This document shows positions 1 through 64,000 of a DNA stretch of 64,000 bases, piece after piece. The notes below the pieces were generated by a model. The model saw only the letters and a program-made list of their open reading frames with translations, made no database searches and was not told the origin of the DNA. Both the position numbers and the translations under genes were made by a program. The stretch is from NCBI GenBank assembly GCA_963730145.1, contig CAVSQT010000006.1, forward strand, positions 48,430 through 112,429, given 5' to 3'. Within the stretch, counting starts at the first letter, position 1; each line of letters begins with the position of its first letter. This stretch comes from an uncultured Solirubrobacterales bacterium. GTDB taxonomy: Bacteria; Actinomycetota; Thermoleophilia; Solirubrobacterales; 70-9.

Positions 1-1542
1 GTCTCCTTCGGCGACGACTACCTCGGCACCTGGATCGCCGAGCGCTTCCTGCTCTCGCTCCGCGTGCGAGTGCTCGACCACGTCCAGCGCCTCTCGCTCG
101 ACGTCTTCAACCGCCACCGCCTCGGCGACCTCGTCACGCGCATCTCCAGCGACGTCCAGCAGATCGAGACGCTCGTCCTCTCCGGCATCGCCGACGGCCT
201 CTCGGCGATCCTCAGGATCCTCTTCTTCGGCACGGCGCTGTTCATCCTCGACTGGCAGCTCGCGCTCGTCGCCCTCGTCGCCGCGCCGGCCTTCTGGCTC
301 GATCGCCAAGCACTTCTCCCGCCTGATCAAGCGCGCCTCGCGCGAGAAGCGCCGCCGCGTCGGCTCGCTCAGCTCGCTCGCCGAGGAGACCTTCTCCAAC
401 GCCGCGCTCGTGCAGGCGACGAACTCCCAGGCCGCCGTCATCGCGCGCTTTCGCCGCCAGAACGAAGGCGTCGTCGAGGCCGAGCTGGCGGCGGCTCGCA
501 TCCATGGCCTGTTCACGCCCGCTGATCGACCTGATCGAGCTCGTCGGCGTCCTCGGCGTGCTCACGATGGGAACGCTGGCGATCGCCGACGGCTCGCTGA
601 CGCTCGGCGGCATGCTCGTCTTCATCGCCTATCTGACCCAGCTGTACTCGCCGATCAGGGCCCTGGGATCGCTCTCGAACCGGTTCTTCAAGGCGCTGGC
701 GGGCGCGGAGCGTGTGCTCGAGCTGCTCGACGAGGAGCCCCGCGTGGTCGACCGGCCCGGGCGCCGTCGCCATCGGCAGGGCTACGGGCGCGATCGAGAT
801 CGACGACGTCAGCTTCAGCTACCCGGCGGCCGAGCCGCCGGCGCTCGACGGGGTCTCGCTTGCGGCTCGAGCCCGGCGAGACGCTGGCGCTCGTCGGCGC
901 CAGCGGCGCCGGCAAGTCGACGCTGGCGAAGATGCTCGTGCGCCTGCACGACCCCGACGCCGGCGCGATCCGCCTCGATGGCCGCGATCTGCGCGAGATC
1001 GAGCTCGACGTCGCTGCGGCGAAACGTCGCGATCCTGTTCCAGGAGGCGCTGTCCTGCACGGCACGCATCGCCGAGAACATCTCCTTCGGGCGCCCCGAC
1101 GCGACTCCGGAGCGAGATCGAGGCCGCGGCCGAGGCGGCCGGCGCCGCCGAGTTCATCGCCGAGCTCCCCGACGGCTACGACCACGACATCGGCGAGCGC
1201 GGGCGCAACCTCTCCGGCGGCCAGCGCCAGCGCGTGGCGATCGCCCGGGCGCTGCTCGCCGACGCGCCCGTCCTGGTCCTCGACGAGCCCTCCACCGGGC
1301 TCGACGCGCAGACTCGCGAGAGCCTGCTCGAGCCGCTGCGCAGGCTGATCGCCGAACGCACGACGGTGGTCGTCTCTCACGACCTGCTCACGACCCGCGA
1401 CGCCGATCGCATCGCTGTGCTCGATCGCGGCCGCGTGGTCGAGCTCGGCTCGCACGACGAGCTCGTCGCCGAAGGCGGCGCCTACGCGCGGCTGTGGCAG
1501 CTGCACAGCACCGAGCGCCCGCGGGATACGGTGCTCGCATGA
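1..1542 (+). CDS. ABC exporter, fused permease/ATPase (MsbA/CydC-like), 5-prime partial, multiply frameshifted
   Basis: Transmembrane-domain text ([17 protein letters not shown]), Walker [10 protein letters not shown], signature LSGGQRQR and Walker B VLVLDEPS are spread over three frames (ORFs 64-525, 410-1348, 504-, 712-1542). At least 6 frame changes. Confidence 0.85.
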
Positions 1543-2457
1543 GCACCGACCGACGCCCGCCGCTGGCGCCGGGCGAGCGAGCTCGCGCCCGGCTACGAGG
1601 CGATCGAGCATCTGCGCCGCGGCAACGACCTCGACGTCTACGACGCCTGGAGCACGGAGCGAGCAGCGCGCTGCATCGTCAAGGCGCTGCGACCGGATCG
1701 CGACGTCCCGCGCCGGCGCGCCAGCTCTGCTGCAGCGAGGGCGAGCTGCTCGAGCGCTTCACCCATCCGCACATCGTCCGCGCCTACGAGACGCTCGACC
1801 GAGCCGCGGGCGATGGTCGTGATGGAGACGCTGACGGGCGCGACCCTGTCGGTCGAGATCGCCGACGGCCCGCCGCCCGAAGCCGCCGACGTCGCTCACC
1901 TCGGCCTCCAGCTCGGCTCCGCGGTCGCCTACCTGCACCGCCACGGCGTCCTGCACCTCGACCTCAAGCCCTCGAACGTGATCGCCGAGGCCGGACGCGC
2001 GAAGCTCATCGACCTCAGCCTCGTTCGGCCGCCGGGCGACGCTCCGGCGGGCATCGGTACCTGGCTCTACCTCTCGCCCGAGCAGGCGCGAGGGGGCGAG
2101 CTCGGCCCGGCGGCCGACATCTGGGGGCTCGGCGCGGTGCTGTTCGAAGCGGCTTCAGGCGAGGGGCCGTTCGACGACGATCCCGACGCCTGGGTCGAGC
2201 CTTCCGTCGGAGACCGACACCGACGCGCCGGCCCCGCGCTACCCCCAGCTCGAAGGCCGAGCGCGCCGCGCCCGAAGCGTCAGGCCGACGCTCGACTCCG
2301 CCCTGGACGAGCTGATCGCCGACTGCCTCGAGCCCGATCCTGCCGAGCGACCTTCGACTCGTCGGAGCTGATGGTGCGCCTCGAGCAACTCGCCGAGCTG
2401 CCTGACCGCGAGCGGCGCTGGACGCGCGCCGCGAACGCTCACTCAGCCAGCCGGTAG
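1539..2457 (+). CDS. Ser/Thr protein kinase (Hanks-type), frameshifted
   Basis: ATG overlaps the ABC stop (ATGA at 1539-1542). Catalytic loop HLDLKPSNV, conserved Lys in CIVKAL, activation segment DLS...YLSPEQ. Text is spread over 3 frames. Confidence 0.7.
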
Positions 2458-3099
2458 CCCATCCCGCGCACGGTCTCGATCGTTTCCTCGCCGAGCTTTC
2501 GGCGCAGGTAGCTGACGTAGACCTCGACCACGTTCGAGCCCGGGTCGTAGTCGTAGCCCCAGACGTGGGCGAGCAGCTGCTCGCGCGAGAGCACCTGGCC
2601 GGCGTGGCGCATGAACGTCTCCAGCATCGTGAACTCGCGCGCGGTCAGGTCGACGACCGCGCCGTCGGCCATCGCCTTGCGGGTGCGCACGTCGAGCGTG
2701 ACCCCGCCGGCCTCGAGCACCGTCGGCTCGCCGCCGCGGTCGTCGCGGAGCTGCACCCGCACGCGCGCCAGCAGCTCCTCGAGCTTGAACGGCTTGGTCA
2801 CGTAGTCGGTGGCGCCGGCGTCGAGGCCCTCGACCTTGTCGTTGAGGTCGTCGCGGGCCGTGAGCACGATCACCGGCATGCGCTCGCCGCGCCGGCGGAT
2901 CTCGCGCAGCACGCTGAGCCCGTCGATGTCGGGCAGGCCGAGGTCGAGGATGACGAGGTCGAAGTCGCTGTCGGAGGCGATCGCGGTCGCCGAGGCGCCG
3001 TCGTCGCAGACCTTGGTCGCGTAGCCGCGCGACGCACAGCCCCTTGTCGATGAAGCTCGCCATGCCGGGCTCGTCCTCGACGATCAGGATGCGCTTCAT
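2439..3099 (-). CDS. OmpR-family response regulator (one frameshift near 3030)
   Basis: MKRILIVEDEP receiver start, DLGLPDIDG, LTARDDLNDKVEGLDAGATDYVTKPF, and a winged-helix C-terminus ending RGMGYRL. Confidence 0.9.
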
Positions 3100-4529
3100 C
3101 GGCCCACCTCCATCTCCCAGTGCCTGCTCGGGATCCTCGCTGCTCGATCGGGATCACGATCTCGAACCGCGAGCCCTCCCCGGGCCGGCTCGCGACCCGC
3201 ACGCGGCCACCGTGCGCCTCGGCGATCGCGCGCACGATCGCCAGCCCGATGCCCGGTGCCCTCGTAGCGCCCGCGGCTGTGCAGCCCGCGCGAGAAGCGC
3301 TGGAAGATCCGTCGCTGCTCGCTCGCCGGGATGCCGATGCCGGTGTCGCGCACCCAGATCGTCGCCTCGTCGCCGTCGACCGCCGCCCCGATGCCGATCT
3401 CGTCGCCGACCTCGGTGTGGGCGACCGCGTTCTGGGCGAGGTTCACGACCGCCTGGGTGAGGCGCTGGCGGTCGGCGACGATCGAGCGCGACGCGGTCTC
3501 GTCGACGCGCCAGTTTCGGTCGGCGATCGCCGCTCGCCTTGGCGATCAGCTCCTCGCACAGCGCGTCCAGCGGCACCGTCTCGAGCTCGAGGAAGTTGGC
3601 GCTCTCGGATTTCGCCAGCAGCAGCAGCTCGTCGACGAAGCGGCTCATGCGGTCGAGCTCGCCGGTGACCAGCGCGATCGCCTCGCGGCGGTCGGACTCG
3701 TCGGAGAGGTGGCCCTGGCGAGCAGCTCGAGGTGGCCCTGCGAGATCGCGATCGGGGTCCGCAGCTCGTGGCTGACGTCGCGGATGAACTCGCGCTGGCT
3801 GGCGAAGGCGATCTGGAGCCGATCGAGCATGCGGTTGAAGTGCCGAGCGAGGTCGGCGATCTCGTCGTCGCCCTCGACCTGGATGCGGCGGTCCATCTGC
3901 GTCCCGGAGACCGAGCGGGCCGCGTCGCGCAGCTCGCTCAGCGGCGCGATCACGCGGCCGACGATCGAGAAGGCGACGATCGAGCCGAGGAGCAGCACGC
4001 CGCCGGCGACGGCGGCGACGATCTGGATCGCCTCGTCGACCTCCTCGCGCTCGTCGGCGATGAAGCTGGCGACGACGAACGTGCCCAGGGTCCGAGCCGT
4101 CGCCCTCGACCGGGATCGCGACGTAGCGCACCGGGCCGCCCGGCGTGTCGATGTCGCCGCGCTCGACCTCCTCGCAGGGTGCGCCAGCGCGTCGATGAAG
4201 TCGCCGAACGAGAAGCTCGTCGTGTTGTCGCCGGCGTCGCGCCGCGGGGCGCCGCGCCGCGGGACCGTGATCAGCTCCTCGTCGTCGTCGGGCACGTTGC
4301 GCTCGAGGTAGGTCCTGAAGATCGCCTTGACGTCGTCGCCGAACGGCCTTCGGGTCTCGGGGTCGATGCCGGTGTCGGCCAGGGCTCGAAACTCGGCGAC
4401 CTCCTGCTGCAGGTCCTCCTCGACGCGGTCGTCGAGGCGCACGAGCAGCACCTGGCGCACGGCGAGCACCGAGGCGGCGGCCGTGATCGCGAGCAGGATC
4501 ACGTAGGAGGCGAGGATCCTCGTGCGCAC
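3096..4529 (-). CDS. Sensor histidine kinase (TM, HAMP, HisKA, HATPase), frameshifted
   Basis: H-box FIRDVSHELRTPI, N-box NLAQNAVAHT, G-box VRDTGIGIP. The stop TGA overlaps the regulator ATG (ATGA at 3096-3099). At least 3 frame changes. Confidence 0.85.
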
Positions 4530-4583
4530 GCCGCCGGTGATCCGGCGAGCCAGCGGCCGCCGAGCTTCCGCCTCGACTTCGGA

Positions 4584-5115
4584 TCAGTCGTCGTCATCGT
4601 CGAGCCCATCGTCGTCGGCGCTCGTCATCATCGTCGACTCGATCGGCGCAGCGGGAGGGGAAGGTGCGGGCGCGCGGCGGGGGTGCGGGCTGGTTCGACA
4701 TTCGTCCGGCGGAGGCCGCTTCGGTCGCCGATCCGCCCTTGTCGTCGCCGGCCGTCGTCCTCGCCGTCGTCGCCGGCGTGGGCGCCGGGGCGGGTGCCGG
4801 CGCCGGGAGCGGGCGCCGGCGCGGGGGCAACGGTGTCCTCCGCCGGCGCGGTGGTGGGGCCGGATCGGCGCCGTCTCCGCCGCGGTCGTCGTCTCGCTCG
4901 CGGTTTGCATCGCCGCCATCGCCCGGTTCCTGCGTCGAGCGGCATCATCGCGGTCGGCGATCATCGGCGGGCACGAGCTTGATCGAACCGAGCTCGACCT
5001 CGGGATCGCTGGCGAGCAGGCCGGGCAGGGTGAACACCGCGCCCACCGCCGCTATCAGCGCGACCACAAGCGCGATTCGAGCGACATCGTCCCAGCAGCC
5101 TGCGAACCGGACTGA
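4584..5115 (-). CDS. Hypothetical membrane-anchored low-complexity (Pro/Ala/Arg, acidic tail) protein
   Basis: One hydrophobic helix (IALVVALIAAVGAVFTLPGLL) is followed by a PAPAPAP/RRRR stretch and a C-terminal ADDDGLDDDDD. The frame and start are unresolved. Confidence 0.25.
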
Positions 5116-5163
5116 GACCAGCCTGAGGCTTTCCTGAGAGTTCTCTAATCGAATGGCCGTCGA

Positions 5164-6778
5164 TCAATGGCGGAAATGGCGGCGACCCGTGAAGACCATG
5201 GCCACGCCGGCGTCGTCGCAGGCGGCGACGACCTCGGCGTCGCGCTTCGAGCCGCCCGGCTGGATCACCGCCGTGGCCCCGGCGTCGATCGCCGCCAAGG
5301 GCCCGTCGGCGAAGGGAAAGAAGGCGTCGGAGGCGACCACCGAGCCCTCGCAGCGGGCGCTCGCTCGCCGAACGCGTCCTCGCGCCTTGTCGACCGCGAT
5401 TCGAGTCGAGTCGACGCGGCTCATCTGGCCGGCGCCGATCCCCAGCGTGGCGCCGTCGCGAGCGAAGACGATCGCGTTCGAGCGCACGTGGCGGCAGACC
5501 TTCCAGGCGAACAGCAGATCCTCCCATTGCTCCTCGCTCGGGCTGCCGCACGGTCGCCACGGTCATCGTCTCGCGCGTTTCGTCGATGCGGTCGGCGTCC
5601 TGGGCGAGAACGCCGCCGCGTACGCGCTTGATGTCGCGTTCGCGCGGTTCGTAGGGACCTGGCTCGCAGTCGAGGATCCGAATCGCCTCCTTCTGCGTCA
5701 GCACGTCGAGCGCGCCGGCCTCGAACCCGGGCGCGAGCAGGACCTCGACGAACTGCTGATGCAGGCGCTCGGCAAGGTCGGCAGTCGACGGGCCGGTTGA
5801 AGACGATGACGCCGCCGAAGGCCGAGACCGGGTCGCAGGCGAAGGCCTTCTCGTAGGCGTCGCGCGCAGTTTCGCCGGTCGCTGCTCCGCACGGGTTGTT
5901 GTGCTTGACGATCACGCAGGCCGGCTCGCGAGAACTCGTCGAGCAGGCGCCGAGCCGAATCGAGGTCGAGGACGTTGTTGAACGAGAGCGCCTTGCCGTG
6001 GAGCTTGCTCACGCCCGAGAGCACGTGCTCTCGGGCCGGTGACTCGGCATAGAGGGCGGCCTTCTGATGCGGGTTCTCACCGTAGGAGAGATCGAGGAGC
6101 TTCTCGTAGGACATCACGAAGTGGGTCGGGAAGACCTCGTAGCGCAGTCCGAACCAGCGGCTGATCGCGGCGTCGTAGGCGGCGGTGTGGGCGAAGGCCT
6201 CGTTGGCGAGCCAATGCCGGGTCTCGGCCGAGATCGCTCCGAGACTCGCCGATCTCGGCGAGCACGGCGTCGTAGCTCTCGGGCCTGACGACCACGGCGA
6301 CGTCGCGATGGTTCTTGGCGGCCGCGCGGATCATCGTCGGGCCGCCGATGTCGATGTTCTCGATCGCCTCCTGCTCGGTCACTCCCGGAGCGGCGACGGT
6401 CTCCGAGAACGGGTAGAGGTTGACGCAGACGAGGTCGATCGGCTCGATCTGCTCGGCCTCGAGCGTCGCCATGTGCTCGGGATCGCCGCGGCGCGCGAGC
6501 AGGGCGGCGTGCAGGCGCGGGTGAAGCGTCTTCACGCGGCCGTCGAGGATCTCGGGAGAGCCGGTGAACTCGGAGACGTCGGTGACCTCGATCCCGGCCT
6601 CGCGGATCGCCGCCGCGGTCCCGCCGGTCGAGAGGATCTCGACCTCGAGCTGGCGCAGGCCGCGCGCGAAGTCGACCACACCGGTCTTGTCGGAGACCGA
6701 GATCAGCGCCCGGCGAACCCTGAGCCCGCCGCCCACGGGCGGCGCCCCGCCCTGATCGATTTCGGCCTCGACGCCCAT
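5164..6778 (-). CDS. purH: Bifunctional AICAR transformylase / IMP cyclohydrolase, frameshifted (at least 3)
   Basis: [53 protein letters not shown], and the C-terminus QPGGSKRD...FTGRRHFRH, across 4 frames. Confidence 0.9.
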
Positions 6779-6789
6779 CGCGGCCAGTC

Positions 6790-7415
6790 TTAGGTCCCGA
6801 CCTCGATGCGGACAACGCGCGATCCCGGCTCGCACCGAGACGCGCCCCGCGGCGATCATCGCGATCGCCTGCGGCAGCAGCGCGTGCTCGGTCGAGTGAA
6901 TCGCCGCTTCGAGCGCTTCGCGATTGCGATCGGGCGGAATCGGCACCGCGCGCTGCAGGATGATCGGACCGGAGTCGATGCCCTCGTCGACGTAGTGGAT
7001 CGTCACGCCGGTGACCGCGACGCCGTGCTCGAGGGCCTGCCCGATCGCGTCGAGCCCGGGGAACGAGGGCAGCAATGCCGGGTGGACGTTGATGATGCGC
7101 AGCGCGAAACGTTCGATGAAGCGGGGCGAGAGCAGCTGCATGTAGCCGGCGAGGACGACGAGGTCGACGGCCATCGTGCTCGAGCCAGTCGGCGATCGCG
7201 AGATCGCGCGTCTCGCGATCCGCGTGCTCGTCGATCGAGAACGCCGCCGTCTCGATGTCCATCGCCGCGGCCCGTTCCAGCGCTCGCGCATCGGGCTTGT
7301 CGGACCCGACCGCGACCACCTCGATCCCGTCGCGACCGTGGAGCTGATCGAGGATCGCCTGAAGGTTGGTGCCGGCGCCGGAGGCGAGAACGGCGACGCG
7401 AAAGGTGTCGCTCAC
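6790..7415 (-). CDS. purN: Phosphoribosylglycinamide formyltransferase, frameshifted
   Basis: [54 protein letters not shown]. The true stop TAA at 6790-6792 is reached only after a late frame change. Confidence 0.85.
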
Positions 7416-7419
7416 GCAC

Positions 7420-8964
7420 TCAAGCCGCGCGGGCGGTCAGGGCCAGCTTGGGGAACTTGCCGCCGGTCGAACGCAGCATGTCGCCGTCGATCAGCGCGTC
7501 GACCTCGCGCAGCAGCTCCTCGGCGCGCCAGTCGTTGAACTCGCCGTAGCCCGGCAGCTCGTCGTAGTCGTACTTGACGATCACCTTGCTGCGCCCGCCG
7601 CGCAGGATCTCGACGGTCCGCGTCCGGCCGACGCTCGGGTTCGCCTCGCGAACGACGGCGAGGATCGCCCGCTCGACGCTGCCTCGGTCCTGAGCACTCC
7701 CGGACGGGCGCTCAGCGGCCCGCGCGGTGCGAGGACGAGCCTGCGCGGCGGCCAGCGGTCCATCGCAGATGTCGCAGCAGCGCGCCACGGGCGTCTCGGG
7801 CTCGGCTCGATCGCCGAAGTGCCTGAGGATCGCCCGGCGCCGGCAGACCCCGCCCTCGACGAACCCCCAGACCTGGCGATACTGGCGCCAGCGATGGTCC
7901 TTTGCCTCCGGGTCGTCGAGCTGGTTGATGAAGAAGACGTGCAGGCCCTTGTCGCGATTCTCGGCCAGCAGCACGCAGCGCGACGGCAGCCCGTCTCGCC
8001 CACCGCGCCCCGCCTCCTGGTAATAGGCCTCCAGCGACGACGGCACCACCTCGTGGATCACGGTCCGCACGTCGGCCTTGTCGACGCCCATGCCGAAGGC
8101 GTTGGTGGCGACGACGACCGGTGTCTCACCGGCCATGAACGCACGCTGGGACTCGGCACGGGCGCTGCGCTCCATGCCCGCGTGGTAGGCCGGGATCTCG
8201 CGGCCGAGCTCGCCAGAGAGCCAGCGCGCCGTCTCGTCGGTCTTCTTGCGCGTCCCGGCGTAGACGATCGCCGGCAGCGCGTCGGCTTCGGAGAGCAGGG
8301 CCAGGGTCGCGGCCTGCTTGGCGCGGGCCGAACCGGTCGCGACGACGTCGTAGGAGAGGTTGGGACGATCGAAGCCGGTCGTGATCCGCAGCGGCTCGCG
8401 CAGTCCGAGGCGGCGGACGATGTCGTTTGCGACCTGCGGCGTCGCCGTCGCCGTCGCCGCGAAGGTGGAATCGGCGCGCAGCGCCCGCGCGACCTGGCCG
8501 AGGCGAAAGTACTCGGGCCGGAAGTCGTGTCCCCATTCGCTCACGCAGTGCGCCTCGTCGACGACGAAGAGGCCGATGTCCGCCGCGGCGAGGCGGTCGA
8601 CGAAGCCCGGCGTCGCGAAGCGCTCCGGGGCCACGTAGAGCATCTTCACCTCGCCGCTCAGCGCAAGCTCGAAGGCGCGCCGGTTGTCGGCCGCGTCGCG
8701 CTGGGCGTTGATCAGGCCGGCGCGCCCGCCGAGGCTCTCGACCTGGTCGGTCATCAGCGAGACCAGCGGCGAGACCACCACCGTGAGCTGGCCGGAGACG
8801 AGCGCAGGGAGCTGGTAGCAGAGCGACTTGCCGGCCCCCGTCGGCATCACCAGCAGCACGTCACGACCGACCACGGCAGCCTCGACGGCCTCCTCTTGGC
8901 CCGGGCGAAAGCCGGCGTGGCCGAAGTGGCGCACGAGCGCCTCGTTGAGATCGAGATCGGTCAT
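7420..8964 (-). CDS. recQ: ATP-dependent DNA helicase RecQ family
   Basis: Intact 514 aa ORF with FRPGQ, MPTGAGKSLCYQLPA, VVDEAHCVSEWGHDFRP, TNAFGMGVDK and QEAGRGGRDG. Confidence 0.9.
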   Translation of the reverse strand: MTDLDLNEALVRHFGHAGFRPGQEEAVEAAVVGRDVLLVMPTGAGKSLCYQLPALVSGQLTVVVSPLVSLMTDQVESLGGRAGLINAQRDAADNRRAFELALSGEVKMLYVAPERFATPGFVDRLAAADIGLFVVDEAHCVSEWGHDFRPEYFRLGQVARALRADSTFAATATATPQVANDIVRRLGLREPLRITTGFDRPNLSYDVVATGSARAKQAATLALLSEADALPAIVYAGTRKKTDETARWLSGELGREIPAYHAGMERSARAESQRAFMAGETPVVVATNAFGMGVDKADVRTVIHEVVPSSLEAYYQEAGRGGRDGLPSRCVLLAENRDKGLHVFFINQLDDPEAKDHRWRQYRQVWGFVEGGVCRRRAILRHFGDRAEPETPVARCCDICDGPLAAAQARPRTARAAERPSGSAQDRGSVERAILAVVREANPSVGRTRTVEILRGGRSKVIVKYDYDELPGYGEFNDWRAEELLREVDALIDGDMLRSTGGKFPKLALTARAA

Positions 8965-9036
8965 TCGTTCAGAGTCTCTAGCGTGAGGCGGCGGAGAGTT
9001 CTCCCCGCACTCGCGATTGCACGGATGCGCACGTCG

Positions 9037-10469
9037 CTACCGAACGGGCTGCACGACGGGCAGCTCTTCGAGCGCGAACTTGCCGCTGATCTCGCCGTCG
9101 TCGCCGAGCGGGTAGTCGCCGGTGAAGCAAGCATCGCAGTGCACGTCGCGAGGCGTTCCGACCGCGTCGTAGACGCCCTCGAGCGAAAGGTAGGCGAGCG
9201 AGTCGGCGCCGAGCTCGGCGGCGATCTCCTCCACGGTGCGGTCGTGGGCGATCATCTCCTCGCGCGTCGACATGTCGATGCCGTAGTGGCAGGGGTTGCG
9301 GATCGGCGGGGCCGAGATCCGCAGGTGGACCTCGGCGGCGCCGGCGTCGCGCAGCATGCCGATGATCTGGCGCGTCGTGTTGCCGCGGACGATCGAGTCG
9401 TCGACGACGACGACTCGCTTGCCGCCGACGATCTCCGGCAGCGGGTTGAACTTCATCCGCAGGCCGTGCTTGCGCAGCTCCTGGCCCGGTTGGATGAACG
9501 TGCGCGCGACGTAGCGGTTCTTGATCAAGCCGTCGTCCTTGGGCAGCCCCGAGGCGCGGGCGAAGCCGTTGGCGGCGGCGTTGCCGGAGTCGGGAACGGC
9601 GATCACGAGATCGGCCTCGACCGGCGCCTCGCGAGCGAGGATCTCACCCATCTTCCCCGAACCTCCTGCAGCACGCGGCCCTCGAGGCGCGAGTCGGGCC
9701 GAGAGAAGTAGATGTGCTCGAAGACGCAGTGGGCCTTGCGGCCGGTGGGCACGACCTGGCGCGACTCGAGTCCGTCGGCCGTCAGCGAAACCGCCTCGCC
9801 GGGCTCGACCTCGCGCACGAGCTTGGCGCCGATGATGTCGAAGGCGCAGCTTTCGGAGGCGACGCAGTAACGGTCGCCGAGCTTGCCGAGCGACAGCGGG
9901 CGCACGCCGTGGGGATCGCGAAAGGCGACAACGGCGCGCTTGGTCATGACGACGGTCGAGTAGGCGCCCTCGAGGCGCGGCATCACGGCGGCGACGGCGT
10001 TCTCGATCGGGCGCACCTCCTCGATCGAAAGCAGCGCCGCGATGATCTCCGAATCGGAGCTGCCGCGAAACGAGATCCCGCGCTCGCGCAGCTCGTTGTA
10101 GAGCTCGACCGCGTTGGTCAGGTTGCCGTTGTGGGCGAGGGCGACCTCGCGACCATCGTCGCGCCATACGGGCTGCGTGTTCTCCCACGAGCTGCCGCCG
10201 GTCGTCGAATAGCGGACGTGGCCGATCGCCATGTCGCCGTCAAGCGCTCGCAGCTTCTGCTCGTCGAAGACCTGCGAGACGAGGCCGGTCTCGCGCAGGG
10301 TCGTGATGTGGCCGCCTTCGCAGCTCGCGATCCCGGCCGACTCCTGGCCGCGATGCTGAAGCGCGTAGAGCGCGAAGTAGGTGAGACGGGCGACATCGTG
10401 GCCGGGCGCGTAGATGCCGAACACCCCGCACTCGTCGAGGGGACCGTCACGGTCCGGAACATCGTCCAC
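9037..10469 (-). CDS. purF: Amidophosphoribosyltransferase (one frameshift near 9660)
   Basis: N-terminal [26 protein letters not shown] motif [13 protein letters not shown], and C-terminal Cys cluster CHYGID...[10 protein letters not shown]. Confidence 0.9.
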
Positions 10470-10497
10470 GCCGCAAGGCTAGCAATGGCCCCCGATC

Positions 10498-12718
10498 TCA
10501 CTGATGTGCAGCAGGGGTGACGCCCTCGACCCGCTCCGCCAGCGAGCTCCAGGCGCGCTCGGCGTCCTCGAGCGCGACATCGATCTCCGTCTCCCCGGCG
10601 GAGATCGAGATCCGCTCGCCCGAGGCCGCTCCGATCACGAACACGTCGACGCCATCGTCCGCCAGCGCTGCGAGCTTCTCGCGCTCGCCCGCGAGCAGGA
10701 AGCCGCCCGGGCCCTCGCCGAACAGCGCCGTCTCGCCCGAGCAGCCGCGCTGTTCGACGAGCTCGTCGAGGTCGGCTTCGACCCCGACCCCGCCGGCGAT
10801 CGCCATCTCGGCGAGCGCGCAGGCGAGGCCGCCGTCGCTGATGTCGTGCGCGGCCGAAACCGCGCCGTCTCGCACCGCCTCGCGCACCGCCGCGATCGCG
10901 GCGTTGACATCTGCGACCGCGATCGTGGGCAGCCCGGGGCCGAGCTCGCCGCGAAGCTTCGCCAGCTCGGAGCCCGCCAGAGACGGGGAGAAAGGGCCGC
11001 AGAGCGCGATCGCGTCGCCGTCGCGCAGCGCCAATCCGCCCGCGCGAGTGACATCGGGCAGCTCGCCGACGAGGCCGACCACCGGCGTCGGGTAGATCGG
11101 CCCGCTCTCGGTCTCGTTGTAGAGCGAGACGTTGCCGCCGACCACGGGTATCGCGAGCTCGTTGCAGACGTCGGCGAGGCCCTGAACCGCGCGCTCGAGC
11201 TGCCAGGCGACGTGGGGCTTCTCGGGATTGCCGAAGTTGAGGCAGTTCGTCAGCCCGAGCGGCTCGGCACCGACGCAGGCGAGGTTCTGCGCGCATTCGA
11301 GCACCGCTTCGATCGTCCCGGCGTAGGGATCGCAGGCCACCCGGCGGCCGTTGCCGTCGATCGCCATCGCGATCGCCGAGCCCGCCTCGGGCAGCGCCAG
11401 GACCGCGGCGTCGGCGGATTCGGGCCGGCGCACCGTCCGCGAGCCGACGATCGAGTCGTACTGCTCGAAAGCCCACCGCTTGCTGGCGATGTTCGATGAG
11501 CCCAAAAGCGCCAAGAAGAGATCGCCCGCAGCGGCCGGAACCTCGGCAATCGGACCCTCGCTGCCGTAGATCCAATCGATCGGGCTCTTCCGGCTCCAGG
11601 TCGTAGAGCGGGCAGCCGTCGACCAGGGCCTCGACCGGCATCTCGCCGACGACCTCGTCGCCGCGCAGGACGCGAACCTGGCCGGAGTCGGTGACTTCGC
11701 CGATCGCGGCGGCGCCCGTCTGCCATTTCTCACACAGCGCGATGACTCGGTCGACGTTGTCGGGCTCGACCACAGCCAGCATCCGCTCTTGCGACTCGGA
11801 GACCATGATCTCGAACGGCTCCATGTCGTCCTCACGCAGCGGCACCCGGGCCACGTCGACGTCGATCCCCAGCCCGCCCGCCGAGGCCATCTCGGCGCCC
11901 GACGACGTCAGCCCGGCCGCGCCGAGGTCCTGCAGCGACACCAGCAGGCCCTGTTCGAGCAGCTCGAGACAGCACTCGAGCAGCTTCGACTCCTCGAACG
12001 GGTCGCCGATCTGAACCGTCGGGCGCTTCGACTCGTCGCCCTCCTCGAGCTCCGCAGACGCCAGCACCGAGGCGCCGCCGATGCCATCGCGACCCGTGGA
12101 TGCTCCCATCAGCACCAGCGTGTTGCCGGGCCCGGCCGCGGCGGCGCGGACCATCGAGTCCGCTCGGGCGAAGCCGACGCACATCGCATTGACGAGGCAG
12201 TTCTGCTCGTACGGCGGCTCGAAGTAGACCTCGCCACCGACCGTGGGCACGCCGATCGAGTTGCCGTAGTGACCGATGCCTGCGACGACGTGGTCGAACA
12301 GGTAGCGCGAGCGCCGCGAGTCCAGCTCGCCGAAGCGCAGCGAGTCGAGGATCGCGATCGGCCGAGCGCCGAGAGCGAAGACGTCGCGCATGATGCCGCC
12401 GACGCCGGTTGCCGCGCCCTGGAAGGGCTCGACGGCGCTGGGATGGTTGTGCGACTCGACCTTGAAGGCCACCGCCCAGCCATCGCCGATCGAGACCGCC
12501 CCGGCGTTCTCCCCGGGCCCCATGAGCACCCGCGGGCCCTCGGTCGGCAGCCGGCGCAGCAGCTTCTTCGAGTGCTTGTAGGCGCAGTGCTCGGACCACA
12601 GCAGGCTGAACATCGCCAGCTCGACGTCGTTGGGCTCGCGCCCGAGCTTGCGGTTGATCAGCTCGAACTCCGCATCGGTGAGCCCGAGCTCGCGGTGCTT
12701 TGCCGCGGAGGCCGTCAA
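10498..12718 (-). CDS. purL: Phosphoribosylformylglycinamidine synthase subunit PurL (one frameshift near 11590)
   Basis: LWSEHCAYKHSK, VESHNHPS, GGIMRDV and DLGAAGL in ORF 10118-12718, then continuation in ORF 10498-11835. Confidence 0.9.
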
Positions 12719-12842
12719 GAAGCGCCGGAAGTGCTGTCAGCCGGGTCGGGCAAGGCGTGCAGTATCGCGGGTCTGCACGTCGTCTTTCATCGCGGGGTCG
12801 CGAGCGCGCCTTTCGGGTGCGACTCGTGTTGTGATCGAGGCA

Positions 12843-14044
12843 ATGGTCAGCAGCAGGCAGAAACGTCGCGCTCGCGCTCGCGCTCGTTGCCCTCGTGGCG
12901 CTCACGGCCCCCGCGGGCACGAGCGCCGGCAAGCCGAATCCCGCCGTGCCCGAGGCCACCGTCGATTCGACCGGCAACAACTCCGAGCTCGTCTCGAGCG
13001 TGCCGATCGCGACCTCGCCGGGGCTCAGCGACACGGTCGTGATGTCGGTGGGTCCCGACGACCTGCCGCGGCTCGAGGCGGGCGACCGTCTCGAGGTCTC
13101 GAGCGAAGTCCAGGTGTCGACGACATGCGTGGTGCCCGGGCAACGGTGCGTCGGCAGCAGCTACACGTTCAGCCCGACGATCACCGCGCGCATCGTGCTC
13201 TCGTCGTCGACGGACCCGGCCGCCGCCGCGATCCCGCTTTCGGAGGTCAAGCAGGTGCGCTGCAAGCAGCGCCGCCCGCAGCGAAATCATCACTGCACGC
13301 TCGCCTTTCCCAACCTGCAGACGTCGATAGGCGATCCGGCGACGCTGCCCTGTCCCGACAACGCCTGCTACGTCAACCTGATCCTCTCGGCCTCGAACAA
13401 GCGCGCCGCCAAGGGCGACGTCGTCGTCATGGGCGCCGATCGCCCCGACGGCTCGGTCAAGCGCGACAAGGGCCGTCTCAACGTCGTCCACTCGCGCGTC
13501 GACACTCCGGGGCCGGCCGAGCTCTCGAGCACGACGCCGGTCAGCACCAGCCTGCCGCTGAACGAGGGCAAGGTCCTCAAGCGCCGGGTGATCTACTCGG
13601 TGGAGATCCCCGCACCGAAGAAGGGCGAGGTCCTCACCGCCGACGGCAGCTTCGTCTCGACCATCGACAACCTCCCGTTCAACACCTTCATCTCCTCGCG
13701 CGTGATCGTGGCCGAGACGCCGACCTCGATCGAGCCCGCCGGCCTGGCGACATCGTCGTCTCAGTTCGGCGGCGACCTCACGGAGACCAACGGCTTCAAC
13801 TGCACCCAGGGTGCGAGCGGCTTCGCCACGCCCTGCACCACGGTCAAGGCGGGCGCCGCCCGGATCACCCGCGACGCGGTCGTCGATACTGCCGGCACCC
13901 CGGCAACCTTGTACGTGAACTTGATCGCCTCGGCCAAGCCGTTGCTGTATCCGATGCAGCGACTGAAGAAGTTTCACCGGGTCGACGGTCACGCCCGGCA
14001 GCGGGCTGCGCGTCCTGCGCTACACCCCGCCCCTGCCCCAGTAA
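12843..14044 (+). CDS. Secreted Cys-rich hypothetical protein (two frameshifts)
   Basis: An ATG at 12843 and the signal-like [19 protein letters not shown] are in adjacent frames, separated by an AAA run. About 10 Cys in apparent pairs. The plausible C-terminus LRVLRYTPPLPQ-stop (TAA 14042-14044) is in another frame. I recognise no family. Confidence 0.5.
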
Positions 14045-14049
14045 CTGCC

Positions 14050-14808
14050 TCAGTCCGCTGCGACCCAGCCCTTCGAGGCGTCTGCGGTCGTGGTCACGTC
14101 GGCGACGACGACAGAGACGTTGTCCTTGCCCCCGGCGTCGAGCGCCAGGTCGACCAGCGTCTGTGCGGCTGACCCGCGCCGAGGCCTCCAGCAGCGCGCG
14201 AGCGAACCGCAGCCTCGTCGACGAGGTCTGTGAGACCGTCCGAGCACAGCAGGAGCCGGTCGCCGGCTCGAGCCGGCACCGTGGCGATCGTCGGACGCCG
14301 GTCCGCCTGACCATCGAGGACGGCCGTCACGACCGAGCGCTGCGGATGGGTGCGCGCCGCCTCCTCGTCCAGTGCTCCGCTGTCGATCAGCTCCTGGACG
14401 TAGCTGTCGTCGCGGGTGAGGCGCGTCAGCGAGCCGTCGCGCAGCAGGTAGGCCCGGGAGTCACCGAGGTTGCCGACCGCGTAGTTGTCATCGGCGACAG
14501 CGACGGCGGTTACCGTCGTGCTCATCCCGGCCGTTTCGGGATCGGCAGTCCGAGATGAAGCCGACGCTCGCGTTTCCCGACGACACCGCCCCCTCCAAAG
14601 CGGTCGCGAGCGAGCCGTCCAGCCGGCACTTGTCGAGCAGGATGAGCTGGTCGATCACCGCCGCGCTGGCCACCTCGCCGGCCGCCGCACCGCCGACGCC
14701 GTCTGCGACGGCGACCAGCCGGGGGCTGGCGTAGACACTGTCCTCGTTGTGTGACCGAACGAGGCCGGTGTGGGTGCTGACGGCGGGTTCCAGGGCGAGG
14801 ATCGTCAT
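14050..14808 (-). CDS. PP2C-family Ser/Thr phosphatase (two frameshifts)
   Basis: HTGLVRSHNEDS, VADGVGG, GDSRAYL, LLLCSDGL, and DAGGKDNVSVVV at the C-terminus. Confidence 0.8.
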
Positions 14809-14842
14809 CGCGCAAACCGTATCGTCCCGACCGGCAAAGCTG

Positions 14843-16282
14843 TCAGCGACAGCTCTCGCCGGCACAGCGCGAGAGCGCGTCGAGGCGCTCGCCGAGCTCG
14901 CCGACGAGGTCATCGCGCGCTGGGTCGGCGGCGAGATCGTCGAGCTGGCGCGGGTCCGAAGCCATGTCGAAGAGTTGCTCACCGCCCTCGGCGTAACGGG
15001 CGTACATGAGGTCGCCGCGACGGATTGCCTCGTAGCGGCGCTGACCGACGAGGTACTCCAGCATCACCTCGCGCTCAGGCTGGGTCTCACCGGATGCGTA
15101 AGGCAGCAGCGAGACGCCATCGGCCTCGAGGCCGGCCTCGGCCGAAGCGAGCTCGACGATCGTCGGCGCGAGGTCGATGTTGGCGACGAGCTGGTCGCTC
15201 GTCTCGCCGCTGGGAAAGCCGGGGCCGCGAACGATCAGCGGCACTCGCGCCGACTCCTCGTAGGGCAGCTCCTTGCCGAGCAGCCCGTGCTCGCCGAGCA
15301 GGAAGCCGTTGTCGGAGGTGAAGATGAAGACGGTGTCGTCGAGGCTGTCGCTCGCACTCAGCTTCGCCACCAGGTCGGCGACCATCTCGTCGACCGCGAG
15401 CAGGCTCTCGAGCCGTCCGCGCGCGACAGCCTCGAGCTCACCGGCAGCGATCCGCTCGCGCGTCGTCCGCGCTCGAGCAGCCAATGCCTCGGGCAACTCC
15501 TCACCGCTCTCGGAACCTGCCAGCTCGGCCGGCAGCTCGTCGAAGGCGCCGAGGTGGCGTGGCGCCGGCCGCGGGTCGCGCGTGGCGCCGGTCTCCTCCT
15601 GGGAGCCCTCGCCGTGGGGGGCGAGGGGGGCGACGATCAGCAGGAATGGATTCGGGTTGCGGGTCGCCTCGCCCAGCACACCGACGGCCTTCTCGGTGAG
15701 CACGTCGGTCAGGTAGTCGGCGCGATCGTCGCCATAGGAGACGATCTCGCCGTTCTCGTTCAGCTCGTAGTCGTACATCTCGTGCTCGGTTCCGGCGGTC
15801 GCGGCGAACCAGTCGTCCCACCCGGGCGGAACCTCGTCCGCGCGGTTGCCCAGCGCGGCTGCCCCGTAGCCGTTGAGGTACTTGCCGACGAATGCCGTGC
15901 GGTAGCCGGCCCGCCGCAACCACACCGGCAGCGTCTCGGATCCGTCGAGCGCCGCGTATCCGCCTCGGGGCGGCTCGGCGGAGACGACGCCGTGGTTGTG
16001 GGCGTACTGGCCGGTGAGCAGGGTCGCGCGCGAGGGACAGCACTCCGGCGTCGTCGCGTAGCTGTTCGTGAACTCGAGCCCTTCGGCCGCGACGAGCCGC
16101 TGCAGCTGCGGCATCACCGCCGTCGAGGCGACGTCCTGGTCGTCGGTGATGACGACGACGATGTTCGGCTGCCGCGCGGGCGGGGCGCTCGAGTCGCCAT
16201 CGGAATCCTCAGAACAGGCGCTCAGGCCCGCCACGACCGCGGCGGCCAGCAGCGCCCGTGCGGCGCGAGACGGCGCCGCCAC
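14843..16282 (-). CDS. Cys-type (formylglycine) sulfatase, predicted lipoprotein, GlcNAc-6-sulfatase-like
   Basis: Intact ORF with VITDDQD and the CCPSRATLLTG (CxPxR) motif, plus a lipobox LSAC followed by an acidic linker. The start is chosen at GTG 16282, 4 nt after the upstream stop. The longest ORF starts at 16369 and would overlap the upstream gene by 83 nt. Confidence 0.85.
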   Translation of the reverse strand: MAAPSRAARALLAAAVVAGLSACSEDSDGDSSAPPARQPNIVVVITDDQDVASTAVMPQLQRLVAAEGLEFTNSYATTPECCPSRATLLTGQYAHNHGVVSAEPPRGGYAALDGSETLPVWLRRAGYRTAFVGKYLNGYGAAALGNRADEVPPGWDDWFAATAGTEHEMYDYELNENGEIVSYGDDRADYLTDVLTEKAVGVLGEATRNPNPFLLIVAPLAPHGEGSQEETGATRDPRPAPRHLGAFDELPAELAGSESGEELPEALAARARTTRERIAAGELEAVARGRLESLLAVDEMVADLVAKLSASDSLDDTVFIFTSDNGFLLGEHGLLGKELPYEESARVPLIVRGPGFPSGETSDQLVANIDLAPTIVELASAEAGLEADGVSLLPYASGETQPEREVMLEYLVGQRRYEAIRRGDLMYARYAEGGEQLFDMASDPRQLDDLAADPARDDLVGELGERLDALSRCAGESCR

Positions 16283-16286
16283 CGCC

Positions 16287-17297
16287 CTACGCGGTAGGCG
16301 CGGTCGCGCCCTTCGCGCCCTTTTCCTCGGCGCGCTTGCGGCCCGCGTCGGTGCTGAGCTCGTAGCCAAGCGTGACCAGCATGTCGCCGGCGACGGCCTC
16401 GTACTCGGCGACCTCCTCCGGTGACATCCGCTCGCGCCACATGTCGATGCGATCCGAGCGCGGCGGCTCCTTGGCGAGCCGATGGCTCTCGAGCCGCGTC
16501 TCGGCAGGCTGATCGGGACGATTCTTTCGCGGTAGGTCGCGTGCCTTCTCGGCCAGGCGGCCCTCGGCGCGCTCGTGGTAGTCGAGCATCACCGGGTCGA
16601 AGTCGAGCTCGATGAAATCGCAGACGCGACGCAGGACGCCCTCGGTGTCGCCGACGAGGTCCTCGAAGCGGACCTCCATGTAGTGGTTGACGTCGGGCGC
16701 CATCTTGCGCGCCTTGCGAATCCGGTTGCGCCACAGCCGCGCCGATTCCGCGTAGCTCTCGGGACCCCAGTTCATCCGCAGGTGCGAGAGCGAGACGTCG
16801 CGGCCGTCGCGGATGATGTGGACGAAGCGCGCTTCGGGCAGCACGCGCTGGATCCGGCGCATCTCCTTGACGTAGCCGGGGGTCTTGTCGCCATAGCGGG
16901 TCTTGCCCTCGCGCTCGGCGTAGGTCATGTAGAAGGTCCGGATCGCGTCGGCGGCGGTGACCGGGTCGAGGGCGACGATCTTCTCGCGCAGCTCGACCGC
17001 GTCGAGATGGAAGTCGCCCCAGCGCTTGTGGTCGATGACCAGGTTGGCCGCGTCCTCGCCGCTCTGCTTCGAGCGCTCGAAGGACTTGATCAGCTTCGGC
17101 ACCCAGTGGGTCTCGCCGGGGATCGCGACCTCGGGGTGAGAGTCGAGCATCAGCCGCAGCAGCGTCGTGCCCGAGCGCGTCACGCCGCAGACGAACGGCG
17201 CCGGCGGCGGCGTCTCAGAGCGCCCGCGCAGGCGGCTGCCGGCGCGGATGATCGACACCCGCTTGCGGTACTTGTCGATTGTGTCGCCGAGTGACAT
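16287..17297 (-). CDS. Sulfotransferase family protein (ST1)
   Basis: Intact 336 aa ORF. Has a 5-prime-PSB-like GVTRSGTTLLRLMLDSHP and a 3-prime-PB-like IIRDGRDVSLS, and is a paralogue of ST2-ST4. Confidence 0.8.
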   Translation of the reverse strand: MSLGDTIDKYRKRVSIIRAGSRLRGRSETPPPAPFVCGVTRSGTTLLRLMLDSHPEVAIPGETHWVPKLIKSFERSKQSGEDAANLVIDHKRWGDFHLDAVELREKIVALDPVTAADAIRTFYMTYAEREGKTRYGDKTPGYVKEMRRIQRVLPEARFVHIIRDGRDVSLSHLRMNWGPESYAESARLWRNRIRKARKMAPDVNHYMEVRFEDLVGDTEGVLRRVCDFIELDFDPVMLDYHERAEGRLAEKARDLPRKNRPDQPAETRLESHRLAKEPPRSDRIDMWRERMSPEEVAEYEAVAGDMLVTLGYELSTDAGRKRAEEKGAKGATAPTA

Positions 17298-17310
17298 GAA
17301 ACCGGGCAGG

Positions 17311-18436
17311 CTAGCCGGTATCGGCGAGCTCCAACAGCTCGCCGATCCCCGCCACGGTGTGCTCCCAGCGCCGTTCGGTGTCGCGCACGCGCACGGCGCC
17401 GGCCGCGAGCTCGGCTCGGTAGGAGTCGTCGCCGAGGCGCTCGATCGCCGCCGTCAGCTGATCGACATCGGGCTCGATCGCGGCGATTCCCGACTTCGCC
17501 GTCCCCTGCTCGCGCCCGCCGACGAGCAGCCCGTTGACGCCATCGTGGATCGCCTCGTCCATCGGCGGCGCCGCGTTCGTGATCGCGGGCTGGCCAAAGG
17601 CGATCGCCTCATACAACGGCAGTCCCAGCCCCTCCCAGCGAGCCGGCGCGACACAGACGTCGAAGCCCGCCAGCTCGCGCAGGTGCTCGGCGGTCGGCTG
17701 ATCGCCCACCCGAACCTCGATCCGCGAATCCCTGGCCGCTGCCTCCTCGGCCGGCCGCACCTGCTTACGCTCCACCTGAGCCTTGACGACCAATCGAAAC
17801 CGCGGATCCGTCGTCCTCTCAAACGCCTCCAGCACCGCCTCCAGCGGCTTGCGATGGCCCAAGAACCCACCCGGGAACACGAACCGAACCAAGTCAGACG
17901 ATGGGGAGGGTGAGGACCCGAACGATGCGAACGCCTCCTCGCCCTCCCACGACGGCAATCAGCTCGGGATGACACCCCCAAGGGACGTACGGGCTATCGA
18001 TCCCCATCGACGCGTACCGCTTCTGCTCTGCGCGGGTGAAGGAGAAGATCACGTCGAAAGCCTCCAGCGCCCCGGCGACGTGCTCGTCGGCGAAGTGCTC
18101 CCAGACGAAGCGGCCGATCGTCTTGACTCCGCGCGCGCGCAGCGAGGCGAGCTCGTCGAACTGGTAGTTCTGATCGCAGAAGATCGCCTCGATGCCGTTG
18201 GCGGCGACCCAGCTCTCGTACTCGCCGAGAGGGATGTCGTAGGCGGAGCCCTCGGTGACGCCGGGCTGGTCCCAGACGTCGTCGCGGTCGAGCGCCCCGG
18301 GTCGCGGGCCGCGCTCCTTCTTCGGCCGCGCCAGCACGAACGTCTCGTGGCCGAGCTCGTCGAGGGCGGACCGCGTTTGGCGGCCGACCACGGGCTGGCC
18401 GCGGTTGAACCACTTCGTGACGACGCCGACCTTCAC
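17311..18436 (-). CDS. GT4-type glycosyltransferase (GT1), one frameshift near 17950
   Basis: The N-terminus VKVGVVTKWFNRGQ...DELGHETFVLA and the C-terminal half CVAPARWEGLGLPLYEAIAFG (EX7E-type region) lie in two frames. The GTG start overlaps the GT2 stop (GTGA). Confidence 0.8.
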
Positions 18437-19529
18437 GAGACGCCGGCGAGAAGCGCGGAGAGCCCTTCCTTGGTTCGTTCCCAGCTGCGCTCGCCCTCGC
18501 GAAGCTCGCGGGCGCCCGGCGCTCAGGCGCTCGCGCTCGTCGGCATCGCCGAGGCGCTCGATCGCGGCGGTGAGCTGGTCGAAGTCGGGGTCGAAGGCAG
18601 GGATGCCCGAGCCGGCCTCGCCCCATGGGACCGAATCGACGCAGATCCCGTTGACGCCGTCGAGGACCACCTCGTTCATCGGCGGCGAGTCGTTGGTTAT
18701 CGACGGCATGCCGAAAGCGACCGCTTCGTAGAGCGGCAGACCGAGGCCCTCCCAGCGTGAGGGCGAGAGGCAGACGTCGCAGGACGCGAACTGGCGCAGG
18801 TGCTCGTCGGTGGGCCGGTCCTCGAGCTCGATCTACGACCCGCGTGTCGCCGCCGGCCGCCCGCTCGAGCTTGTTTGCCTTGCGATCGACCTGGCCGCGG
18901 ATCAGCAGCCGCAGGTGGTCGCCCTCGGCGCGAACGAACGACTCGACGATCTCCGGAAAAGGCTTGCGCTTGCCCATGAACGATCCGGGGACGACGAAGC
19001 GAACGAGACCGTCGCTCGTCCGTTGCTCCTCGCGACCTGCTCGGCGACCGCGATCAACTCGGGATGACATCCCCAGACCAGCAGCGGGCTCTCGATCCCG
19101 AGCGCTGCGATAGCGCTCCTGCTCGGCTTTCGTGAACGAGTAGATGACGTCGTATGCCTCGCTCGCGGGCGCGGCGTCGTCGGGGGCGAAGCTCTCCCAG
19201 ACGAAGCGGCCGATCGTCTTCACGCCGCTCGCTCGAACCGCCGCGATCTCGCTGAACTGATCGTTTTGGTCGCAGAGCACGACGTCGATCGAGTTGTCGC
19301 GCGTCCACGCCAGGTAGTCGGCCTCGGGGATGTCGGCTTCGCCGCTGTGCGTGACGCCCGGCTGGTCCCAGACCGGGTCGGTCACGCGCTCCTGCTGGGC
19401 TCTCGGGCCCTTGCCCTGCTTGGCGAGGATGAAGGTCTCGTGACCGAGCTCGTCCAGGGCCGAGCGAATCTGCCGCGACACAACCGCCTGCCCCGACGCA
19501 AACCATTTGGTGACGATCCCAACCCTCAA
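18433..19529 (-). CDS. GT4-type glycosyltransferase (GT2), paralogue of GT1, at least 3 frameshifts
   Basis: MRVGIVTKWFASGQ...DELGHETFILA, then VVPGSFMGKRKPF, then MPSITNDSPPMNEVVLDGVNG, in different frames. Confidence 0.75.
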
Positions 19530-19647
19530 CGTCAGCCACCACCGCAGCTCGAGCGGGTGGCACGGCAGAGGGGCCCCACCCGAGCACCCGCCGGGAGCGC
19601 AGGGTGGGGAGTCGCTGCCGCGACAGGACCCGCGAGCCGCAGCCCTC

Positions 19648-20592
19648 TCACGCCGCTTCGATCAGAGCCGTGGCTTTCTCGACCGCGTCAGGGCCCGTCG
19701 GGTAGCCGAGCTCGCTCAGCAGCTCCCCGGCGATCGCCTCGAACTCCTCGCGCTGCTCGGCGGTCATCTGCGTGCGCCAGCGCGCGACGCGGTCGGCGCT
19801 CGGCGGCTTCGTCGTCATCGCGTGGGTGGCCATGCGGCGCTCGACGCTGAGCTCCTTGGCGCGACCGTCGGCCGGCAACGCTCGTGCCATCTCCTTCAGC
19901 CGCTCGCCCGAGCGCTCGTGGTAGGAGAGCATCACGTCGTCCCACGGCAGCTCGATGAACTCACAGACCTTGCGAAGCACCGGCTCGGTATCGAGGATCA
20001 GGTCCTCGTAGCGGATCTCGATGTAGTGGTGCAGCTTCGGCGAGTCCTCGCGAGCCTTGGTGATCTTCTTCTGCCAGCGCCTGGCGATGTCGCCGGCCGT
20101 GAGATCGCGCACGGTGCGGTCGAGAACCGAGAGGGCGACATCGCGCCCGTCGCGGATCACGTGGACGAAGCGCGCCTCCGGCAGCGCCCGCTGGATCAGC
20201 TTCATCTTCTGCACGTAGGTCGGCGTCTTCTCTCCCCAGCGCGGCTTGCCCTGCTGCTCGGAGTAGGCGTCGTAGAAGGTGCGAACCGCCGGTCCCGCCT
20301 TGACCGCGGGGAGCGCCCGCAGACGGCCGAGCATCTCCTCGTCGGAGAAGCCGAAGTCATCCCACTCGCGGGCCGACTTCATCGCCTCGAGGGCGCTCTC
20401 GGGGGTTGCGTCGTCTGCGCGCGCGGCCTTGATCAGGTCGGGCACGAAGTGCGTCTCCGGCGGGATCGTCAGGTCCGGATGGGCGTCGAGCATCATCCGC
20501 AGCAGCGTCGTCCCGGAGCGGTTCATGCCGACGACGAACGGGATCGGGTCACCGCTCGGCTCGTCACCTCGAAATCTCGACAGGATTCCCAT
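19648..20592 (-). CDS. Sulfotransferase family protein (ST2)
   Basis: Start taken at MGILSRF (ATG 20592). GMNRSGTTLLRMMLDAHP, EKTPTYV, VIRDGRDVALS. Intact. Confidence 0.8.
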   Translation of the reverse strand: MGILSRFRGDEPSGDPIPFVVGMNRSGTTLLRMMLDAHPDLTIPPETHFVPDLIKAARADDATPESALEAMKSAREWDDFGFSDEEMLGRLRALPAVKAGPAVRTFYDAYSEQQGKPRWGEKTPTYVQKMKLIQRALPEARFVHVIRDGRDVALSVLDRTVRDLTAGDIARRWQKKITKAREDSPKLHHYIEIRYEDLILDTEPVLRKVCEFIELPWDDVMLSYHERSGERLKEMARALPADGRAKELSVERRMATHAMTTKPPSADRVARWRTQMTAEQREEFEAIAGELLSELGYPTGPDAVEKATALIEAA

Positions 20593-20606
20593 AGAAGGCG
20601 AAAAGG

Positions 20607-21686
20607 CTACTTGTCGGCGGAGCCGCCGCGCAGCCGCGACAACAGCCCACCGCCCCCGCTGCCGCGCTCGGCGCGCTCCTTCGAGCCCGCCCATTCCTCC
20701 CGCGGCGTCCAGCTCTCGCGAGGTGTCTGCGTCTCGTAGCCGAGATCGTCGAGCAGCTGCCCCGCCGTCTCCTCGAACTCCGCGTTCTCCTCGGCGCTCA
20801 TCTCGCGCTTCCACACGGCGACCCGCTCGGCGTCGGGCGGCTTCGTCGTCATCGCGTGGGCGGCGACGCGTTCGCCGGCCTCGCGCTCGGGGCGGCCCTT
20901 CTTCGCCGGCAGCGCCCCGGCCATCTCCTGGAGACGCTCGCCGGCGCGCTCGTGGTAGGTCAGCATCGCCGGATCGAACTCGAGCTCGATGTGGGCGCAG
21001 ATCCGCCGCAGCACCTCCTCGGTGTTGTCGATCAGGTCCTCGTAGCGGACCTCCATGTAGTGCTCGACCTCCTCGGCGTCGAGCTGCGACTTGGCGATCT
21101 TCTTGCGCCAGCGCCGCGCCATCTCGCGCGCGGGGATCGGATCCTTGCCCCGCTTGGCGATGCGGGCGTTCTGCGAGAGCCCGGCGTCGCGACCGTCGCG
21201 AATGACGTGGATGAAGCGAGCCTCGGGCAGCGTCTTCTGCAGCTTCTTCATCTTGCGCACGTAGTCGGGCGTCTTGTCGCCCCAGCGCGACTTGCCCTGC
21301 TTGCGGGCATAGAGGCGATAGAACGCACGCAGGGCGTCGCTGGTGTTGAACGGCTCGATCGCCTCCATCTCGGCCAGCAGCTCGGCCTCGTCGAGCCCGA
21401 AGTCGTTCCAGCGCCGACGCTGGTCGCGAACGATGACGTTGGTCGCGATCGTGGCGTTGAAGCGCAGCCGTCCCGATGCCTGGATGAACGGGTTGGCGAA
21501 GTGGGTCTCGGGCGGCATCGCGAGCTCGGGATGCGCGTCGAGCATCATCCGCAGCAGCGTCGTGCCCGAGCGCCCGACGCCGACGACGAACGGCGCCGGC
21601 GCAGCGTCCTCGGCGCGCCCGCGCAGGCGGCGGTTGCGAAGCGTGCGAAGCGAGTAGTCCAAAGCCACGAGCCGAGAGTGTTGCAA
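20607..21686 (-). CDS. Sulfotransferase family protein (ST3)
   Basis: Intact 359 aa ORF with GVGRSGTTLLRMMLDAHP, DKTPDYV, VIRDGRDAGLS, and a Gly-rich tail. Confidence 0.8.
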   Translation of the reverse strand: MQHSRLVALDYSLRTLRNRRLRGRAEDAAPAPFVVGVGRSGTTLLRMMLDAHPELAMPPETHFANPFIQASGRLRFNATIATNVIVRDQRRRWNDFGLDEAELLAEMEAIEPFNTSDALRAFYRLYARKQGKSRWGDKTPDYVRKMKKLQKTLPEARFIHVIRDGRDAGLSQNARIAKRGKDPIPAREMARRWRKKIAKSQLDAEEVEHYMEVRYEDLIDNTEEVLRRICAHIELEFDPAMLTYHERAGERLQEMAGALPAKKGRPEREAGERVAAHAMTTKPPDAERVAVWKREMSAEENAEFEETAGQLLDDLGYETQTPRESWTPREEWAGSKERAERGSGGGGLLSRLRGGSADK

Positions 21687-21707
21687 CTAACAGGCTGGGA
21701 GTTCGGC

Positions 21708-22615
21708 TCAGTCGAGGTAGCCGAGGTCGCGCAGCAGCTCCCCGGCCACCGACTCGAACTCCGCTTGATCGGCAGCGCTCATCGCCGTTCGCCAGCCCCC
21801 GCTGCGCTCAGCTGTCGGCGGTCTTGCGGTCAGCGCATGCGCCGCGGCTCGCTCTGCCCCCGACCTGCGCGAGTCGCCCGCCCGCGCCGGGCAGGTCGCG
21901 GGCGATCTCGCCGATCCTGGCCTCGGCGTCGCGGTGGTAGTCGAGCATCGCCGGCGAGAACTCCAGCCGGCAGAGCTCACACACCCGCCGCAGTTGCGCC
22001 TCGGGGTCGGCTGACGAGATCCTCGTAGCGCAGTTCGAGATAGCGGCCCCGCAATCTCTTGGCCTGCCGTCGCGCCTTGTCGATGCGATCGCGCCACAGC
22101 CGCGCGGTGTCGGCCAGCGGCTTGCCCTCTCCCATGCCGCGACGGCGTCGCGAGATGGCGACGTCGCGCCCGTCGCGAATCAGGTGGATGAACCGCGCCT
22201 CCTCCAGCACCTGTCCGATCTCGCGCATGTGGCGAACGTAGGCCGGCGTCTTCTCGCCCCAGCGGGGCTTGCCGGCTGTTCGCGCGCAGAGCGAGTAGAA
22301 GACCCGCAGGATCGCGCGCGGCATCGGCGCCGTCGAGGCCGGCGGTGGCGTCGCGAAAAGCAGCGGCGTCGAGCCCGAAGTCGCCCCAGTTTCTCGCCGA
22401 GATGATCTCTTCGACCACGGCTTGACGATCCTGCGTGACGCCGCGCGGATTCGATCACCGCCGGCACGAACTGCGTCTCGGCGGGAATCGTCAGCTCGGG
22501 ATGGGCGTCGAGCATGAGCCGCAGCAGCGTCGTTCCCGAGCGCCCGACGCCGACGACGAACGGAGCCGGGACCAGGTCTGCCCTGCCGCGGCCACCGAAA
22601 GCCGAGCCGGTTCAC
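21708..22615 (-). CDS. Sulfotransferase paralogue (ST4), at least 5 frame changes, possibly a pseudogene
   Basis: GVGRSGTTLLRLMLDAHPELTIP, GEKTPAYV, LIRDGRDVAIS and AAHALTARPP...GELLRDLGYLD are scattered over three frames. The GTG start overlaps the purQ stop (GTGA 22612-22615). Confidence 0.6.
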
Positions 22616-23284
22616 GCTGGAGCGAGCGCCGCCGAACGGGTCAGCGATTCGAACAGCACGAGGCCGTCCTCGGAACCGGTGAGAGCATCGACGGCATGCT
22701 CGGGATGGGGCATCAGGCCGACGATGTTGCCGGCCTCGTTGGCGACGCCGGCAACGTCGCCGATCGAGCCGTTCGGGTTGTCGCCGTCGGCGTAGCGAAA
22801 CACCACCTGCCCGCGGCGCTCGAGCTCGGCCAGCAGCTGCGGCGGCGCAAACCAGCGGCCGCTCATGTGCTTGACCGGGATCGAAAGCCGGTCACCGGGC
22901 CGGCAGGCCACGGTCGCCGCCGATTCGGCATTGACGACATCGAGCTCGACCTGGCGACAGAGGAACCGCAGGCCCTCGTTGGCCAGCAGGGCGCCAGGCA
23001 GCAGCCCCGCTTCGCAGAGGACCTGAAAGCCGTTGCAGATCCCCAGCACCGGCCCGCCGCCGGCGGCGAACTCGGCGCACAGCCTCCATCGCGGGCGAGA
23101 AGCGCGCGATCGCGCCGGCGCGCAGGTAGTCGCCATAGGAGAAGCCGCCCGGGATGACGACCGCGTCGATGCCGGCGAGGTCGGTCTCCTCGTGCCAGAC
23201 CAGGCGCGCCTCGCCGACGCGCTCGCACGCCTGCACCGCGTCGCGCTCGTCGCAGGAGCCGGGGAACTGCAGCACCCCGATCAC
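22612..23284 (-). CDS. purQ: Phosphoribosylformylglycinamidine synthase glutaminase subunit (one frameshift)
   Basis: [27 protein letters not shown], catalytic GICNGFQ, and MPHPE. Confidence 0.9.
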
Positions 23285-23499
23285 GTGATGATCTCGTAGT
23301 CCTCTATCAGCGTGTTCGCCAAGAGCTGCCGGCAGAGCGCGTCGAGATCGGCGCCGTCTTCGGCCTCGAGCTCGACCATGCGACCGACGCGCACATGGGA
23401 GACGCCGTCGAAGCCGAGCGCGGGCAACGCTCGCTCGACCGCCTTGCCCTGCGGGTCGAGGATCCCCTCCTTCGGCCTGATCAGCACGCGCGCCTTCAC
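23281..23499 (-). CDS. purS: Phosphoribosylformylglycinamidine synthase subunit PurS
   Basis: Intact 72 aa ORF with KEGILDPQG...NTLIEDY. It overlaps the purQ start by 4 nt. Confidence 0.9.
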
Positions 23500-23512
23500 G
23501 GACTCAATCTAA

Positions 23513-24514
23513 CTAGGGACGTCGGCGCCTGGCGCGTCCCATGAAGCCCGACAGGCGTGAGCGCGCCGGCGGCGGGGTGAGGTCGAGCTCCGGTCCATCG
23601 GTCTCGGCGAGCTCGAGGATCTCCGCGTAACCGGCCTGCTCGAGCTCGCGCTCCATCCCGACCGCTCTCGCTCCCTGCGCCCAGCGCGGGTCGTCGGCGA
23701 GATGGATGTCTGGGGTCGTCGCGCACGTTCTCTTCTGGCCCAAGACGTCACCGAGGCCGGCACCGGGCGACCGAGCAGGCCGTAGATGCGCCCGAGCTCG
23801 CGGGCGGGATCGGCGCGAAGGTCCTCGAGGCGGACCATCGCGTAGCGCTCGCCGAACAGGCGCTCGCCGTCGCCGCTGGTTGCGGCGAAGGCAGCGCGCC
23901 AGACCAGCAGCGGCCGCAGGAAGTCGGGCACGTCGGCCGGGAGCTCGAGGGTCGCGTAGCGCGCGAGCAGATCCTCGGCGATGCGCCGGCTCGACCACAA
24001 CCGGCGCCCGGTCCGCGCGGTGAAGAAGGTGTCGGCATCGGGGTAGATGTCGGTGCGTCGCCTGCGCCCGAGCAGCATCGAGGCACAGACCGCGCGCGGG
24101 TCGCGGACGAGATGGACGATGGCGGCGTCCGGATCGATCTCGGCCACCGCCCCGAGCTTGTGGTGCAGGCGCGTTTCCTTGATCGCCACATCGGGCGCGT
24201 CGTCGAGCAGGCTCGCCAAGAGCTCGCTGACGTGCGCTGGAAGCTCGGGGTCGAGCTCGATCTCGGGCGCTCGCGGACCGCCCCAGTTGAACAGGTCGAT
24301 CTGAAGCCCCGGATAGTTCTCGGCGCGAAAACGGTCCCGGCGGCGCCGCGTCTCGGCGAAGACATCGATCTCGGTCGCTCCGCTGCCTCCGCCGATCGTC
24401 TCGCTGTTCTCGCGCAGCGGCTCGTAGAAGCAGCGTCAGGTTCGCGTCCTGGCCCAGCGCGTCGTAGAGGATCGTGGTCCCCGAGCGGCGCAGGCCGATG
24501 ACGAAGAGGTTCAT
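23513..24514 (-). CDS. Sulfotransferase-like protein (ST5), divergent from ST1-4, two frameshifts
   Basis: MNLFVIGLRRSGTTILYDAL (P-loop-like 5-prime-PSB) and VHLVRDPRAVCAS (3-prime-PB-like). Lies between purC and purS. Confidence 0.65.
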   Translation of the reverse strand: MNLFVIGLRRSGTTILYDALGQDANLTLLLRAAAREQRDDRRRQRSDRDRCLRRDAAPPGPFSRRELSGASDRPVQLGRSASARDRARPRASSARQRALGEPARRRARCGDQGNAPAPQARGGGRDRSGRRHRPSRPRPARGLCLDAARAQATHRHLPRCRHLLHRADRAPVVVEPAHRRGSARALRDPRAPGRRARLPAAAAGLARCLRRNQRRRRAPVRRALRDGPPRGPSRRSRPRARAHLRPARSPGAGLGDVLGQKRTCATTPDIHLADDPRWAQGARAVGMERELEQAGYAEILELAETDGPELDLTPPPARSRLSGFMGRARRRRP

Positions 24515-24580
24515 CGTTCAAGGGTAGGGGCCTCGACCGCGCCCGGCTTGGACCGGATCTCGGAGGTTTCTACGCCGCGT

Positions 24581-25429
24581 TCAGAGCGTGCGGCCGCTGA
24601 TTCGCTCGTAGGCCTCGACGTACTTGGCGCGGGTGCCCTCGACGACCTCGCCGGGCAGCTCGGGTGCAGGCGGTGTGTGGTCCCAGCCCGACTCGTCGAG
24701 CCAATCGCGCACGTACTGCTTGTCGAATGAGGCTTGGCTGCGACCGGGCTCGTAGTCGTCGGCCGGCCAGAAGCGCGACGAGTCCGGGGTCAGGACCTCG
24801 TCGCCGAGCACCACCTCGGCCCCCGGCGAGGCCCCGAACTCGAACTTGGTGTCGGCGATGATGATCCCGCGCTCGGCGGCGTGGTCGCGGGCGTGGGAAT
24901 AGAGCTCGAGCGTGGTGTGGCGAAGCTGCTCCATCAACGCCCGGTCGCCGATCACCTCGACCGCGCGCTCGAAGTCGATGTTCTCGTCGTGGTCGCCGAT
25001 CTCGGCCTTGGTTGCCGGGGTGAAGATCGGCTCGGGCAGCTTGTCGGACTCGCTCAGGCCGGCCGGCAGCTCGATCCCGCAGACCGAGCCCGTCGCCTTG
25101 TACTCCTTCCACCCCGAGCCGGTGATGTAGCCGCGGGCGACGCATTCGATCGGGTACATGTCGAGCTTGCGCACCCGCAGCGCGCGCCCCGCGACCTCCT
25201 CGGGCACCTCCTGCGAAACGAAGTGGTTGGGACAGATGTCGGCCGCGGTCTCGAACCAGAAGACCGACATCTGCGTCAGCACCGCACCCTTGTCGGGGAT
25301 CGCGGTCGGCAGGATCACGTCGTAGGCCGAGATCCGGTCGGAGGCGACCATCAGGAGGTCGTCCTCGAGCTCGTACATCTCGCGCACCTTGCCCGAGGCG
25401 ACGAGCTTGAGATCGGCGAGTGCGGTCAT
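24581..25429 (-). CDS. purC: SAICAR synthase
   Basis: Intact 282 aa ORF with [27 protein letters not shown] and LTPDSSRFW. Confidence 0.95.
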
Positions 25430-25495
25430 CGGGCGGCGATGCTAACAACGCGGGCGACCGCCAAAGCCCGCAGCCTCGCCGGCCTCACGTCGGAA

Positions 25496-25510
25496 TACCC
25501 CCCGGTGGTA
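25496..25510. promoter_or_regulatory. Candidate CsoR operator (GC-rich palindrome TACCCCCCGGTGGTA)
   Basis: Imperfect inverted repeat (6 of 7 arm pairs) lying 12 nt upstream of the csoR ATG. It resembles the published TACCC...GGGTA type CsoR boxes. Confidence 0.35.
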
Positions 25511-25522
25511 CCATCGAGGTCG

Positions 25523-25822
25523 ATGCCAACCGAGCAGACTGCCGGATACGTCAGCGACAAGGACGCGATCATGCGCCGCCTCGCCCGCATCGAGGGACAG
25601 GTTCGCGGGATCAAGTCGATGGTCGACGACGAGGCCTACTGCGTCGACGTGCTGACCCAGGTGGCGGCGGTGACCAAGGCGCTCGAGGGCGTCTCGCTGA
25701 AGCTGCTCGCCGACCACACCAACCACTGTGTTCGCGACGCGGTCGAGTCGGGCGGCCCGGATGCGGATGCCAAGGTCGAGGAGCTGCTCGCCGCTGTCGA
25801 GCGCTTTGCGCGGACTCGATGA
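25523..25822 (+). CDS. csoR: CsoR-family copper-sensing repressor
   Basis: The Cys-His-Cys fingerprint has the same spacing as Mtb CsoR C36/H61/C65 (C, +25 H, +29 C): AYCVD...ADHTNHC. Confidence 0.85.
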   Translation: MPTEQTAGYVSDKDAIMRRLARIEGQVRGIKSMVDDEAYCVDVLTQVAAVTKALEGVSLKLLADHTNHCVRDAVESGGPDADAKVEELLAAVERFARTR

Positions 25823-25829
25823 ACGACCG

Positions 25830-27180
25830 ATGAAGACAGCGGTCGAGAGCCCGCCCGCCGCTGAGGCCGCCGCGTCCACGGCGAGGCCGTTTGCCGAGCT
25901 GCCGCGGGTGCCGCTGCCGAAGCTCGTCCAGACGGCGCGGTTCGTCGCCCGCCCGGTCTCGTTCCTGGAGCAGTGGCGTCGCCGGCTCGGCGAGCCCTTT
26001 CACGCATCGATCCATGGCCCCGGCGAGATCGTCTTCCTCTCGGATCCCGCCTCGATCAAGAAGCTGTTCGCGGCCGACCGCGTGCACACGATCGCTCCCG
26101 GGCGCAACATCTTCCTCGAGCCGCTGCTCGGCAGGGGATCGCTGCTGCTGCAAGAGGACGAAGAGCACCTGCGCCGCCGCAAGCTGATGCTGCCGCCGTT
26201 TCACGGCGAGCGCATGCGCGCCTACGAGGCCGTGATCCGCGAGGCGACCGAGCGAGCGATCTCGACCTGGCCGCGCGGCGAGCAGTTCGCGCTACACCCG
26301 AGCATGCAGGAGATCACGCTCGAGGTGATCCTGCGGGCTGTCTTCGGCGTCGAGGACGCCGAGCGCCGGCGCAGCCTGCGCGACGGCCTCGTCGAGATCC
26401 TCGCTGCCTCCGCTTCACCGACGGCTGTCGGCTTCGCGATCCCGGGGCTGCGCCGGGTGCCGCCGTACGACCGGCTCGCGCGCCTGCGTGAGCGCACCGA
26501 CGAGCTGCTGTACGCCGAGATCGACGAGCACCGTGGCCACGACGACCTCGCCGAGCGCGACGACATCCTCTCGATGCTGCTCTGCGCGACCTTCGAGGAC
26601 GGCTCGAAGATGGGCGACCACGAGCTGCGCGACCAGCTCATGACCCTGCTGCTGGCCGGCCACGAGACGACGGCGACGGGTCTCGCGTGGACGTTCGACC
26701 TGCTGCTTCACGACGAGGCGCGCCTCGCGCGCCTGCAGGCGGAGGTCGAGGCCGGCGAGCACGAGTACCTCGACGCGGTCATCAACGAATCGCTTCGGAT
26801 CCGGCCCGGTCGTCCCGTTCACCGGCCGCAAGCTGCGCCAGGACGCCGACCTCGGCGGCTACGAGCTTCCCGATGGGACCGTGATCCTCGTCGGCATCTA
26901 TCTCGCTCACACCCGCGCCGACGTCTACGAGGACCCGTTCGCCTTCATGCCCGAGCGTTTCATCGGCGACAGCGCTCCCGACACCTTCGCCTGGGTGCCG
27001 TTCGGCGGCGGCACCCGCCGCTGTATCGGCGCTGCCTTCGCCCAGCTCGAGATGCGCGTCGCGATCGAGACGATCCTGCGCTCGCGCAAGCTGGCGGCTG
27101 CGACGGCGGAGCTCGAACGCCCGACCCGGCGCAACGTCACTCTCTCGCCCGCGAACGGGACGCGCGTCAGGCTCCTGTAA
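25830..27180 (+). CDS. Cytochrome P450 (one frameshift near 26810)
   Basis: I-helix LLLAGHETT, ESLR (ExxR), and heme loop FGGGTRRCIGAAFA. Confidence 0.85.
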
Positions 27181-27189
27181 GCCGAAGCT

Positions 27190-28475
<1,286 letters not shown>

Positions 28476-28476
<1 letters not shown>

Positions 28477-28979
28477 TATGAGGTGAGGATTCGCACCGCG
28501 AGCAGGCCCGCGTTCTTGGCGCCGTCGATGGCGACGCATGCGACGGGCACCCCAGGCGGCATCTGGACCGCCGAAAGCAGCGCGTCGAGGCCGCCGAGGC
28601 TCTTGCCCAGGATCGGCACCCCGATCACCGGCAGGTCCGTGTGCGCCGCGACCACCCCGGGCAGCGCTGCGGACATGCCGGCGCCGGCGATGATCACCTT
28701 GAGGCCGCGCATGCGCGCCGCGTGGCAGTACTCACGCACCTTCTCGGGATCGCGGTGAGCGCTCATCACGCGGACCTCGTACATCACGCCTGCGTCCTGG
28801 AGCGCCTGCCCCGCCGGCTGCATCTTCGGCTTGTCGTTCTTGGAGCCCATGATGATGCCGACGCGCGGCGCGTCGACCTCGATCTCCTCGAACACGGCCT
28901 CGACTCCGGGCATCGTCTCCGGCGGCTCGCTGCTGCTCACCTCGACACCGCTCTCGGTGTTCGGTTCCTGGATCTCCAC
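28476..28979 (-). CDS. purE: N5-carboxyaminoimidazole ribonucleotide mutase
   Basis: [32 protein letters not shown]. Carries an acidic N-terminal extension of about 35 aa. Confidence 0.9.
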
Positions 28980-28992
28980 TTGCTCTTAGCTC

Positions 28993-30261
28993 CTATCTCG
29001 CGGTGGCGCCGGTGGTCGCAGCGGCGGCGATATCCGTCCGCATCTGCTTGCCGTCGAACTCGATCATGGCGGCCGCCTCGTAGGCGCGCTCTCGCGCAGC
29101 CTCCAAGGTTGCCCCGAGCGCGGTCACGTTGAGCACCCGACCGCCTGCGGTGATGATGCCCGCCTCGGTTCGCGCTGTGGCGGCGTGGGTCACCTCGATG
29201 TCGTCTTCGATCGCATCGAGGCCCGTGATCAGGTCACCCTTCGAGGAGCTCGCGGGATAGCCGGCCGAGGCGAGGACGACGGTCACGGCCCAGTCGTCGG
29301 CGAACTCGGCTCGGGCGGATTCGAGTCCGCCTGGCTCGCGTGCTTGGAGGAAGAGCTCGAGCAGGTCGGTTCGCAGCCTCGGCAGCACCGCCTGGGTCTC
29401 GGGATCGCCGAAACGGGCATTGAACTCGAGCACCTTCGGCCCTGCGGCGGTCAGCATCAGGCCGGCGTAGAGCACGCCGTGAAAGGGAGTGCCTCGCTTG
29501 GCCATCAGCTCGACGACGGGACGGTGGACGCGGTCGACGATCTCCTCGACGCGCTCGGGGTCCCAGCCCGCCACCGGCGAGTAACTGCCCATGCCGCCTG
29601 TGTTGGGGCCCTGCCCGCCGTCGAAGATCCGCTTGTAGTCCTGGGCCGGCGCCAGCGGGACGACGTTGACGCCGTCACACAGGGCCAGGAGCGAGAGCTC
29701 CTCGCCCTCGAGGAACTCCTCCAGCACCACCTTGGTAGCGCCGAAACGCCGCTCGACGAAGAACGCCTCGACGGCCTCTCGCGCCTCGGCCTCGGTCTCG
29801 CAGATGATCACGCCCTTGCCCGCGGCCAACCCGTCGGCCTTGAGCACGACGGGATAGGAGGCGCCGGAGAGCCGGTCGAGCGCATCGTCGCGGTCTCGGA
29901 GCACCGTGTGGCTCGCTGTCGGCACGCCGGCCTCGGCCATCAACGCCTTGGCGTGGACCTTCGAGCCCTCGAGCCGGGCCGCGGCGGCGCTGGGACCGAA
30001 CGCCGCGATCCCGCCGGCCTCGAGCGCGTCGACGAGACCATCGACCAGGGGAGCCTCCGGGCCGACGACGACGAGGTCGCACGCGTGCTGCGCCGCCGCC
30101 GCGACGATCTCCTCGACGCCGGAGACGTCGAGACAGCGAGCGTCGGCGGCGATTCCGGCGTTGCCGGGCGCGCACAGCAGCTCCGGCGCCGGGCTCGACC
30201 GCGCCAGCGCGCGCACGATCGCATGCTCGCGCCCACCCGAACCAACGACGAGAACTCTCAT
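28993..30261 (-). CDS. purD: Phosphoribosylamine-glycine ligase
   Basis: Intact 422 aa ORF with [38 protein letters not shown]. Confidence 0.95.
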
Positions 30262-30539
30262 AGAGACTTTGTGAACTCCTCAGCCGGAATCGCGGTCAGC
30301 GTCTCGTTCATGACCGAGCCGCGCGAGCCCATCTCGACCGAGAGCTTGGCCATCGTGCGCTCGTCGGGCGCGTCGACGACGGTGATGAAGTCGTAGGCAC
30401 CCAAAGTGGCCCATTGGCTCACGACCTTGACTCCGATCTGCTCGACCTCCTTGTTGACCTCGTGCACGCGGGCGGGATTGTCCTTGATCGTCTTGACGCC
30501 GTCAGAGGTGAGCTTGGTCAGCATGATGTACGTCGGCAT
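30258..30539 (-). CDS. GYD-domain protein
   Basis: 93 aa, [11 protein letters not shown]...[22 protein letters not shown] Shine-Dalgarno sequence lies upstream. Confidence 0.8.
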
Positions 30540-30596
30540 CTGGTCTTCCTCCTCGGTCGGGTTAGTCGCGACTGACGCCGCGCACTCCTCTTTCTT

Positions 30597-31115
30597 TCAC
30601 GTAGCGGGAGATCGTGCAAGCCGGCCGCGATTCGCCTCGCGTGCGATCAGCTCGGCGGTCGCCCGCCGACGGTAGTCGAAGATCTTCTCGAGATCGCGAA
30701 AGACGAAGAATCGCTGAGCCAGGCTGCCCAGCGACCCGTAGCCGATCCGGTAGCGGACGCGATCGCGGATCACCGTCCAATCACCATCGCGTTCGAACTC
30801 GTGCGTGTGGTGCCAGAGCGCGTAGGGCCCGCGAAGCTGCACGTCGACGAAGCGGTGAGGCGGCTCCCAGGCTTCGATCCGCGTCGTCCAGCGAACCGGG
30901 ATCCGATGGACGACGAGGCGATAGGAGATCAGCGCCCCTTCGCGCATCTCGATCGGCAGCTGCGAGGTGATCCGAAAGCCGAGCCATGGCGGCGTGATCG
31001 CCTCGAGGTTGGAGGCGTCGGAGTAGATCGTGAAGGTGCTCTCCAGGGGCGCTCTCACTCGCTGCTCGCGCTCGAGCAGCTGCTCGCCCGGTCGCAACGC
31101 GGGATCGGCGCTCAC
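30597..31115 (-). CDS. SRPBCC (START/cyclase-dehydrase fold) family protein
   Basis: NLEAITPPWLGF, HRIPVRWTTRIEAWEPPHRFVDVQLRGPYALWHHTHEF. The GTG start overlaps the GT3 stop (GTGA 31112-31115). Confidence 0.65.
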   Translation of the reverse strand: MSADPALRPGEQLLEREQRVRAPLESTFTIYSDASNLEAITPPWLGFRITSQLPIEMREGALISYRLVVHRIPVRWTTRIEAWEPPHRFVDVQLRGPYALWHHTHEFERDGDWTVIRDRVRYRIGYGSLGSLAQRFFVFRDLEKIFDYRRRATAELIAREANRGRLARSPAT

Positions 31116-32190
31116 GTTGCGCTTTCGATCAGCTCGGCGTAGTCGGACTTCGTCTGCTCCCACGAAAGTCGGCGGCGGGCTGCGACGACGCCATCGCGCA
31201 GCTGCGCGAGGAGGTCGGCATCCGTCGTCGCGTTCATCGCCGCAGCGAGACTCCGGACCCGCGGCAGGTAGGCGGCAATTCCCGACTTCGCCTTGCCGGC
31301 TCGACGTGTCTTCACCAAGAGCCCGTTCTCGCCGTCGCGGATGACCTCGTTCATCGGCGGGTTGTCGTTGGTGATCACCGGCAGTCCCAGCGCCATCGAT
31401 TCGTACAGGTGCAGGCCGAGCCCCTCCCATCGGCTCGGGGCGACGCAGACGTCGGCCGAGGCGAACAGGCGCAGGTGCTCGTCGGTGGGCAGGTCCTCGA
31501 GCCGAACCTCGATACGTGAATCCCGCGCCGCACCCCGTTCGAGCAGGTCGAGCTCGCGCTCGACCTGGCCCTTGATCAGCAGTCGCGCGTCGTCGGCGCT
31601 CACGCGCCTGAAAGCCTTCAGCACCTCCGCCACGGGCTTTCGCTTGCTCAGGAACCCGCCGGGATAGAAGAAGCAGTCCGCCCGGGCGGATGATTGCTTC
31701 TGCGAAGCGAAGCAACTCGGGGTGAATTCCCCAGCGCACGCGGGGGCTGTCGATACCCATACCGGCGTAGCGCTCCTGCTCGCAGGCGGTCAGCGAGTAG
31801 ACGATGTCGAGAGCCCGCTTCGCCGGCTCGACGTGCTCCGCGGCGAATTGCTCCCAGACGAAGCGCCCGACCGTGCGCACCCCGGTTTCGCGCAGCGCCT
31901 GGATCCCCTCGAAGCCGTAGTTCTGATCGAAGAAGGCGAGCTCGAGCGAGTTCTCGGCGCCCCATCCGACGACCTCGTCTGCCGGGATCTCGTAGCTGGA
32001 CGCCTCGGTTACGTCGGGCTGGTCCCAGACGCCGGAGTGGTCGATGAAAGCGGGGCGGATGTTCTTGCCGCGAGTAGGCCGGGCGAGCACGAACGTCTCG
32101 ATGACCGAGGTCGTCGAGAGCCGAGCGAAGCTGGCGGGCGACCACGCCCTGTCCGCGATTGAACCAGTAGGCGCAGATCCCGATTCGCAT
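31112..32190 (-). CDS. GT4-type glycosyltransferase (GT3), paralogue of GT1/GT2, at least 2 frameshifts
   Basis: MRIGICAYWFNRGQ...LGH, ETFVLARP...VRTVGRFVWEQF, CVAPSRWEGLGLHLYESMALG. Confidence 0.75.
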
Positions 32191-32225
32191 CGCAGGCAGC
32201 CTAGAGCTGCCACCGCCGCCGGTGA

Positions 32226-34827
<2,602 letters not shown>

Positions 34828-34837
34828 TCTGTCGTCC

Positions 34838-34866
34838 AGTCTACGGCTCTAAGCGGTGTTTGTCAA
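34838..34866 (-). promoter_or_regulatory. Candidate sigma-70-type promoter of clpB (TTGACA-17 nt-TAGACT)
   Basis: Read on the minus strand, with the -35 element at 34861-34866 and the -10 element at 34838-34843. It sits in the only AT-rich patch of the region. Only 10 nt separate the -10 element from the TTG start. Confidence 0.4.
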
Positions 34867-34879
34867 GAAATCTAAGTCT

Positions 34880-35284
34880 CTATAAAGCAGATTCTAGCCG
34901 GCGAACGAGCCAGGCGCCGGCAAGTGTCGCGGGCACGGCACCTGCCAGGCCTCGCAACCCCGCGCCGCGGGTGCCGACGCTCCGCAGCGCCAGGGCAAAT
35001 GCGAGCGCGTCACCGCCATCGGCGACAGCGACGGCGAGCGAAGCCCGGCGCAGATCCTGGCGATCGTCGAGCGCCGAGAGCTGCCAAGCGCCGAGAACGA
35101 GGTCGCGGCTGGCGGCGACTCGCCCCAGGGCGAGGGCCTTGGCATCGATCGAGTCGAACCCAAGCGCCTTTGCGGCGCGACCGGGCGCGAGCCAGATACC
35201 GGCACCGATCGCGAGCCGACCCAGCGCGAGGGCGGTGGCAGTGGTGCGCACGAGCCGATCGTCGGCGAGCCGGTGTGCGGGCAT
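34880..35284 (-). CDS. Hypothetical small membrane protein
   Basis: ORF from MPAHRLADD with Ala/Gly/Leu-rich hydrophobic segments. I recognise no motif. Confidence 0.4.
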   Translation of the reverse strand: MPAHRLADDRLVRTTATALALGRLAIGAGIWLAPGRAAKALGFDSIDAKALALGRVAASRDLVLGAWQLSALDDRQDLRRASLAVAVADGGDALAFALALRSVGTRGAGLRGLAGAVPATLAGAWLVRRLESAL

Positions 35285-35403
35285 CACGATCAGCCTACGC
35301 GCTACGTGGAGCGACTCCGGTTCGTCATCTTCTCGCGATGCGAGAAGATCGCGGTGATCGTGCGTAACCGTCCTCAGCGTCTTCGCTGGACTCGCGATCG
35401 CGG

Positions 35404-36237
35404 GTGCGTTCGACGGCGGCGTTCGCACACAGGCCGCGCCCGCGACGACGCGTGGCCGAGCGCGACGTCGAGCCGGCCGAGACGCGGGCCGACACGAGGC
35501 GGCCACCGGAGCAAGCAGGTCGCACCGCGCAAGCAGCGACGCGGCAAGCGCTATCCGTCGGCGCGAGCTGTGGCGCAAGGCCCGCAAGCTTCGCCAACGC
35601 CCGCGGCGAAGCGGTCTCCTTCGCCGTCGTCGATTCGAGCGGCCGCATGCATGGACTCGACGAGCGCCGGCGCTATTCCTCGGCCAGCGTGGTCAAGGCG
35701 ATGCTGCTCGCCGCCGAGCTGCGCCGCCTGAAGCGGGCGGGAACGCCCGTCGATCCCGAGACCGATCGCCTGCTCGAGGCGATGATCACCGTCTCCGACA
35801 ACGGCGCCGCAGACGCGATCTACGCCCGCGTCGGCGACAGCGGCCTGTTGGCGGTCGCGCACCGGGCGGGGATGCGCGACTACTCGGTCGCCGGCTATTG
35901 GGGCAACTCGCTGATCAGCGCCGCCGATATGGCGCTGATGTTCGCCGACCTCGATCGCTCGTTTCCCCGGCGCGACCGCGAGTACGCCAAGGGACTGCTC
36001 GGCTCCGTCGTCGAGGAGCAGAGCTGGGGCATTCCCGACGCCGCCGGTGACCGCTGGGCGGTGCGCTTCAAGGGCGGCTGGCTGCCCGAGAAGGCGCTGG
36101 TCCATCAGGCCGCCGAGCTGCGCGAACGCGACGGCTCACGCGAGCTCGCGATCGTCGTCCTCACCGACGCCCAGCCCTCGTTCGACTATGGCATCGGCAC
36201 GGTCGAGGGTGTCGCCTCGAAGCTGCTCAGCCGCTAA
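35404..36237 (+). CDS. Class A beta-lactamase-like serine hydrolase (5-prime end uncertain)
   Basis: SxxK motif SASVVK, SDN motif VSDNG, and a KTG-like KGGW. A possible upstream start with a hydrophobic segment near 35337-35400 lies in other frames. Confidence 0.65.
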   Translation: MRSTAAFAHRPRPRRRVAERDVEPAETRADTRRPPEQAGRTAQAATRQALSVGASCGARPASFANARGEAVSFAVVDSSGRMHGLDERRRYSSASVVKAMLLAAELRRLKRAGTPVDPETDRLLEAMITVSDNGAADAIYARVGDSGLLAVAHRAGMRDYSVAGYWGNSLISAADMALMFADLDRSFPRRDREYAKGLLGSVVEEQSWGIPDAAGDRWAVRFKGGWLPEKALVHQAAELRERDGSRELAIVVLTDAQPSFDYGIGTVEGVASKLLSR

Positions 36238-36684
36238 CGCGACGCCGAATCGGTATCGACACGGGCTCGTAGGCGCCGTAGGGGACGATCTCGGTCCGCA
36301 ACGAGCGGCGCACGCGATCGACCTCCGCGGTCATCTCCCGCTCGAGCTCGTCCGCACGCTCGCGCATTCGCGCGATCTCGGCTCGAGCGCGCTCGAGCTC
36401 GCGCTCGAGCGTCAGCACGGTCTCGACGCCGGCGAGATTGAGACCGTCGTCGGCGGTCATCTGCTGAATGCGGCGCAGTCGCTCGACGTCGTCGTAGGAG
36501 TAGAGGCGGGTGTTCTTGGGCGAGCGTTTCGGCGTGATCAGCCCCCGGGCCTCGTACATCCGCAGCGTCTGCGGGTGCATCCCGGCGAGCTCGGCCGCGA
36601 CCGAGATCATGAACACGCCGCGGCGACGGTCGAGGCCGGCCGCGGTGACCGACACGGTCCTGCGACCAGGCTGGCGATTGACAC

Positions 36685-36688
<4 letters not shown>
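36227..36688 (-). CDS. hspR: MerR-family heat-shock repressor HspR
   Basis: ISVAAELAGMHPQTLRMYEARGLITPKRS...RLYS. It is the last gene of the dnaK operon, and its ATG overlaps the dnaJ stop (ATGA). Confidence 0.85.
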
Positions 36689-37810
<1,122 letters not shown>

Positions 37811-38388
37811 CTACTCGCTGACGATCACGCGGGCCGGGCGGATCACCTGCCCGCCGAGGCGGTAGCCACGCTCGAGGGTCTCGACCACCACGCCTGAGGC
37901 AACGTCCTTGCTCGCCGCAGCGGTGGAGATGGCCTCGGACACTGCCGGGTCGAAGGGCTCCCCCGCGGGGTCATAGGACTCGACCCCCGCGCGTGCCAGG
38001 CCGGCCTCGAGCTCGCTGTGCACGAGCGCGACGCCACGCGCGAGCGCTTCCCGCGCGGAAACCTCTTCGGAAACGTCGCCGGAGGTGTGATCCGCGTCGG
38101 CAGCGCTCGAGCCCAGTTCGCGGACCGGCTGCACGCCCGAAGCCCGCAACGCCCGCTCGAGGTTGTCGATCGAGGGCAGCAGCTCCCGCGCGAGCCCGGC
38201 CTTGCCGCGCTTCTCCGCCTCGCTGGCATCGCGCGCAGCGCGCTTGCGGAAGTTCTCGAAGTCCGCCTTCGCGCGTCGAGCCAGATCCAGGTACTCATCG
38301 CGCTCGCGCTTACGTCCTCGAGCAAGGCATCGAGATCACCCTCAACCGCCTGCGGCGCCTTCGGCCGCAACCGTCTCAGATCCTCCAT
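37811..38388 (-). CDS. grpE: Nucleotide exchange factor GrpE (frameshifted)
   Basis: RERDEYLDLARRAKADFENFRKR and LPSIDNLERAL in one frame, with the C-terminus YRLGGQVIRPARVIVSE in another. Confidence 0.85.
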
Positions 38389-38456
38389 TTTCAGTGAGGG
38401 AGGAACCCTCAGGAGCGCCAGCGTCGTCCGCAGGAATCCGGAACCCGAGCGCTCGT

Positions 38457-38533
38457 GGGTCGGATGTCGGTCCCTCCCCCTCCGGACCCGAACGATAGGC
38501 GGAAGACGGAGGGGGAGGGCCGGCAGCCGACCC
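38457..38533. other. Long GC hairpin in the dnaK-grpE spacer
   Basis: Perfect 13-bp stem CCCTCCCCCTCCG (38472-38484) / CGGAGGGGGAGGG (38507-38519), plus an outer 7-bp stem GGGTCGG (38457-38463) / CCGACCC (38527-38533), with a 22-nt loop. Confidence 0.6.
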
Positions 38534-38571
38534 CTCTCACGGCGCGTCGTGCTCGTCGTTCATCGGAGAAC

Positions 38572-40476
38572 CTAAGCCCTGTCCTCGTCGACGACCTCCG
38601 CGTCAACCACCTCGTCCTCGGCATCGCCGGATCCGTTGGGCGAAGCATCGCCGTCGGCGCCGCCGGCTGCGGCCTGCTGGGCCGCGGTGGCCTGATAGAT
38701 CTGCTCGGAGACCTTGTGGAAGGCCGCCTGCAGGGCGTCCGTCTTTGCCTTGATCTCGCCGGCGTCATCGGATTCGAGCACGCCGCGAACGTCGGCGATC
38801 GCAGCTTCGATCTCGGCCTTCGACGACTCGTCGACCTGCTCGCCCAGCTCGGTGAGCTGCTTCTCGGCTGAGTAGGCGGCGTTCTCGGCGACGTTTCGAG
38901 CCTCGGCGAGCTCGCGCTGCTTGAGGTCCTCGTCGGCGTGCGACTCGGCATCCTTGATCATCTGCTCGACCTCGGAATCCGAGAGGCCGGAGCCGCCCTT
39001 GATCTCGATCGTCTGCTCCTTGCCCGTACCGAGATCCTTGGCCGCAACGCTGAGGATGCCGTTGGCGTCGATGTCGAACGTGACCTCGATCTGCGGCATG
39101 CCGCGCGGCGCCGGGGGAATCCCGGTGAGCTGGAACTTGCCCAGCGACTTGTTGTAGCCGGCCATCTCGCGCTCGCCCTGGAGCACGTGAATCTCCACCG
39201 ACGGCTGGTTGTCGTCGGCGGTCGAAAACGTCTCCGAGCGCTTCGACGGGATCGTCGTGTTGCGCTCGATCAGCTTCGTCATCACGCCGCCCTTGGTCTC
39301 GATGCCGAGCGTCAGCGGTGTGACGTCGAGCAGGAGCACGTCCTTGACGTCGCCCGAGAGCACGCCGGCCTGAATCGCGGCGCCGATCGCCACCACCTCG
39401 TCGGGGTTGACGCCCTTGTGCGGCTCCTTGCCGGTCAGCTCCTGAACCTTCTCCTGAACCGCAGGCATCCGGGTCATGCCGCCGACGAGGACGACGTGAT
39501 CGACGTCCGCGCCGCCGTCGGCGAGCGCCTGCTTGACCGGCGCGACGACGCGGTCGAGCAGGTCGGAGGTGAGCTCGGCGAGCTTGGCTCGGGTGAGCTT
39601 CATCTCGAGGTGCTTGGGCTCGTTGTTGATCGCGGTGATGAAGGGGACGCTGATCTGCGTCTCCTGCGTCGTCGAGAGCTCGATCTTGGCCTTCTCGGCC
39701 TGCTCGTAGAGACGCTGAAGCGAGCGCTTGTCGTTGGAGACGTCGACGCCCTGGTCCTTCTTGAACTCCGCAACCAGCCATTCGACGATCGCCTTGTCCC
39801 AGTTGTCGCCGCCGAGGTGGTTGTCGCCGGCGGTCGACTTGACCTCGAAGACTCCGTCGCCGATCTCGAGCACGGAGACGTCGAAGGTGCCGCCACCGAG
39901 GTCGAAGACGAGGATCGTCTGGTCGGTGTCCTCCTTGTCGAGTCCGTAAGCCAGCGCGGCCGCGGTCGGCTCGTTGATGATCCGCTTGACCTCGAGTCCG
40001 GCGATCTTGCCGGCGTCCTTGGTCGCCTGGCGCTGATCGTCGTTGAAGTAGGCGGGGACGGTGATCACGGCCGAGTCGACCGTTTCACCGAGCTTGGCCT
40101 CGGCGTCGGCCTTGAGCTTCTGCAGGATCATCGCCGAGATCTCAGGCGGCGAGTACTGCTCGCCGCGAACGTCGACGCGGACGTCGCCGTTGGGGCCGGC
40201 GACGACCTTGTAGGGGACGATCGTCTCCTCTTCCTTGACTTCGGCCTCCTTGCGGCCCATGAAGCGCTTGATCGAGAAGATCGTGTTCTCGGGGTTCATC
40301 ACGGCCTGTCGCTTGGCGACGGTGCCGACCAGCCGCTCTCCCGAGTCGGTGAAGGCGACGACCGACGGTGTCGTGCGTCCGCCCTCGGCGTTCTCGATGA
40401 TCTCCGGCTCGCTGCCCTCGAGCACGGCCATGGCCGAGTTGGTGGTTCCGAGGTCGATCCCGATCGTCTTGCCCAT
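38572..40476 (-). CDS. dnaK: Chaperone DnaK (Hsp70)
   Basis: Intact 634 aa ORF with [27 protein letters not shown]. An AAGGAG Shine-Dalgarno sequence lies 7 nt upstream. Confidence 0.98.
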
Positions 40477-40502
40477 TTGCTTTCTCCTTAAGTCTGAATA
40501 TC

Positions 40503-40517
40503 CAAGAAATCTGAGTC
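40503..40517. promoter_or_regulatory. AT-rich motif CAAGAAATCTGAGTC shared with the clpB upstream region (candidate HspR operator)
   Basis: The same 15-mer with one mismatch (CAAGAAATCTAAGTC) occurs at 34864-34878, upstream of clpB. The half-sites resemble the HAIR consensus CTTGAGT/ACTCAAG. Confidence 0.35.
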
Positions 40518-40539
40518 AGAGGCTAGCAGATGTGCATGG

Positions 40540-40560
40540 GCCGACTGGAAGCGAGTCGGC
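40540..40560 (-). terminator. Hairpin downstream of the cytochrome c gene
   Basis: GCCGACT-7 nt-AGTCGGC, about 60 nt after the stop at 40623. No U-tract. Confidence 0.3.
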
Positions 40561-40622
40561 GCGCCGACGCGCCCTCCGAGGGGTACCGACCGGCGTCGAG
40601 CTCGGCGGCTACGACTTGATCG

Positions 40623-41087
40623 TCAGGCCTGCGGCGCGTCGCAGGCCACAGGCTCGGGACGGGGGGCGCTCTCGATGTCGACCACCGGCCCCTTGCCGAT
40701 CTGACCGGCATATGCGGCGACGAAGGCAGCGGCTTCCTCGGCCTCCTCGCCGATCAGGATCTCCTTCGGCATGCGCCCGCCGAGGCCGCAGTTGACGGCC
40801 CTGAGGACGCGGCTGTAGCTGCCTTCGTACTGCTCGGCGCTGTTGGTGCCGGTGACGATCAGCAGGTCGTCGAGGTTGGGCCCGACGACGCCGTCGGTTC
40901 CGGCCGCAGCCAGCGTGTGGCAGTAGCCGCAGTTGTTGTCGAACAGCTCCTTGCCCTCGACGTCGCTCGCGGCGACCTCGACGGTCGCGGCGCTCTCGTC
41001 ACCCTCCTTGCCCAGCGCCATCAACGGCAGCACGATGAGGCAGATCGCCGCGAAGACCGCGAAGACGATGAAGGGCCGCTTGCTCAC
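40623..41087 (-). CDS. Membrane-anchored class I cytochrome c
   Basis: N-terminal TM helix, heme motif CGYCH, and a distal Met in GGRMP. Confidence 0.8.
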   Translation of the reverse strand: MSKRPFIVFAVFAAICLIVLPLMALGKEGDESAATVEVAASDVEGKELFDNNCGYCHTLAAAGTDGVVGPNLDDLLIVTGTNSAEQYEGSYSRVLRAVNCGLGGRMPKEILIGEEAEEAAAFVAAYAGQIGKGPVVDIESAPRPEPVACDAPQA

Positions 41088-41105
41088 GAGCGGAAAACTA
41101 CCGAG

Positions 41106-41827
41106 TCACGGCGCCGGAGGAGATCGGTCTTCGGATCGGTGAGCGCGAAACCAGGGGCACATCCGCTGCAGCGCGCACTCGTCGCAACGCGGGCGCGGGC
41201 GGCAGACGCGACGGCCGTGGGTGATCAGGTTCATGTGCAGTTCGTAGGCGTCCTCGGGATCGGTGATCGCAAGCATCTCGTCGTGGGCGCGCTCGAATGA
41301 GGCGCCCGGCGGAAACAGGCCCAGCCGTCCGCCGACGCGGTAGACGTGGGTGTCGACGGGGATCTCGGGCCGGCCGAGGGCGAAGATCATCACGCAGGCG
41401 GCGGTCTTGCGGCCAACCCCCGGAAGCTCGATGAGGAAGGCGATCGCCTCGTCGCGCTCCGTCGCCTCGAGCCAGTCGAGCGTCGGCTCGCCGGCCTCGC
41501 TCGGCAGCCGCCGCAGCACCTCCTGGATCCGCGGCGCCTTCGTCTTCGAGAGCCCGCCCGGCTGGATCGCCGCTTCGACCTCCGCGACCGGCGCGTCGCG
41601 AACGGCAACCCAGGTCGGCAGCCGCTCGCGCAGGCGCGCGTAGGCGACGATCGCGATTGCGGTCGTTGGTGTTCTGGGAGAGGATCGTGCGCACGAGCTC
41701 GGCGATCGGATGACCGTGCGGCTCGTTGATCGGCCGCCCGTAGATCTCGCGCAGGCGGTCGCGGATCGCGCGGACCCTGACCCGCCGCGGCCGCTTCCAG
41801 CTGCTCTTTCGCCGTTCTCGTCGACAT
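41106..41827 (-). CDS. nth: Endonuclease III (frameshifted)
   Basis: LVRTILSQNTND, HhH-GPD LPGVGRKTA, VDTHVYRV, and Fe-S cluster C-x6-C-xx-C-x5-C (CRPRPRCDECALQRMC). Confidence 0.85.
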
Positions 41828-41904
41828 CGCCGCCAGGATATGTTGCGCCCGCATGGCGGCGATCGAGCCAGGCGTCGTCTCGGTAGAGGTCTGTTCGCCG
41901 CTAC

Positions 41905-42549
41905 GGTGCCCGTATCGCCGAGCCGCGCCCACAAGCGAGAACCGCCGCCGCCTGGAGAGGGCTCGCGCGTGATCGGCTGATCGAGTCACGGCTCACTCCG
42001 AACACGATCTCGATCACCGGGCTGGCGCTGCACGTGCCCGCGGTGATCCTGATCGTCGAGGGCAATTTTGTGCTCGCGGGCCTCGCCTTCATCGTCGGCT
42101 CGGTGATGGACACGCTCGACGGTCGCTACTCGCGCATGTCGGGCAAGGGCACGATGTTCGGGGCGTTCTTGGACTCGACCCTCGACCGGATCGAGGAGGG
42201 CGTGGTGTTGACGGCGATCGCCTACTACTTCGCCGACGGCGGCGATGCGATTCCGGCCGCGGCCTGCGTGCTCACCGTTCTCGGCTCGCTGATGGTCTCC
42301 TACACGCGGGCTCGCGCTGAGGCGCTGGGAGTCGAATGCAAGGTCGGGATTGCCACCCGGCCCGTGCGGGTGGTGATACTTTCAATTGGCCTCGTGTTCG
42401 GCGCCGGCGATCTGATCACCGATGTCGACCTGCTCCCGGCAGCGATCTACACGATGGCCGGCTTGACCGCATTCACGGTCGGACAACGCGTCTGGCACGT
42501 GCGCAACGAGCTCAAGGCGCTGGAGGTCGCAGACGTCTCGGAGCTGTAA
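41905..42549 (+). CDS. CDP-alcohol phosphatidyltransferase, probable phosphatidylinositol-phosphate synthase (5-prime end unresolved)
   Basis: Motif DTLDGRYSRMSGKGTMFGAFLDSTLDR (D-G-x2-[AS]-R...G-x3-D-x3-D). It lies directly upstream of ino1. No in-frame start was found upstream of TPNTISITG, so a frameshift is likely. Confidence 0.7.
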   Translation, partial: GARIAEPRPQARTAAAWRGLARDRLIESRLTPNTISITGLALHVPAVILIVEGNFVLAGLAFIVGSVMDTLDGRYSRMSGKGTMFGAFLDSTLDRIEEGVVLTAIAYYFADGGDAIPAAACVLTVLGSLMVSYTRARAEALGVECKVGIATRPVRVVILSIGLVFGAGDLITDVDLLPAAIYTMAGLTAFTVGQRVWHVRNELKALEVADVSEL

Positions 42550-42606
42550 CCAACGCACAAACAGCGGGTAGTTCGCCTTCCACCCGCCTCCAGGAGGACC
42601 GGCTTC

Positions 42607-43797
42607 ATGACTGACAAGAACGGCCACGCGACGAACGGCGCGAGCTCCAATGGACACCATCCCGACGACGGCAAGGTCCGCGTCGCGATCGTCGGTGTCG
42701 GCAATTGCGCAAACAGCTTCATCCAGGGCGTCGAGTACTACAAGGACGCCGACCCCGACGAGCAGGTCCCCGGCCTCATGCACGTCGACCTCGGCGGCTA
42801 TCACGTCCGCGACATCGAGTTCGTCGCCGCCTTCGACATCGACCAGGAAAAGGTCGGCAAGGACCTCTCCGAGGCGATCTGGTCAGGCCAGAACGACACG
42901 ATCAAGTTCGCCGACGTCGGGCACCTCGGCGTCGAGGTCCATCGCGGCATGACTCATGACGGTCTCGGCAAGTACCTGAAGCAGAAGATCACCAAGGCGC
43001 CCGGGCCGACCGCGGACATCGTCGGCATCCTCAAGCAGACCAAGGCCGACGTTCTCGTCTGCTACCTCCCGGTGGGTTCCGAGGCCGCGACCAAGTGGTA
43101 CGTCGAGCAGGCACTGGAGGCGGGGGTCGGCTTCGTCAACTGCCTGCCGGTGTTCATCGCCCGAGAGGACTACTGGGGCAAGCGCTTCTCCGATGTCGGC
43201 CTGCCGATCATCGGCGACGACATCAAGTCGCAGGTCGGGGCCACGATCGTCCATCGCAATCTGGCCCGCCTCTTCCATGAGCGCGGCGTCGAGCTCCAGC
43301 ACACCTCGCAGCTCAACGTCGGCGGCAACATGGACTTCTTCAACATGCTCGAGCGCGAGCGCCTCGACTCGAAGAAGGTCTCGAAGACCAACGCCGTCAC
43401 CTCGGTGATGGGAACCGAGCTTCCCGCGGACGACGTCCACGTCGGGCCATCCGACTACGTGCCGTGGCTGACCGACCGCAAGTGGGCCCATATCCGGCTC
43501 GAGGGCAAGTCGTTCGGCGACGTGCCGCTGACGGTCGAGCTCAAGCTCGAGGTCTGGGACTCGCCGAATTCGGCCGGCGTCGTGATCGACGCCGTCCGCC
43601 TGATCAAGCTGGCGCTCAACAACGGCGTCGCCGGGCAGCTCGATGGTCCCTCCAGCTACCTGATGAAGTCGCCGCACAGCCAGCGACCCGACGATCAGGC
43701 GCGCGAGCAGACCGAGGAGTTCATCGCCAAGTACGCGCGCAAGGGCGCGGCGAAGGCGGCCAAGAAGCCGGCGCCGAAGAAGATCGCTTCGAGCTGA
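42607..43797 (+). CDS. ino1: myo-inositol-1-phosphate synthase
   Basis: Intact 396 aa ORF with [29 protein letters not shown] and [11 protein letters not shown], plus a Lys/Ala-rich tail. Confidence 0.9.
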
Positions 43798-43850
43798 GCG
43801 CGCTGCGTGCGACCGCTCCGTTGACGGGGCGGGCGGGTTGAACCGATCGA

Positions 43851-43868
43851 GGAGTACCTGCGTACTCC
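43851..43868 (+). terminator. Hairpin GGAGTAC-CTGC-GTACTCC after ino1
   Basis: Perfect 7-bp stem 54 nt after the ino1 stop. It could alternatively be a leader element of the next gene. Confidence 0.3.
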
Positions 43869-43905
43869 TATCGTCGGCAGGAAACAACCAAAGGAGGAAG
43901 GCTCA

Positions 43906-44514
43906 ATGGGCCTGAAGAGACTTCGACCGAGCGGGTCGATGATCGTCGCGATCGTGGCGCTGGTCGCCGCGCTGGCCGGTACCGCCTATGCGGCGGTGAC
44001 CATCACCGACAGCTCGCAGATCAAGGGCCGAGTCGTCGGCGGCAAGGATCTGCAGAAGGACTCTGTCGGCGGTGAGGCGGTCAGGGAGAAGAGCCTGAAG
44101 GGCGTCGATGCAGAGACCCTCGACGGCCAGACCGCCAACGATCTCAAGGCTCGCTGGCTGCTGCTCAACGAGCAGGGTCAGATCGAGGAGCAGTCGGGCG
44201 GCTTCACCGTGCTCGACGCCTATCAGACCAACAACAACGTCTACATCGACACCGGTGAGACGCTCGTCGGCAAGGGCCTGAACGCGACGATCGCGATCCA
44301 GAACCTCGTCAACGTCGACGGCGCCGATGGCGATGCCGAGCCGAACTTCGGCGGCGAAGTCAGCGTCGCGCGCTGCCAGGTCCCGGGCGTGGTCGAGTGC
44401 GCGCCGGCGAACGCGAAGACGATCAACGCGCTCGTCGTCAGCCCCCGCAACAGCGACGGCACGGCGACCGACCCCGGCGCCCGCAAGCGCGTCTACGTGC
44501 AGGTCACCGAGTAA
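43906..44514 (+). CDS. Secreted hypothetical protein
   Basis: An AAAGGAGGAAGG Shine-Dalgarno sequence, a signal peptide ending LAGTAYA, and short degenerate repeats (IKGRVVGGKDL / KDSVGGEAV / LKGVDAETL). Confidence 0.6.
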   Translation: MGLKRLRPSGSMIVAIVALVAALAGTAYAAVTITDSSQIKGRVVGGKDLQKDSVGGEAVREKSLKGVDAETLDGQTANDLKARWLLLNEQGQIEEQSGGFTVLDAYQTNNNVYIDTGETLVGKGLNATIAIQNLVNVDGADGDAEPNFGGEVSVARCQVPGVVECAPANAKTINALVVSPRNSDGTATDPGARKRVYVQVTE

Positions 44515-44545
44515 CACCGCAGCGTCGTCGCGCGTCTCGCTGACC

Positions 44546-44567
44546 GAGGCCCGCTTCGGCGGGCCTC
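44546..44567 (+). terminator. Stem-loop GAGGCCCGC-TTCG-GCGGGCCTC
   Basis: Perfect 9-bp stem with a TTCG tetraloop, 32 nt after the stop at 44514, followed by TGTCGTG. Confidence 0.5.
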
Positions 44568-44628
44568 TGTCGTGCCGACGCCCGCGTCGAGCGGGCGCGT
44601 CTCGCGTCGCGTCTCATATCCTGCGCCG

Positions 44629-46577
44629 ATGGCCACCGAGCAACGGCTCTCGATCGCGCAGGTGACCTCGCACCCGTGGGGCGCCCGTAACGAGGTCAAC
44701 GAGTTCTCCACCCGCGTCGCCTCCGAGCTCGCCGAGCGCGGTCACCGGGTCCTGATCGCAGCACCCTCCGATTCACGCAAGCAGGTGCGCGAGTCGCGAC
44801 GAGCGATCGCCGCCGCGGCCGACAGACCGGAGGCGCTCTTCGAGCGACTGGGACGGCGTCCGCATCAGCGACGGCGGCCCGCCGGTGGTTGCGCTCGGCA
44901 GCGGCATTCCGCGGCCTCGCGGTCCCGGCCCCCGTGCTGCCCCGCTGCCGCTCGACGTCAGCCGTTCGCTCGAAGGGCTGTTCGTGGGCGTCGACTTCGA
45001 CATCGTCCACGTCCACGACCCGTTCTTTCCGAGCGTCGCATCGGCCGCGCTCAGACACTCGCGGCGCTGAACGTCGGCAGCTTCTACGAGCCCACCGAGC
45101 GCATCCTTTCGACGCAGGTCGCGCGCCCCTTGGTCGAGATCTTCCTCGGCCGTCTCGACGCGCGCACCACCAGCTGCGGCACCACGGCCGAGCTGATGGA
45201 GCGTTTCTTCCCCGGCGCCTACGAGCGCCTTACGCCAGGCGCCGACGCGGTGGAGCGACCCTATTGGCCGACCGAGAACACGCACGGCGAGGGTAAGCGG
45301 CCGCTGCGCATCGTTTTCTGTCTCTCCGAGGAGCGGGGCGCGCTGCGGTTGTTCCTTCGCGCGGTGCGCAGGCTGAGTCTCGATGCCGCCTGGGAGGTGG
45401 CGATCTGGGTCCCGGATTCGACCGAGATCCGGATCGCACAAAGGCTTCGCGACCGCGTCCGCGATCGTCGGCGCGCGCGAGAGCACCGCCGAGGCGCTGG
45501 TTGCCGGCGCCGACGCCGTCTGCGCCTGCTCAGGGGGCCCTCAGCTGGCCCCCGGGATCGTCCGAACCGCCCTCGCCAACGCGACGATTCCGGTCGTCTC
45601 GCAGAACGCGCTCTACGCGGAGCTGATCGGCGACGGCGAGCTCGGCCTGATGTTCCCGCTCGGCGACGCGGTGACGCTGGCGGGCCAGCTCGAGCGCCTG
45701 GTGCAGACGCCGGCGCTTCGCCGCGAGCTCCTGAGGCGAGCCGCGTGGTGCCCAGCGCGATTGGCAGTCGGCCGCCGACCAGGTCGAGGAGATCTACGGG
45801 CGAATAGCCGCGCGCCGTCACGATCCGGCCGGCAGTCCCGAGCTACGTCGCCGGATCTCGCGACGTCGCGAGATCAACGTCGACCTGCACATGCACACCG
45901 ACCACTCCTCCGACTGCGCGACACCGGTCGAAACCCTGCTTGCCACGGCAGCCGAGGCCGGGCTCGGCGCGATCGCGATCACCGACCACAACGAGATCTC
46001 CGGAGCTCTGGCGGCGCGAGAAGCCGCCGAGCCATACGGCGTCAAGGTGATCATCGCCGAGGAGGTCAAGACCGCCGAGCAGGGCGAGGTGATCGGCCTC
46101 TTCATCGAGCAGCTCATCCCTCGAGGGATGAGCATGGAGGAGACGATCGCCGAGATCCGGCGCCAGGGCGGCCTCGTTTACGTCCCGCATCCGTTCGATC
46201 GCCTGCACTCGGTGCCCGACTACGAGCATCTGCTCGGCATCGTCGAGGAGATCGACATCATCGAGGTGTTCAATCCGCGGGTGGCGCTGACGGCCTTCAA
46301 CGAGGAGGCCGAGCGGTTCGCCGAGAAGTACCGCATCGTCCCCGGCGCCGGCTCCGACAGCCACGTTGCCCAGGGTCTCGGCAGCGTCATGACCCGTGTT
46401 CACGATTTCGACGGACCCGAGGAGTTCCTCGAGGCGATGCGCAGCGCCGACATCGTTCGCAAGCACAAGAACCTCGTCTACGTGCAGACCCTGAAGTGGC
46501 TTCAGACCGGCGGCGGGCGCGGCGGCAAGCGCGTCAGCGGCGCTCGACGACCACCGGCGCGAAGCAGCAAGGCCTGA
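44629..46577 (+). CDS. PimA-like GT4 glycosyltransferase fused in frame to a C-terminal PHP phosphoesterase domain (frameshifted in the GT part)
   Basis: GT N-terminus LSIAQVTSHPWG...LAERGHRVLIAAPS and GT C-terminus DWQSAADQVEEIYGRI run without a stop or start codon into the PHP motifs DLHMHTDHSSDC, ITDHN, VYVPHPFD and GSDSH. Confidence 0.7.
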
Positions 46578-47266
46578 TGCAAGCCGACGGCGCGGCAGGA
46601 GGGCAGGGCGGCCCGTCAAAGAGTCCGTCCGGCCCGTCCATCGGGCCGAGAGGAACGAGCTTGCCAATCACCGACGACGAGATTCAAGAGAAATACCTCG
46701 AGCGCGCGATCCGCGAGCTGAACCAGCTCACGCACCGCCTTCAGGAGTGCTCTCACTGCCCGCGAGGCAACCTGATGCCGGTCCTGGGCTCGGGCCACCC
46801 GCAGGCGGATGTGATGCTGCTCAAGTACGCGCCGAGCGCAGCGGAGATCGAGGAGGGGGTGGCCTTCTACGGTCGCTCGGGCAACGCGCTGATGAAGAGC
46901 TTCAAGCGGCTGGGAATCGACCCGCTCGCCGTCTACGGGACGCTCTGCGTCAAGTGCCCGGTCGGCGATACCTCGATGGCGGCGGCGGAGTGCGTCGAAC
47001 GCGTGGTCGAGGAGATCGCGATCGTTTCGCCGCGCTGCATCGTCGTCATGGGAGAGCGCGCGCTCGAGACCCTGAACGAGCTCGAGCTGCCGTTGTCGAG
47101 CCCGCTCGAGGATGCGCTCGGCCAGATGCAGAAGCTGACTCCCAGCATCGAGGCGTTGTACGTGCCCGACATCGACGAGTCGCTCGACTCCGAGGATTCC
47201 AAGCGCGAGTTCTGGGGCGCCTTTCGCTCCCTCGGCGAGTGGTACTCGGACCTGCCGCCGTACTAG
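46577..47266 (+). CDS. Uracil-DNA glycosylase superfamily protein (family 4/5-like, divergent motif A)
   Basis: CSHCP...GSGHPQADVMLLKYAPSAAEIEEGVAFYGRSGNAL...LCVKCP. The ATG overlaps the upstream TGA (TGATG). Confidence 0.65.
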   Translation: MQADGAAGGQGGPSKSPSGPSIGPRGTSLPITDDEIQEKYLERAIRELNQLTHRLQECSHCPRGNLMPVLGSGHPQADVMLLKYAPSAAEIEEGVAFYGRSGNALMKSFKRLGIDPLAVYGTLCVKCPVGDTSMAAAECVERVVEEIAIVSPRCIVVMGERALETLNELELPLSSPLEDALGQMQKLTPSIEALYVPDIDESLDSEDSKREFWGAFRSLGEWYSDLPPY

Positions 47267-47270
47267 ATCA

Positions 47271-48050
47271 CTAGGGCGCGGTCGCCTTGGCGAGCGCCGT
47301 CATCGCCTCGGCGCTGGCGCTTGCAAGGCCGCGAACGACGGTGACGTCGAGCGCCTCGTACTTCGCCAGCGCTGCCTGGGCCTGTTCGCGATCGGCCGCG
47401 GCGACTCCCACCGTCCCCTCAGGCTCGCCGAGGCGATCGAAGTGGTTGCGATAGCCATCATGGAGGTCGCGGTAGAACGCCTCTTCCTTCGCCAGCCGCT
47501 CGGCGGCGTCCTCGCCGACCGCAGCGCGAACGTAGCCGAGCACGGGGGGCGTGGCCCTGCCGGCGTCGGCGGCACCCGACTCGACGTGAGCGCGGGCATC
47601 GGCCGCGAATCCGGGGGTCATCCAGTTGAAGAAGACGCCATCGAACTCGGCGCCGGCGAGAGCGCACATCTTCGGGCCCATCGCCGCCAGCACCAGGCGA
47701 ATGTCCGGGAGCGCAGCCCGCAGGTCGCCGACGGCCTCACGCATCGTCGTCAACGGCTTCTTCGAAAAGCCGGCACCGACACCAAGCCAGAGCTTGGAGC
47801 GGTCGAGGCCGAGGCGGTCGACGTGGGCGTTGATGTCGCTGGGGTCATGGCGATCGAGGGCCATCACGGCAACGCCGAGATCGATGTCCGGCGCCCGCTC
47901 GGCGAACACCGCCAGGGTTTCGAGTCCGAGCGCACCGGGATGATCGTTCGACCACAGCGAGCCGTAGCCGAGCTCGGCGCAACGCGCCGCGAGCGGACCG
48001 GCCACCTGCGGGTCGAGCCCGGCGGCGACGCCGAATCCTCGAGCGTTCAT
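47271..48050 (-). CDS. Luciferase-like (LLM class, probably F420-dependent) oxidoreductase
   Basis: 259 aa from MNARGFG. GYGSLWSNDH, LGVAVMAL, FFNWMTP. Confidence 0.7.
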   Translation of the reverse strand: MNARGFGVAAGLDPQVAGPLAARCAELGYGSLWSNDHPGALGLETLAVFAERAPDIDLGVAVMALDRHDPSDINAHVDRLGLDRSKLWLGVGAGFSKKPLTTMREAVGDLRAALPDIRLVLAAMGPKMCALAGAEFDGVFFNWMTPGFAADARAHVESGAADAGRATPPVLGYVRAAVGEDAAERLAKEEAFYRDLHDGYRNHFDRLGEPEGTVGVAAADREQAQAALAKYEALDVTVVRGLASASAEAMTALAKATAP

Positions 48051-49375
48051 CGTTCCAGCACCGCCACGCACTCGACATGCGGGGTCTGCGGGAACATGTC
48101 GACCGGCATCACGCGGCGCAGCGTATAGCCCGCCTCGACGAGCTGGGCGGCATTGGGCGCCAGCGTCGTCGGGTTGCACGAGACGTAGACGATCCGCGGC
48201 GCCTCGCACTCGAGCAGGCGCCGGACGATCTTCTGCGAAAGACCGGCGCGGGGAGGGTCGACGACGACGACGTCCGGCTTGCCGGCCCGCTCGAGCAGCG
48301 GGGCGATGCCCAGGCGCGCGTCGGCGCAGACGAAGCGGGCGTTCTCGATTCCGTTCAAGGCGGCGTTCTGCTCGGCGTCGGCGACCGCATCCTCGATGCT
48401 CTCCAGTCCCCAGACCTCGCCCGCCTGGTCGGCCAGCGCCAGGCCGATCGTGCCGATGCCGCAGAAGAGGTCGAAGACGCGTTCGGCTCCCGTCAGGCCC
48501 GCGGCGTCGGCGACGATCGCATAAAGGCGCTCGGCCATCTCGGTGTTCGTCTGCATGAAGGCGGTGTGGGAGACACGAAAGGCAAGCCCGCAGAGTCGCT
48601 CGGTCAGGTGCTCGGCGCCGAGCACTCCGGTTGGCCCGTCGGTCGCGCCGGCGGATCCCTCGATCACCGTGTGCAAGTCGACCGGCGGTCGCGGGATCTG
48701 CTCGGGCGATGTGACCAAGCGGGTCTGAATCTGCCCCGTGCGCCGGCCTTCGCGAACCACGAGGTTGCGCAGGATGCCGGTCTGAGAACGGCGGTCGTAG
48801 GTGGAGATGCCCTCGTCTCGTGCCCATTGACGGACCGCATTTCGAGCTGCGTTGTTGGCTTCGGATGCCAGCTTGCAATCGTCTACGTCGACCGTCTCGG
48901 ACCAGCTGCCGCGACGGTGAAAGCCGAGCGTCGGATCACCCTCGTGCTCGCCGAAGGAGTACTCGAGCTTGTTGCGATAGCGCCAGGGCTCGATCGCGGC
49001 CTCTATCGGCGCGAAGTCGAAGCCCTCGAGGTGGCCGATGCGCCGCAGGGCATCGGCGGCCTGCTCGGACTTCTCGGCGAGCTGGCGCTCGTAGCTCATC
49101 CCCTGCCAGGGTGCACCCGGACAGGGCTCGCCGTCATGGACACAGGTGTCGGCGATGCGCTCGGAGCTCGCCCGCAGCAGCTCGACCGCCTTGCCCTCGG
49201 CGAAGCTCTTTTTCGTCTTGGTCAGGCGCACCCTGACGCGGTCGCCGGGCAGCGCGCCGCTGACGAAGACGACATAGCCGTTGCTACGGGCGACGCCGCG
49301 GCCACCTTGGGCAAGCGAATCGATCTCGAGTTCGAGCTCGGTCCCGGGACGCGGTTTGGCCGTCGTGGTTTCCAC
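48047..49375 (-). CDS. TRAM-domain RNA (uracil-5-)-methyltransferase, RlmD/RumA-like
   Basis: GTG start at VETTTAK. TRAM LAQGGRGVAR...PGDRV, SAM motif DLFCGIGTIGLALA, VVVDPPRAGL, YVSCNP. Confidence 0.8.
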   Translation of the reverse strand: METTTAKPRPGTELELEIDSLAQGGRGVARSNGYVVFVSGALPGDRVRVRLTKTKKSFAEGKAVELLRASSERIADTCVHDGEPCPGAPWQGMSYERQLAEKSEQAADALRRIGHLEGFDFAPIEAAIEPWRYRNKLEYSFGEHEGDPTLGFHRRGSWSETVDVDDCKLASEANNAARNAVRQWARDEGISTYDRRSQTGILRNLVVREGRRTGQIQTRLVTSPEQIPRPPVDLHTVIEGSAGATDGPTGVLGAEHLTERLCGLAFRVSHTAFMQTNTEMAERLYAIVADAAGLTGAERVFDLFCGIGTIGLALADQAGEVWGLESIEDAVADAEQNAALNGIENARFVCADARLGIAPLLERAGKPDVVVVDPPRAGLSQKIVRRLLECEAPRIVYVSCNPTTLAPNAAQLVEAGYTLRRVMPVDMFPQTPHVECVAVLER

Positions 49376-49418
49376 GCGGCCTATGTTGGCAGGGCCGCCG
49401 CCGGCCCTGGCGCGAGCG

Positions 49419-50166
49419 CTACTTGAGCTTGTCCTCGATCTCGTCGAGGATGCTCTTGCGCGCCTTGCCTCGCTTCTCCGCCGTGCGAACCTTGCGCAGC
49501 TCGGCCTTGGTGAGATCGCCGAGCCTCGACTTGATCTGCGCCGCGGTGAGCTGCTCGTAACCCGTGATCGGCGGTCCGCCGACCCCGGCGCGCCGGCGCA
49601 GCTTGTCGGCCTCCGCCAGCGGGCGCTCGGCGGCGTCGCGGGCAACGCGGCCCGCGCGCTCGGCGGCGCGGGTGGCCTGGCCTCGAGTAGTTGCGGTGCG
49701 CGATTCGACTTCCTTGCGGGTGCGGGTGGTTCGGCTCTCGACCTCTTTGCGCGCTTGGTCGAGAAGCTTCTCGAGGTCGCGGATGAGATCGTCGGTCGCC
49801 CGGCGTCCGCGGTCGACGATGTTGGAGATCAGCTCGTTGGCGTCGCTTCGCTGCATGCGGCCGCGCTTGACGAGATCGTCGACGACTTCCTGGAGGCGGT
49901 CGCGAGAGACGGTGACGTTCGACTCGAGCGCTGAGCGACTGCGCTCCACGGCGTCACGAAACGCCTGCACGCTCTTGTCGGAGCGACCGGCTGCGGCGGT
50001 CTTGCGCGACCGGGCGGTCGGCTTTCTCGCGCGGCTTCGCGGCTGGCTTCTTGGCTCGGCTTGCGGCGGGCTTCTTGGCTCGGCTTGCCGCCGGCTTTTT
50101 CGACCGACTCGCGGGCTTGCGCGCACCGCTCGCAGACTTTTTCGAACCACCGGACCTCGTTGCCAT
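49419..50166 (-). CDS. Lys/Ala-rich histone-like N-terminus, coiled-coil (phasin-like) core, C-terminal Rho-N/SAP-like module (one frameshift)
   Basis: N-terminus KKPAASRAKKPAASRAKKPAAKP (ORF 49954-50166) joins ORF 49419-50150. The C-terminus is GYEQLTAAQIKSRLGDLTKAELRKVRTAEKR. Confidence 0.5.
50047..50094. repeat. Tandem 24-nt coding repeat (2 copies, 22/24 identical)
   Basis: CTTCTTGGCTCGGCTTGCGGCGGG / CTTCTTGGCTCGGCTTGCCGCCGG, encoding KKPAASRA units on the minus strand. Confidence 0.7.
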
Positions 50167-50242
50167 GTAAACCCCTTTTGAGCTGGGAAACCGTGTGCCC
50201 CGGCACTATTTCATTCCTAGGCTCAGGGCGTATCCACCTACA

Positions 50243-51170
50243 ATGCCCCGCTTGAAGGGACCCGCAACTCATTTCCTCACGGGCGAGGAGGTCTCGCCGG
50301 CCGAGCTCGCGCGAGTGCTCGATCGCGCCGCCGAGCTCAAAGCGGGGCGGAGCGAGGGGATCGGGCGTGACTCGCTGGCAGGGATGACCGCCGCGTTGAT
50401 GTTCGAGGTCCCCTCGACGAGAACCCGCGTCTCGTTCCAGGTTGGCGTCGCCGAGCTCGGAGCACATCCGCTGCCGCTGCGCGCCGATGAGCTCCAGCTC
50501 GGACGCGGCGAGTCGATCGGCGACACCGCGCGAGTCCTCTCGCGCTATCTGCACGCGATCGTGGTCCGCTCGCGGTCGCACGACACGGTCGCCGAGCTCG
50601 CCGCGGCGTCCGAGGTGCCCGTCGTCAACGCTCTCACCCCGCTTCACCATCCCTGTCAGGCGCTGGCCGACCTGCAGACGTTGCGCGAGCGCTTCGGCGA
50701 GCTCGAGGGGCTCAAGCTTGCCTACGTCGGCGACGGCAACAACGTCGCCCGCTCGCTTGCGATCCTCGGCCGCGCCGCCGGAGTCGAGGTGCGCGTGGCG
50801 GCCCCGCAGGGCTATGAGCTCGAGCCCGGACTCGCGGCGCTGGACACGCAGGATCCACGCGAGGCGGCGAGCGGCGCGGATGCCCTCTACACGGATGTCT
50901 GGGTGAGCATGGGCGACGAGGACGAGGCGGAGCGTCGCCGCGCCGCGCTCGAGCCCTACCGCATCGACTCGGCGCTGATGGATGCGGCGTCTGACCGCGC
51001 GATCGCGTTGCACTGCCTTCCCGCTCATCCGGGAGACGAGATCACAGACGACGTCCTCTACGGCGAGCGTTCTGCCGTCTGGGATCAGGCCGAGAACCGC
51101 CTCCACGCCCAGAAGGCGCTGCTGGAGTTCCTGCTCAAGTCGCCTCGCTCGACGACCCGCCTACACTTCG
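50243..51170 (+). CDS. argF: Ornithine carbamoyltransferase (3-prime end uncertain)
   Basis: STRTR, HPCQALAD, DVWVSMG, HCLPA. The ORF has no stop before the tRNA and formally runs to 51268. Confidence 0.85.
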
Positions 51171-51179
51171 CCACCCACC

Positions 51180-51251
51180 GGCCTCGTGGTGTAACGGTTA
51201 GCACGTCAGGTTTTCAACCTGGAAGCTCGGGTTCGATTCCCGGCGGGGCTA
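51180..51251 (+). tRNA. tRNA-Glu (anticodon UUC)
   Basis: Cloverleaf folded by hand: acceptor GGCCTCG/CGGGGCT (two G-U pairs), D arm GTGT/GCAC, anticodon arm TCAGG-TTTTCAA-CCTGG, T arm TCGGG-TTCGATT-CCCGG. No encoded CCA. Confidence 0.85.
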
Positions 51252-51257
51252 CTGACC

Positions 51258-52070
51258 ATGCAACCTGAAATCGAAATAGGCCCCGTCACCCTGCAGACCT
51301 TCGGGATCATGTTCGCGCTCGGGTTCATCGCCGCGGGCATTCTCGTCGGCAAGCGCTTTCGGGAGCTCGACAAGCCGGTCGATTGGGCCTACGAGATGAT
51401 CTTCGCCGGGCTGGTCGGCGGCGTCATCGGCGCCAAGATCGACTTCGTCATCCAAAACCCATCCGACGACTGGCTCGCCGACCTCTTCTCCGGCTCGGGC
51501 CTGGTCTGGTTCGGCGGTGGCATCGGCGGCGCGATCGGGGTGCTGCTGTGGGCACGCTGGCGCGGGCTGCTCAACCTGACGCTCCTCGACGTGGCGGCGC
51601 CCGGGCTGGCGATCGGGTACGCGATCGGCCGCATCGGCTGCCAGCTCTCCGGCGACGGCGACTACGGCATCCCCTGGGACGGTCCCTGGGCGATGAGCTA
51701 TGAGAACGGCACCGTGCCGACCCCACCGGGCGTCGAGGTTCACCCGACACCGATCTACGAGACGCTGGCAATGGGCCTGGCCACGGTGGTCCTCTGGCGC
51801 CTGCGGAACACGTTTCGGCCCGGGTTGTTGTTCGCGCTCTACCTCGTCTTCGCCGGTACCGAGCGCTTCCTGGTCGAGTTCATTCGCCGCAACGACGAAG
51901 TCCTGCTGGGGCTCACCCAGGCGCAGCTGCTGAGCCTGGCGATGGCGGTTGCGGGCGCGATCTGGATCGCTCGCGCCTCCGCACGCGACCAGCTTCGCGC
52001 CGACGTGGCGATGCGCGAGGCGCCGCCGACGCGGCTGCGGGCGAACAGCCCAACCTGCCGGCTAGCCGGC
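51258..52070 (+). CDS. lgt: Prolipoprotein diacylglyceryl transferase (3-prime end uncertain)
   Basis: GIMFALGF, GAKIDF, GRIGCQLSGDGDYG, HPTPIYE. The ORF formally continues to 53138, antisense to the next gene. Confidence 0.8.
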
Positions 52071-52073
52071 TTC

Positions 52074-53154
52074 CTAGCGCCCGCCGCTGAACTTCGTGAA
52101 CGCGCGCCAGGCAGGTTTCGGCTTCAGCTTCGCCGAGAACAAGCCGGCCTTCGAGCACCAATCGCAGATCGAGGCACTCGAATCGGTCCACGAGAACCAG
52201 GTCACGGCCTTGATCTCGAGCCGGTTGCGCTGGTTGCGAAAGTAGTTGAAGGCCTGGCGCAGTCGCTGAGCCTGACCCTGCTTGCCGACGTTGAGCGGAT
52301 TGCCACCCGAAGCCGAGCCCCAGCCGGTCTCGGTGATCCAGAGACCGGCGCGGCTGTCGCCGGCGCGGCGGATCTCGCCGTGAAACAGCTCGACCTGATC
52401 GCGAACCGCAGCCACCTTCGCGCCGTAGGGATGAACAGCGACACCGTCGAAGTCCCGCTCGACGCCGCGGACGCGATAGAGCTGTCGCAGATACTTCGAC
52501 CCGGCCGTTGCCTTGCGCGAGCCGGCGAGTTGGGGCATGCCACCAAGGACGACGTCGGCGCTGCGATCTTCGCTCTCGACCTCCGCGGCCGCCACGGCGA
52601 GCAGGCGGGCGTAGCGCCGGGGCTTTGCCTTCGGCGCGAAGAACGAGCGCGAATTCTGCTCGTTCCAGATCTGCCAGGCCCTGATCGGGCGCTTCGGGAT
52701 CCTCGGGTTCTGATTCCAGAAGGTGCCCTCGCGTCCGTACCTCGCGACCGCGGCCGCGACGAAGTCCCGCCATGCCGACAGCGCTGCCTTCGTCGTCGGC
52801 GCATAGATCGCGCAGCTGGATCCGCAACTGCGGTTGTCGAGCTTCTTCGCCACCCACGCCGGCGTGCCGTAGAGGAAGGGCAGAACCTCGACTCCGTTGC
52901 GAGCCGCTTCACCGATGACGAAGTCGCTGCCGGAGAAGTCGAAATCGCCGCTTGGTGCCGCGGCGTCGACCGCGGACCAGAAGATCGGGACCCGCAGCGT
53001 GCCGACCTTGCCCTTGCCCATGCGCTTGAAGTCCGCGGTGTCCATGGCCGCCTGGGGGACGACCCCGAAGAAGCGCTTGCCTGCGGCGCCTTCGGCGGAT
53101 CCCGCGATCAGCGCGAGACGCCACCAGGACAGCAATGAGGGTGAATCGGATCAT
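52074..53154 (-). CDS. Secreted clan GH-A (TIM-barrel) glycoside hydrolase-like protein (one frameshift near 53115)
   Basis: Signal MIRFTLIAVLV in the adjacent frame. Candidate acid/base QIWNEQN and nucleophile WITETGW. Confidence 0.55.
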
Positions 53155-53244
53155 CTCCCGTCCATCACACGACAGCAGCGCGTTTGTTGCGGTCCTTGCT
53201 GTGAGACGGCCCGGCGGCGGCGCGGCGTGGTGCGCCTGCTGGAT

Positions 53245-53997
53245 CTAGACCGAGCGTGAGAGCCCGCCGTCGATCGCGATCGAAGTACCGGTGATGTAGG
53301 CGGCGCGCTGTGAGCACAGAAATGCGACGAGGTCGCCGTACTCGCGCGGCCGGCCCAGGCGGTTGGCCGGGACGTCCTTGGCCGCCTCCTCTTCCATGCG
53401 TTCCGGGCCGCCCCAATTGGCAGCGAGCCGGTCGGTGGCAAAGCGTCCCGTGGCGATGTCGTTGACGGTGATCCCGTCGGCGGCGACCTCGCGTGCCAGA
53501 GTCTTGAGAAAGCCGACCAGGCCCGGGCGGTGAGCGTTGGACAGCGTCAGGCCCGCGATCGGCTCCCGCGTCGAGCTCGAGCCGACGTTCGCGATTCGGC
53601 CCCAACCGCGCTCGCGCATACCAGGCAGCACGGCCTCGATCAGCACGCGCGGCGAGAGGACCAGATTCGCGTAGGCGTCGCGCCAGTCCTCGAGGCCGGC
53701 TTCGATCGCCGCGCCAACCGGCGGACCGCCGGTGTTGGTGACGAGGATCTCGATCGGGCCCAGTTGCTCGGCCACCTCGCCCGGCAGCTTCGCCATCTGG
53801 TCGAGGTCGCCGGTGTCGGCCTCGAAAACCGCGATCTCAGCTTCGATCTCCGCAGCCGCTCGCTCCAGGTGCTCGCGCGAGCGGCTCGCTATCGCCACCC
53901 GCGCTCCTTCGGCGGCGAGCGCCTCGGCGATGCCCCGCCCGATGCCTCTGCTGCCGCCCATCACCAGTGCGACCTTGCCTGCGATCTCGAGGTCCAT
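53245..53997 (-). CDS. Short-chain dehydrogenase/reductase (FabG-like)
   Basis: From MDLEIAGK. GGSRGIG cofactor motif, NTGG, C-terminus YITGTSIAIDGG. Confidence 0.85.
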   Translation of the reverse strand: MDLEIAGKVALVMGGSRGIGRGIAEALAAEGARVAIASRSREHLERAAAEIEAEIAVFEADTGDLDQMAKLPGEVAEQLGPIEILVTNTGGPPVGAAIEAGLEDWRDAYANLVLSPRVLIEAVLPGMRERGWGRIANVGSSSTREPIAGLTLSNAHRPGLVGFLKTLAREVAADGITVNDIATGRFATDRLAANWGGPERMEEEAAKDVPANRLGRPREYGDLVAFLCSQRAAYITGTSIAIDGGLSRSV

Positions 53998-54147
53998 CCG
54001 CAGAGAAGCTATCGCGGCAGGCAGGAGCTGATGGCCACAAGCTCTCCCCGCGGAACTTTGATCCGCGTCGCAGTACGGCGCGTAGGTCATGGCAAGCGGG
54101 GAGGAAAGACCTCCCCCGACCCAATCCACAACGGGAGGTCAACCCAG

Positions 54148-54813
54148 ATGAGCAAATCTCGCAAGGAGAGCGCTCTCGGTCGGGTCGCACGCGACCCGGT
54201 CTCGCGCCGGCGCTTCTTCGCCCTCACAGGCGGAACCACGGCAGCAGGCCTGCTCGTCGCATGCGGCGACGACGACGAGGAAGAGGCAGGCACCAGCACG
54301 ACTTCAACGACGACCGACGACGAGATGGCTTCGCAGTTCGGCGAAGGCGACGTCGGCATCGTCAACTACGCGCTGACGCTCGAGTACCTCGAGGCTCAGT
54401 TCTACTCCGACGTCGCCAAGAGCGGCCTGTTCAAGGGCGACGACCTCGCTCTGATCGAGGCCATCGGCCAAGCGGAGGAGGAGCACGTCGCTGCGCTCAC
54501 CGCGACGGCGAAGGATCTCGGCGGGACCCCCGCCAAGGCCCCCAAGGCTGAGTTCCCGCTCGACGACGCGAAGTCCGTACTCGATCTCGCGGCGACGGTC
54601 GAGAACCTCGGCGCGGCTGCCTATCTCGGCGCCGCGGCGATGATCGAGAGCCCCGACGTCCTCGCAGCAGCTCTCTCGATCCACTCGGTCGAGGGTCGCC
54701 ATGCGGCGGTGCTCAATGTCCTCATCGGCGCAGAGCCGACGCCCGACGGCGCCTTCGCCCAGGGTGCCGACATGCAGACCGTGCTGGATGAAGTCCAGCC
54801 GTTCCTCGCCTAG
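54148..54813 (+). CDS. Tat-signal lipoprotein with ferritin-like domain
   Basis: GGGAGG Shine-Dalgarno sequence, SRRRFFALTGG twin-arginine motif, lipobox LVAC, acidic/Thr linker, then NYALTLEYLEAQFY...EEEHVAAL...VEGRHAA. Confidence 0.7.
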   Translation: MSKSRKESALGRVARDPVSRRRFFALTGGTTAAGLLVACGDDDEEEAGTSTTSTTTDDEMASQFGEGDVGIVNYALTLEYLEAQFYSDVAKSGLFKGDDLALIEAIGQAEEEHVAALTATAKDLGGTPAKAPKAEFPLDDAKSVLDLAATVENLGAAAYLGAAAMIESPDVLAAALSIHSVEGRHAAVLNVLIGAEPTPDGAFAQGADMQTVLDEVQPFLA

Positions 54814-54839
54814 GCGACACGGAAAGCAGAAAGGAATCA

Positions 54840-55479
54840 ATGATGCATACCCCCAGAAATGCGGTAGCACCTGAGCTCGCTTCGATCGAGGTCGAAAACC
54901 TCAATCGCGGCACGTTCCTGATGCGCGGAGCTCTCGCGGCGGGCGCGCTCTATGGCGCCACAGCCATGAGCCCGATCCTCCGCAAGGCATTCGCGCAGGC
55001 GTCGATGGGCGATCTCGACATTCTCAATTTCGCCCTCACGCTCGAGTACCTCGAGGCCGCCTTCTACAAGGAGGGCGCCAACGTCAAGGGCCTTCCGCAG
55101 GAGGTCGCCGGCTACGTGAAGACGTTCGGCGGCGAGGAGCAGGAGCACGTCGATGCTCTCACGGCGACGATCACGGATCTCGGCGGCAAGCCCGTCAAGG
55201 CTCCTGGCGTCGATTTCGGTGATGCGTTCGCCAATGCGGACAACTTCATCCAGACCGCGATCACGTTCGAGGATCTCGGCGTCAGCGCCTACAACGGTGC
55301 TGCCCCGCAGATCGAAGACAAGGACCTGCTGGCCACCGCCGGCGGAATCGTCCAGGTCGAGGCTCGTCACGCGGCGACGATCCGCTTCGCGGCCGGAGAG
55401 GATCCCGCGCCCGGAGGCGTTCGATCCGAGCCTGACCGAGGACGAGGTCCTGAAGGCGGTCCAGCCCTTCCTCGCTTAG
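54840..55479 (+). CDS. Ferritin-like domain protein, paralogue of 54148-54813 (one frameshift near 55405)
   Basis: NFALTLEYLEAAFY...EQEHVDAL...VEARHAA. The C-terminus EVLKAVQPFLA matches the paralogue ending EVQPFLA. Confidence 0.7.
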
Positions 55480-55495
55480 GGCTGCGTCGGCACTC

Positions 55496-55925
55496 ATGAT
55501 TGCCAGGGAAGCCAGCGACGGTCGGGGCTCCTCCGCTCGGAGGAGCCCCGTCGCCGTCCTCGCCGCCTGCGTAACGCTGGCGCTTGGCGGCGGCGTGGCG
55601 ATCGGATGCGGCGGACGACGAGGAGCCGACCACGGCCGCCGCCGAGACCACCACAACCGAGGAGACCTCGGCGCAGGAGACCGACGCGATCGAGATCTCG
55701 GACTTCAAGTTCGACCCCGAGACCGTCACCGTCGACGCCGGAACCGAGATCAGCTGGACCAACGGCGATCAGGCTCCTCACACGGCGACCGCCGACGACA
55801 GCTCCTTCGACACCGGCACGCTCGACCGCGACGACGACGCCACGGTGAAGTTCGACGAGCCGGGCACCTACTCCTACTACTGCAGATTCCACCCATTCAT
55901 GAAGGGCACCGTCGAGGTCTCCTAG
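55496..55925 (+). CDS. Cupredoxin (plastocyanin/amicyanin-like) lipoprotein (one frameshift near 55610)
   Basis: Lipobox-like AIGC, acidic/Thr linker, and type-1 copper ligands H (APHTAT) and C-x2-H-x2-M (YCRFHPFM). Confidence 0.75.
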
Positions 55926-55954
55926 ACCGCGATCGCCCAGAGAAGGAAGACAAG

Positions 55955-56164
55955 ATGCCGAACATCGGAGCACTCGAGATCGCGATCGTCGTGATCCTCG
56001 CCCTGATCGTTTTCGGACCGTCGAAGCTGCCTCAGCTTGCGCGCTCGGCCGGAAGTGGCCTGCGCGAGCTCAAGCAGGGGATCAGCGGTCACACCGACGG
56101 GCTCAAGGAGACCGTCGCCGCGATCGATCCGCGCGAGGCGAGCTCGGACCCAGCCGGGAGCTGA
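55955..56164 (+). CDS. tatA: Twin-arginine translocase subunit TatA/E
   Basis: 69 aa, with TM IAIVVILALIVFGPSKLPQL followed by an amphipathic helix. Confidence 0.85.
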   Translation: MPNIGALEIAIVVILALIVFGPSKLPQLARSAGSGLRELKQGISGHTDGLKETVAAIDPREASSDPAGS

Positions 56165-56186
56165 TCCGCAGCCAGGCGAGCTCGCG

Positions 56187-58432
56187 CTAGCGGCGCACGC
56201 GACGATTCTGTTTCGCCGCGCCCGTGCGTTTCGGCGCTGGTCACCTTGACGGCGACGTTGAGGCCTCGCTTGTTGTCCAGTGCGGCGCGTCCGATTCGAG
56301 TCAGCTTCAGCTTCACCGGCCTCTTCTTGCCGCCCGCCAGGTCGAAGCTTCCGCCGGCGACCTTGAACGACGCCTTCGCTCGGCCGCGCGAGCTGAGGAC
56401 CTTGACCGCGCCGTCGGCGCAGGTCTCGAACTGCGACGGGCACTTCACCTTGGCGACGACGTTGGCGCCCCGGAGCCGAAGCGGGCCCTGGGCGAGCTTC
56501 GCACGCGGGTCGCGGCCTTCGTAGTCGGGCGCGAGCTCATAGCCCTTCGGGAGGAACTTCGGAGCTGGAGCGCTGACCAGACCGTCGAGAGCTCCCGGGC
56601 GCTCGCGCACTGGCAGGCGCAGCTCGAGCTTCGAAACGGTCACGTCCTGCTGGTCGTCCGACTTGCGGCCATACGAGCTCAGCGCCGTCCCGGCTGAGTC
56701 GGCGGGCAGCAACTCGAGCTTGACCACGTGGCCTTCGTCGAAGTGCCAGCCGTTGGGGTGAAGCTGGAACACCTGCTTCGTCGGCCCGCCGCTGACGGGC
56801 CGCCAGAGCCCACGGGCGATGAGGCGCTCCTGGCCGTCGGGGGCAACATCGAGCAGGCGCGCTGCCACCTGCGAGGTGTCGCCGGGGAGGGTGAACTTGG
56901 CAATCACCGTCGGCGCGCCGAGCAACGTGAAGCCGCCGGCGGGAGCCGGCTCGAGGCGCAGGTTGACCGTTCCGGTCTGATCGGCGCCCGGCGCCTGGGC
57001 GCAGGCGCCGCCGCCCGTGACCGGATCGAACGTTGCCGCGATCGCGTTGTCGCCCGCGGTAGCGGCGATCGTCGCTTTCGGCTTCGACCTTGGCGCGGAT
57101 CTCACCCGGCGAGATCCGTGCCCAGGTCTTGGCCCGGTACGGGCCGCCTGGCGCAGCCGTGTTGGGACAGGTCTGCGTGAAGGCCTCGACACCGGTGAAC
57201 GGCTGCTCGCCCTCGTCCTTGACGAAGTGATCGAACCACTCCTCCTCCTTGGCTCGCAAGCTGTCGTTGACCGCGGCCTTGCTCGTGCTGCGCGGATGGC
57301 CCGCGATCTCGCCGAAGAACAGCGACATGGTCGCATCGGGGAAATTGCTTCGCACCTTGTTGTAGTAACGCACGACCTCGTCGGCTGGGAAGAGGTCGTC
57401 GGTGAAGCCGTTGGAGAAGAGGACTGGCGCGGGCTCGACGTCGCCGCCGATGTAATAGGCGGAGTGGTGCGAGGTGAGCTCGGCGAGAACCGCCTCGGCC
57501 TGCGGATTACCGTCATACGGCTCGCCCGCGTCGAGCAGCGCCTTCCAGCCGGTGAGATCTGCGCCGGCCGTGCCCGGCGGCGCGTAGAAGCCCGGTGCGC
57601 CCTGACCGGAGATGTAGAGACCGTTGACCAGCGACTCCTTCATCACGCCGAATCGGCCCTCATACGGCGCCTCGGCGACGTAGTCGAGCGTGCTGCCGTT
57701 GGGTGCGAGCGAGTACGCGAGATCGGACCAGGTGATGAACGGCGCCGCGGCGGCGATCTCCATCGGCGTGCCGTTGGGGCTGTTCCAAGCCGTGAGCGAC
57801 CCGTCGGGGAGCATCTTGCGATTGCGAAGCGTCGCCAGCGCGAGCGAGATGCCGCCGCCGTAGGACCCACCGATGGCGGCGATCTCGGTCGGGTCGATCA
57901 GCCCTTCATCGGCGAGCCGGCCGGCGAACTCCTGGGCGTCGCGGACTTCGTAGCGAGTGTCGTCGAGGCGGACGTAGCCGGCGGCACAGCCCGACGGGTC
58001 AGCGGCCTGGGCAGCGGTCGACCCGCACGACTCGCGAAAGCCTCGGGCCGTCATCGAGAAGGTCGCGTAGCCGCGGTCGAGCCACCGCTGCATGCTCGAG
58101 AGCCCGATCTTGCCGCCGCCGTAGCCGTGAAACAGCATCACGAGCGGATAGTTGCCGTCGCTGCCGGTGGCCGGCTCGGGCGGGAAGGCGACGTTGACGT
58201 CGAGCGGCACACCGTCGAACGCCTTGCTCGTCGAGCGCGGGCTGTCGGAGCCGCAGAAGCGCACGCCGTCGCTCTGCGCGTTGCAGGCGACATCGCCGCC
58301 GAGCACAGTCGGAATCGCGGCCTGCGCCACCTGCGGTGCGGCGAGTCCGACGAGCGCCGCGCCCAGCGCGATCACGTACTTCGTGCCCGCGGGCAGTCTT
58401 CCCAGCATCGTCCTTGCGCTCTCCTCTCCCAT
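56187..58432 (-). CDS. Secreted alpha/beta hydrolase, CocE/NonD (S15 peptidase)-like (two frameshifts)
   Basis: Signal ending AQA, LFHGYGGG, nucleophile elbow GGSYGG, and a large C-terminal beta domain. The basic C-terminus NRRVRR-stop (56187-56189) lies in a third frame. Confidence 0.6.
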
Positions 58433-58438
58433 CTGCGA

Positions 58439-59203
58439 TCAGCCCTCGCGCTTGACCTGCGAGCCGCCGACGATCGCGTCGGAGCCGTCGGCGAATCGGA
58501 CCCAGGCCTTGTTGCCGCCGTCGTAGTCGGGCGCCCAGAGGATCATCGTCGCCTCGTCGCGCTGCTCGGCGTCGGCCGGACCGACCGAGACCGGCTCTGA
58601 GCCCTCCTCGTCGAGGCCGCGCCAGATGCGGATGAACGGATTGCTCTCCCATTCCTCGCCGATCGTCGACGGCTCGCGATGGCCAGGGTGGATGCGGGTC
58701 TCGGGGGCGAGCTTCATCAGCTTGTCCATGATCGAGCTCTTGAGGTCGGCGAAGCCCGTCGCGCCCGGGGCGCGCGTGCCTCCAACCGTTCCCTTGAAGA
58801 GCACGTCGGCGGTGAGCACGTCGGTGTCGTCGATCTTCAGGGCGCAATGGTCGGCGCAGTGACCGGGAGTGTGGATGACCTCGATCCGCAGGCCCCCGCT
58901 CTCGATCACGTCACCCTCGGCGAAGGTCTCGGTGACCTTTCCGTCGAGCAGCTCGGCGGTCTTCTCGTGAGCGAGAATCGGGACGTCGAAGCGCGCGGCC
59001 AGCTCCTCCATCCCGAAGACGTGGTCCCAGTGATGATGGGTGAGCAGCAGATGGGTGATCTGCGTGCCCTCGCGCTCGGCGCGCTCGGCGAGCGGATCGG
59101 TGACACCGTTCGAGTCGACGAGGACCCCGCAGCCGCCTGGCTCGTCGTTGACGAGGTACGCGTTGGAGAGCCATTCCGCCTGCTCGACTCGCTGAAGAAT
59201 CAC
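58439..59203 (-). CDS. MBL-fold hydrolase (glyoxalase II-like; candidate S-formylmycothiol hydrolase)
   Basis: LLTHHHWDH metal motif and HTPGH. It lies immediately downstream of the class III alcohol dehydrogenase gene. Confidence 0.75.
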   Translation of the reverse strand: MILQRVEQAEWLSNAYLVNDEPGGCGVLVDSNGVTDPLAERAEREGTQITHLLLTHHHWDHVFGMEELAARFDVPILAHEKTAELLDGKVTETFAEGDVIESGGLRIEVIHTPGHCADHCALKIDDTDVLTADVLFKGTVGGTRAPGATGFADLKSSIMDKLMKLAPETRIHPGHREPSTIGEEWESNPFIRIWRGLDEEGSEPVSVGPADAEQRDEATMILWAPDYDGGNKAWVRFADGSDAIVGGSQVKREG

Positions 59204-59227
59204 GCTGTGCTTCCTTTCGTCCCGTGC

Positions 59228-60334
59228 CTAGTTGAACTCGATCACGCTGCGGATCCCGTCCTGGGCCTCCATCAGCTCGAAGCCGCGGTTGACCTCGTCG
59301 AGCGTGATCCGGTGTGAGATGAACGGCTCGACGTCGATCTCGCCCGCGAGGTAGCGGTCGACGAGCTTGGGCACGCCGTCGCGACCCTTGACGCCGCCGA
59401 AGGAAGAGCCGGCGACGCGGCGACCGGTGATCAACAGGCGAGGGACGACGTCGAGCGTCTCGCCCTTGCCGGCGACGCCGGCCATCGTCGCCAAGCCCCA
59501 GCCCATGCGTGCCGACTCGACGGCCTGGCGCATGACGGCGACGTTCCCGGTCGCCTCGAAGGTGTAATCGGCCCCGAAGCCGCCCGTCTCGGAGATGACC
59601 CAATCGACGATGTCATCGCCTCCCAACCTGGTCTCGGTCGCGCCCTGGCCCTTGGCGAGAGCGAGGCGGTCCTCGGAGAGATCGACGCAGATGATCCGAT
59701 CGGCGCCCTGAAGGCGACAGCCGGCGACGGCGCCGAGCCCGACCATGCCGGCGCCGAAGACGACACAGGTCGAGCCCTGCCTCACCTTGGCCGTGTTCAT
59801 CGCCGCGCCGAGACCGGTGGAGAGGCCGCAGGCAAACAGCGCCGCGCAGTCGAGCGAGGCTTCGGGGCTCACCTTGGCGAGCGCGATCTCCGGCATCACC
59901 GTGTACTCGGCGAAGGTCGAGGTGCCCATGAAGTGGCGGATCTCCTCGCCGTTTCGCTGCAGACGGGTGGTGCCGTCGGGCAGGTAGCCCTTGCCCTGCT
60001 GCTCGCGAATCGCCAGGCAGATGTTGGTCCGCTCGTCGACGCAGTGCACGCACTCGCGGCACTGCGGGCTGAACAGCGTGACGACGTGATCGCCGACGGC
60101 GAGCTCGTTCACGCCCGGCCCGACGGCCTCGACCACGCCGGCGCCCTCGTGACCGAGAACGGTTGGCGCGTACCCGGACGGGTCGACGCCCGAGGCCGTG
60201 TAGAGGTCGGTGTGACAGACGCCGCAGGCGACGAGACGTACCAAGGCCTCACCTTCCTTCGGATCGGTGAGGTCGACCTCCTGAACGACCAGGGGCTCAC
60301 CGAACTCCTCCAGCACCGCCGCTCGCATCTTCAT
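59228..60334 (-). CDS. Class III Zn alcohol dehydrogenase / S-(hydroxymethyl)mycothiol dehydrogenase-like
   Basis: Intact 368 aa ORF with GVCHTD, GHEGAG, the structural Zn Cys cluster CRECVHC...C, and GAGMVG. Confidence 0.85.
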   Translation of the reverse strand: MKMRAAVLEEFGEPLVVQEVDLTDPKEGEALVRLVACGVCHTDLYTASGVDPSGYAPTVLGHEGAGVVEAVGPGVNELAVGDHVVTLFSPQCRECVHCVDERTNICLAIREQQGKGYLPDGTTRLQRNGEEIRHFMGTSTFAEYTVMPEIALAKVSPEASLDCAALFACGLSTGLGAAMNTAKVRQGSTCVVFGAGMVGLGAVAGCRLQGADRIICVDLSEDRLALAKGQGATETRLGGDDIVDWVISETGGFGADYTFEATGNVAVMRQAVESARMGWGLATMAGVAGKGETLDVVPRLLITGRRVAGSSFGGVKGRDGVPKLVDRYLAGEIDVEPFISHRITLDEVNRGFELMEAQDGIRSVIEFN

Positions 60335-60448
60335 CGAGATCTCCCAGGTTGCCTACAAGCCGATCGTATTCGCCCGACGCGCTCGGCCGCCGTGCGGCGG
60401 TACGGAGCAGCGGCCGGACGGCCGCGGTATCTTGGGCTGGATCTTCGC

Positions 60449-62156
60449 GTGACCAGCTTCCCCCTTCTGGGCGCAGTAGAGCGTGCGCTCGTCGCCATCG
60501 CTGCGGCGCTCGGAGTCCTGCTAGCCGGGCCGCTGGCGCAGGACGCGAGGGCCGCCACCACGACTCCGGTGATCGCCGCCGCGGGCGACATCGCCTGCGA
60601 TCCGCTGTCCGCTTCATTCAACGGCGGTCTCGGCACGCCGACTGCGTGCCGCCAGCAGCACACCTCCGATCTGCTCGCCGGACGCGAGCTCGCCGCCGTG
60701 CTGCCGCTCGGCGACATCCAGTACGAGAACGCGGCGCTCTCCGCGTTTCAAGCCTCCTACCACCCGAGTTGGGGACGCTTCCAGGCGCTCACCCGGCCTG
60801 TGCCCGGCAACCACGAGTACACGACCGCCGGCGCCTCGGGCTACTTCGACTACTTCAACGGGCCCGGGCTGTTCGGCGGTCGCCGCCGGCGACCGCGACA
60901 AGGGCTACTACAGCTACGAGATCGCGAACTGGCATGTCGTCGCCCTGAACTCCAACTGCGCGCTGGTGGGCTGTGGCCCCGGCTCCGCCCAAGAGCAGTG
61001 GCTGCGAGCCGATCTCGCCGCCAACCCAAGCTCATGCCTGCTCGCCTACTGGCACCACCCGCGCTTCACCTCGGGAATCCACCCGCCGGCGACCGAGGTC
61101 TCGGCGCTCTGGGATGTGCTCTACGGCGCCGGCGCCGACGTGGTGCTCAACGGGCATGACCACCTCTACGAGCGGTTCGGACGCCAGGACCCGAGCGGCC
61201 GGCCTGACCCGGTGCGGGGGATTCGCCAGTTCACGGTCGGCACCGGCGGCAAGAGCCTGTACGCGGTGCGTCAGGTAGCCCGCAACAGCGGCGCGCGCGG
61301 GGCCGCATTCGGAGTGCTGCTGCTGACCCTCGAGCCAGATGGTTACGAGTGGCAGTTCGCAGCCGAGGGGGGCGCCAGTCTCGCCGACGCCGGCAGCGAC
61401 GTCTGCCAGGGCCCGGTCGCCGATTCGACCGCGCCGAGCTCTCCGCAAAGCCCGCAGGCGGCGATTGCGCCCGGCCGCGTGAGCCTGAGCTGGGCGGCGA
61501 GCAGCGATGACGACGGCGTCGGCGGCTACCGAGTGCTGCGAGACGGGATCGTCATCGCGAGCCGGACGACCGCGTCGTTCGTGGACACCTCGGTCGAGCC
61601 GGGCCGAAGCTACGAGTACCGGGTGCTCGCCGTCGACGGAAGCGGCAACCGCTCTCCGAGCTCGACGCCCGTGAACGTCACTGCCGTGACCACAGCACTG
61701 AGCTTCAGGCCGGTCGCGGACGCGGCGGTCGAATCGGCGAACCCGACCGTCAACTACGGAGCCACGAGCGCGCTCAAGGTCGACGCGGCCCCCGCCCAGG
61801 ACTCGCTGATCAGGTTCACGGTGGAGGGAGTCGGCACACGCCCGGTGACGAGCGCCAAGCTGCGTCTGCGAAACACCAACCCCTCACCCCGAGGGGGCGA
61901 CATCCGGGTCACAGACAACGCCTGGCAAGAGGGGATCGTGACGTGGCAGAGCGCCCCGCCTTCCCCGGGCGCCGTGCTCTCCTCGCTGGGGCCGGTCACG
62001 GCCGGCGGCTGGTACGAGCTCGACTTGGGCTCGGCGATCACGGGTGACGGCACCTACAGCTTCCGCCTCAGCTCCCCGAGTGGCGACGGCGCCGACTACT
62101 CCTCTCGTGAGGCGGGCGCCAGTGTCAGCCCACAGCTCGTGCTCGGTGTGGGCTGA
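60449..62156 (+). CDS. Secreted calcineurin-like metallophosphoesterase with FN3 and a C-terminal beta-sandwich (DNRLRE-like) domain (one frameshift near 60880)
   Basis: GTG start plus signal. GDIACD, GDIQYE, GNHEY, NGHDHLYER. An FN3-like stretch VSLSWAASSDDDGVGGYRV...YEYRV, then PVADAAVESANPTVNYG...LIRF. Confidence 0.75.
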
Positions 62157-62206
62157 ACGACCGTTGGCCGTCGGCTGCCGCGCGTCGATCGGCCACAATC
62201 CTCCAC

Positions 62207-62279
62207 GGGCGGTTAGCTCAGTTGGGAGAGCAACGCGTTTACACCGCGTAGGTCGCCGGTTCGAGCCCGGCACCGCCCA
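62207..62279 (+). tRNA. tRNA-Val (anticodon UAC)
   Basis: Perfect acceptor GGGCGGT/ACCGCCC, D arm GCTC/GAGC, anticodon arm ACGCG-TTTACAC-CGCGT, T arm GCCGG-TTCGAGC-CCGGC. Confidence 0.9.
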
Positions 62280-62326
62280 TCGATTCGACTCGCGATTGGC
62301 ATGCGTGCCGCGCGGGTAGGCTTCTC

Positions 62327-62608
62327 GTGATGGGCAAGGTGCTCTACATCCCCTTCAGCATCGCCTCCGGGTTTGCCGCCGGTTTCCTCGGCAAGAAGGT
62401 GTTCGAGGCACTCTGGGGCGTGGTCGACGATCAAGAGCCGCCCCAGCCCGAGCATCGCGAGGCGAACCTGCCGAAGCTGGTCGTCGCGCTGGCGTTGCAG
62501 GGAGCGATCTTCACGCTCGCGCGCGGGCTCACCGAGCGCGGCTTTCGCAGGGGCTTCTATCGCGCGACGGGCTCGTGGCCGGGCGACGAGCGCCCGGAAA
62601 CGGTCTGA
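62327..62608 (+). CDS. DUF4235-like small membrane protein
   Basis: LYIPFSIASGFAAGFLGKKVFEALW...LQGAIFTLARGL...TGSWPGD, matching my recollection of that family. Confidence 0.65.
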   Translation: MMGKVLYIPFSIASGFAAGFLGKKVFEALWGVVDDQEPPQPEHREANLPKLVVALALQGAIFTLARGLTERGFRRGFYRATGSWPGDERPETV

Positions 62609-63363
62609 GAGCTCGCTTCGAGCAGCAGCTCGGCGATCAGCTCGGGATCGTCCCAGGTCGGCGTGTGGCCGACGTCCTCGAGCTCGACGTAGCGGGCGCC
62701 CGGAGGCATCCGCTCGGACCTCGGAGCCCGCACCAGCCGATCCTCCGTGCCCCAGGCGACCGTCGTCGGCACGGTGACGAGCTCGGGGTTCTCGAACACG
62801 TGTGAGCGCATTTCGGCGTTGGCGGCGCCGTAGCCCTCGGAGTTGAGCCAGTCGTAGATCACCGCCTTGGCCTCGGCGCGGCTGAGGTTCTGCGGGCGCG
62901 CCACCGTGGTCCGAAGCAGGCGCGTGCGAACCCGCTTCAAGCTGATCAGCGCGCCGAGCAGCGGACGCAGCTTGCGGGCGGCGCCGTGAGAATCGTAGGC
63001 GCGGGCCCCCAGCGGCTCGCGCCAGAGCCCGGCGGGGGAGATGGTGCAGACGCTCGCCGCGCCACCCGCCTTGGCGATCTCCAGGGCCGCCCAGCCGCCG
63101 AGCGAGTTACCCGCGACATGGGGCCGCTCGATCCCCAGCGAAGCGCAGTGGGCGCTGACCGCGGCGCCGAGGTTGGCGGCGGTGGGAGCAACGCCTTCGG
63201 GCAGGACCGGCGAGTCGCCGAAGCCGGGCAGGTCGACGGCGATGACGTCACGCTCGGCAGCGAGCCGGCTCATCACCGGCGCCCAGACGCGCTTCGATCC
63301 ACCGAGGCCGTGAATCAGGACGAGAGGCTCGCCTGAGCCTCGACGGGTGTGGCTGAGGGCCAT
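62557..63363 (-). CDS. Alpha/beta-fold hydrolase
   Basis: From MALSHTRRGSG. LVLIHGLGGS, nucleophile elbow GNSLGG, and a C-terminal His in DVGHTP. There is a convergent 52-nt overlap with the DUF4235 gene. Confidence 0.75.
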   Translation of the reverse strand: MALSHTRRGSGEPLVLIHGLGGSKRVWAPVMSRLAAERDVIAVDLPGFGDSPVLPEGVAPTAANLGAAVSAHCASLGIERPHVAGNSLGGWAALEIAKAGGAASVCTISPAGLWREPLGARAYDSHGAARKLRPLLGALISLKRVRTRLLRTTVARPQNLSRAEAKAVIYDWLNSEGYGAANAEMRSHVFENPELVTVPTTVAWGTEDRLVRAPRSERMPPGARYVELEDVGHTPTWDDPELIAELLLEASSQTVSGRSSPGHEPVAR

Positions 63364-64000
63364 CCGTTCTCCTCGGCGAGCCATCCGGGCTTCGCCAACA
63401 CGATCTGGAGGTCGCGAATCCGCCGCTCGCGAAAGCCGCCCTCCGAGAAAGCGAGATAGAAGTTCCACAAGCGCCGGAAGCGCTCGTCGTACCCGAGCTT
63501 GGCGAGGCCCGGCGCGGCATCGTTGTAGCGCTCACGCCAGATCTCCAGGGTGCGCGCGTAGTGGCCGGTGATGTCTTCGACCGTGGTCGCCGGCATCCCA
63601 TTGCGGGCCGCCAGCTGCGGTGATCAGCCCAAGCGACGGTAGACAGCCGCCGGGGAACACGTGTGTGTTGGCAAAGCTCTTCGATGCCTTCTCGACCTCG
63701 TAGGCGTCGTCCTCGATCGTGATCGCCTGCAGGAACATCGCGCCGCCCGGCCGGGTCAGCTGCGAGCACTTGGCAAAGAAGTCGTCGAAGTACTGCCAGC
63801 CCACGGCCTCGATCATCTCGATCGAGACGAGCTTGTCGTAGCTGCCTTCGAGGTCGCGGTAGTCGCGCAACAGGACCTCGATCCGATCGCTGAGGCCTTC
63901 CTTGCGAACCCGCTCGACGGCATACGCGTGTTGCTCGCGCGAGATCGTCGTCGTCGTCACGCGACAGCCGCGCGTCGCCGCGGCGTGCACAGCAAGCCCG
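63315..64000 (-). CDS. Cyclopropane-fatty-acyl-phospholipid synthase family methyltransferase, N-terminus outside the window, one frameshift
   Basis: VSIEMIEAVG, FFAKCSQLTRPGGAMFLQAI, VFPGGCLPS, WRERYN...FRRLWNFYLAFSEGGF. Confidence 0.8.

Follow-up and report, generated by a model that had tools for sequence, protein, structure and literature searches.

The minus strand of the window (the whole 64,000-nucleotide stretch of DNA analysed here, from an uncultured soil actinobacterium) carries a set of sulfotransferase (ST) and glycosyltransferase (GT) genes interleaved with purine biosynthesis genes. Judged from gene order, the natural unit is an array running from purC to ST1 and including ST5, a lineage-wide conserved operon. 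Comparison of the purQ-purL junction in related genomes, as the initial annotation had suggested, revealed the order purC-ST5-purS-purQ-[ST4]-ST3-ST2-[GT2]-GT1-ST1 in ~55 species-level MAGs, all independent genomes of uncultured Solirubrobacterales/Thermoleophilia. The recurrence of this gene order and of an overlap between purQ and ST4 is far more than chance would produce. We give about an even chance to the operon acting as a cytoplasmic, PAPS-dependent pathway, driven from the purC promoter, that places sulfates on several positions of a small glycoside. The product is probably a heavily sulfated sugar compound, previously undescribed.

Organization and transcription of the array

The unit begins with purC, encoding SAICAR synthetase (24581-25429, minus strand, as are all array genes; 84% to L001 purC by tblastn; PF01259). 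ST5, a divergent sulfotransferase (23509-24435; frameshift near 23720; Sulfotransfer_3, 6e-11), lies between purC and purS (23281-23499; 85% to L001 PurS by tblastn; PF02700), followed by purQ (22612-23284; frameshift near 23072). The TGA of purQ and the GTG of ST4 share the GTGA at 22612-22615. ST4 (21708-22615) contains at least four single-base insertions in the window and is recovered by tblastn in pieces in three frames, while ST3 (20607-21686; Sulfotransfer_3, 8.5e-37), ST2 (19648-20592; 5.8e-38) and ST1 (16287-17297; 2.3e-38) are intact. Between ST2 and ST1 stand two retaining GT4 glycosyltransferases, GT2 (18433-19529; insertions at 19105, 18835 and 18517) and GT1 (17311-18436; frameshift near 17930; Glycos_transf_1, 4.5e-15), the latter with an E-x7-E motif (RWEGLGLPLYEA). 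A lipoprotein sulfatase (14843-16282) and a PP2C phosphatase (14050-14808) follow ST1. The eight-gene order from ST4 to PP2C, the strand and the families given in the initial annotation all agree with our Pfam searches and junction checks. The eight genes do not form the functional unit it had proposed, since the sulfatase and PP2C genes are rare at this position and the conserved unit includes ST5. ST1-ST5 and GT1-GT2 are positional orthologs across ~55 species-level genomes, and complete loci in the window's clade almost all carry exactly five ST and two GT genes.

Spacers measure 21 nt from the ST4 stop (21708) to the ST3 start (21686), 14 nt from the ST3 stop (20607) to the ST2 ATG (20592), 118 nt from the ST2 stop (19648) to the GT2 start (19529), and 13 nt from the GT1 stop (17311) to the ST1 ATG (17297); the GT2 TGA and GT1 GTG overlap at 18436 (-4). 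The sulfatase stop (14843) lies 34 nt from the PP2C ATG (14808), and PP2C stops at 14050. We took the sulfatase start from the 4-nt spacing after the ST1 stop in the initial annotation; the first start codon of this ORF is at 16369. Across loci, median intergenic gaps in the array are 10-27 nt (12.5 nt for ST2-GT2). The array does not differ from its flanks in GC content.

A conserved element, TGTTAGCATCG, with an extended -10-like TAGCAT, is located at 25437-25447 on the minus strand and precedes the purC ATG by 7 nt. It occurs as a single exact copy in the window, and in an alignment of 45 regions upstream of purC its columns are conserved to at least 80%. This element probably serves as promoter for the entire minus-strand unit, and purC would be leaderless or near-leaderless. 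No terminator-like site was found on the minus strand between array genes, the sole one lying inside purC. The purQ/ST4 overlap, already noted in the initial annotation, recurs as GTGA or ATGA in 25 of 32 loci; ST4 is translationally coupled to purQ, and the coupling is conserved. We infer from the sequence that the array is co-transcribed as the tail of a purC-led transcript. Its earlier placement within a purQ-purL transcript does not hold, because a plus-strand gene, X434 (12850-14050), convergent with the array, separates PP2C from purL (10498-12718, minus strand, divergent from X434; frameshift near 11580), which precludes a transcript shared by purL and the array.

Co-transcription with a purine operon had been called unusual. 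The link with purQ is genuine and recurs across loci, but the arrangement is less unusual than stated, because SnoaL, DM13, RecQ, GFA, GYD and P450 genes also interrupt the pur genes of this lineage. In M. tuberculosis, purQ (Rv0788) and purL (Rv0803) are likewise far apart. ST and GT genes occupy three to four pur junctions: clpB-(ST, GT3)-purD, purB-(ST, ST)-purC, purC-ST5-purS and purQ-(ST...ST1)-purL. GT3, a third GT1/GT2 paralogue (31106-32099, minus strand; frameshifted), lies between clpB and GYD-purD. The plus-strand gene at ~12850-14050, ST5 and GT3 had all been overlooked initially.

Sulfotransferase and glycosyltransferase families

ST1, ST2 and ST3 match Sulfotransfer_3 in Pfam (E values of 2e-38 to 9e-37), and pairwise identities of 46-51% confirm ST1-ST4 as paralogues. 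Their assignment as PAPS-type sulfotransferases is likewise upheld by the Sulfotransfer_3 matches and by the 5'-PSB and 3'-PB motifs (RSGTT and RDGRDVxLS), which, like KTPxY, show conservation of at least 90% within each ST orthogroup (27-72 sequences); the PxETH motif with the catalytic Glu is conserved to the same level in ST1-ST4. ST5 carries RRSGTT ... RDPRAVTAS and is present between purC and purS in 51 loci. In the PDB, ST1 matches 4gox, a CurM-type ST domain (2e-16), and TPST1 (2e-13), and its P-x-E-T-H glutamate falls on PPELH and GEETR, respectively. With the TPST/CurM-type enzymes (4gox, the CurM ST 4gbm, human TPST1/2), the array STs have the fold family, RSGTT and RDGRD..S in common. 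However, the similarity is distant (alignment E values of 2e-16 to 1e-11), and the array STs are stand-alone and soluble and occur in arrays of 4-11 paralogues. An ACP-bound acyl chain or a tyrosine is unlikely to be their acceptor. The Stf0 profile (PF09037) reaches 18 bits against a cutoff of 22, in ST3 only, leaving the array outside that family.

GT1 and GT2 fragments match Glycos_transf_1 (1e-12 to 5e-15 in Pfam). The two proteins are ~51-61% identical, as expected of the paralogues they had been taken for, and Pfam and fold matches identify both as retaining GT4 enzymes. Both have a pI of ~5 and no hydrophobic segment and are soluble. GT3 is 47-53% identical to them by tblastn, and its ortholog adjoins an ST gene in L060. 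The model of a GT1 ortholog adopts a GT-B fold (pLDDT 85), for which Foldseek returned MshA, PimA, SPS, BshA and GlgM as nearest folds (TM up to 0.75), mostly enzymes with small soluble acceptors; a pterin glucosyltransferase and PglA were also among the matches. The array GTs have the GT-B fold, E-x7-E and solubility in common with small-acceptor retaining GT4 enzymes (MshA, BshA, sucrose-phosphate synthase, GlgM), but are only 13-19% identical to them, and an invariant KWFNRGQ replaces the usual N-terminal Gly-rich loop.

Proposed pathway and alternative readings

In the pathway that we favor, GT1, joined by GT2 where present, would build a mono- or di-glycoside on a soluble, non-lipid-carried acceptor in the cytoplasm. 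Each ST paralogue would then transfer sulfate from PAPS onto a different hydroxyl; the resulting molecule would bear 3-5 O-sulfates and no phosphate and be strongly anionic. Genes for PAPS supply and for any export would lie elsewhere. The window ORFs scanned yielded no PAPS synthase, priming GT, flippase or polymerase, in agreement with the initial annotation. An exported lipoprotein sulfatase appears to have been gained in a few genomes, accompanied by PP2C in the subclade of the window; the sulfatase suggests that the product arrives, at least in part, at the cell surface and can be trimmed or recycled there. The purine context would most likely reflect shared constitutive expression in an insertion-tolerant pur region and not shared chemistry. 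Of the multi-sulfated glycoconjugate pathway proposed initially, the PAPS-type STs and retaining GT4s are supported, while the product itself remains a deduction.

Several observations weigh against this pathway. Soluble acidic GTs are compatible with a protein or lipid-linked acceptor too, and the nearest STs of solved structure use an ACP-bound acyl chain (CurM-type) or tyrosine (TPST) as acceptor, not sugars. Outgroup STs in Proteobacteria sit beside lipid and isoprenoid oxidation genes with no GT; some relatives pack 10-11 STs into 21 kb, too many for a single small glycoside to accommodate; and no PAPS-synthesis gene was seen in the window.

The literature searched contained no characterized system of this composition, as had been stated. 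Among actinobacteria, PAPS-dependent O-sulfation is exemplified by mycobacterial Stf0/SL-1, which acts on a glycoside (trehalose-2-sulfate), and by cyp128-stf3, which acts on a P450-hydroxylated isoprenoid (sulfomenaquinone). The array likewise has a P450 as frequent neighbor, but carries multiple STs in place of one and lacks pks, papA and mmpL. The cyanobacterial xss (synechan) and Actinoplanes wps-1 clusters likewise group STs with GTs, for cytoplasmic sulfation before export, but they combine two STs with numerous GTs (eight in xss, one of them a priming GT) and with Wzx/Wzy/PCP (PMC8205485, PMC13390465); here the ratio is reversed (5 ST : 2 GT), polymerization and export genes are absent from the genes annotated, and the array is embedded in purine genes.

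The enzymes might instead decorate a cell-envelope polymer or glycolipid (a sulfated polysaccharide, lipoglycan or glycosyl-diacylglycerol), with priming, flipping and export machinery elsewhere in the genome, an alternative we consider unlikely though deserving of attention. Exported lipoprotein sulfatases recur beside the cluster, the secreted tandem beta-sandwich protein X434 is its neighbor in the clade of the window, the top GT1 fold matches include PimA and PglA, and the 10-11 STs of some relatives would be easier to reconcile with a complex polymer than with a small molecule. GT1 orthologs also bear the automatic JGI name '1,2-diacylglycerol 3-alpha-glucosyltransferase'. However, membrane-lipid GT4 enzymes are typically basic, in contrast to these acidic GTs (pI ~5), and annotated genes of the window, L001, L042 and L060 include no Wzx/Wzy, priming transferase, ABC exporter, acyltransferase or MmpL. 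Known bacterial sulfated-EPS clusters, in contrast, carry their STs together with Wzx/Wzy genes (PMC8205485, PMC13390465).

It is improbable that the target is a protein or peptide, O-glycosylated on Ser/Thr by the GT4 pair (as by SdgA/SdgB or GtfA/GtfB), sulfated on Tyr, Ser, Thr or sugars by TPST-like STs, and also acted on by PP2C. The solubility and cytoplasmic location of the enzymes are consistent with this, as is the protein phosphatase in the window's version; PP2C, however, occurs in only 2-3 genomes. TPST1/2 rank among the best solved ST1 relatives (2e-13) but are outscored by the polyketide-synthase domain 4gox, and NCBIfam matches of GT1 and GT2 to SdgA (5e-4 to 7e-4) fall far below the cutoff. 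The array also holds no substrate gene or conserved small ORF, given the 12.5-nt median ST2-GT2 gap, and X434 is missing in a more distant clade that retains STs and GTs.

Still less probable is a functional purine link, in which a purine nucleoside, nucleotide or derived metabolite would be the acceptor and the product a sulfated or glycosylated nucleoside in the manner of ascamycin or nucleocidin. ST/GT genes at several pur junctions, the purQ-ST4 coupling and the pterin glucosyltransferase fold match point this way, and the ascamycin (acm) cluster pairs a sulfotransferase with sulfatases for a purine-based product, sulfamoyl-adenosine (PMC4257720). However, the acm sulfate-activation, amidinotransferase and radical SAM genes (PMC4257720) are all absent here, the six other gene types interrupting the pur region are unrelated, and the cluster is lineage-wide and core-like, whereas antibiotic clusters are sporadic.

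Accessory genes and frame-breaking indels

The Cys-type sulfatase matches PF00884 (3.7e-50) and SGSH_C and carries CCPSR and the lipobox VVAGLSAC, bearing out its description as a lipoprotein sulfatase with CxPxR. Outside the window, only L003 and L004 have it at this site, while signal-peptide or lipobox sulfatases of different lineages adjoin the cluster in 8 loci. PP2C (PP2C_2, 1.2e-10; reading frame reconstructed across frameshifts near 14542 and 14205) stands beside the array in only 2-3 genomes, including the window and L004. The sulfatase and PP2C genes were inserted recently and are accessory. X434, found by GC3 frame, is 56% identical by tblastn to L001:10938-12242, and its ends are approximate because of indels. 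It has no sequence match in Pfam, NCBIfam or the PDB; its all-beta model (pLDDT 86) has no global fold match. X434 is a secreted protein of an unannotated, lineage-specific family. A cytochrome P450 (25830-27180, plus strand; FGGGTRRCIG heme motif; CYP120/CYP97/CYP51-like by PDB and NCBIfam neighbors) is divergent from purC, lies upstream of it in ~30 loci, and is a possible member of the module.

The window contains ~1 frame-breaking indel per kb, and ST4, GT2, GT1 and PP2C are readable only across at least nine single-base indels (relative to L004, for example, at 22600, 22317, 22012, 21867, 19105, 18835, 18517 and 14542). That the array is decaying into pseudogenes without a product in this genome is very improbable: ST4, GT2, GT1, PP2C and ST5 are interrupted, but so at an equal rate, and by the same kind of indel, are purF, purL and purQ, which argues for assembly errors; indels aside, the window's proteins are 61-84% identical to L001 orthologs by tblastn, and most other genomes, short-read assemblies included, give single full-length ortholog matches. 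The closest relatives are MFD-series MAGs, nanopore assemblies of the Microflora Danica project, an origin that would explain the indels.

A conserved array behind purQ

Genes in the window, whose GC content is ~70% throughout, array included, were delimited by ORF listing combined with third-position GC analysis. The minus-strand order begins with purC (24581-25429), followed by the sulfotransferase-like gene ST5 (23509-24435), purS and purQ (22612-23284). The array then runs through the sulfotransferase paralogues ST4, ST3 and ST2, the glycosyltransferases GT2 and GT1, and ST1, with a sulfatase and a PP2C phosphatase gene at its end. Past PP2C lies X434 (~12850-14050, plus strand), the gene of a secreted protein, and beyond it purL (10498-12718, minus) and then purF (minus). 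A cytochrome P450 gene (~25830-27180, plus; frameshift near 26800) diverges from purC, and a third glycosyltransferase paralogue, GT3 (31106-32099, minus; frameshifted), sits between clpB and GYD-purD. The initial annotation had placed the junctions correctly, including the purQ/ST4 overlap (GTGA at 22612-22615); GT2 and GT1 also overlap in a GTGA (18433-18436).

Scanning GTDB with each species represented by one genome gave 78 loci, compared over ±10 kb each. With reference proteins mapped onto these loci, the order purC-ST5-purS-purQ-[ST4]-ST3-ST2-[GT2]-GT1-ST1-...-purL-purF recurs in ~55 species-level MAGs, whose labels read Solirubrobacterales, Thermoleophilia, Actinomycetota or “uncultured bacterium”. 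Nearly every complete locus in the window’s clade carries five sulfotransferase and two glycosyltransferase genes. A more distant clade is missing ST4, sometimes has an extra sulfotransferase between GT2 and GT1, and carries 4 to 11 sulfotransferases per 21 kb; two loci, L054 and L056, are without GT2. In the complete 2.56 Mb chromosome of L042, Pfam finds nine sulfotransferase-like ORFs and a third GT4 gene added around the core array. We note that L042:1-20915 and L048 hold 10-11 sulfotransferase-like ORFs within 21 kb around pur genes, an unusually dense expansion for a bacterium.

Database relatives of ST1 number 6,973. The best 120 of these are 71-100% identical by best local alignment, and wherever a source is named among them it is a “Solirubrobacterales bacterium” MAG. 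The paralogues share 46-51% identity with one another, compared with 37-46% for the nearest sulfotransferases outside the lineage, and the family therefore expanded within the lineage with all copies retained. In contrast to the eight-gene unit originally proposed, the sulfatase and PP2C genes are a recent accessory insertion outside the conserved unit: the pair stands at the array end only in the window and in L004, and in L003 the sulfatase is followed by the contig end.

The conserved genes are tightly packed, with an estimated median gap of 10-27 nt between consecutive members across ~50 genomes. The coupling of purQ to the first sulfotransferase, first noticed in the window alone, is itself conserved: of 32 loci, 25 have a purQ stop in overlap with a GTG or ATG from which the frame runs straight into PAPFVVGVGRSGTTLLR. 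With this start/stop overlap, translational coupling of a gene from outside purine synthesis to a purine gene can be tested in a clean setting. Between the array genes there is no minus-strand terminator-like site; the single one found is inside purC. The 118-nt ST2-GT2 gap was considered as the place of a conserved small ORF or RNA; this was ruled out, because the other loci do not keep a gap of that size (median 12.5 nt).

A sigma-70 promoter scan came back empty, which is no surprise in an actinobacterium of 70% GC, and an Rfam scan of the window for purine, ZTP and other riboswitches returned two tRNAs only. Alignment of 45 purC upstream regions revealed TGTTAGCATCG, an extended -10-like TAGCAT element at least 80% conserved and a few bases 5' of the purC start. 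Its sole exact copy in the window lies at 25437-25447 on the minus strand, 7 nt from the purC ATG, which suggests a leaderless or near-leaderless transcript beginning at purC. X434 converges on the array and diverges from purL; purL in turn is preceded by a partly conserved region of its own. From this promoter-like element and the convergence of X434, the array would form the tail of a purC-led unit rather than an insert in a purQ-purL transcript; the co-transcription with a purine operon suggested earlier does not reach purL, which the plus-strand X434 separates. In the divergent X434-purL spacer, a partly conserved block of roughly AAGACGACATGCACAAT...CGCGATACT is seen upstream of purL (e.g., L012, L055, L018, L006) and may be purL’s own promoter or regulatory site.

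Sulfotransferases and glycosyltransferases

Pfam bears out the family assignments made at first sight for ST1-ST3, the sulfatase, the PP2C fragment and both glycosyltransferase halves. Against Sulfotransfer_3 (cutoff 27 bits), ST1, ST2 and ST3 score 133, 132 and 128 bits (E ~1e-37) and ST5 scores 43. The 5'-phosphosulfate-binding loop RSGTT, KTPxY and the 3'-phosphate-binding RDGRDVxLS are at least 90% conserved in ST1-ST4, per orthogroup, as are the PAPS motifs RRSGTT and RDPRAVtaS in ST5. PxETH is also conserved in ST1-ST4; in ST1 the glutamate of PGETH, which we take to be the catalytic base, aligns with PPELH of 4gox and GEETR of TPST1. The best solved relatives of ST1 are the polyketide-synthase sulfotransferase domain 4gox (2e-16), TPST1/2 (2e-13 to 1e-11) and the CurM sulfotransferase (4e-11). 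By profile (ST1-ST3 and ST5) and motif (ST1-ST5), these proteins are members of the PAPS-dependent sulfotransferase family.

More specific profiles give scores below their cutoffs. The NCBIfam equivalog of NoeE, the Nod-factor fucose sulfotransferase, gives 27-43 bits against the at least 500 required, and the Stf0 trehalose sulfotransferase profile (PF09037) reaches 18 bits against 22, with ST3 only. Mycobacterial sulfolipid loci, by comparison, have a single sulfotransferase, of other subfamilies.

The nearest sulfotransferases outside Thermoleophilia, 40-46% identical, occur in proteobacterial MAGs (L068:6290-12355; L073:8729-12767). Their neighbours are a RPE65-type carotenoid oxygenase, a TetR regulator, a TPR-Sulfotransfer_4 protein and a flavin monooxygenase, or a thiolase, an SDR and an acyl-CoA dehydrogenase, and no glycosyltransferase stands beside them. 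These carotenoid oxygenase, flavin monooxygenase and beta-oxidation contexts are suggestive of a hydrophobic acceptor, a reading we do not consider transferable to the array.

GT1 and GT2 belong to the retaining GT4 family (GT-B), with Glycos_transf_1 at 56 bits over a cutoff of 26.4, both halves matching, and carry the E-x7-E motif RWEGLGLPLYEA. Both have a pI of ~5 and lack a hydrophobic segment, and signal peptides and transmembrane segments are absent from all the ST and GT proteins. The model of a GT1 ortholog is a GT-B fold (pLDDT 85) whose best matches are MshA, PimA, sucrose-phosphate synthase, BshA, PglA and GlgM, with a TM of 0.74 to MshA and PimA. Such modelled likenesses are generic to GT4 and not decisive for the acceptor, and no NCBIfam equivalog for donor or acceptor matched (all at most 32 bits, cutoffs at least 260). 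GT3 is 47-53% identical to GT1/GT2, and its L060 ortholog adjoins a sulfotransferase.

We note that MshA, the top fold match of GT1, uses inositol phosphate and that an inositol-related pair lies 20 kb from the array. Here a CDP-alcohol phosphatidyltransferase gene is directly followed by myo-inositol-1-phosphate synthase (41887-43797, plus) and then by a 229-aa ORF without a Pfam match (43825-44514); the pair looks like a phosphatidylinositol or inositol-phosphate solute module.

Proposed pathway product and competing targets

The sequences show a unit, conserved, tightly packed and coupled to purQ, in which intact sulfotransferases of the PAPS type stand beside soluble GT4 enzymes of the retaining kind. 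In the mechanism we propose, GT1, together with GT2, would attach one or two sugars to a soluble acceptor, giving a mono- or di-glycoside, after which each paralogous sulfotransferase would act on a position of its own. Genes for PAPS supply and export would lie elsewhere, and surface sulfatases, where present, might trim or recycle what is made. That a glycosylated acceptor is sulfated at several sites in a PAPS-dependent manner is in our judgement probable; that the product is specifically a small soluble glycoside is an evenly balanced proposition.

The window’s sulfatase belongs to the formylglycine (type I) family (PF00884, 171 bits, E 4e-50), with CCPSR and the lipobox VVAGLSAC, and no maturase (FGE or anSME) occurs among the window ORFs scanned. 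Sulfatases with a signal peptide or lipobox also adjoin the cluster in L011, L033-L035 and L048; these are of different lineages, 33-52% identical to the window’s enzyme, and differ in position and strand. This repeated, independent recruitment suggests that the sulfated substrate lies outside the membrane. The accompanying PP2C (PPM) phosphatase is recognized by its middle fragment (PP2C_2, 41.7 bits against 24, E 1e-10), its N- and C-terminal motifs being recovered across frameshifts.

The initial annotation had found no PAPS synthase, FGE, flippase or polymerase in the window, and Pfam scans of the window ORFs agree: neither these ORFs nor the annotated genes of L001, L042 and L060 include sulfate-activation, FGE, flippase, polymerase, priming transferase, acyltransferase or MmpL genes. 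The remaining coding-like ORFs are purN/purH, RecQ, purB, purE, purD, a GYD protein, clpB, dnaK, grpE, dnaJ, the inositol pair and unrelated housekeeping genes. A fn3 and CBM96 protein (60573-62156, plus) and the tRNA genes (51180-51251 and 62207-62279, plus) are likewise unrelated to the array.

An envelope polymer or glycolipid as the target is rather unlikely. Among bacteria, only cyanobacteria have been reported to make sulfated polysaccharides, if the sulfated lipo-oligosaccharides known from rhizobia and mycobacteria are set aside (PMC8205485, PMC13390465). Two sulfotransferases accompany Wzx/Wzy genes in each of the sulfated-EPS clusters xss and wps-1 (PMC8205485, PMC13390465), whereas the priming transferase, flippase, polymerase and co-polymerase of such clusters are absent from the window ORFs scanned and from the annotated genes of L001, L042 and L060. 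The ascamycin (acm) cluster joins a sulfotransferase and sulfatases to sulfate-activation genes, an amidinotransferase and a radical SAM enzyme (PMC4257720); among the window ORFs scanned, none of these last three is found.

A protein or peptide target is very unlikely. Compared with the tyrosylprotein sulfotransferases (TPST/RaxST), the similarity to TPST1/2 reaches E 2e-13, and the array has no substrate ORF. X434 was considered as a required protein substrate and ruled out, being absent in the distant clade that keeps the ST and GT genes. Its family (417 members, without a Pfam domain) is confined to this lineage, and the AF2 model (pLDDT 86) is of a secreted, Cys-containing, all-beta protein. 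No PDB structure matches it globally (TM at most 0.27), with weak local likeness to tandem jelly-roll PNGase F, CBM22 and birnavirus VP2.

A purine-derived acceptor is more doubtful still. ST and GT genes stand at three or four separate pur-region junctions, which might reflect a functional link; L060, for instance, reads clpB, ST, GT3, purD, purE, purB, ST, ST, P450, purC, ST5, purS, purQ, ST3 onward. However, unrelated SnoaL, DM13, RecQ, GFA, GYD and P450 genes break up the region as well. In actinobacteria it is common for pur genes to be scattered while keeping a conserved order. We favour shared expression in an insertion-tolerant region over shared chemistry, and the purine link may be only positional.

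The P450 resembles CYP120, CYP97, CYP51 and terpenoid oxygenases, with the heme motif FGGGTRRCIG. It lies upstream of purC in ~30 loci, is missing from several with a full array, and in L060 directly follows two more sulfotransferases. We regard it as a lead for the aglycone, not as evidence. A bolder version, which we consider unlikely, is a persulfated, lineage-defining small glycoside whose one or two sugars carry a charge density like that of heparin, with a P450-derived (sulfated isoprenoid glycoside) or purine-derived aglycone, hard-wired to de novo purine synthesis via the PurQ coupling. If true, bacteria would have a sulfated metabolite of a new class, found in one of the most abundant uncultured groups of soil actinobacteria.

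The enzymes belong to known families, and the system as a whole matches no described one found. In line with the initial statement that no characterised system has this composition, full-text literature searches for Solirubrobacterales or Thermoleophilia sulfotransferases, or for a sulfotransferase with purQ and purL, gave nothing relevant. The array is real, conserved and undescribed, and its carriers are uncultured. We read it as a glycoside pathway with several sulfotransferases, unusual in its stoichiometry, lacking polymer machinery and consistently embedded among purine genes. Few bacterial pathways use multiple sulfotransferases, and the conserved set of five sulfotransferases and two glycosyltransferases, together with sulfotransferase-rich relatives of ~2.6 Mb, points to an abundant, unrecognised, highly sulfated molecule in bacteria of the soil. 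A compound of this kind would be relevant to the chemistry of the cell surface, to sulfur cycling and to phosphate-free anionic compounds, and the paralogues, each perhaps position-specific, may interest biocatalysis as an enzyme source.

Interrupted reading frames

ST4, GT2, GT1, PP2C and ST5 are each broken across two or three frames, as are purQ, purL and purF. Since DNA alignment of the window with L003/L004 (83-88% identity) was too noisy for mapping all frameshifts, indels were accepted only when backed by both relatives or by tblastn frame changes. Relative to the two closest relatives, single-base insertions were placed at 23072, 22600, 22317, 22012, 21867, 19105, 18835, 18517, 14542 and 11579; with further cases such as 9654, about one frame-breaking single-base indel per kb affects purF, purL, purQ and the ST and GT genes in 9000-25500. 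Orthologs in other genomes are single full-length matches. Decay of the array in the window’s genome, which these broken frames might resemble, is highly improbable: indispensable purine genes are equally interrupted and the orthologs elsewhere are full length, for which reasons the indels are most likely long-read assembly errors, not marks of pseudogenes. ORF-based annotation of this contig will consequently fragment genes. The nearest genomes, MFD-series MAGs, are nanopore assemblies.

Follow-up and report, generated by a model that had tools for sequence, protein, structure and literature searches.

Does a protein in which a PimA-like glycosyltransferase (GT) is joined to a PHP phosphoesterase complete the synthesis of phosphatidylinositol (PI) in the Thermoleophilia, by removing a phosphate from phosphatidylinositol phosphate (PIP)? 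The PIP phosphatase has been described as unidentified in mycobacteria and archaea (PMC6506517, PMC9385802), and an earlier note on this DNA, which regarded the enzyme as unassigned in this phylum, agrees with the literature searched, where no published actinobacterial or archaeal PIP phosphatase was found. The only bacterial assignment is BT_1525, of the PgpA family, in Bacteroides thetaiotaomicron (PMC9246714). Solirubrobacter contains PI and PIM (PMC10722151). The window, the whole stretch of 64,000 nucleotides that was analyzed, originates from a soil actinobacterium of the class Thermoleophilia, and in it a PIP-synthase-like CDP-alcohol transferase is followed by an intact ino1, a small secreted protein, and a PimA-like GT4 with a PHP phosphoesterase:

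41914..42549, + strand: PIP-synthase-like CDP-alcohol phosphatidyltransferase (PIPS), frame 1, 211 aa if the start is ATC 41914
42109..42186, + strand: CDP-alcohol transferase signature D-x2-DG-x2-SR-x8-G-x3-D-x3-D (DTLDGRYSR...GAFLDSTLD in translation)
42607..43797, + strand: ino1, myo-inositol-3-phosphate synthase, 396 aa, intact
43906..44514, + strand: secreted-protein gene, 202 aa, with signal peptide or anchor
44629..45815, + strand: PimA-like GT-B (GT4) domain of the fusion protein, frames 1/2/1/2/0, reconstructed
~44845, + strand: +1 indel, frame 1 to 2, from DNA alignment to L001
~45063, + strand: -1 indel, frame 2 to 1, from DNA alignment to L001
~45464, + strand: +1 indel, frame 1 to 2, from DNA alignment to L001
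~45743, + strand: +1 indel, frame 2 to 0, from DNA alignment to L001
45816..45869, + strand: Arg-rich interdomain linker RHDPAGSPELRRRISRRREI, from alignments
45870..46577, + strand: PHP phosphoesterase domain and PHP_C (PF02811, PF13263)
46661..47266, + strand: family-4 uracil-DNA glycosylase (UDG; TIGR00758, NF040953), conserved downstream neighbour

The earlier note had recognized a CDP-alcohol phosphatidyltransferase followed by an intact ino1, and family and structure matches bear this out. PIPS matches Pfam PF01066 (63 bits), and among solved structures it is closest to mycobacterial PIP synthases (6wm5, E 6e-20; 6h53, E 8e-17), with PDB matches to the PIPS of M. kansasii, M. tuberculosis, and Renibacterium. 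Among the NCBIfam models, AIP synthase (133 bits) and PIPSynth (126 bits) are matched below cutoff, and the BT_1523 model is matched as well. The mechanical ORF of PIPS begins at GTG 42034, inside TM1, and there is no canonical start earlier; position 41905, where the earlier note began this stretch, is not a start codon, and ATC 41914 is the start suggested by homology and by conservation. The ino1 product matches PF01658 (120 bits) and TIGR03450 (543 bits, the whole model aligned end to end) and is 94% identical to its orthologue in L001, a related locus. The secreted protein that was said to come next is present as an ORF with a signal-like N-terminus (KRLR, a hydrophobic run, and AYA|A), but it has no family match in Pfam or NCBIfam and a homologue in L001 alone among 88 related loci, and is a lineage-specific insertion outside the conserved operon. 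The UDG, downstream of the fusion gene in 77 of 82 loci, has no evident functional link to the operon.

The GT-PHP fusion is a genuine family and not a frame artefact. A search for GT4-PHP fusions, which the earlier note had suggested together with a check for co-occurring PIPS and ino1, identified at least 554 loci in the species-representative genome set (>550 species genomes) and >120 full-length fused homologues of 630–690 aa, and in 84/88 fetched loci both domains lie in one frame that stays open for at least 560 codons. The covalent fusion is maintained in clades down to about 31–35% identity. Both genes were found upstream on the same strand (ino1 in 76/82 loci and PIPS in 67/82, the misses mostly reflecting truncated contigs), accompany the fusion gene in every lineage sampled, and occur in the order PIPS-ino1-fusion in 35–45%-identical clades as well, where PIPS and ino1 overlap. 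The UDG, TRAM methyltransferase, and DnaK neighbourhood is likewise syntenic across the class, and because the whole neighbourhood is conserved in this way, gene order alone is weak evidence of a functional link. All named sources of the family are Thermoleophilia, and it was not seen outside Thermoleophilia-type genomes. Thus, the fusion would not be ‘the’ PIP phosphatase of the whole phylum, and mycobacteria would have to use another enzyme.

In the window itself, the fusion gene is interrupted. Compared to its intact, 82%-identical homologue P0001/L001, the GT part contains four single-base indels and is therefore read in frames 1, 2, 1, 2, and 0, while the PHP frame includes just the last ~25 GT residues. 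The view that the GT runs in one frame into the PHP domain holds at the junction, where DWQSAADQVEEIYGRI (45759-45806, frame 0) continues into the PHP domain with no stop and no ATG, GTG, or TTG, but fails for the GT body. The PHP domain is complete, as had been claimed, with all metal ligands present and its motifs (DLHMHTDHS 45882, ITDHN 45978, PHPFD 46185, and GSDSH 46350) and stop (46575-46577) in frame 0. The four indels are more probably assembly errors than the mark of a real pseudogene. Once the frame is corrected, all segments are open, with 76–91% identity to P0001, the dN/dS values (GT 0.20, PHP 0.08) argue against a pseudogene, and the indel stretch is the GC-richest part of the region (0.708); the dnaJ and an EndoIII-like gene of the window are also frame-broken, suggesting problems of sequence quality. 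A real, recently inactivated pseudogene with genuine indels is a lesser but appreciable possibility for this genome, as the GT part has four indels that break the frame in a span of 0.9 kb, compared to two such indels in the remaining ~14 kb of the comparison, the intact relatives include many long-read MAGs, and no obvious homopolymer run was seen at any of the four by eye in ±20-base alignment windows. The window's fusion copy may be dead, which counts against the PIP reading.

Across the family, conservation is concentrated in the PHP domain. This domain matches Pfam PHP (56 bits) and PHP_C (46 bits), has the lower dN/dS of the two domains, and has metal-ligand columns that are invariant in 85 sequences; nearly all invariant columns in that set lie in the PHP part (D418, H420, H422, D428, D452, H453, E478, H520, D523, D576, and H578). 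Foldseek matches include the PHP domain of RNase AM and TM0559. The AF2 model of the fusion protein (pLDDT 88.8, pTM 0.87) has a short helix between the GT and PHP domains, and an amphipathic helix (46473-46508) after the PHP domain is followed by a disordered polybasic tail (pLDDT <50), an arrangement that fits a peripheral membrane enzyme.

The GT domain (PF13439 and PF13579) was correctly read as PimA-like: PimA is its sole PDB sequence match (E 2e-12) and its top Foldseek match (TM 0.79–0.81 on PimA), with MshA and BshA also among the structural matches. Using PimA residue numbers and published roles (PMC9202250), the window's clade (clade A) lacks G15, G16, R196, K202, E274, and E282 (G15H, G16E, R196C, K202G, and E274P, with position 282 variable) and retains an aromatic at 9, N at 18, H118, E199, and R/K at 201; the window's own copy has Y at position 118. 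The sister clade B retains the full catalytic and GDP-mannose-binding set of PimA, while in clade C, as in clade A, the donor-binding and catalytic residues are gone. Because the residues for these functions are missing, GDP-mannose binding and catalysis are unlikely in clade A, and its GT domain is probably a pseudo-glycosyltransferase. The proposal that the phosphatase is fused to the enzyme consuming PI is therefore probably valid for the sister clade only. In PimA, R201 was docked beside inositol O3, the position phosphorylated in PIP (PMC9202250).

Combined, these predictions suggest a pathway in which Ino1 would provide inositol-3-phosphate, the CDP-alcohol transferase would join this to CDP-diacylglycerol to give PIP, and the two-domain protein would complete the pathway at the cytoplasmic membrane face. 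The PHP domain, a trinuclear-metal phosphoesterase, would most likely take the inositol 3-phosphate off PIP to yield PI. The clade B protein may be truly bifunctional, carrying PIP to PI and PI to PIM1; in clade A, where the donor site is destroyed and acceptor-side residues remain, we infer that the GT domain is probably a module by which the phosphatase docks to PI/PIP head groups and to the membrane. The PHP domain is the sole phosphoesterase in an operon paralleling the Bacteroides inositol-lipid cluster, and its role as a PIP phosphatase, with PIP as the presumed substrate, is plausible, though the nearest characterized PHP enzymes (RNase AM and pAp phosphatase) act on nucleotides or RNA and not on lipids, which counts against it. 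For the explanation as a whole, that the locus is an inositol-phospholipid operon of a Solirubrobacterales-type Thermoleophilia actinobacterium with these activities, the chances appear roughly balanced. Its fusion to the degenerate GT and its place beside the PIP-forming genes make the PHP phosphatase a testable candidate for the PIP to PI enzyme.

In an alternative reading, the phosphatase is PAP2_3, a membrane protein whose gene immediately precedes PIPS on the same strand in 59/82 loci (and also in L084 and L087; Pfam PAP2_3 144 bits, PAP2 29 bits). It could act on PIP as PgpB does on PGP, leaving the PHP domain to act elsewhere in inositol-lipid metabolism, e.g., as a phosphodiesterase on PI/PIM head groups. 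This is rather unlikely: no homologue was found in the 64-kb window, and the gene is missing from L001 and the clade B loci L083, L085, and L086, loci that still carry PIPS, ino1, and the fusion. Its sole NCBIfam match is phosphoinositol-dihydroceramide synthase, a transferase, and its HYxxD-type motif, read by eye, looks like that of IPC/sphingomyelin synthases; PAP2 active sites also usually face outward.

Alternatively, the PHP domain may act on a soluble substrate unrelated to lipids (as an inositol monophosphatase, a pAp/nucleoside-bisphosphate phosphatase, or an RNase AM-like nuclease), with its position beside PIPS and ino1 an inherited synteny that the UDG and TRAM methyltransferase share equally. 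Its closest relatives (3e0f, RNase AM 7ug9, Cv1693 2yb1, and TM0559) and weak N-terminal matches to nucleoside-bisphosphate phosphatase and RNase RNM models are in keeping with this, but the NCBIfam scores are far under the equivalog cutoffs (39 bits against 400 for the nucleoside-bisphosphate phosphatase model, which leaves the pAp activity offered in the earlier note weak, and 33 against 375), the fusion to a PimA-type domain persists at low identity, and dephosphorylating inositol-3-phosphate would be counterproductive where the operon transferase needs it; we consider this reading unlikely. Very unlikely is a two-step pathway in the manner of MshA/MshA2 or compatible-solute synthase-phosphatase fusions, with the GT adding a sugar to inositol-3-phosphate supplied by the adjacent ino1 and the PHP domain then removing the phosphate. 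Fusing a GT and a phosphatase of successive steps is a known design, and MshA and BshA are in the structural match list. MshA belongs to GT4 and works with inositol phosphate, and its phosphatase MshA2 is still a name only (PMC13156731). Conversely, PimA and not MshA gives the sole sequence match and the top structural match, PIPS is always in the operon, and clades A and C lose their donor and catalytic residues while the PHP domain stays invariant, from which it follows that PHP function is independent of GT catalysis.

The preferred reading, a PHP-type PIP phosphatase, has its nearest counterpart in the Bacteroides cluster, where what remains is the PIP phosphatase function (PMC9246714). 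The Thermoleophilia operon parallels this cluster because PAP2_3 matches phosphoinositol-dihydroceramide synthase and PIPS matches the BT_1523 model; the two follow the same pathway logic and encode nearly the same proteins (MIPS and PIPS, with a PAP2-type protein in most relatives), with one phosphoesterase gene left in each for PIP to PI. The PHP domain has no homology to BT_1525 (PgpA), and a shared function, if true, would represent non-orthologous displacement. Compared to TrpH/YciV-type PHP enzymes (RNase AM 7UG9/9ETK, pAp phosphatase Cv1693 2YB1, TM0559 2ANU, and B. adolescentis 3E0F), the domain has the same PHP barrel, full ligand set (HxH, D, DH, E, H, and DxH), and PHP_C extension (TM 0.67–0.71 on target). 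Sequence likeness to these enzymes is weak (E about 1e-6, 18–27% identity), and the domain falls under every equivalog cutoff (the CehA/McbA metallohydrolase domain of NCBIfam gives 78.5 bits against 80). Unlike them, it shares its polypeptide with a GT-B domain, carries an amphipathic helix and basic tail, and occurs in a lipid-synthesis context rather than one of nucleotides or RNA.

With PimA (GT4; GDP-mannose:phosphatidylinositol alpha-1,2-mannosyltransferase; M. smegmatis 2GEJ/4N9W), the GT domain shares about 20–29% identity, the GT-B fold, an N-terminal V-x-P-aromatic motif, a V-N/Q motif, the PxP loop, H118, and E199/R201, to which clade B adds the basic pair, small residues at 15/16, and EX7E; the C-terminal PHP domain is absent from every described PimA. 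Fusions of a GT and a phosphatase for consecutive steps are known from the trehalose-6-P, sucrose-P, and mannosyl-3-phosphoglycerate synthase/phosphatases, in which, as here, a GT-B domain is covalently joined to the phosphatase of a neighbouring step. Those of the trehalose-6-P type have HAD phosphatases and soluble substrates, with the phosphatase acting after the GT, whereas the Thermoleophilia fusion has a PHP domain and a proposed lipid substrate, its phosphatase would precede the GT, and its GT is degenerate in most clades.

The + strand of the window carries five genes from 41.9 to 47.3 kb:

Open from 41887 in frame 1 (signature at 42109-42186), + strand: CDP-alcohol phosphatidyltransferase resembling phosphatidylinositol phosphate (PIP) synthase (PIPS-like)
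42607-43797, + strand: inositol-phosphate synthase (ino1), 396 aa, intact
43906-44514, + strand: 202-aa ORF with a signal-like N-terminus
Ending at 46577, + strand: GT4-like region and then a PHP domain (the fusion gene)
46661-47266, + strand: family-4 uracil-DNA glycosylase (UDG)

An earlier note had described the order of the first four, with an intact ino1, and had read the fourth as one uninterrupted glycosyltransferase-phosphoesterase fusion. This is confirmed in part: the gene order, the intact ino1 and every quoted peptide, each at the place named, were recovered; the single GT4 ORF was not. Co-occurrence with PIPS and ino1, which the note had put forward as a check, is common: of 82 related loci, ino1 lies upstream of the fusion on the same strand in 76 and a PIPS-like gene in 67, and most of the loci missing one of these neighbours are short contigs. 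Distant clades keep the order PIPS-ino1-fusion-UDG (L083-L086), and in them the PIPS and ino1 genes overlap. Because synteny across the class extends to the UDG, a TRAM methyltransferase and the dnaK region as well, a shared gene order inside one class argues no more than moderately for a functional link. Nearly all relatives, including those at 35% identity, have the UDG and the TRAM-domain RNA methyltransferase (48050-49369, - strand) 3' of the fusion gene, and the chromosome region around the fusion gene is unusually stable across the class. A promoter and terminator scan from 41.5 to 47.5 kb returned nothing above shuffled expectation.

The small secreted protein of the earlier note is present, but among the related loci compared its gene is confined to the window and L001 (gene at 9279-9890), the locus of the closest intact relative, which makes it an insertion between ino1 and the fusion gene and not a component of the system. 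The 202-aa secreted or anchored product had no family match. Conversely, a PAP2_3 gene sits immediately 5' of PIPS in 59 of the 82 loci and is missing from the window, L001 and the loci of clade B, a sister clade. The only NCBIfam match of this neighbour, a weak one, is to phosphoinositol-dihydroceramide (PI-DHC) synthase, which hints at transfer of phosphoinositol from phosphatidylinositol (PI) onto another lipid in these bacteria. An example of the membrane protein is encoded at 7294-8070 of L002; the window and L001 have lost the gene from the locus, and no PAP2 gene was found in the 64-kb window. The ino1 genes of Gaiellaceae type were called at 469-490 aa (L084 5553-6995, L087 5769-7178, L088 5048-6520), some 80-100 residues longer than the 396 aa of the window, whose ino1 ends in a Lys/Ala/Pro-rich tail.

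The fusion is borne out as a true family. A search with the reconstructed fusion protein returned more than 120 full-length homologues of 630-690 aa, each with GT4 and PHP/PHP_C Pfam domains, and when species were scanned through one genome each, relatives came up at no fewer than 554 loci. The best 80 of these at least 554 loci are without exception from MAGs, under the labels Solirubrobacterales, Thermoleophilaceae, Solirubrobacteraceae, Baekduia, Paraconexibacteraceae or similar; Gaiellaceae and 'Thermoleophilia bacterium' are among the more distant members (31-45% identity). The family bears automatic names only ('TrpH/glycosyltransferase', 'hypothetical protein') and joins known enzyme families in a new architecture. 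Short PHP-only proteins (P0204 and relatives) were considered as stand-alone orthologues and discarded as independent evidence, as they are split or partial calls: they are Gaiellaceae genes in the same place after ino1 (L087, L088), preceded either by a GT N-domain called as a gene of its own or by a gap without a gene call.

Within the window, the GT-like region runs through reading frames 1, 2, 1, 2 and then 0, and DNA alignment to L001 places four single-base indels at ~44845 (+1), 45063 (-1), 45464 (+1) and 45743 (+1). The junction itself is as the earlier note had it: the frame 0 text DWQSAADQVEEIYGRI continues into DLHMHTDHS with no stop and no canonical start. The corrected product of 646 aa is colinear with P0001, the fusion protein of L001, to which it has 82% identity. 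Relative to L001, dN/dS is 0.20 over the GT part and 0.08 over the PHP part, against 0.08-0.25 in neighbouring genes, so the fusion gene is not in long decay and a long-standing pseudogene is ruled out. Programmed frameshifting is likewise ruled out, as none of the four sites is conserved in relatives. Two other genes, both on the - strand, are broken relative to L001: dnaJ, by an 8-nt deletion near 37564 in the G/F-rich linker, and an HhH-GPD/endonuclease-III-like gene, by a +1 insertion near 41649 beside a GATC. Together with the four GT indels, these breaks point to sequence-quality problems in the window. Many relatives are MAGs of long-read projects. On these grounds and the dN/dS values, assembly error is favoured as the source of the GT indels. 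A real but recent pseudogene in this genome is unlikely, if by no means negligible: the clustering of the four indels in 0.9 kb of the fusion gene and the intact state of 84 of the 88 related loci speak for it and against assembly error, while the damage to dnaJ and the endonuclease-III-like gene speaks the other way.

The transferase with the CDP-alcohol motif at 42109-42186 has PIPS enzymes as its top five PDB matches, including those of M. kansasii, M. tuberculosis and Renibacterium. The three NCBIfam models that it matches best all describe inositol-phosphate users, each scoring below cutoff (AIP synthase, 133.3 bits against 180; PIPSynth, 125.9 against 170; BT_1523 type, 102 against 350). 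The window's gene has no ATG, GTG or TTG ahead of TM1, and protein-level conservation begins at a conserved ATC in the window (41914-41916) and four close relatives (L001 6817, L002 8085, L003 3215, L015 2874); L010 (5406) has ATG at exactly this site. A TAnnGT hexamer precedes the ATC site by 6-8 nt (TACGGT in the window); in many relatives it reads TAGCGT and the start codon there is ATG or GTG. This arrangement is suggestive of a leaderless mRNA whose start codon is a non-canonical ATC. Gene callers gave shortened products of 171 or 144 aa.

The phosphoesterase is the conserved part of the fusion. The window matches PF02811 (PHP) at 56.1 bits (cutoff 26.4) and PF13263 (PHP_C) at 46.5 bits (cutoff 21.3), and carries DLHMH, HSxD, TDHN, EE, PHPFD and GSDxH, the full metal-binding His/Asp/Glu set. 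These metal motifs are invariant across 85 family members, and since almost all of the family-wide invariant columns fall within the PHP domain, its activity is the function under conservation. The best NCBIfam match, just under cutoff, is the CehA/McbA metallohydrolase domain. The alternative raised earlier, hydrolysis of pAp, fails at equivalog level: the pAp phosphatase model NF041577 scores 39.3 bits against a cutoff of 400 and the RNase RNM/AM model NF047791 33.1 against 375, about a tenth of the cutoffs, and the alignments end within the domain, after its first ~60-95 residues.

For the GT domain, phmmer against the PDB matched only the PimA structures 4n9w and 2gej (E 2e-12), with no MshA match at E <= 0.01. 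The AlphaFold model of P0001 (pLDDT 88.8, pTM 0.87) has PimA at Foldseek ranks 1-2 (TM 0.79-0.81 on the target), ahead of BshA, PglA and MshA; the MshA chains rank 12-21 (TM 0.40-0.67). Residues of PimA were mapped onto the 85 family members, 30 of them in clade A (the Solirubrobacterales type, including the window) and 18 in clade B. For PimA residues 1-52 the sequence used in the mapping was matched solely to the residue numbers of PMC9202250. In PimA, G16, R196 and K202 bind the beta-phosphate of GDP-mannose, E274 binds mannose and E282 ribose, and mutagenesis shows Y9, Q18, H118, R196, E199, R201 and E274 to be critical (PMC9202250).

Clade A has not kept the beta-phosphate ligands: positions 15/16 are H/E (position 16 is E in 28 and D in 2), position 196 is C and position 202 is G in all 30, and the window reads FCLSEERGALR across this region. 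The EX7E motif is not kept either (SGGPQLAPGIVRTALA in the window); position 274 is P in 29 of 30 and position 282 is K, A, Q or T. The remodelled former donor pocket carries conserved GGP..AP..R and EE[RK]G. On the acceptor side, position 9 stays aromatic (H in clade A, against F/Y in the other clades) and position 18 is N; H118 is kept in 26 of 30 clade A sequences (Y in the window, VGSFYEP), and E199 and R/K at 201 in all 30. By sequence, the substitutions on this side are conservative. In clade B (665-730 aa; P0159, P0295, P0363 and others) the residues at 15/16 are still small and both the basic pair and GGE-x7-E persist, with EX7E intact (GGEW...E) in its 18 sequences, and the Gaiellaceae of clade C (~580 aa) retain only the second glutamate. 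The GT domain thus looks catalytically competent in clade B only, and that of the window's clade is probably a pseudo-glycosyltransferase whose acceptor side looks preserved in sequence. By locus, the domain appears intact in clade B (within L083-L086) and degenerate in clade A (L003-L082) and Gaiellaceae (L084, L087, L088). With the PHP domain invariant, the GT domains line up as a natural progression between enzyme and pseudo-enzyme, and apparently live domains in some clades beside dead ones in others amount to a natural experiment. The earlier picture of a phosphatase fused to the enzyme that consumes PI accordingly stands in its PimA kinship and, for the donor site, probably holds only in clade B.

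The pathway of PI synthesis via PIP was revised in 2010, and to our knowledge the second enzyme of this bacterial and archaeal route has been missing since then outside Bacteroides. The PIP phosphatase was described as unidentified in mycobacteria in 2019 (PMC6506517) and generally in bacteria and archaea in 2022 (PMC9385802), in agreement with the earlier note; in the papers searched, the sole assigned bacterial enzyme is BT_1525, of the PgpA family (PMC9246714). B. thetaiotaomicron lacking BT_1525 accumulates PIP-DAG. Our literature search found no assigned actinobacterial PIP phosphatase, no later assignment and no link between a PHP domain and PI. PI and PIM have been seen by TLC in Solirubrobacter (PMC10722151), so a PIP phosphatase is needed and, should the clade A GT domain be dead, a separate PimA as well; in the window and the flanks of the 88 loci, the fusion's own GT domain was the sole PimA match and no second PimA/GT4 was found. 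The case for the PHP domain is its fusion to the pathway's next enzyme, in an operon with the two preceding ones. In the likeliest mechanism, Ino1 and PIPS would make PIP on the inner membrane face. There the fusion, kept in place by the PimA-type N-domain together with an amphipathic helix at the C-terminus and a polybasic tail, would remove the 3-phosphate at its PHP site to give PI; the clade B protein would go on to mannosylate this PI itself. It is suggestive, though no proof, that R201 of PimA was docked beside inositol O3 (PMC9202250), the position phosphorylated in bacterial PIP. The earlier interpretation is in this way partly supported and sharpened into a specific and testable, though unproven, assignment, probably confined to one actinobacterial class.

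Three rivals can be set against the PHP assignment, each weakened by the evidence above. That the PAP2_3 protein is itself the PIP phosphatase is improbable; a nucleotide, RNA or inositol monophosphate substrate for the PHP domain, with no tie to lipids, is slightly more so; and a soluble glycoside pathway of the MshA/MshA2 type, demoted to a minor rival because PimA is clearly nearer and most clades have a dead GT site, is the least probable. A bolder, joint reading, at somewhat below even odds, would make the PHP domain the long-sought PIP 3-phosphatase in one class of actinobacteria and so add, alongside the PgpA-type Bacteroides enzyme, a third non-orthologous solution; the domain's PimA-derived partner would in most lineages have passed from active mannosyltransferase to pseudo-glycosyltransferase, presenting PIP or docking the phosphatase on the membrane, and clade B would keep the ancestral bifunctional PIP phosphatase/PimA.

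The family is a concrete, clonable candidate for the missing PIP phosphatase. If the assignment is true, PIP phosphatases, like PGP phosphatases, arose several times, the PHP superfamily gains a lipid substrate and a glycosyltransferase has in a clean case become a non-catalytic module, though a Thermoleophilia family would not alone solve the mycobacterial enzyme. Among known systems, RNase AM, TM0559 and 3e0f bear only a distant resemblance to the PHP domain. The GT domain shares the GT-B fold of PimA, its nearest solved relative, and differs in the loss of the donor ligands and EX7E in the window's clade. The Thermoleophilia operon parallels the Bacteroides cluster of MIPS, PIPS, PI-DHC synthase and PIP phosphatase (PMC9246714), which it mirrors through the PI-DHC synthase match of the PAP2_3 neighbour. 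No PgpA homology of the BT_1525 type was found among the region's proteins in Pfam or NCBIfam, and by analogy the PHP domain would occupy the place of the PgpA-type phosphatase, a correspondence that supports the proposed mechanism.
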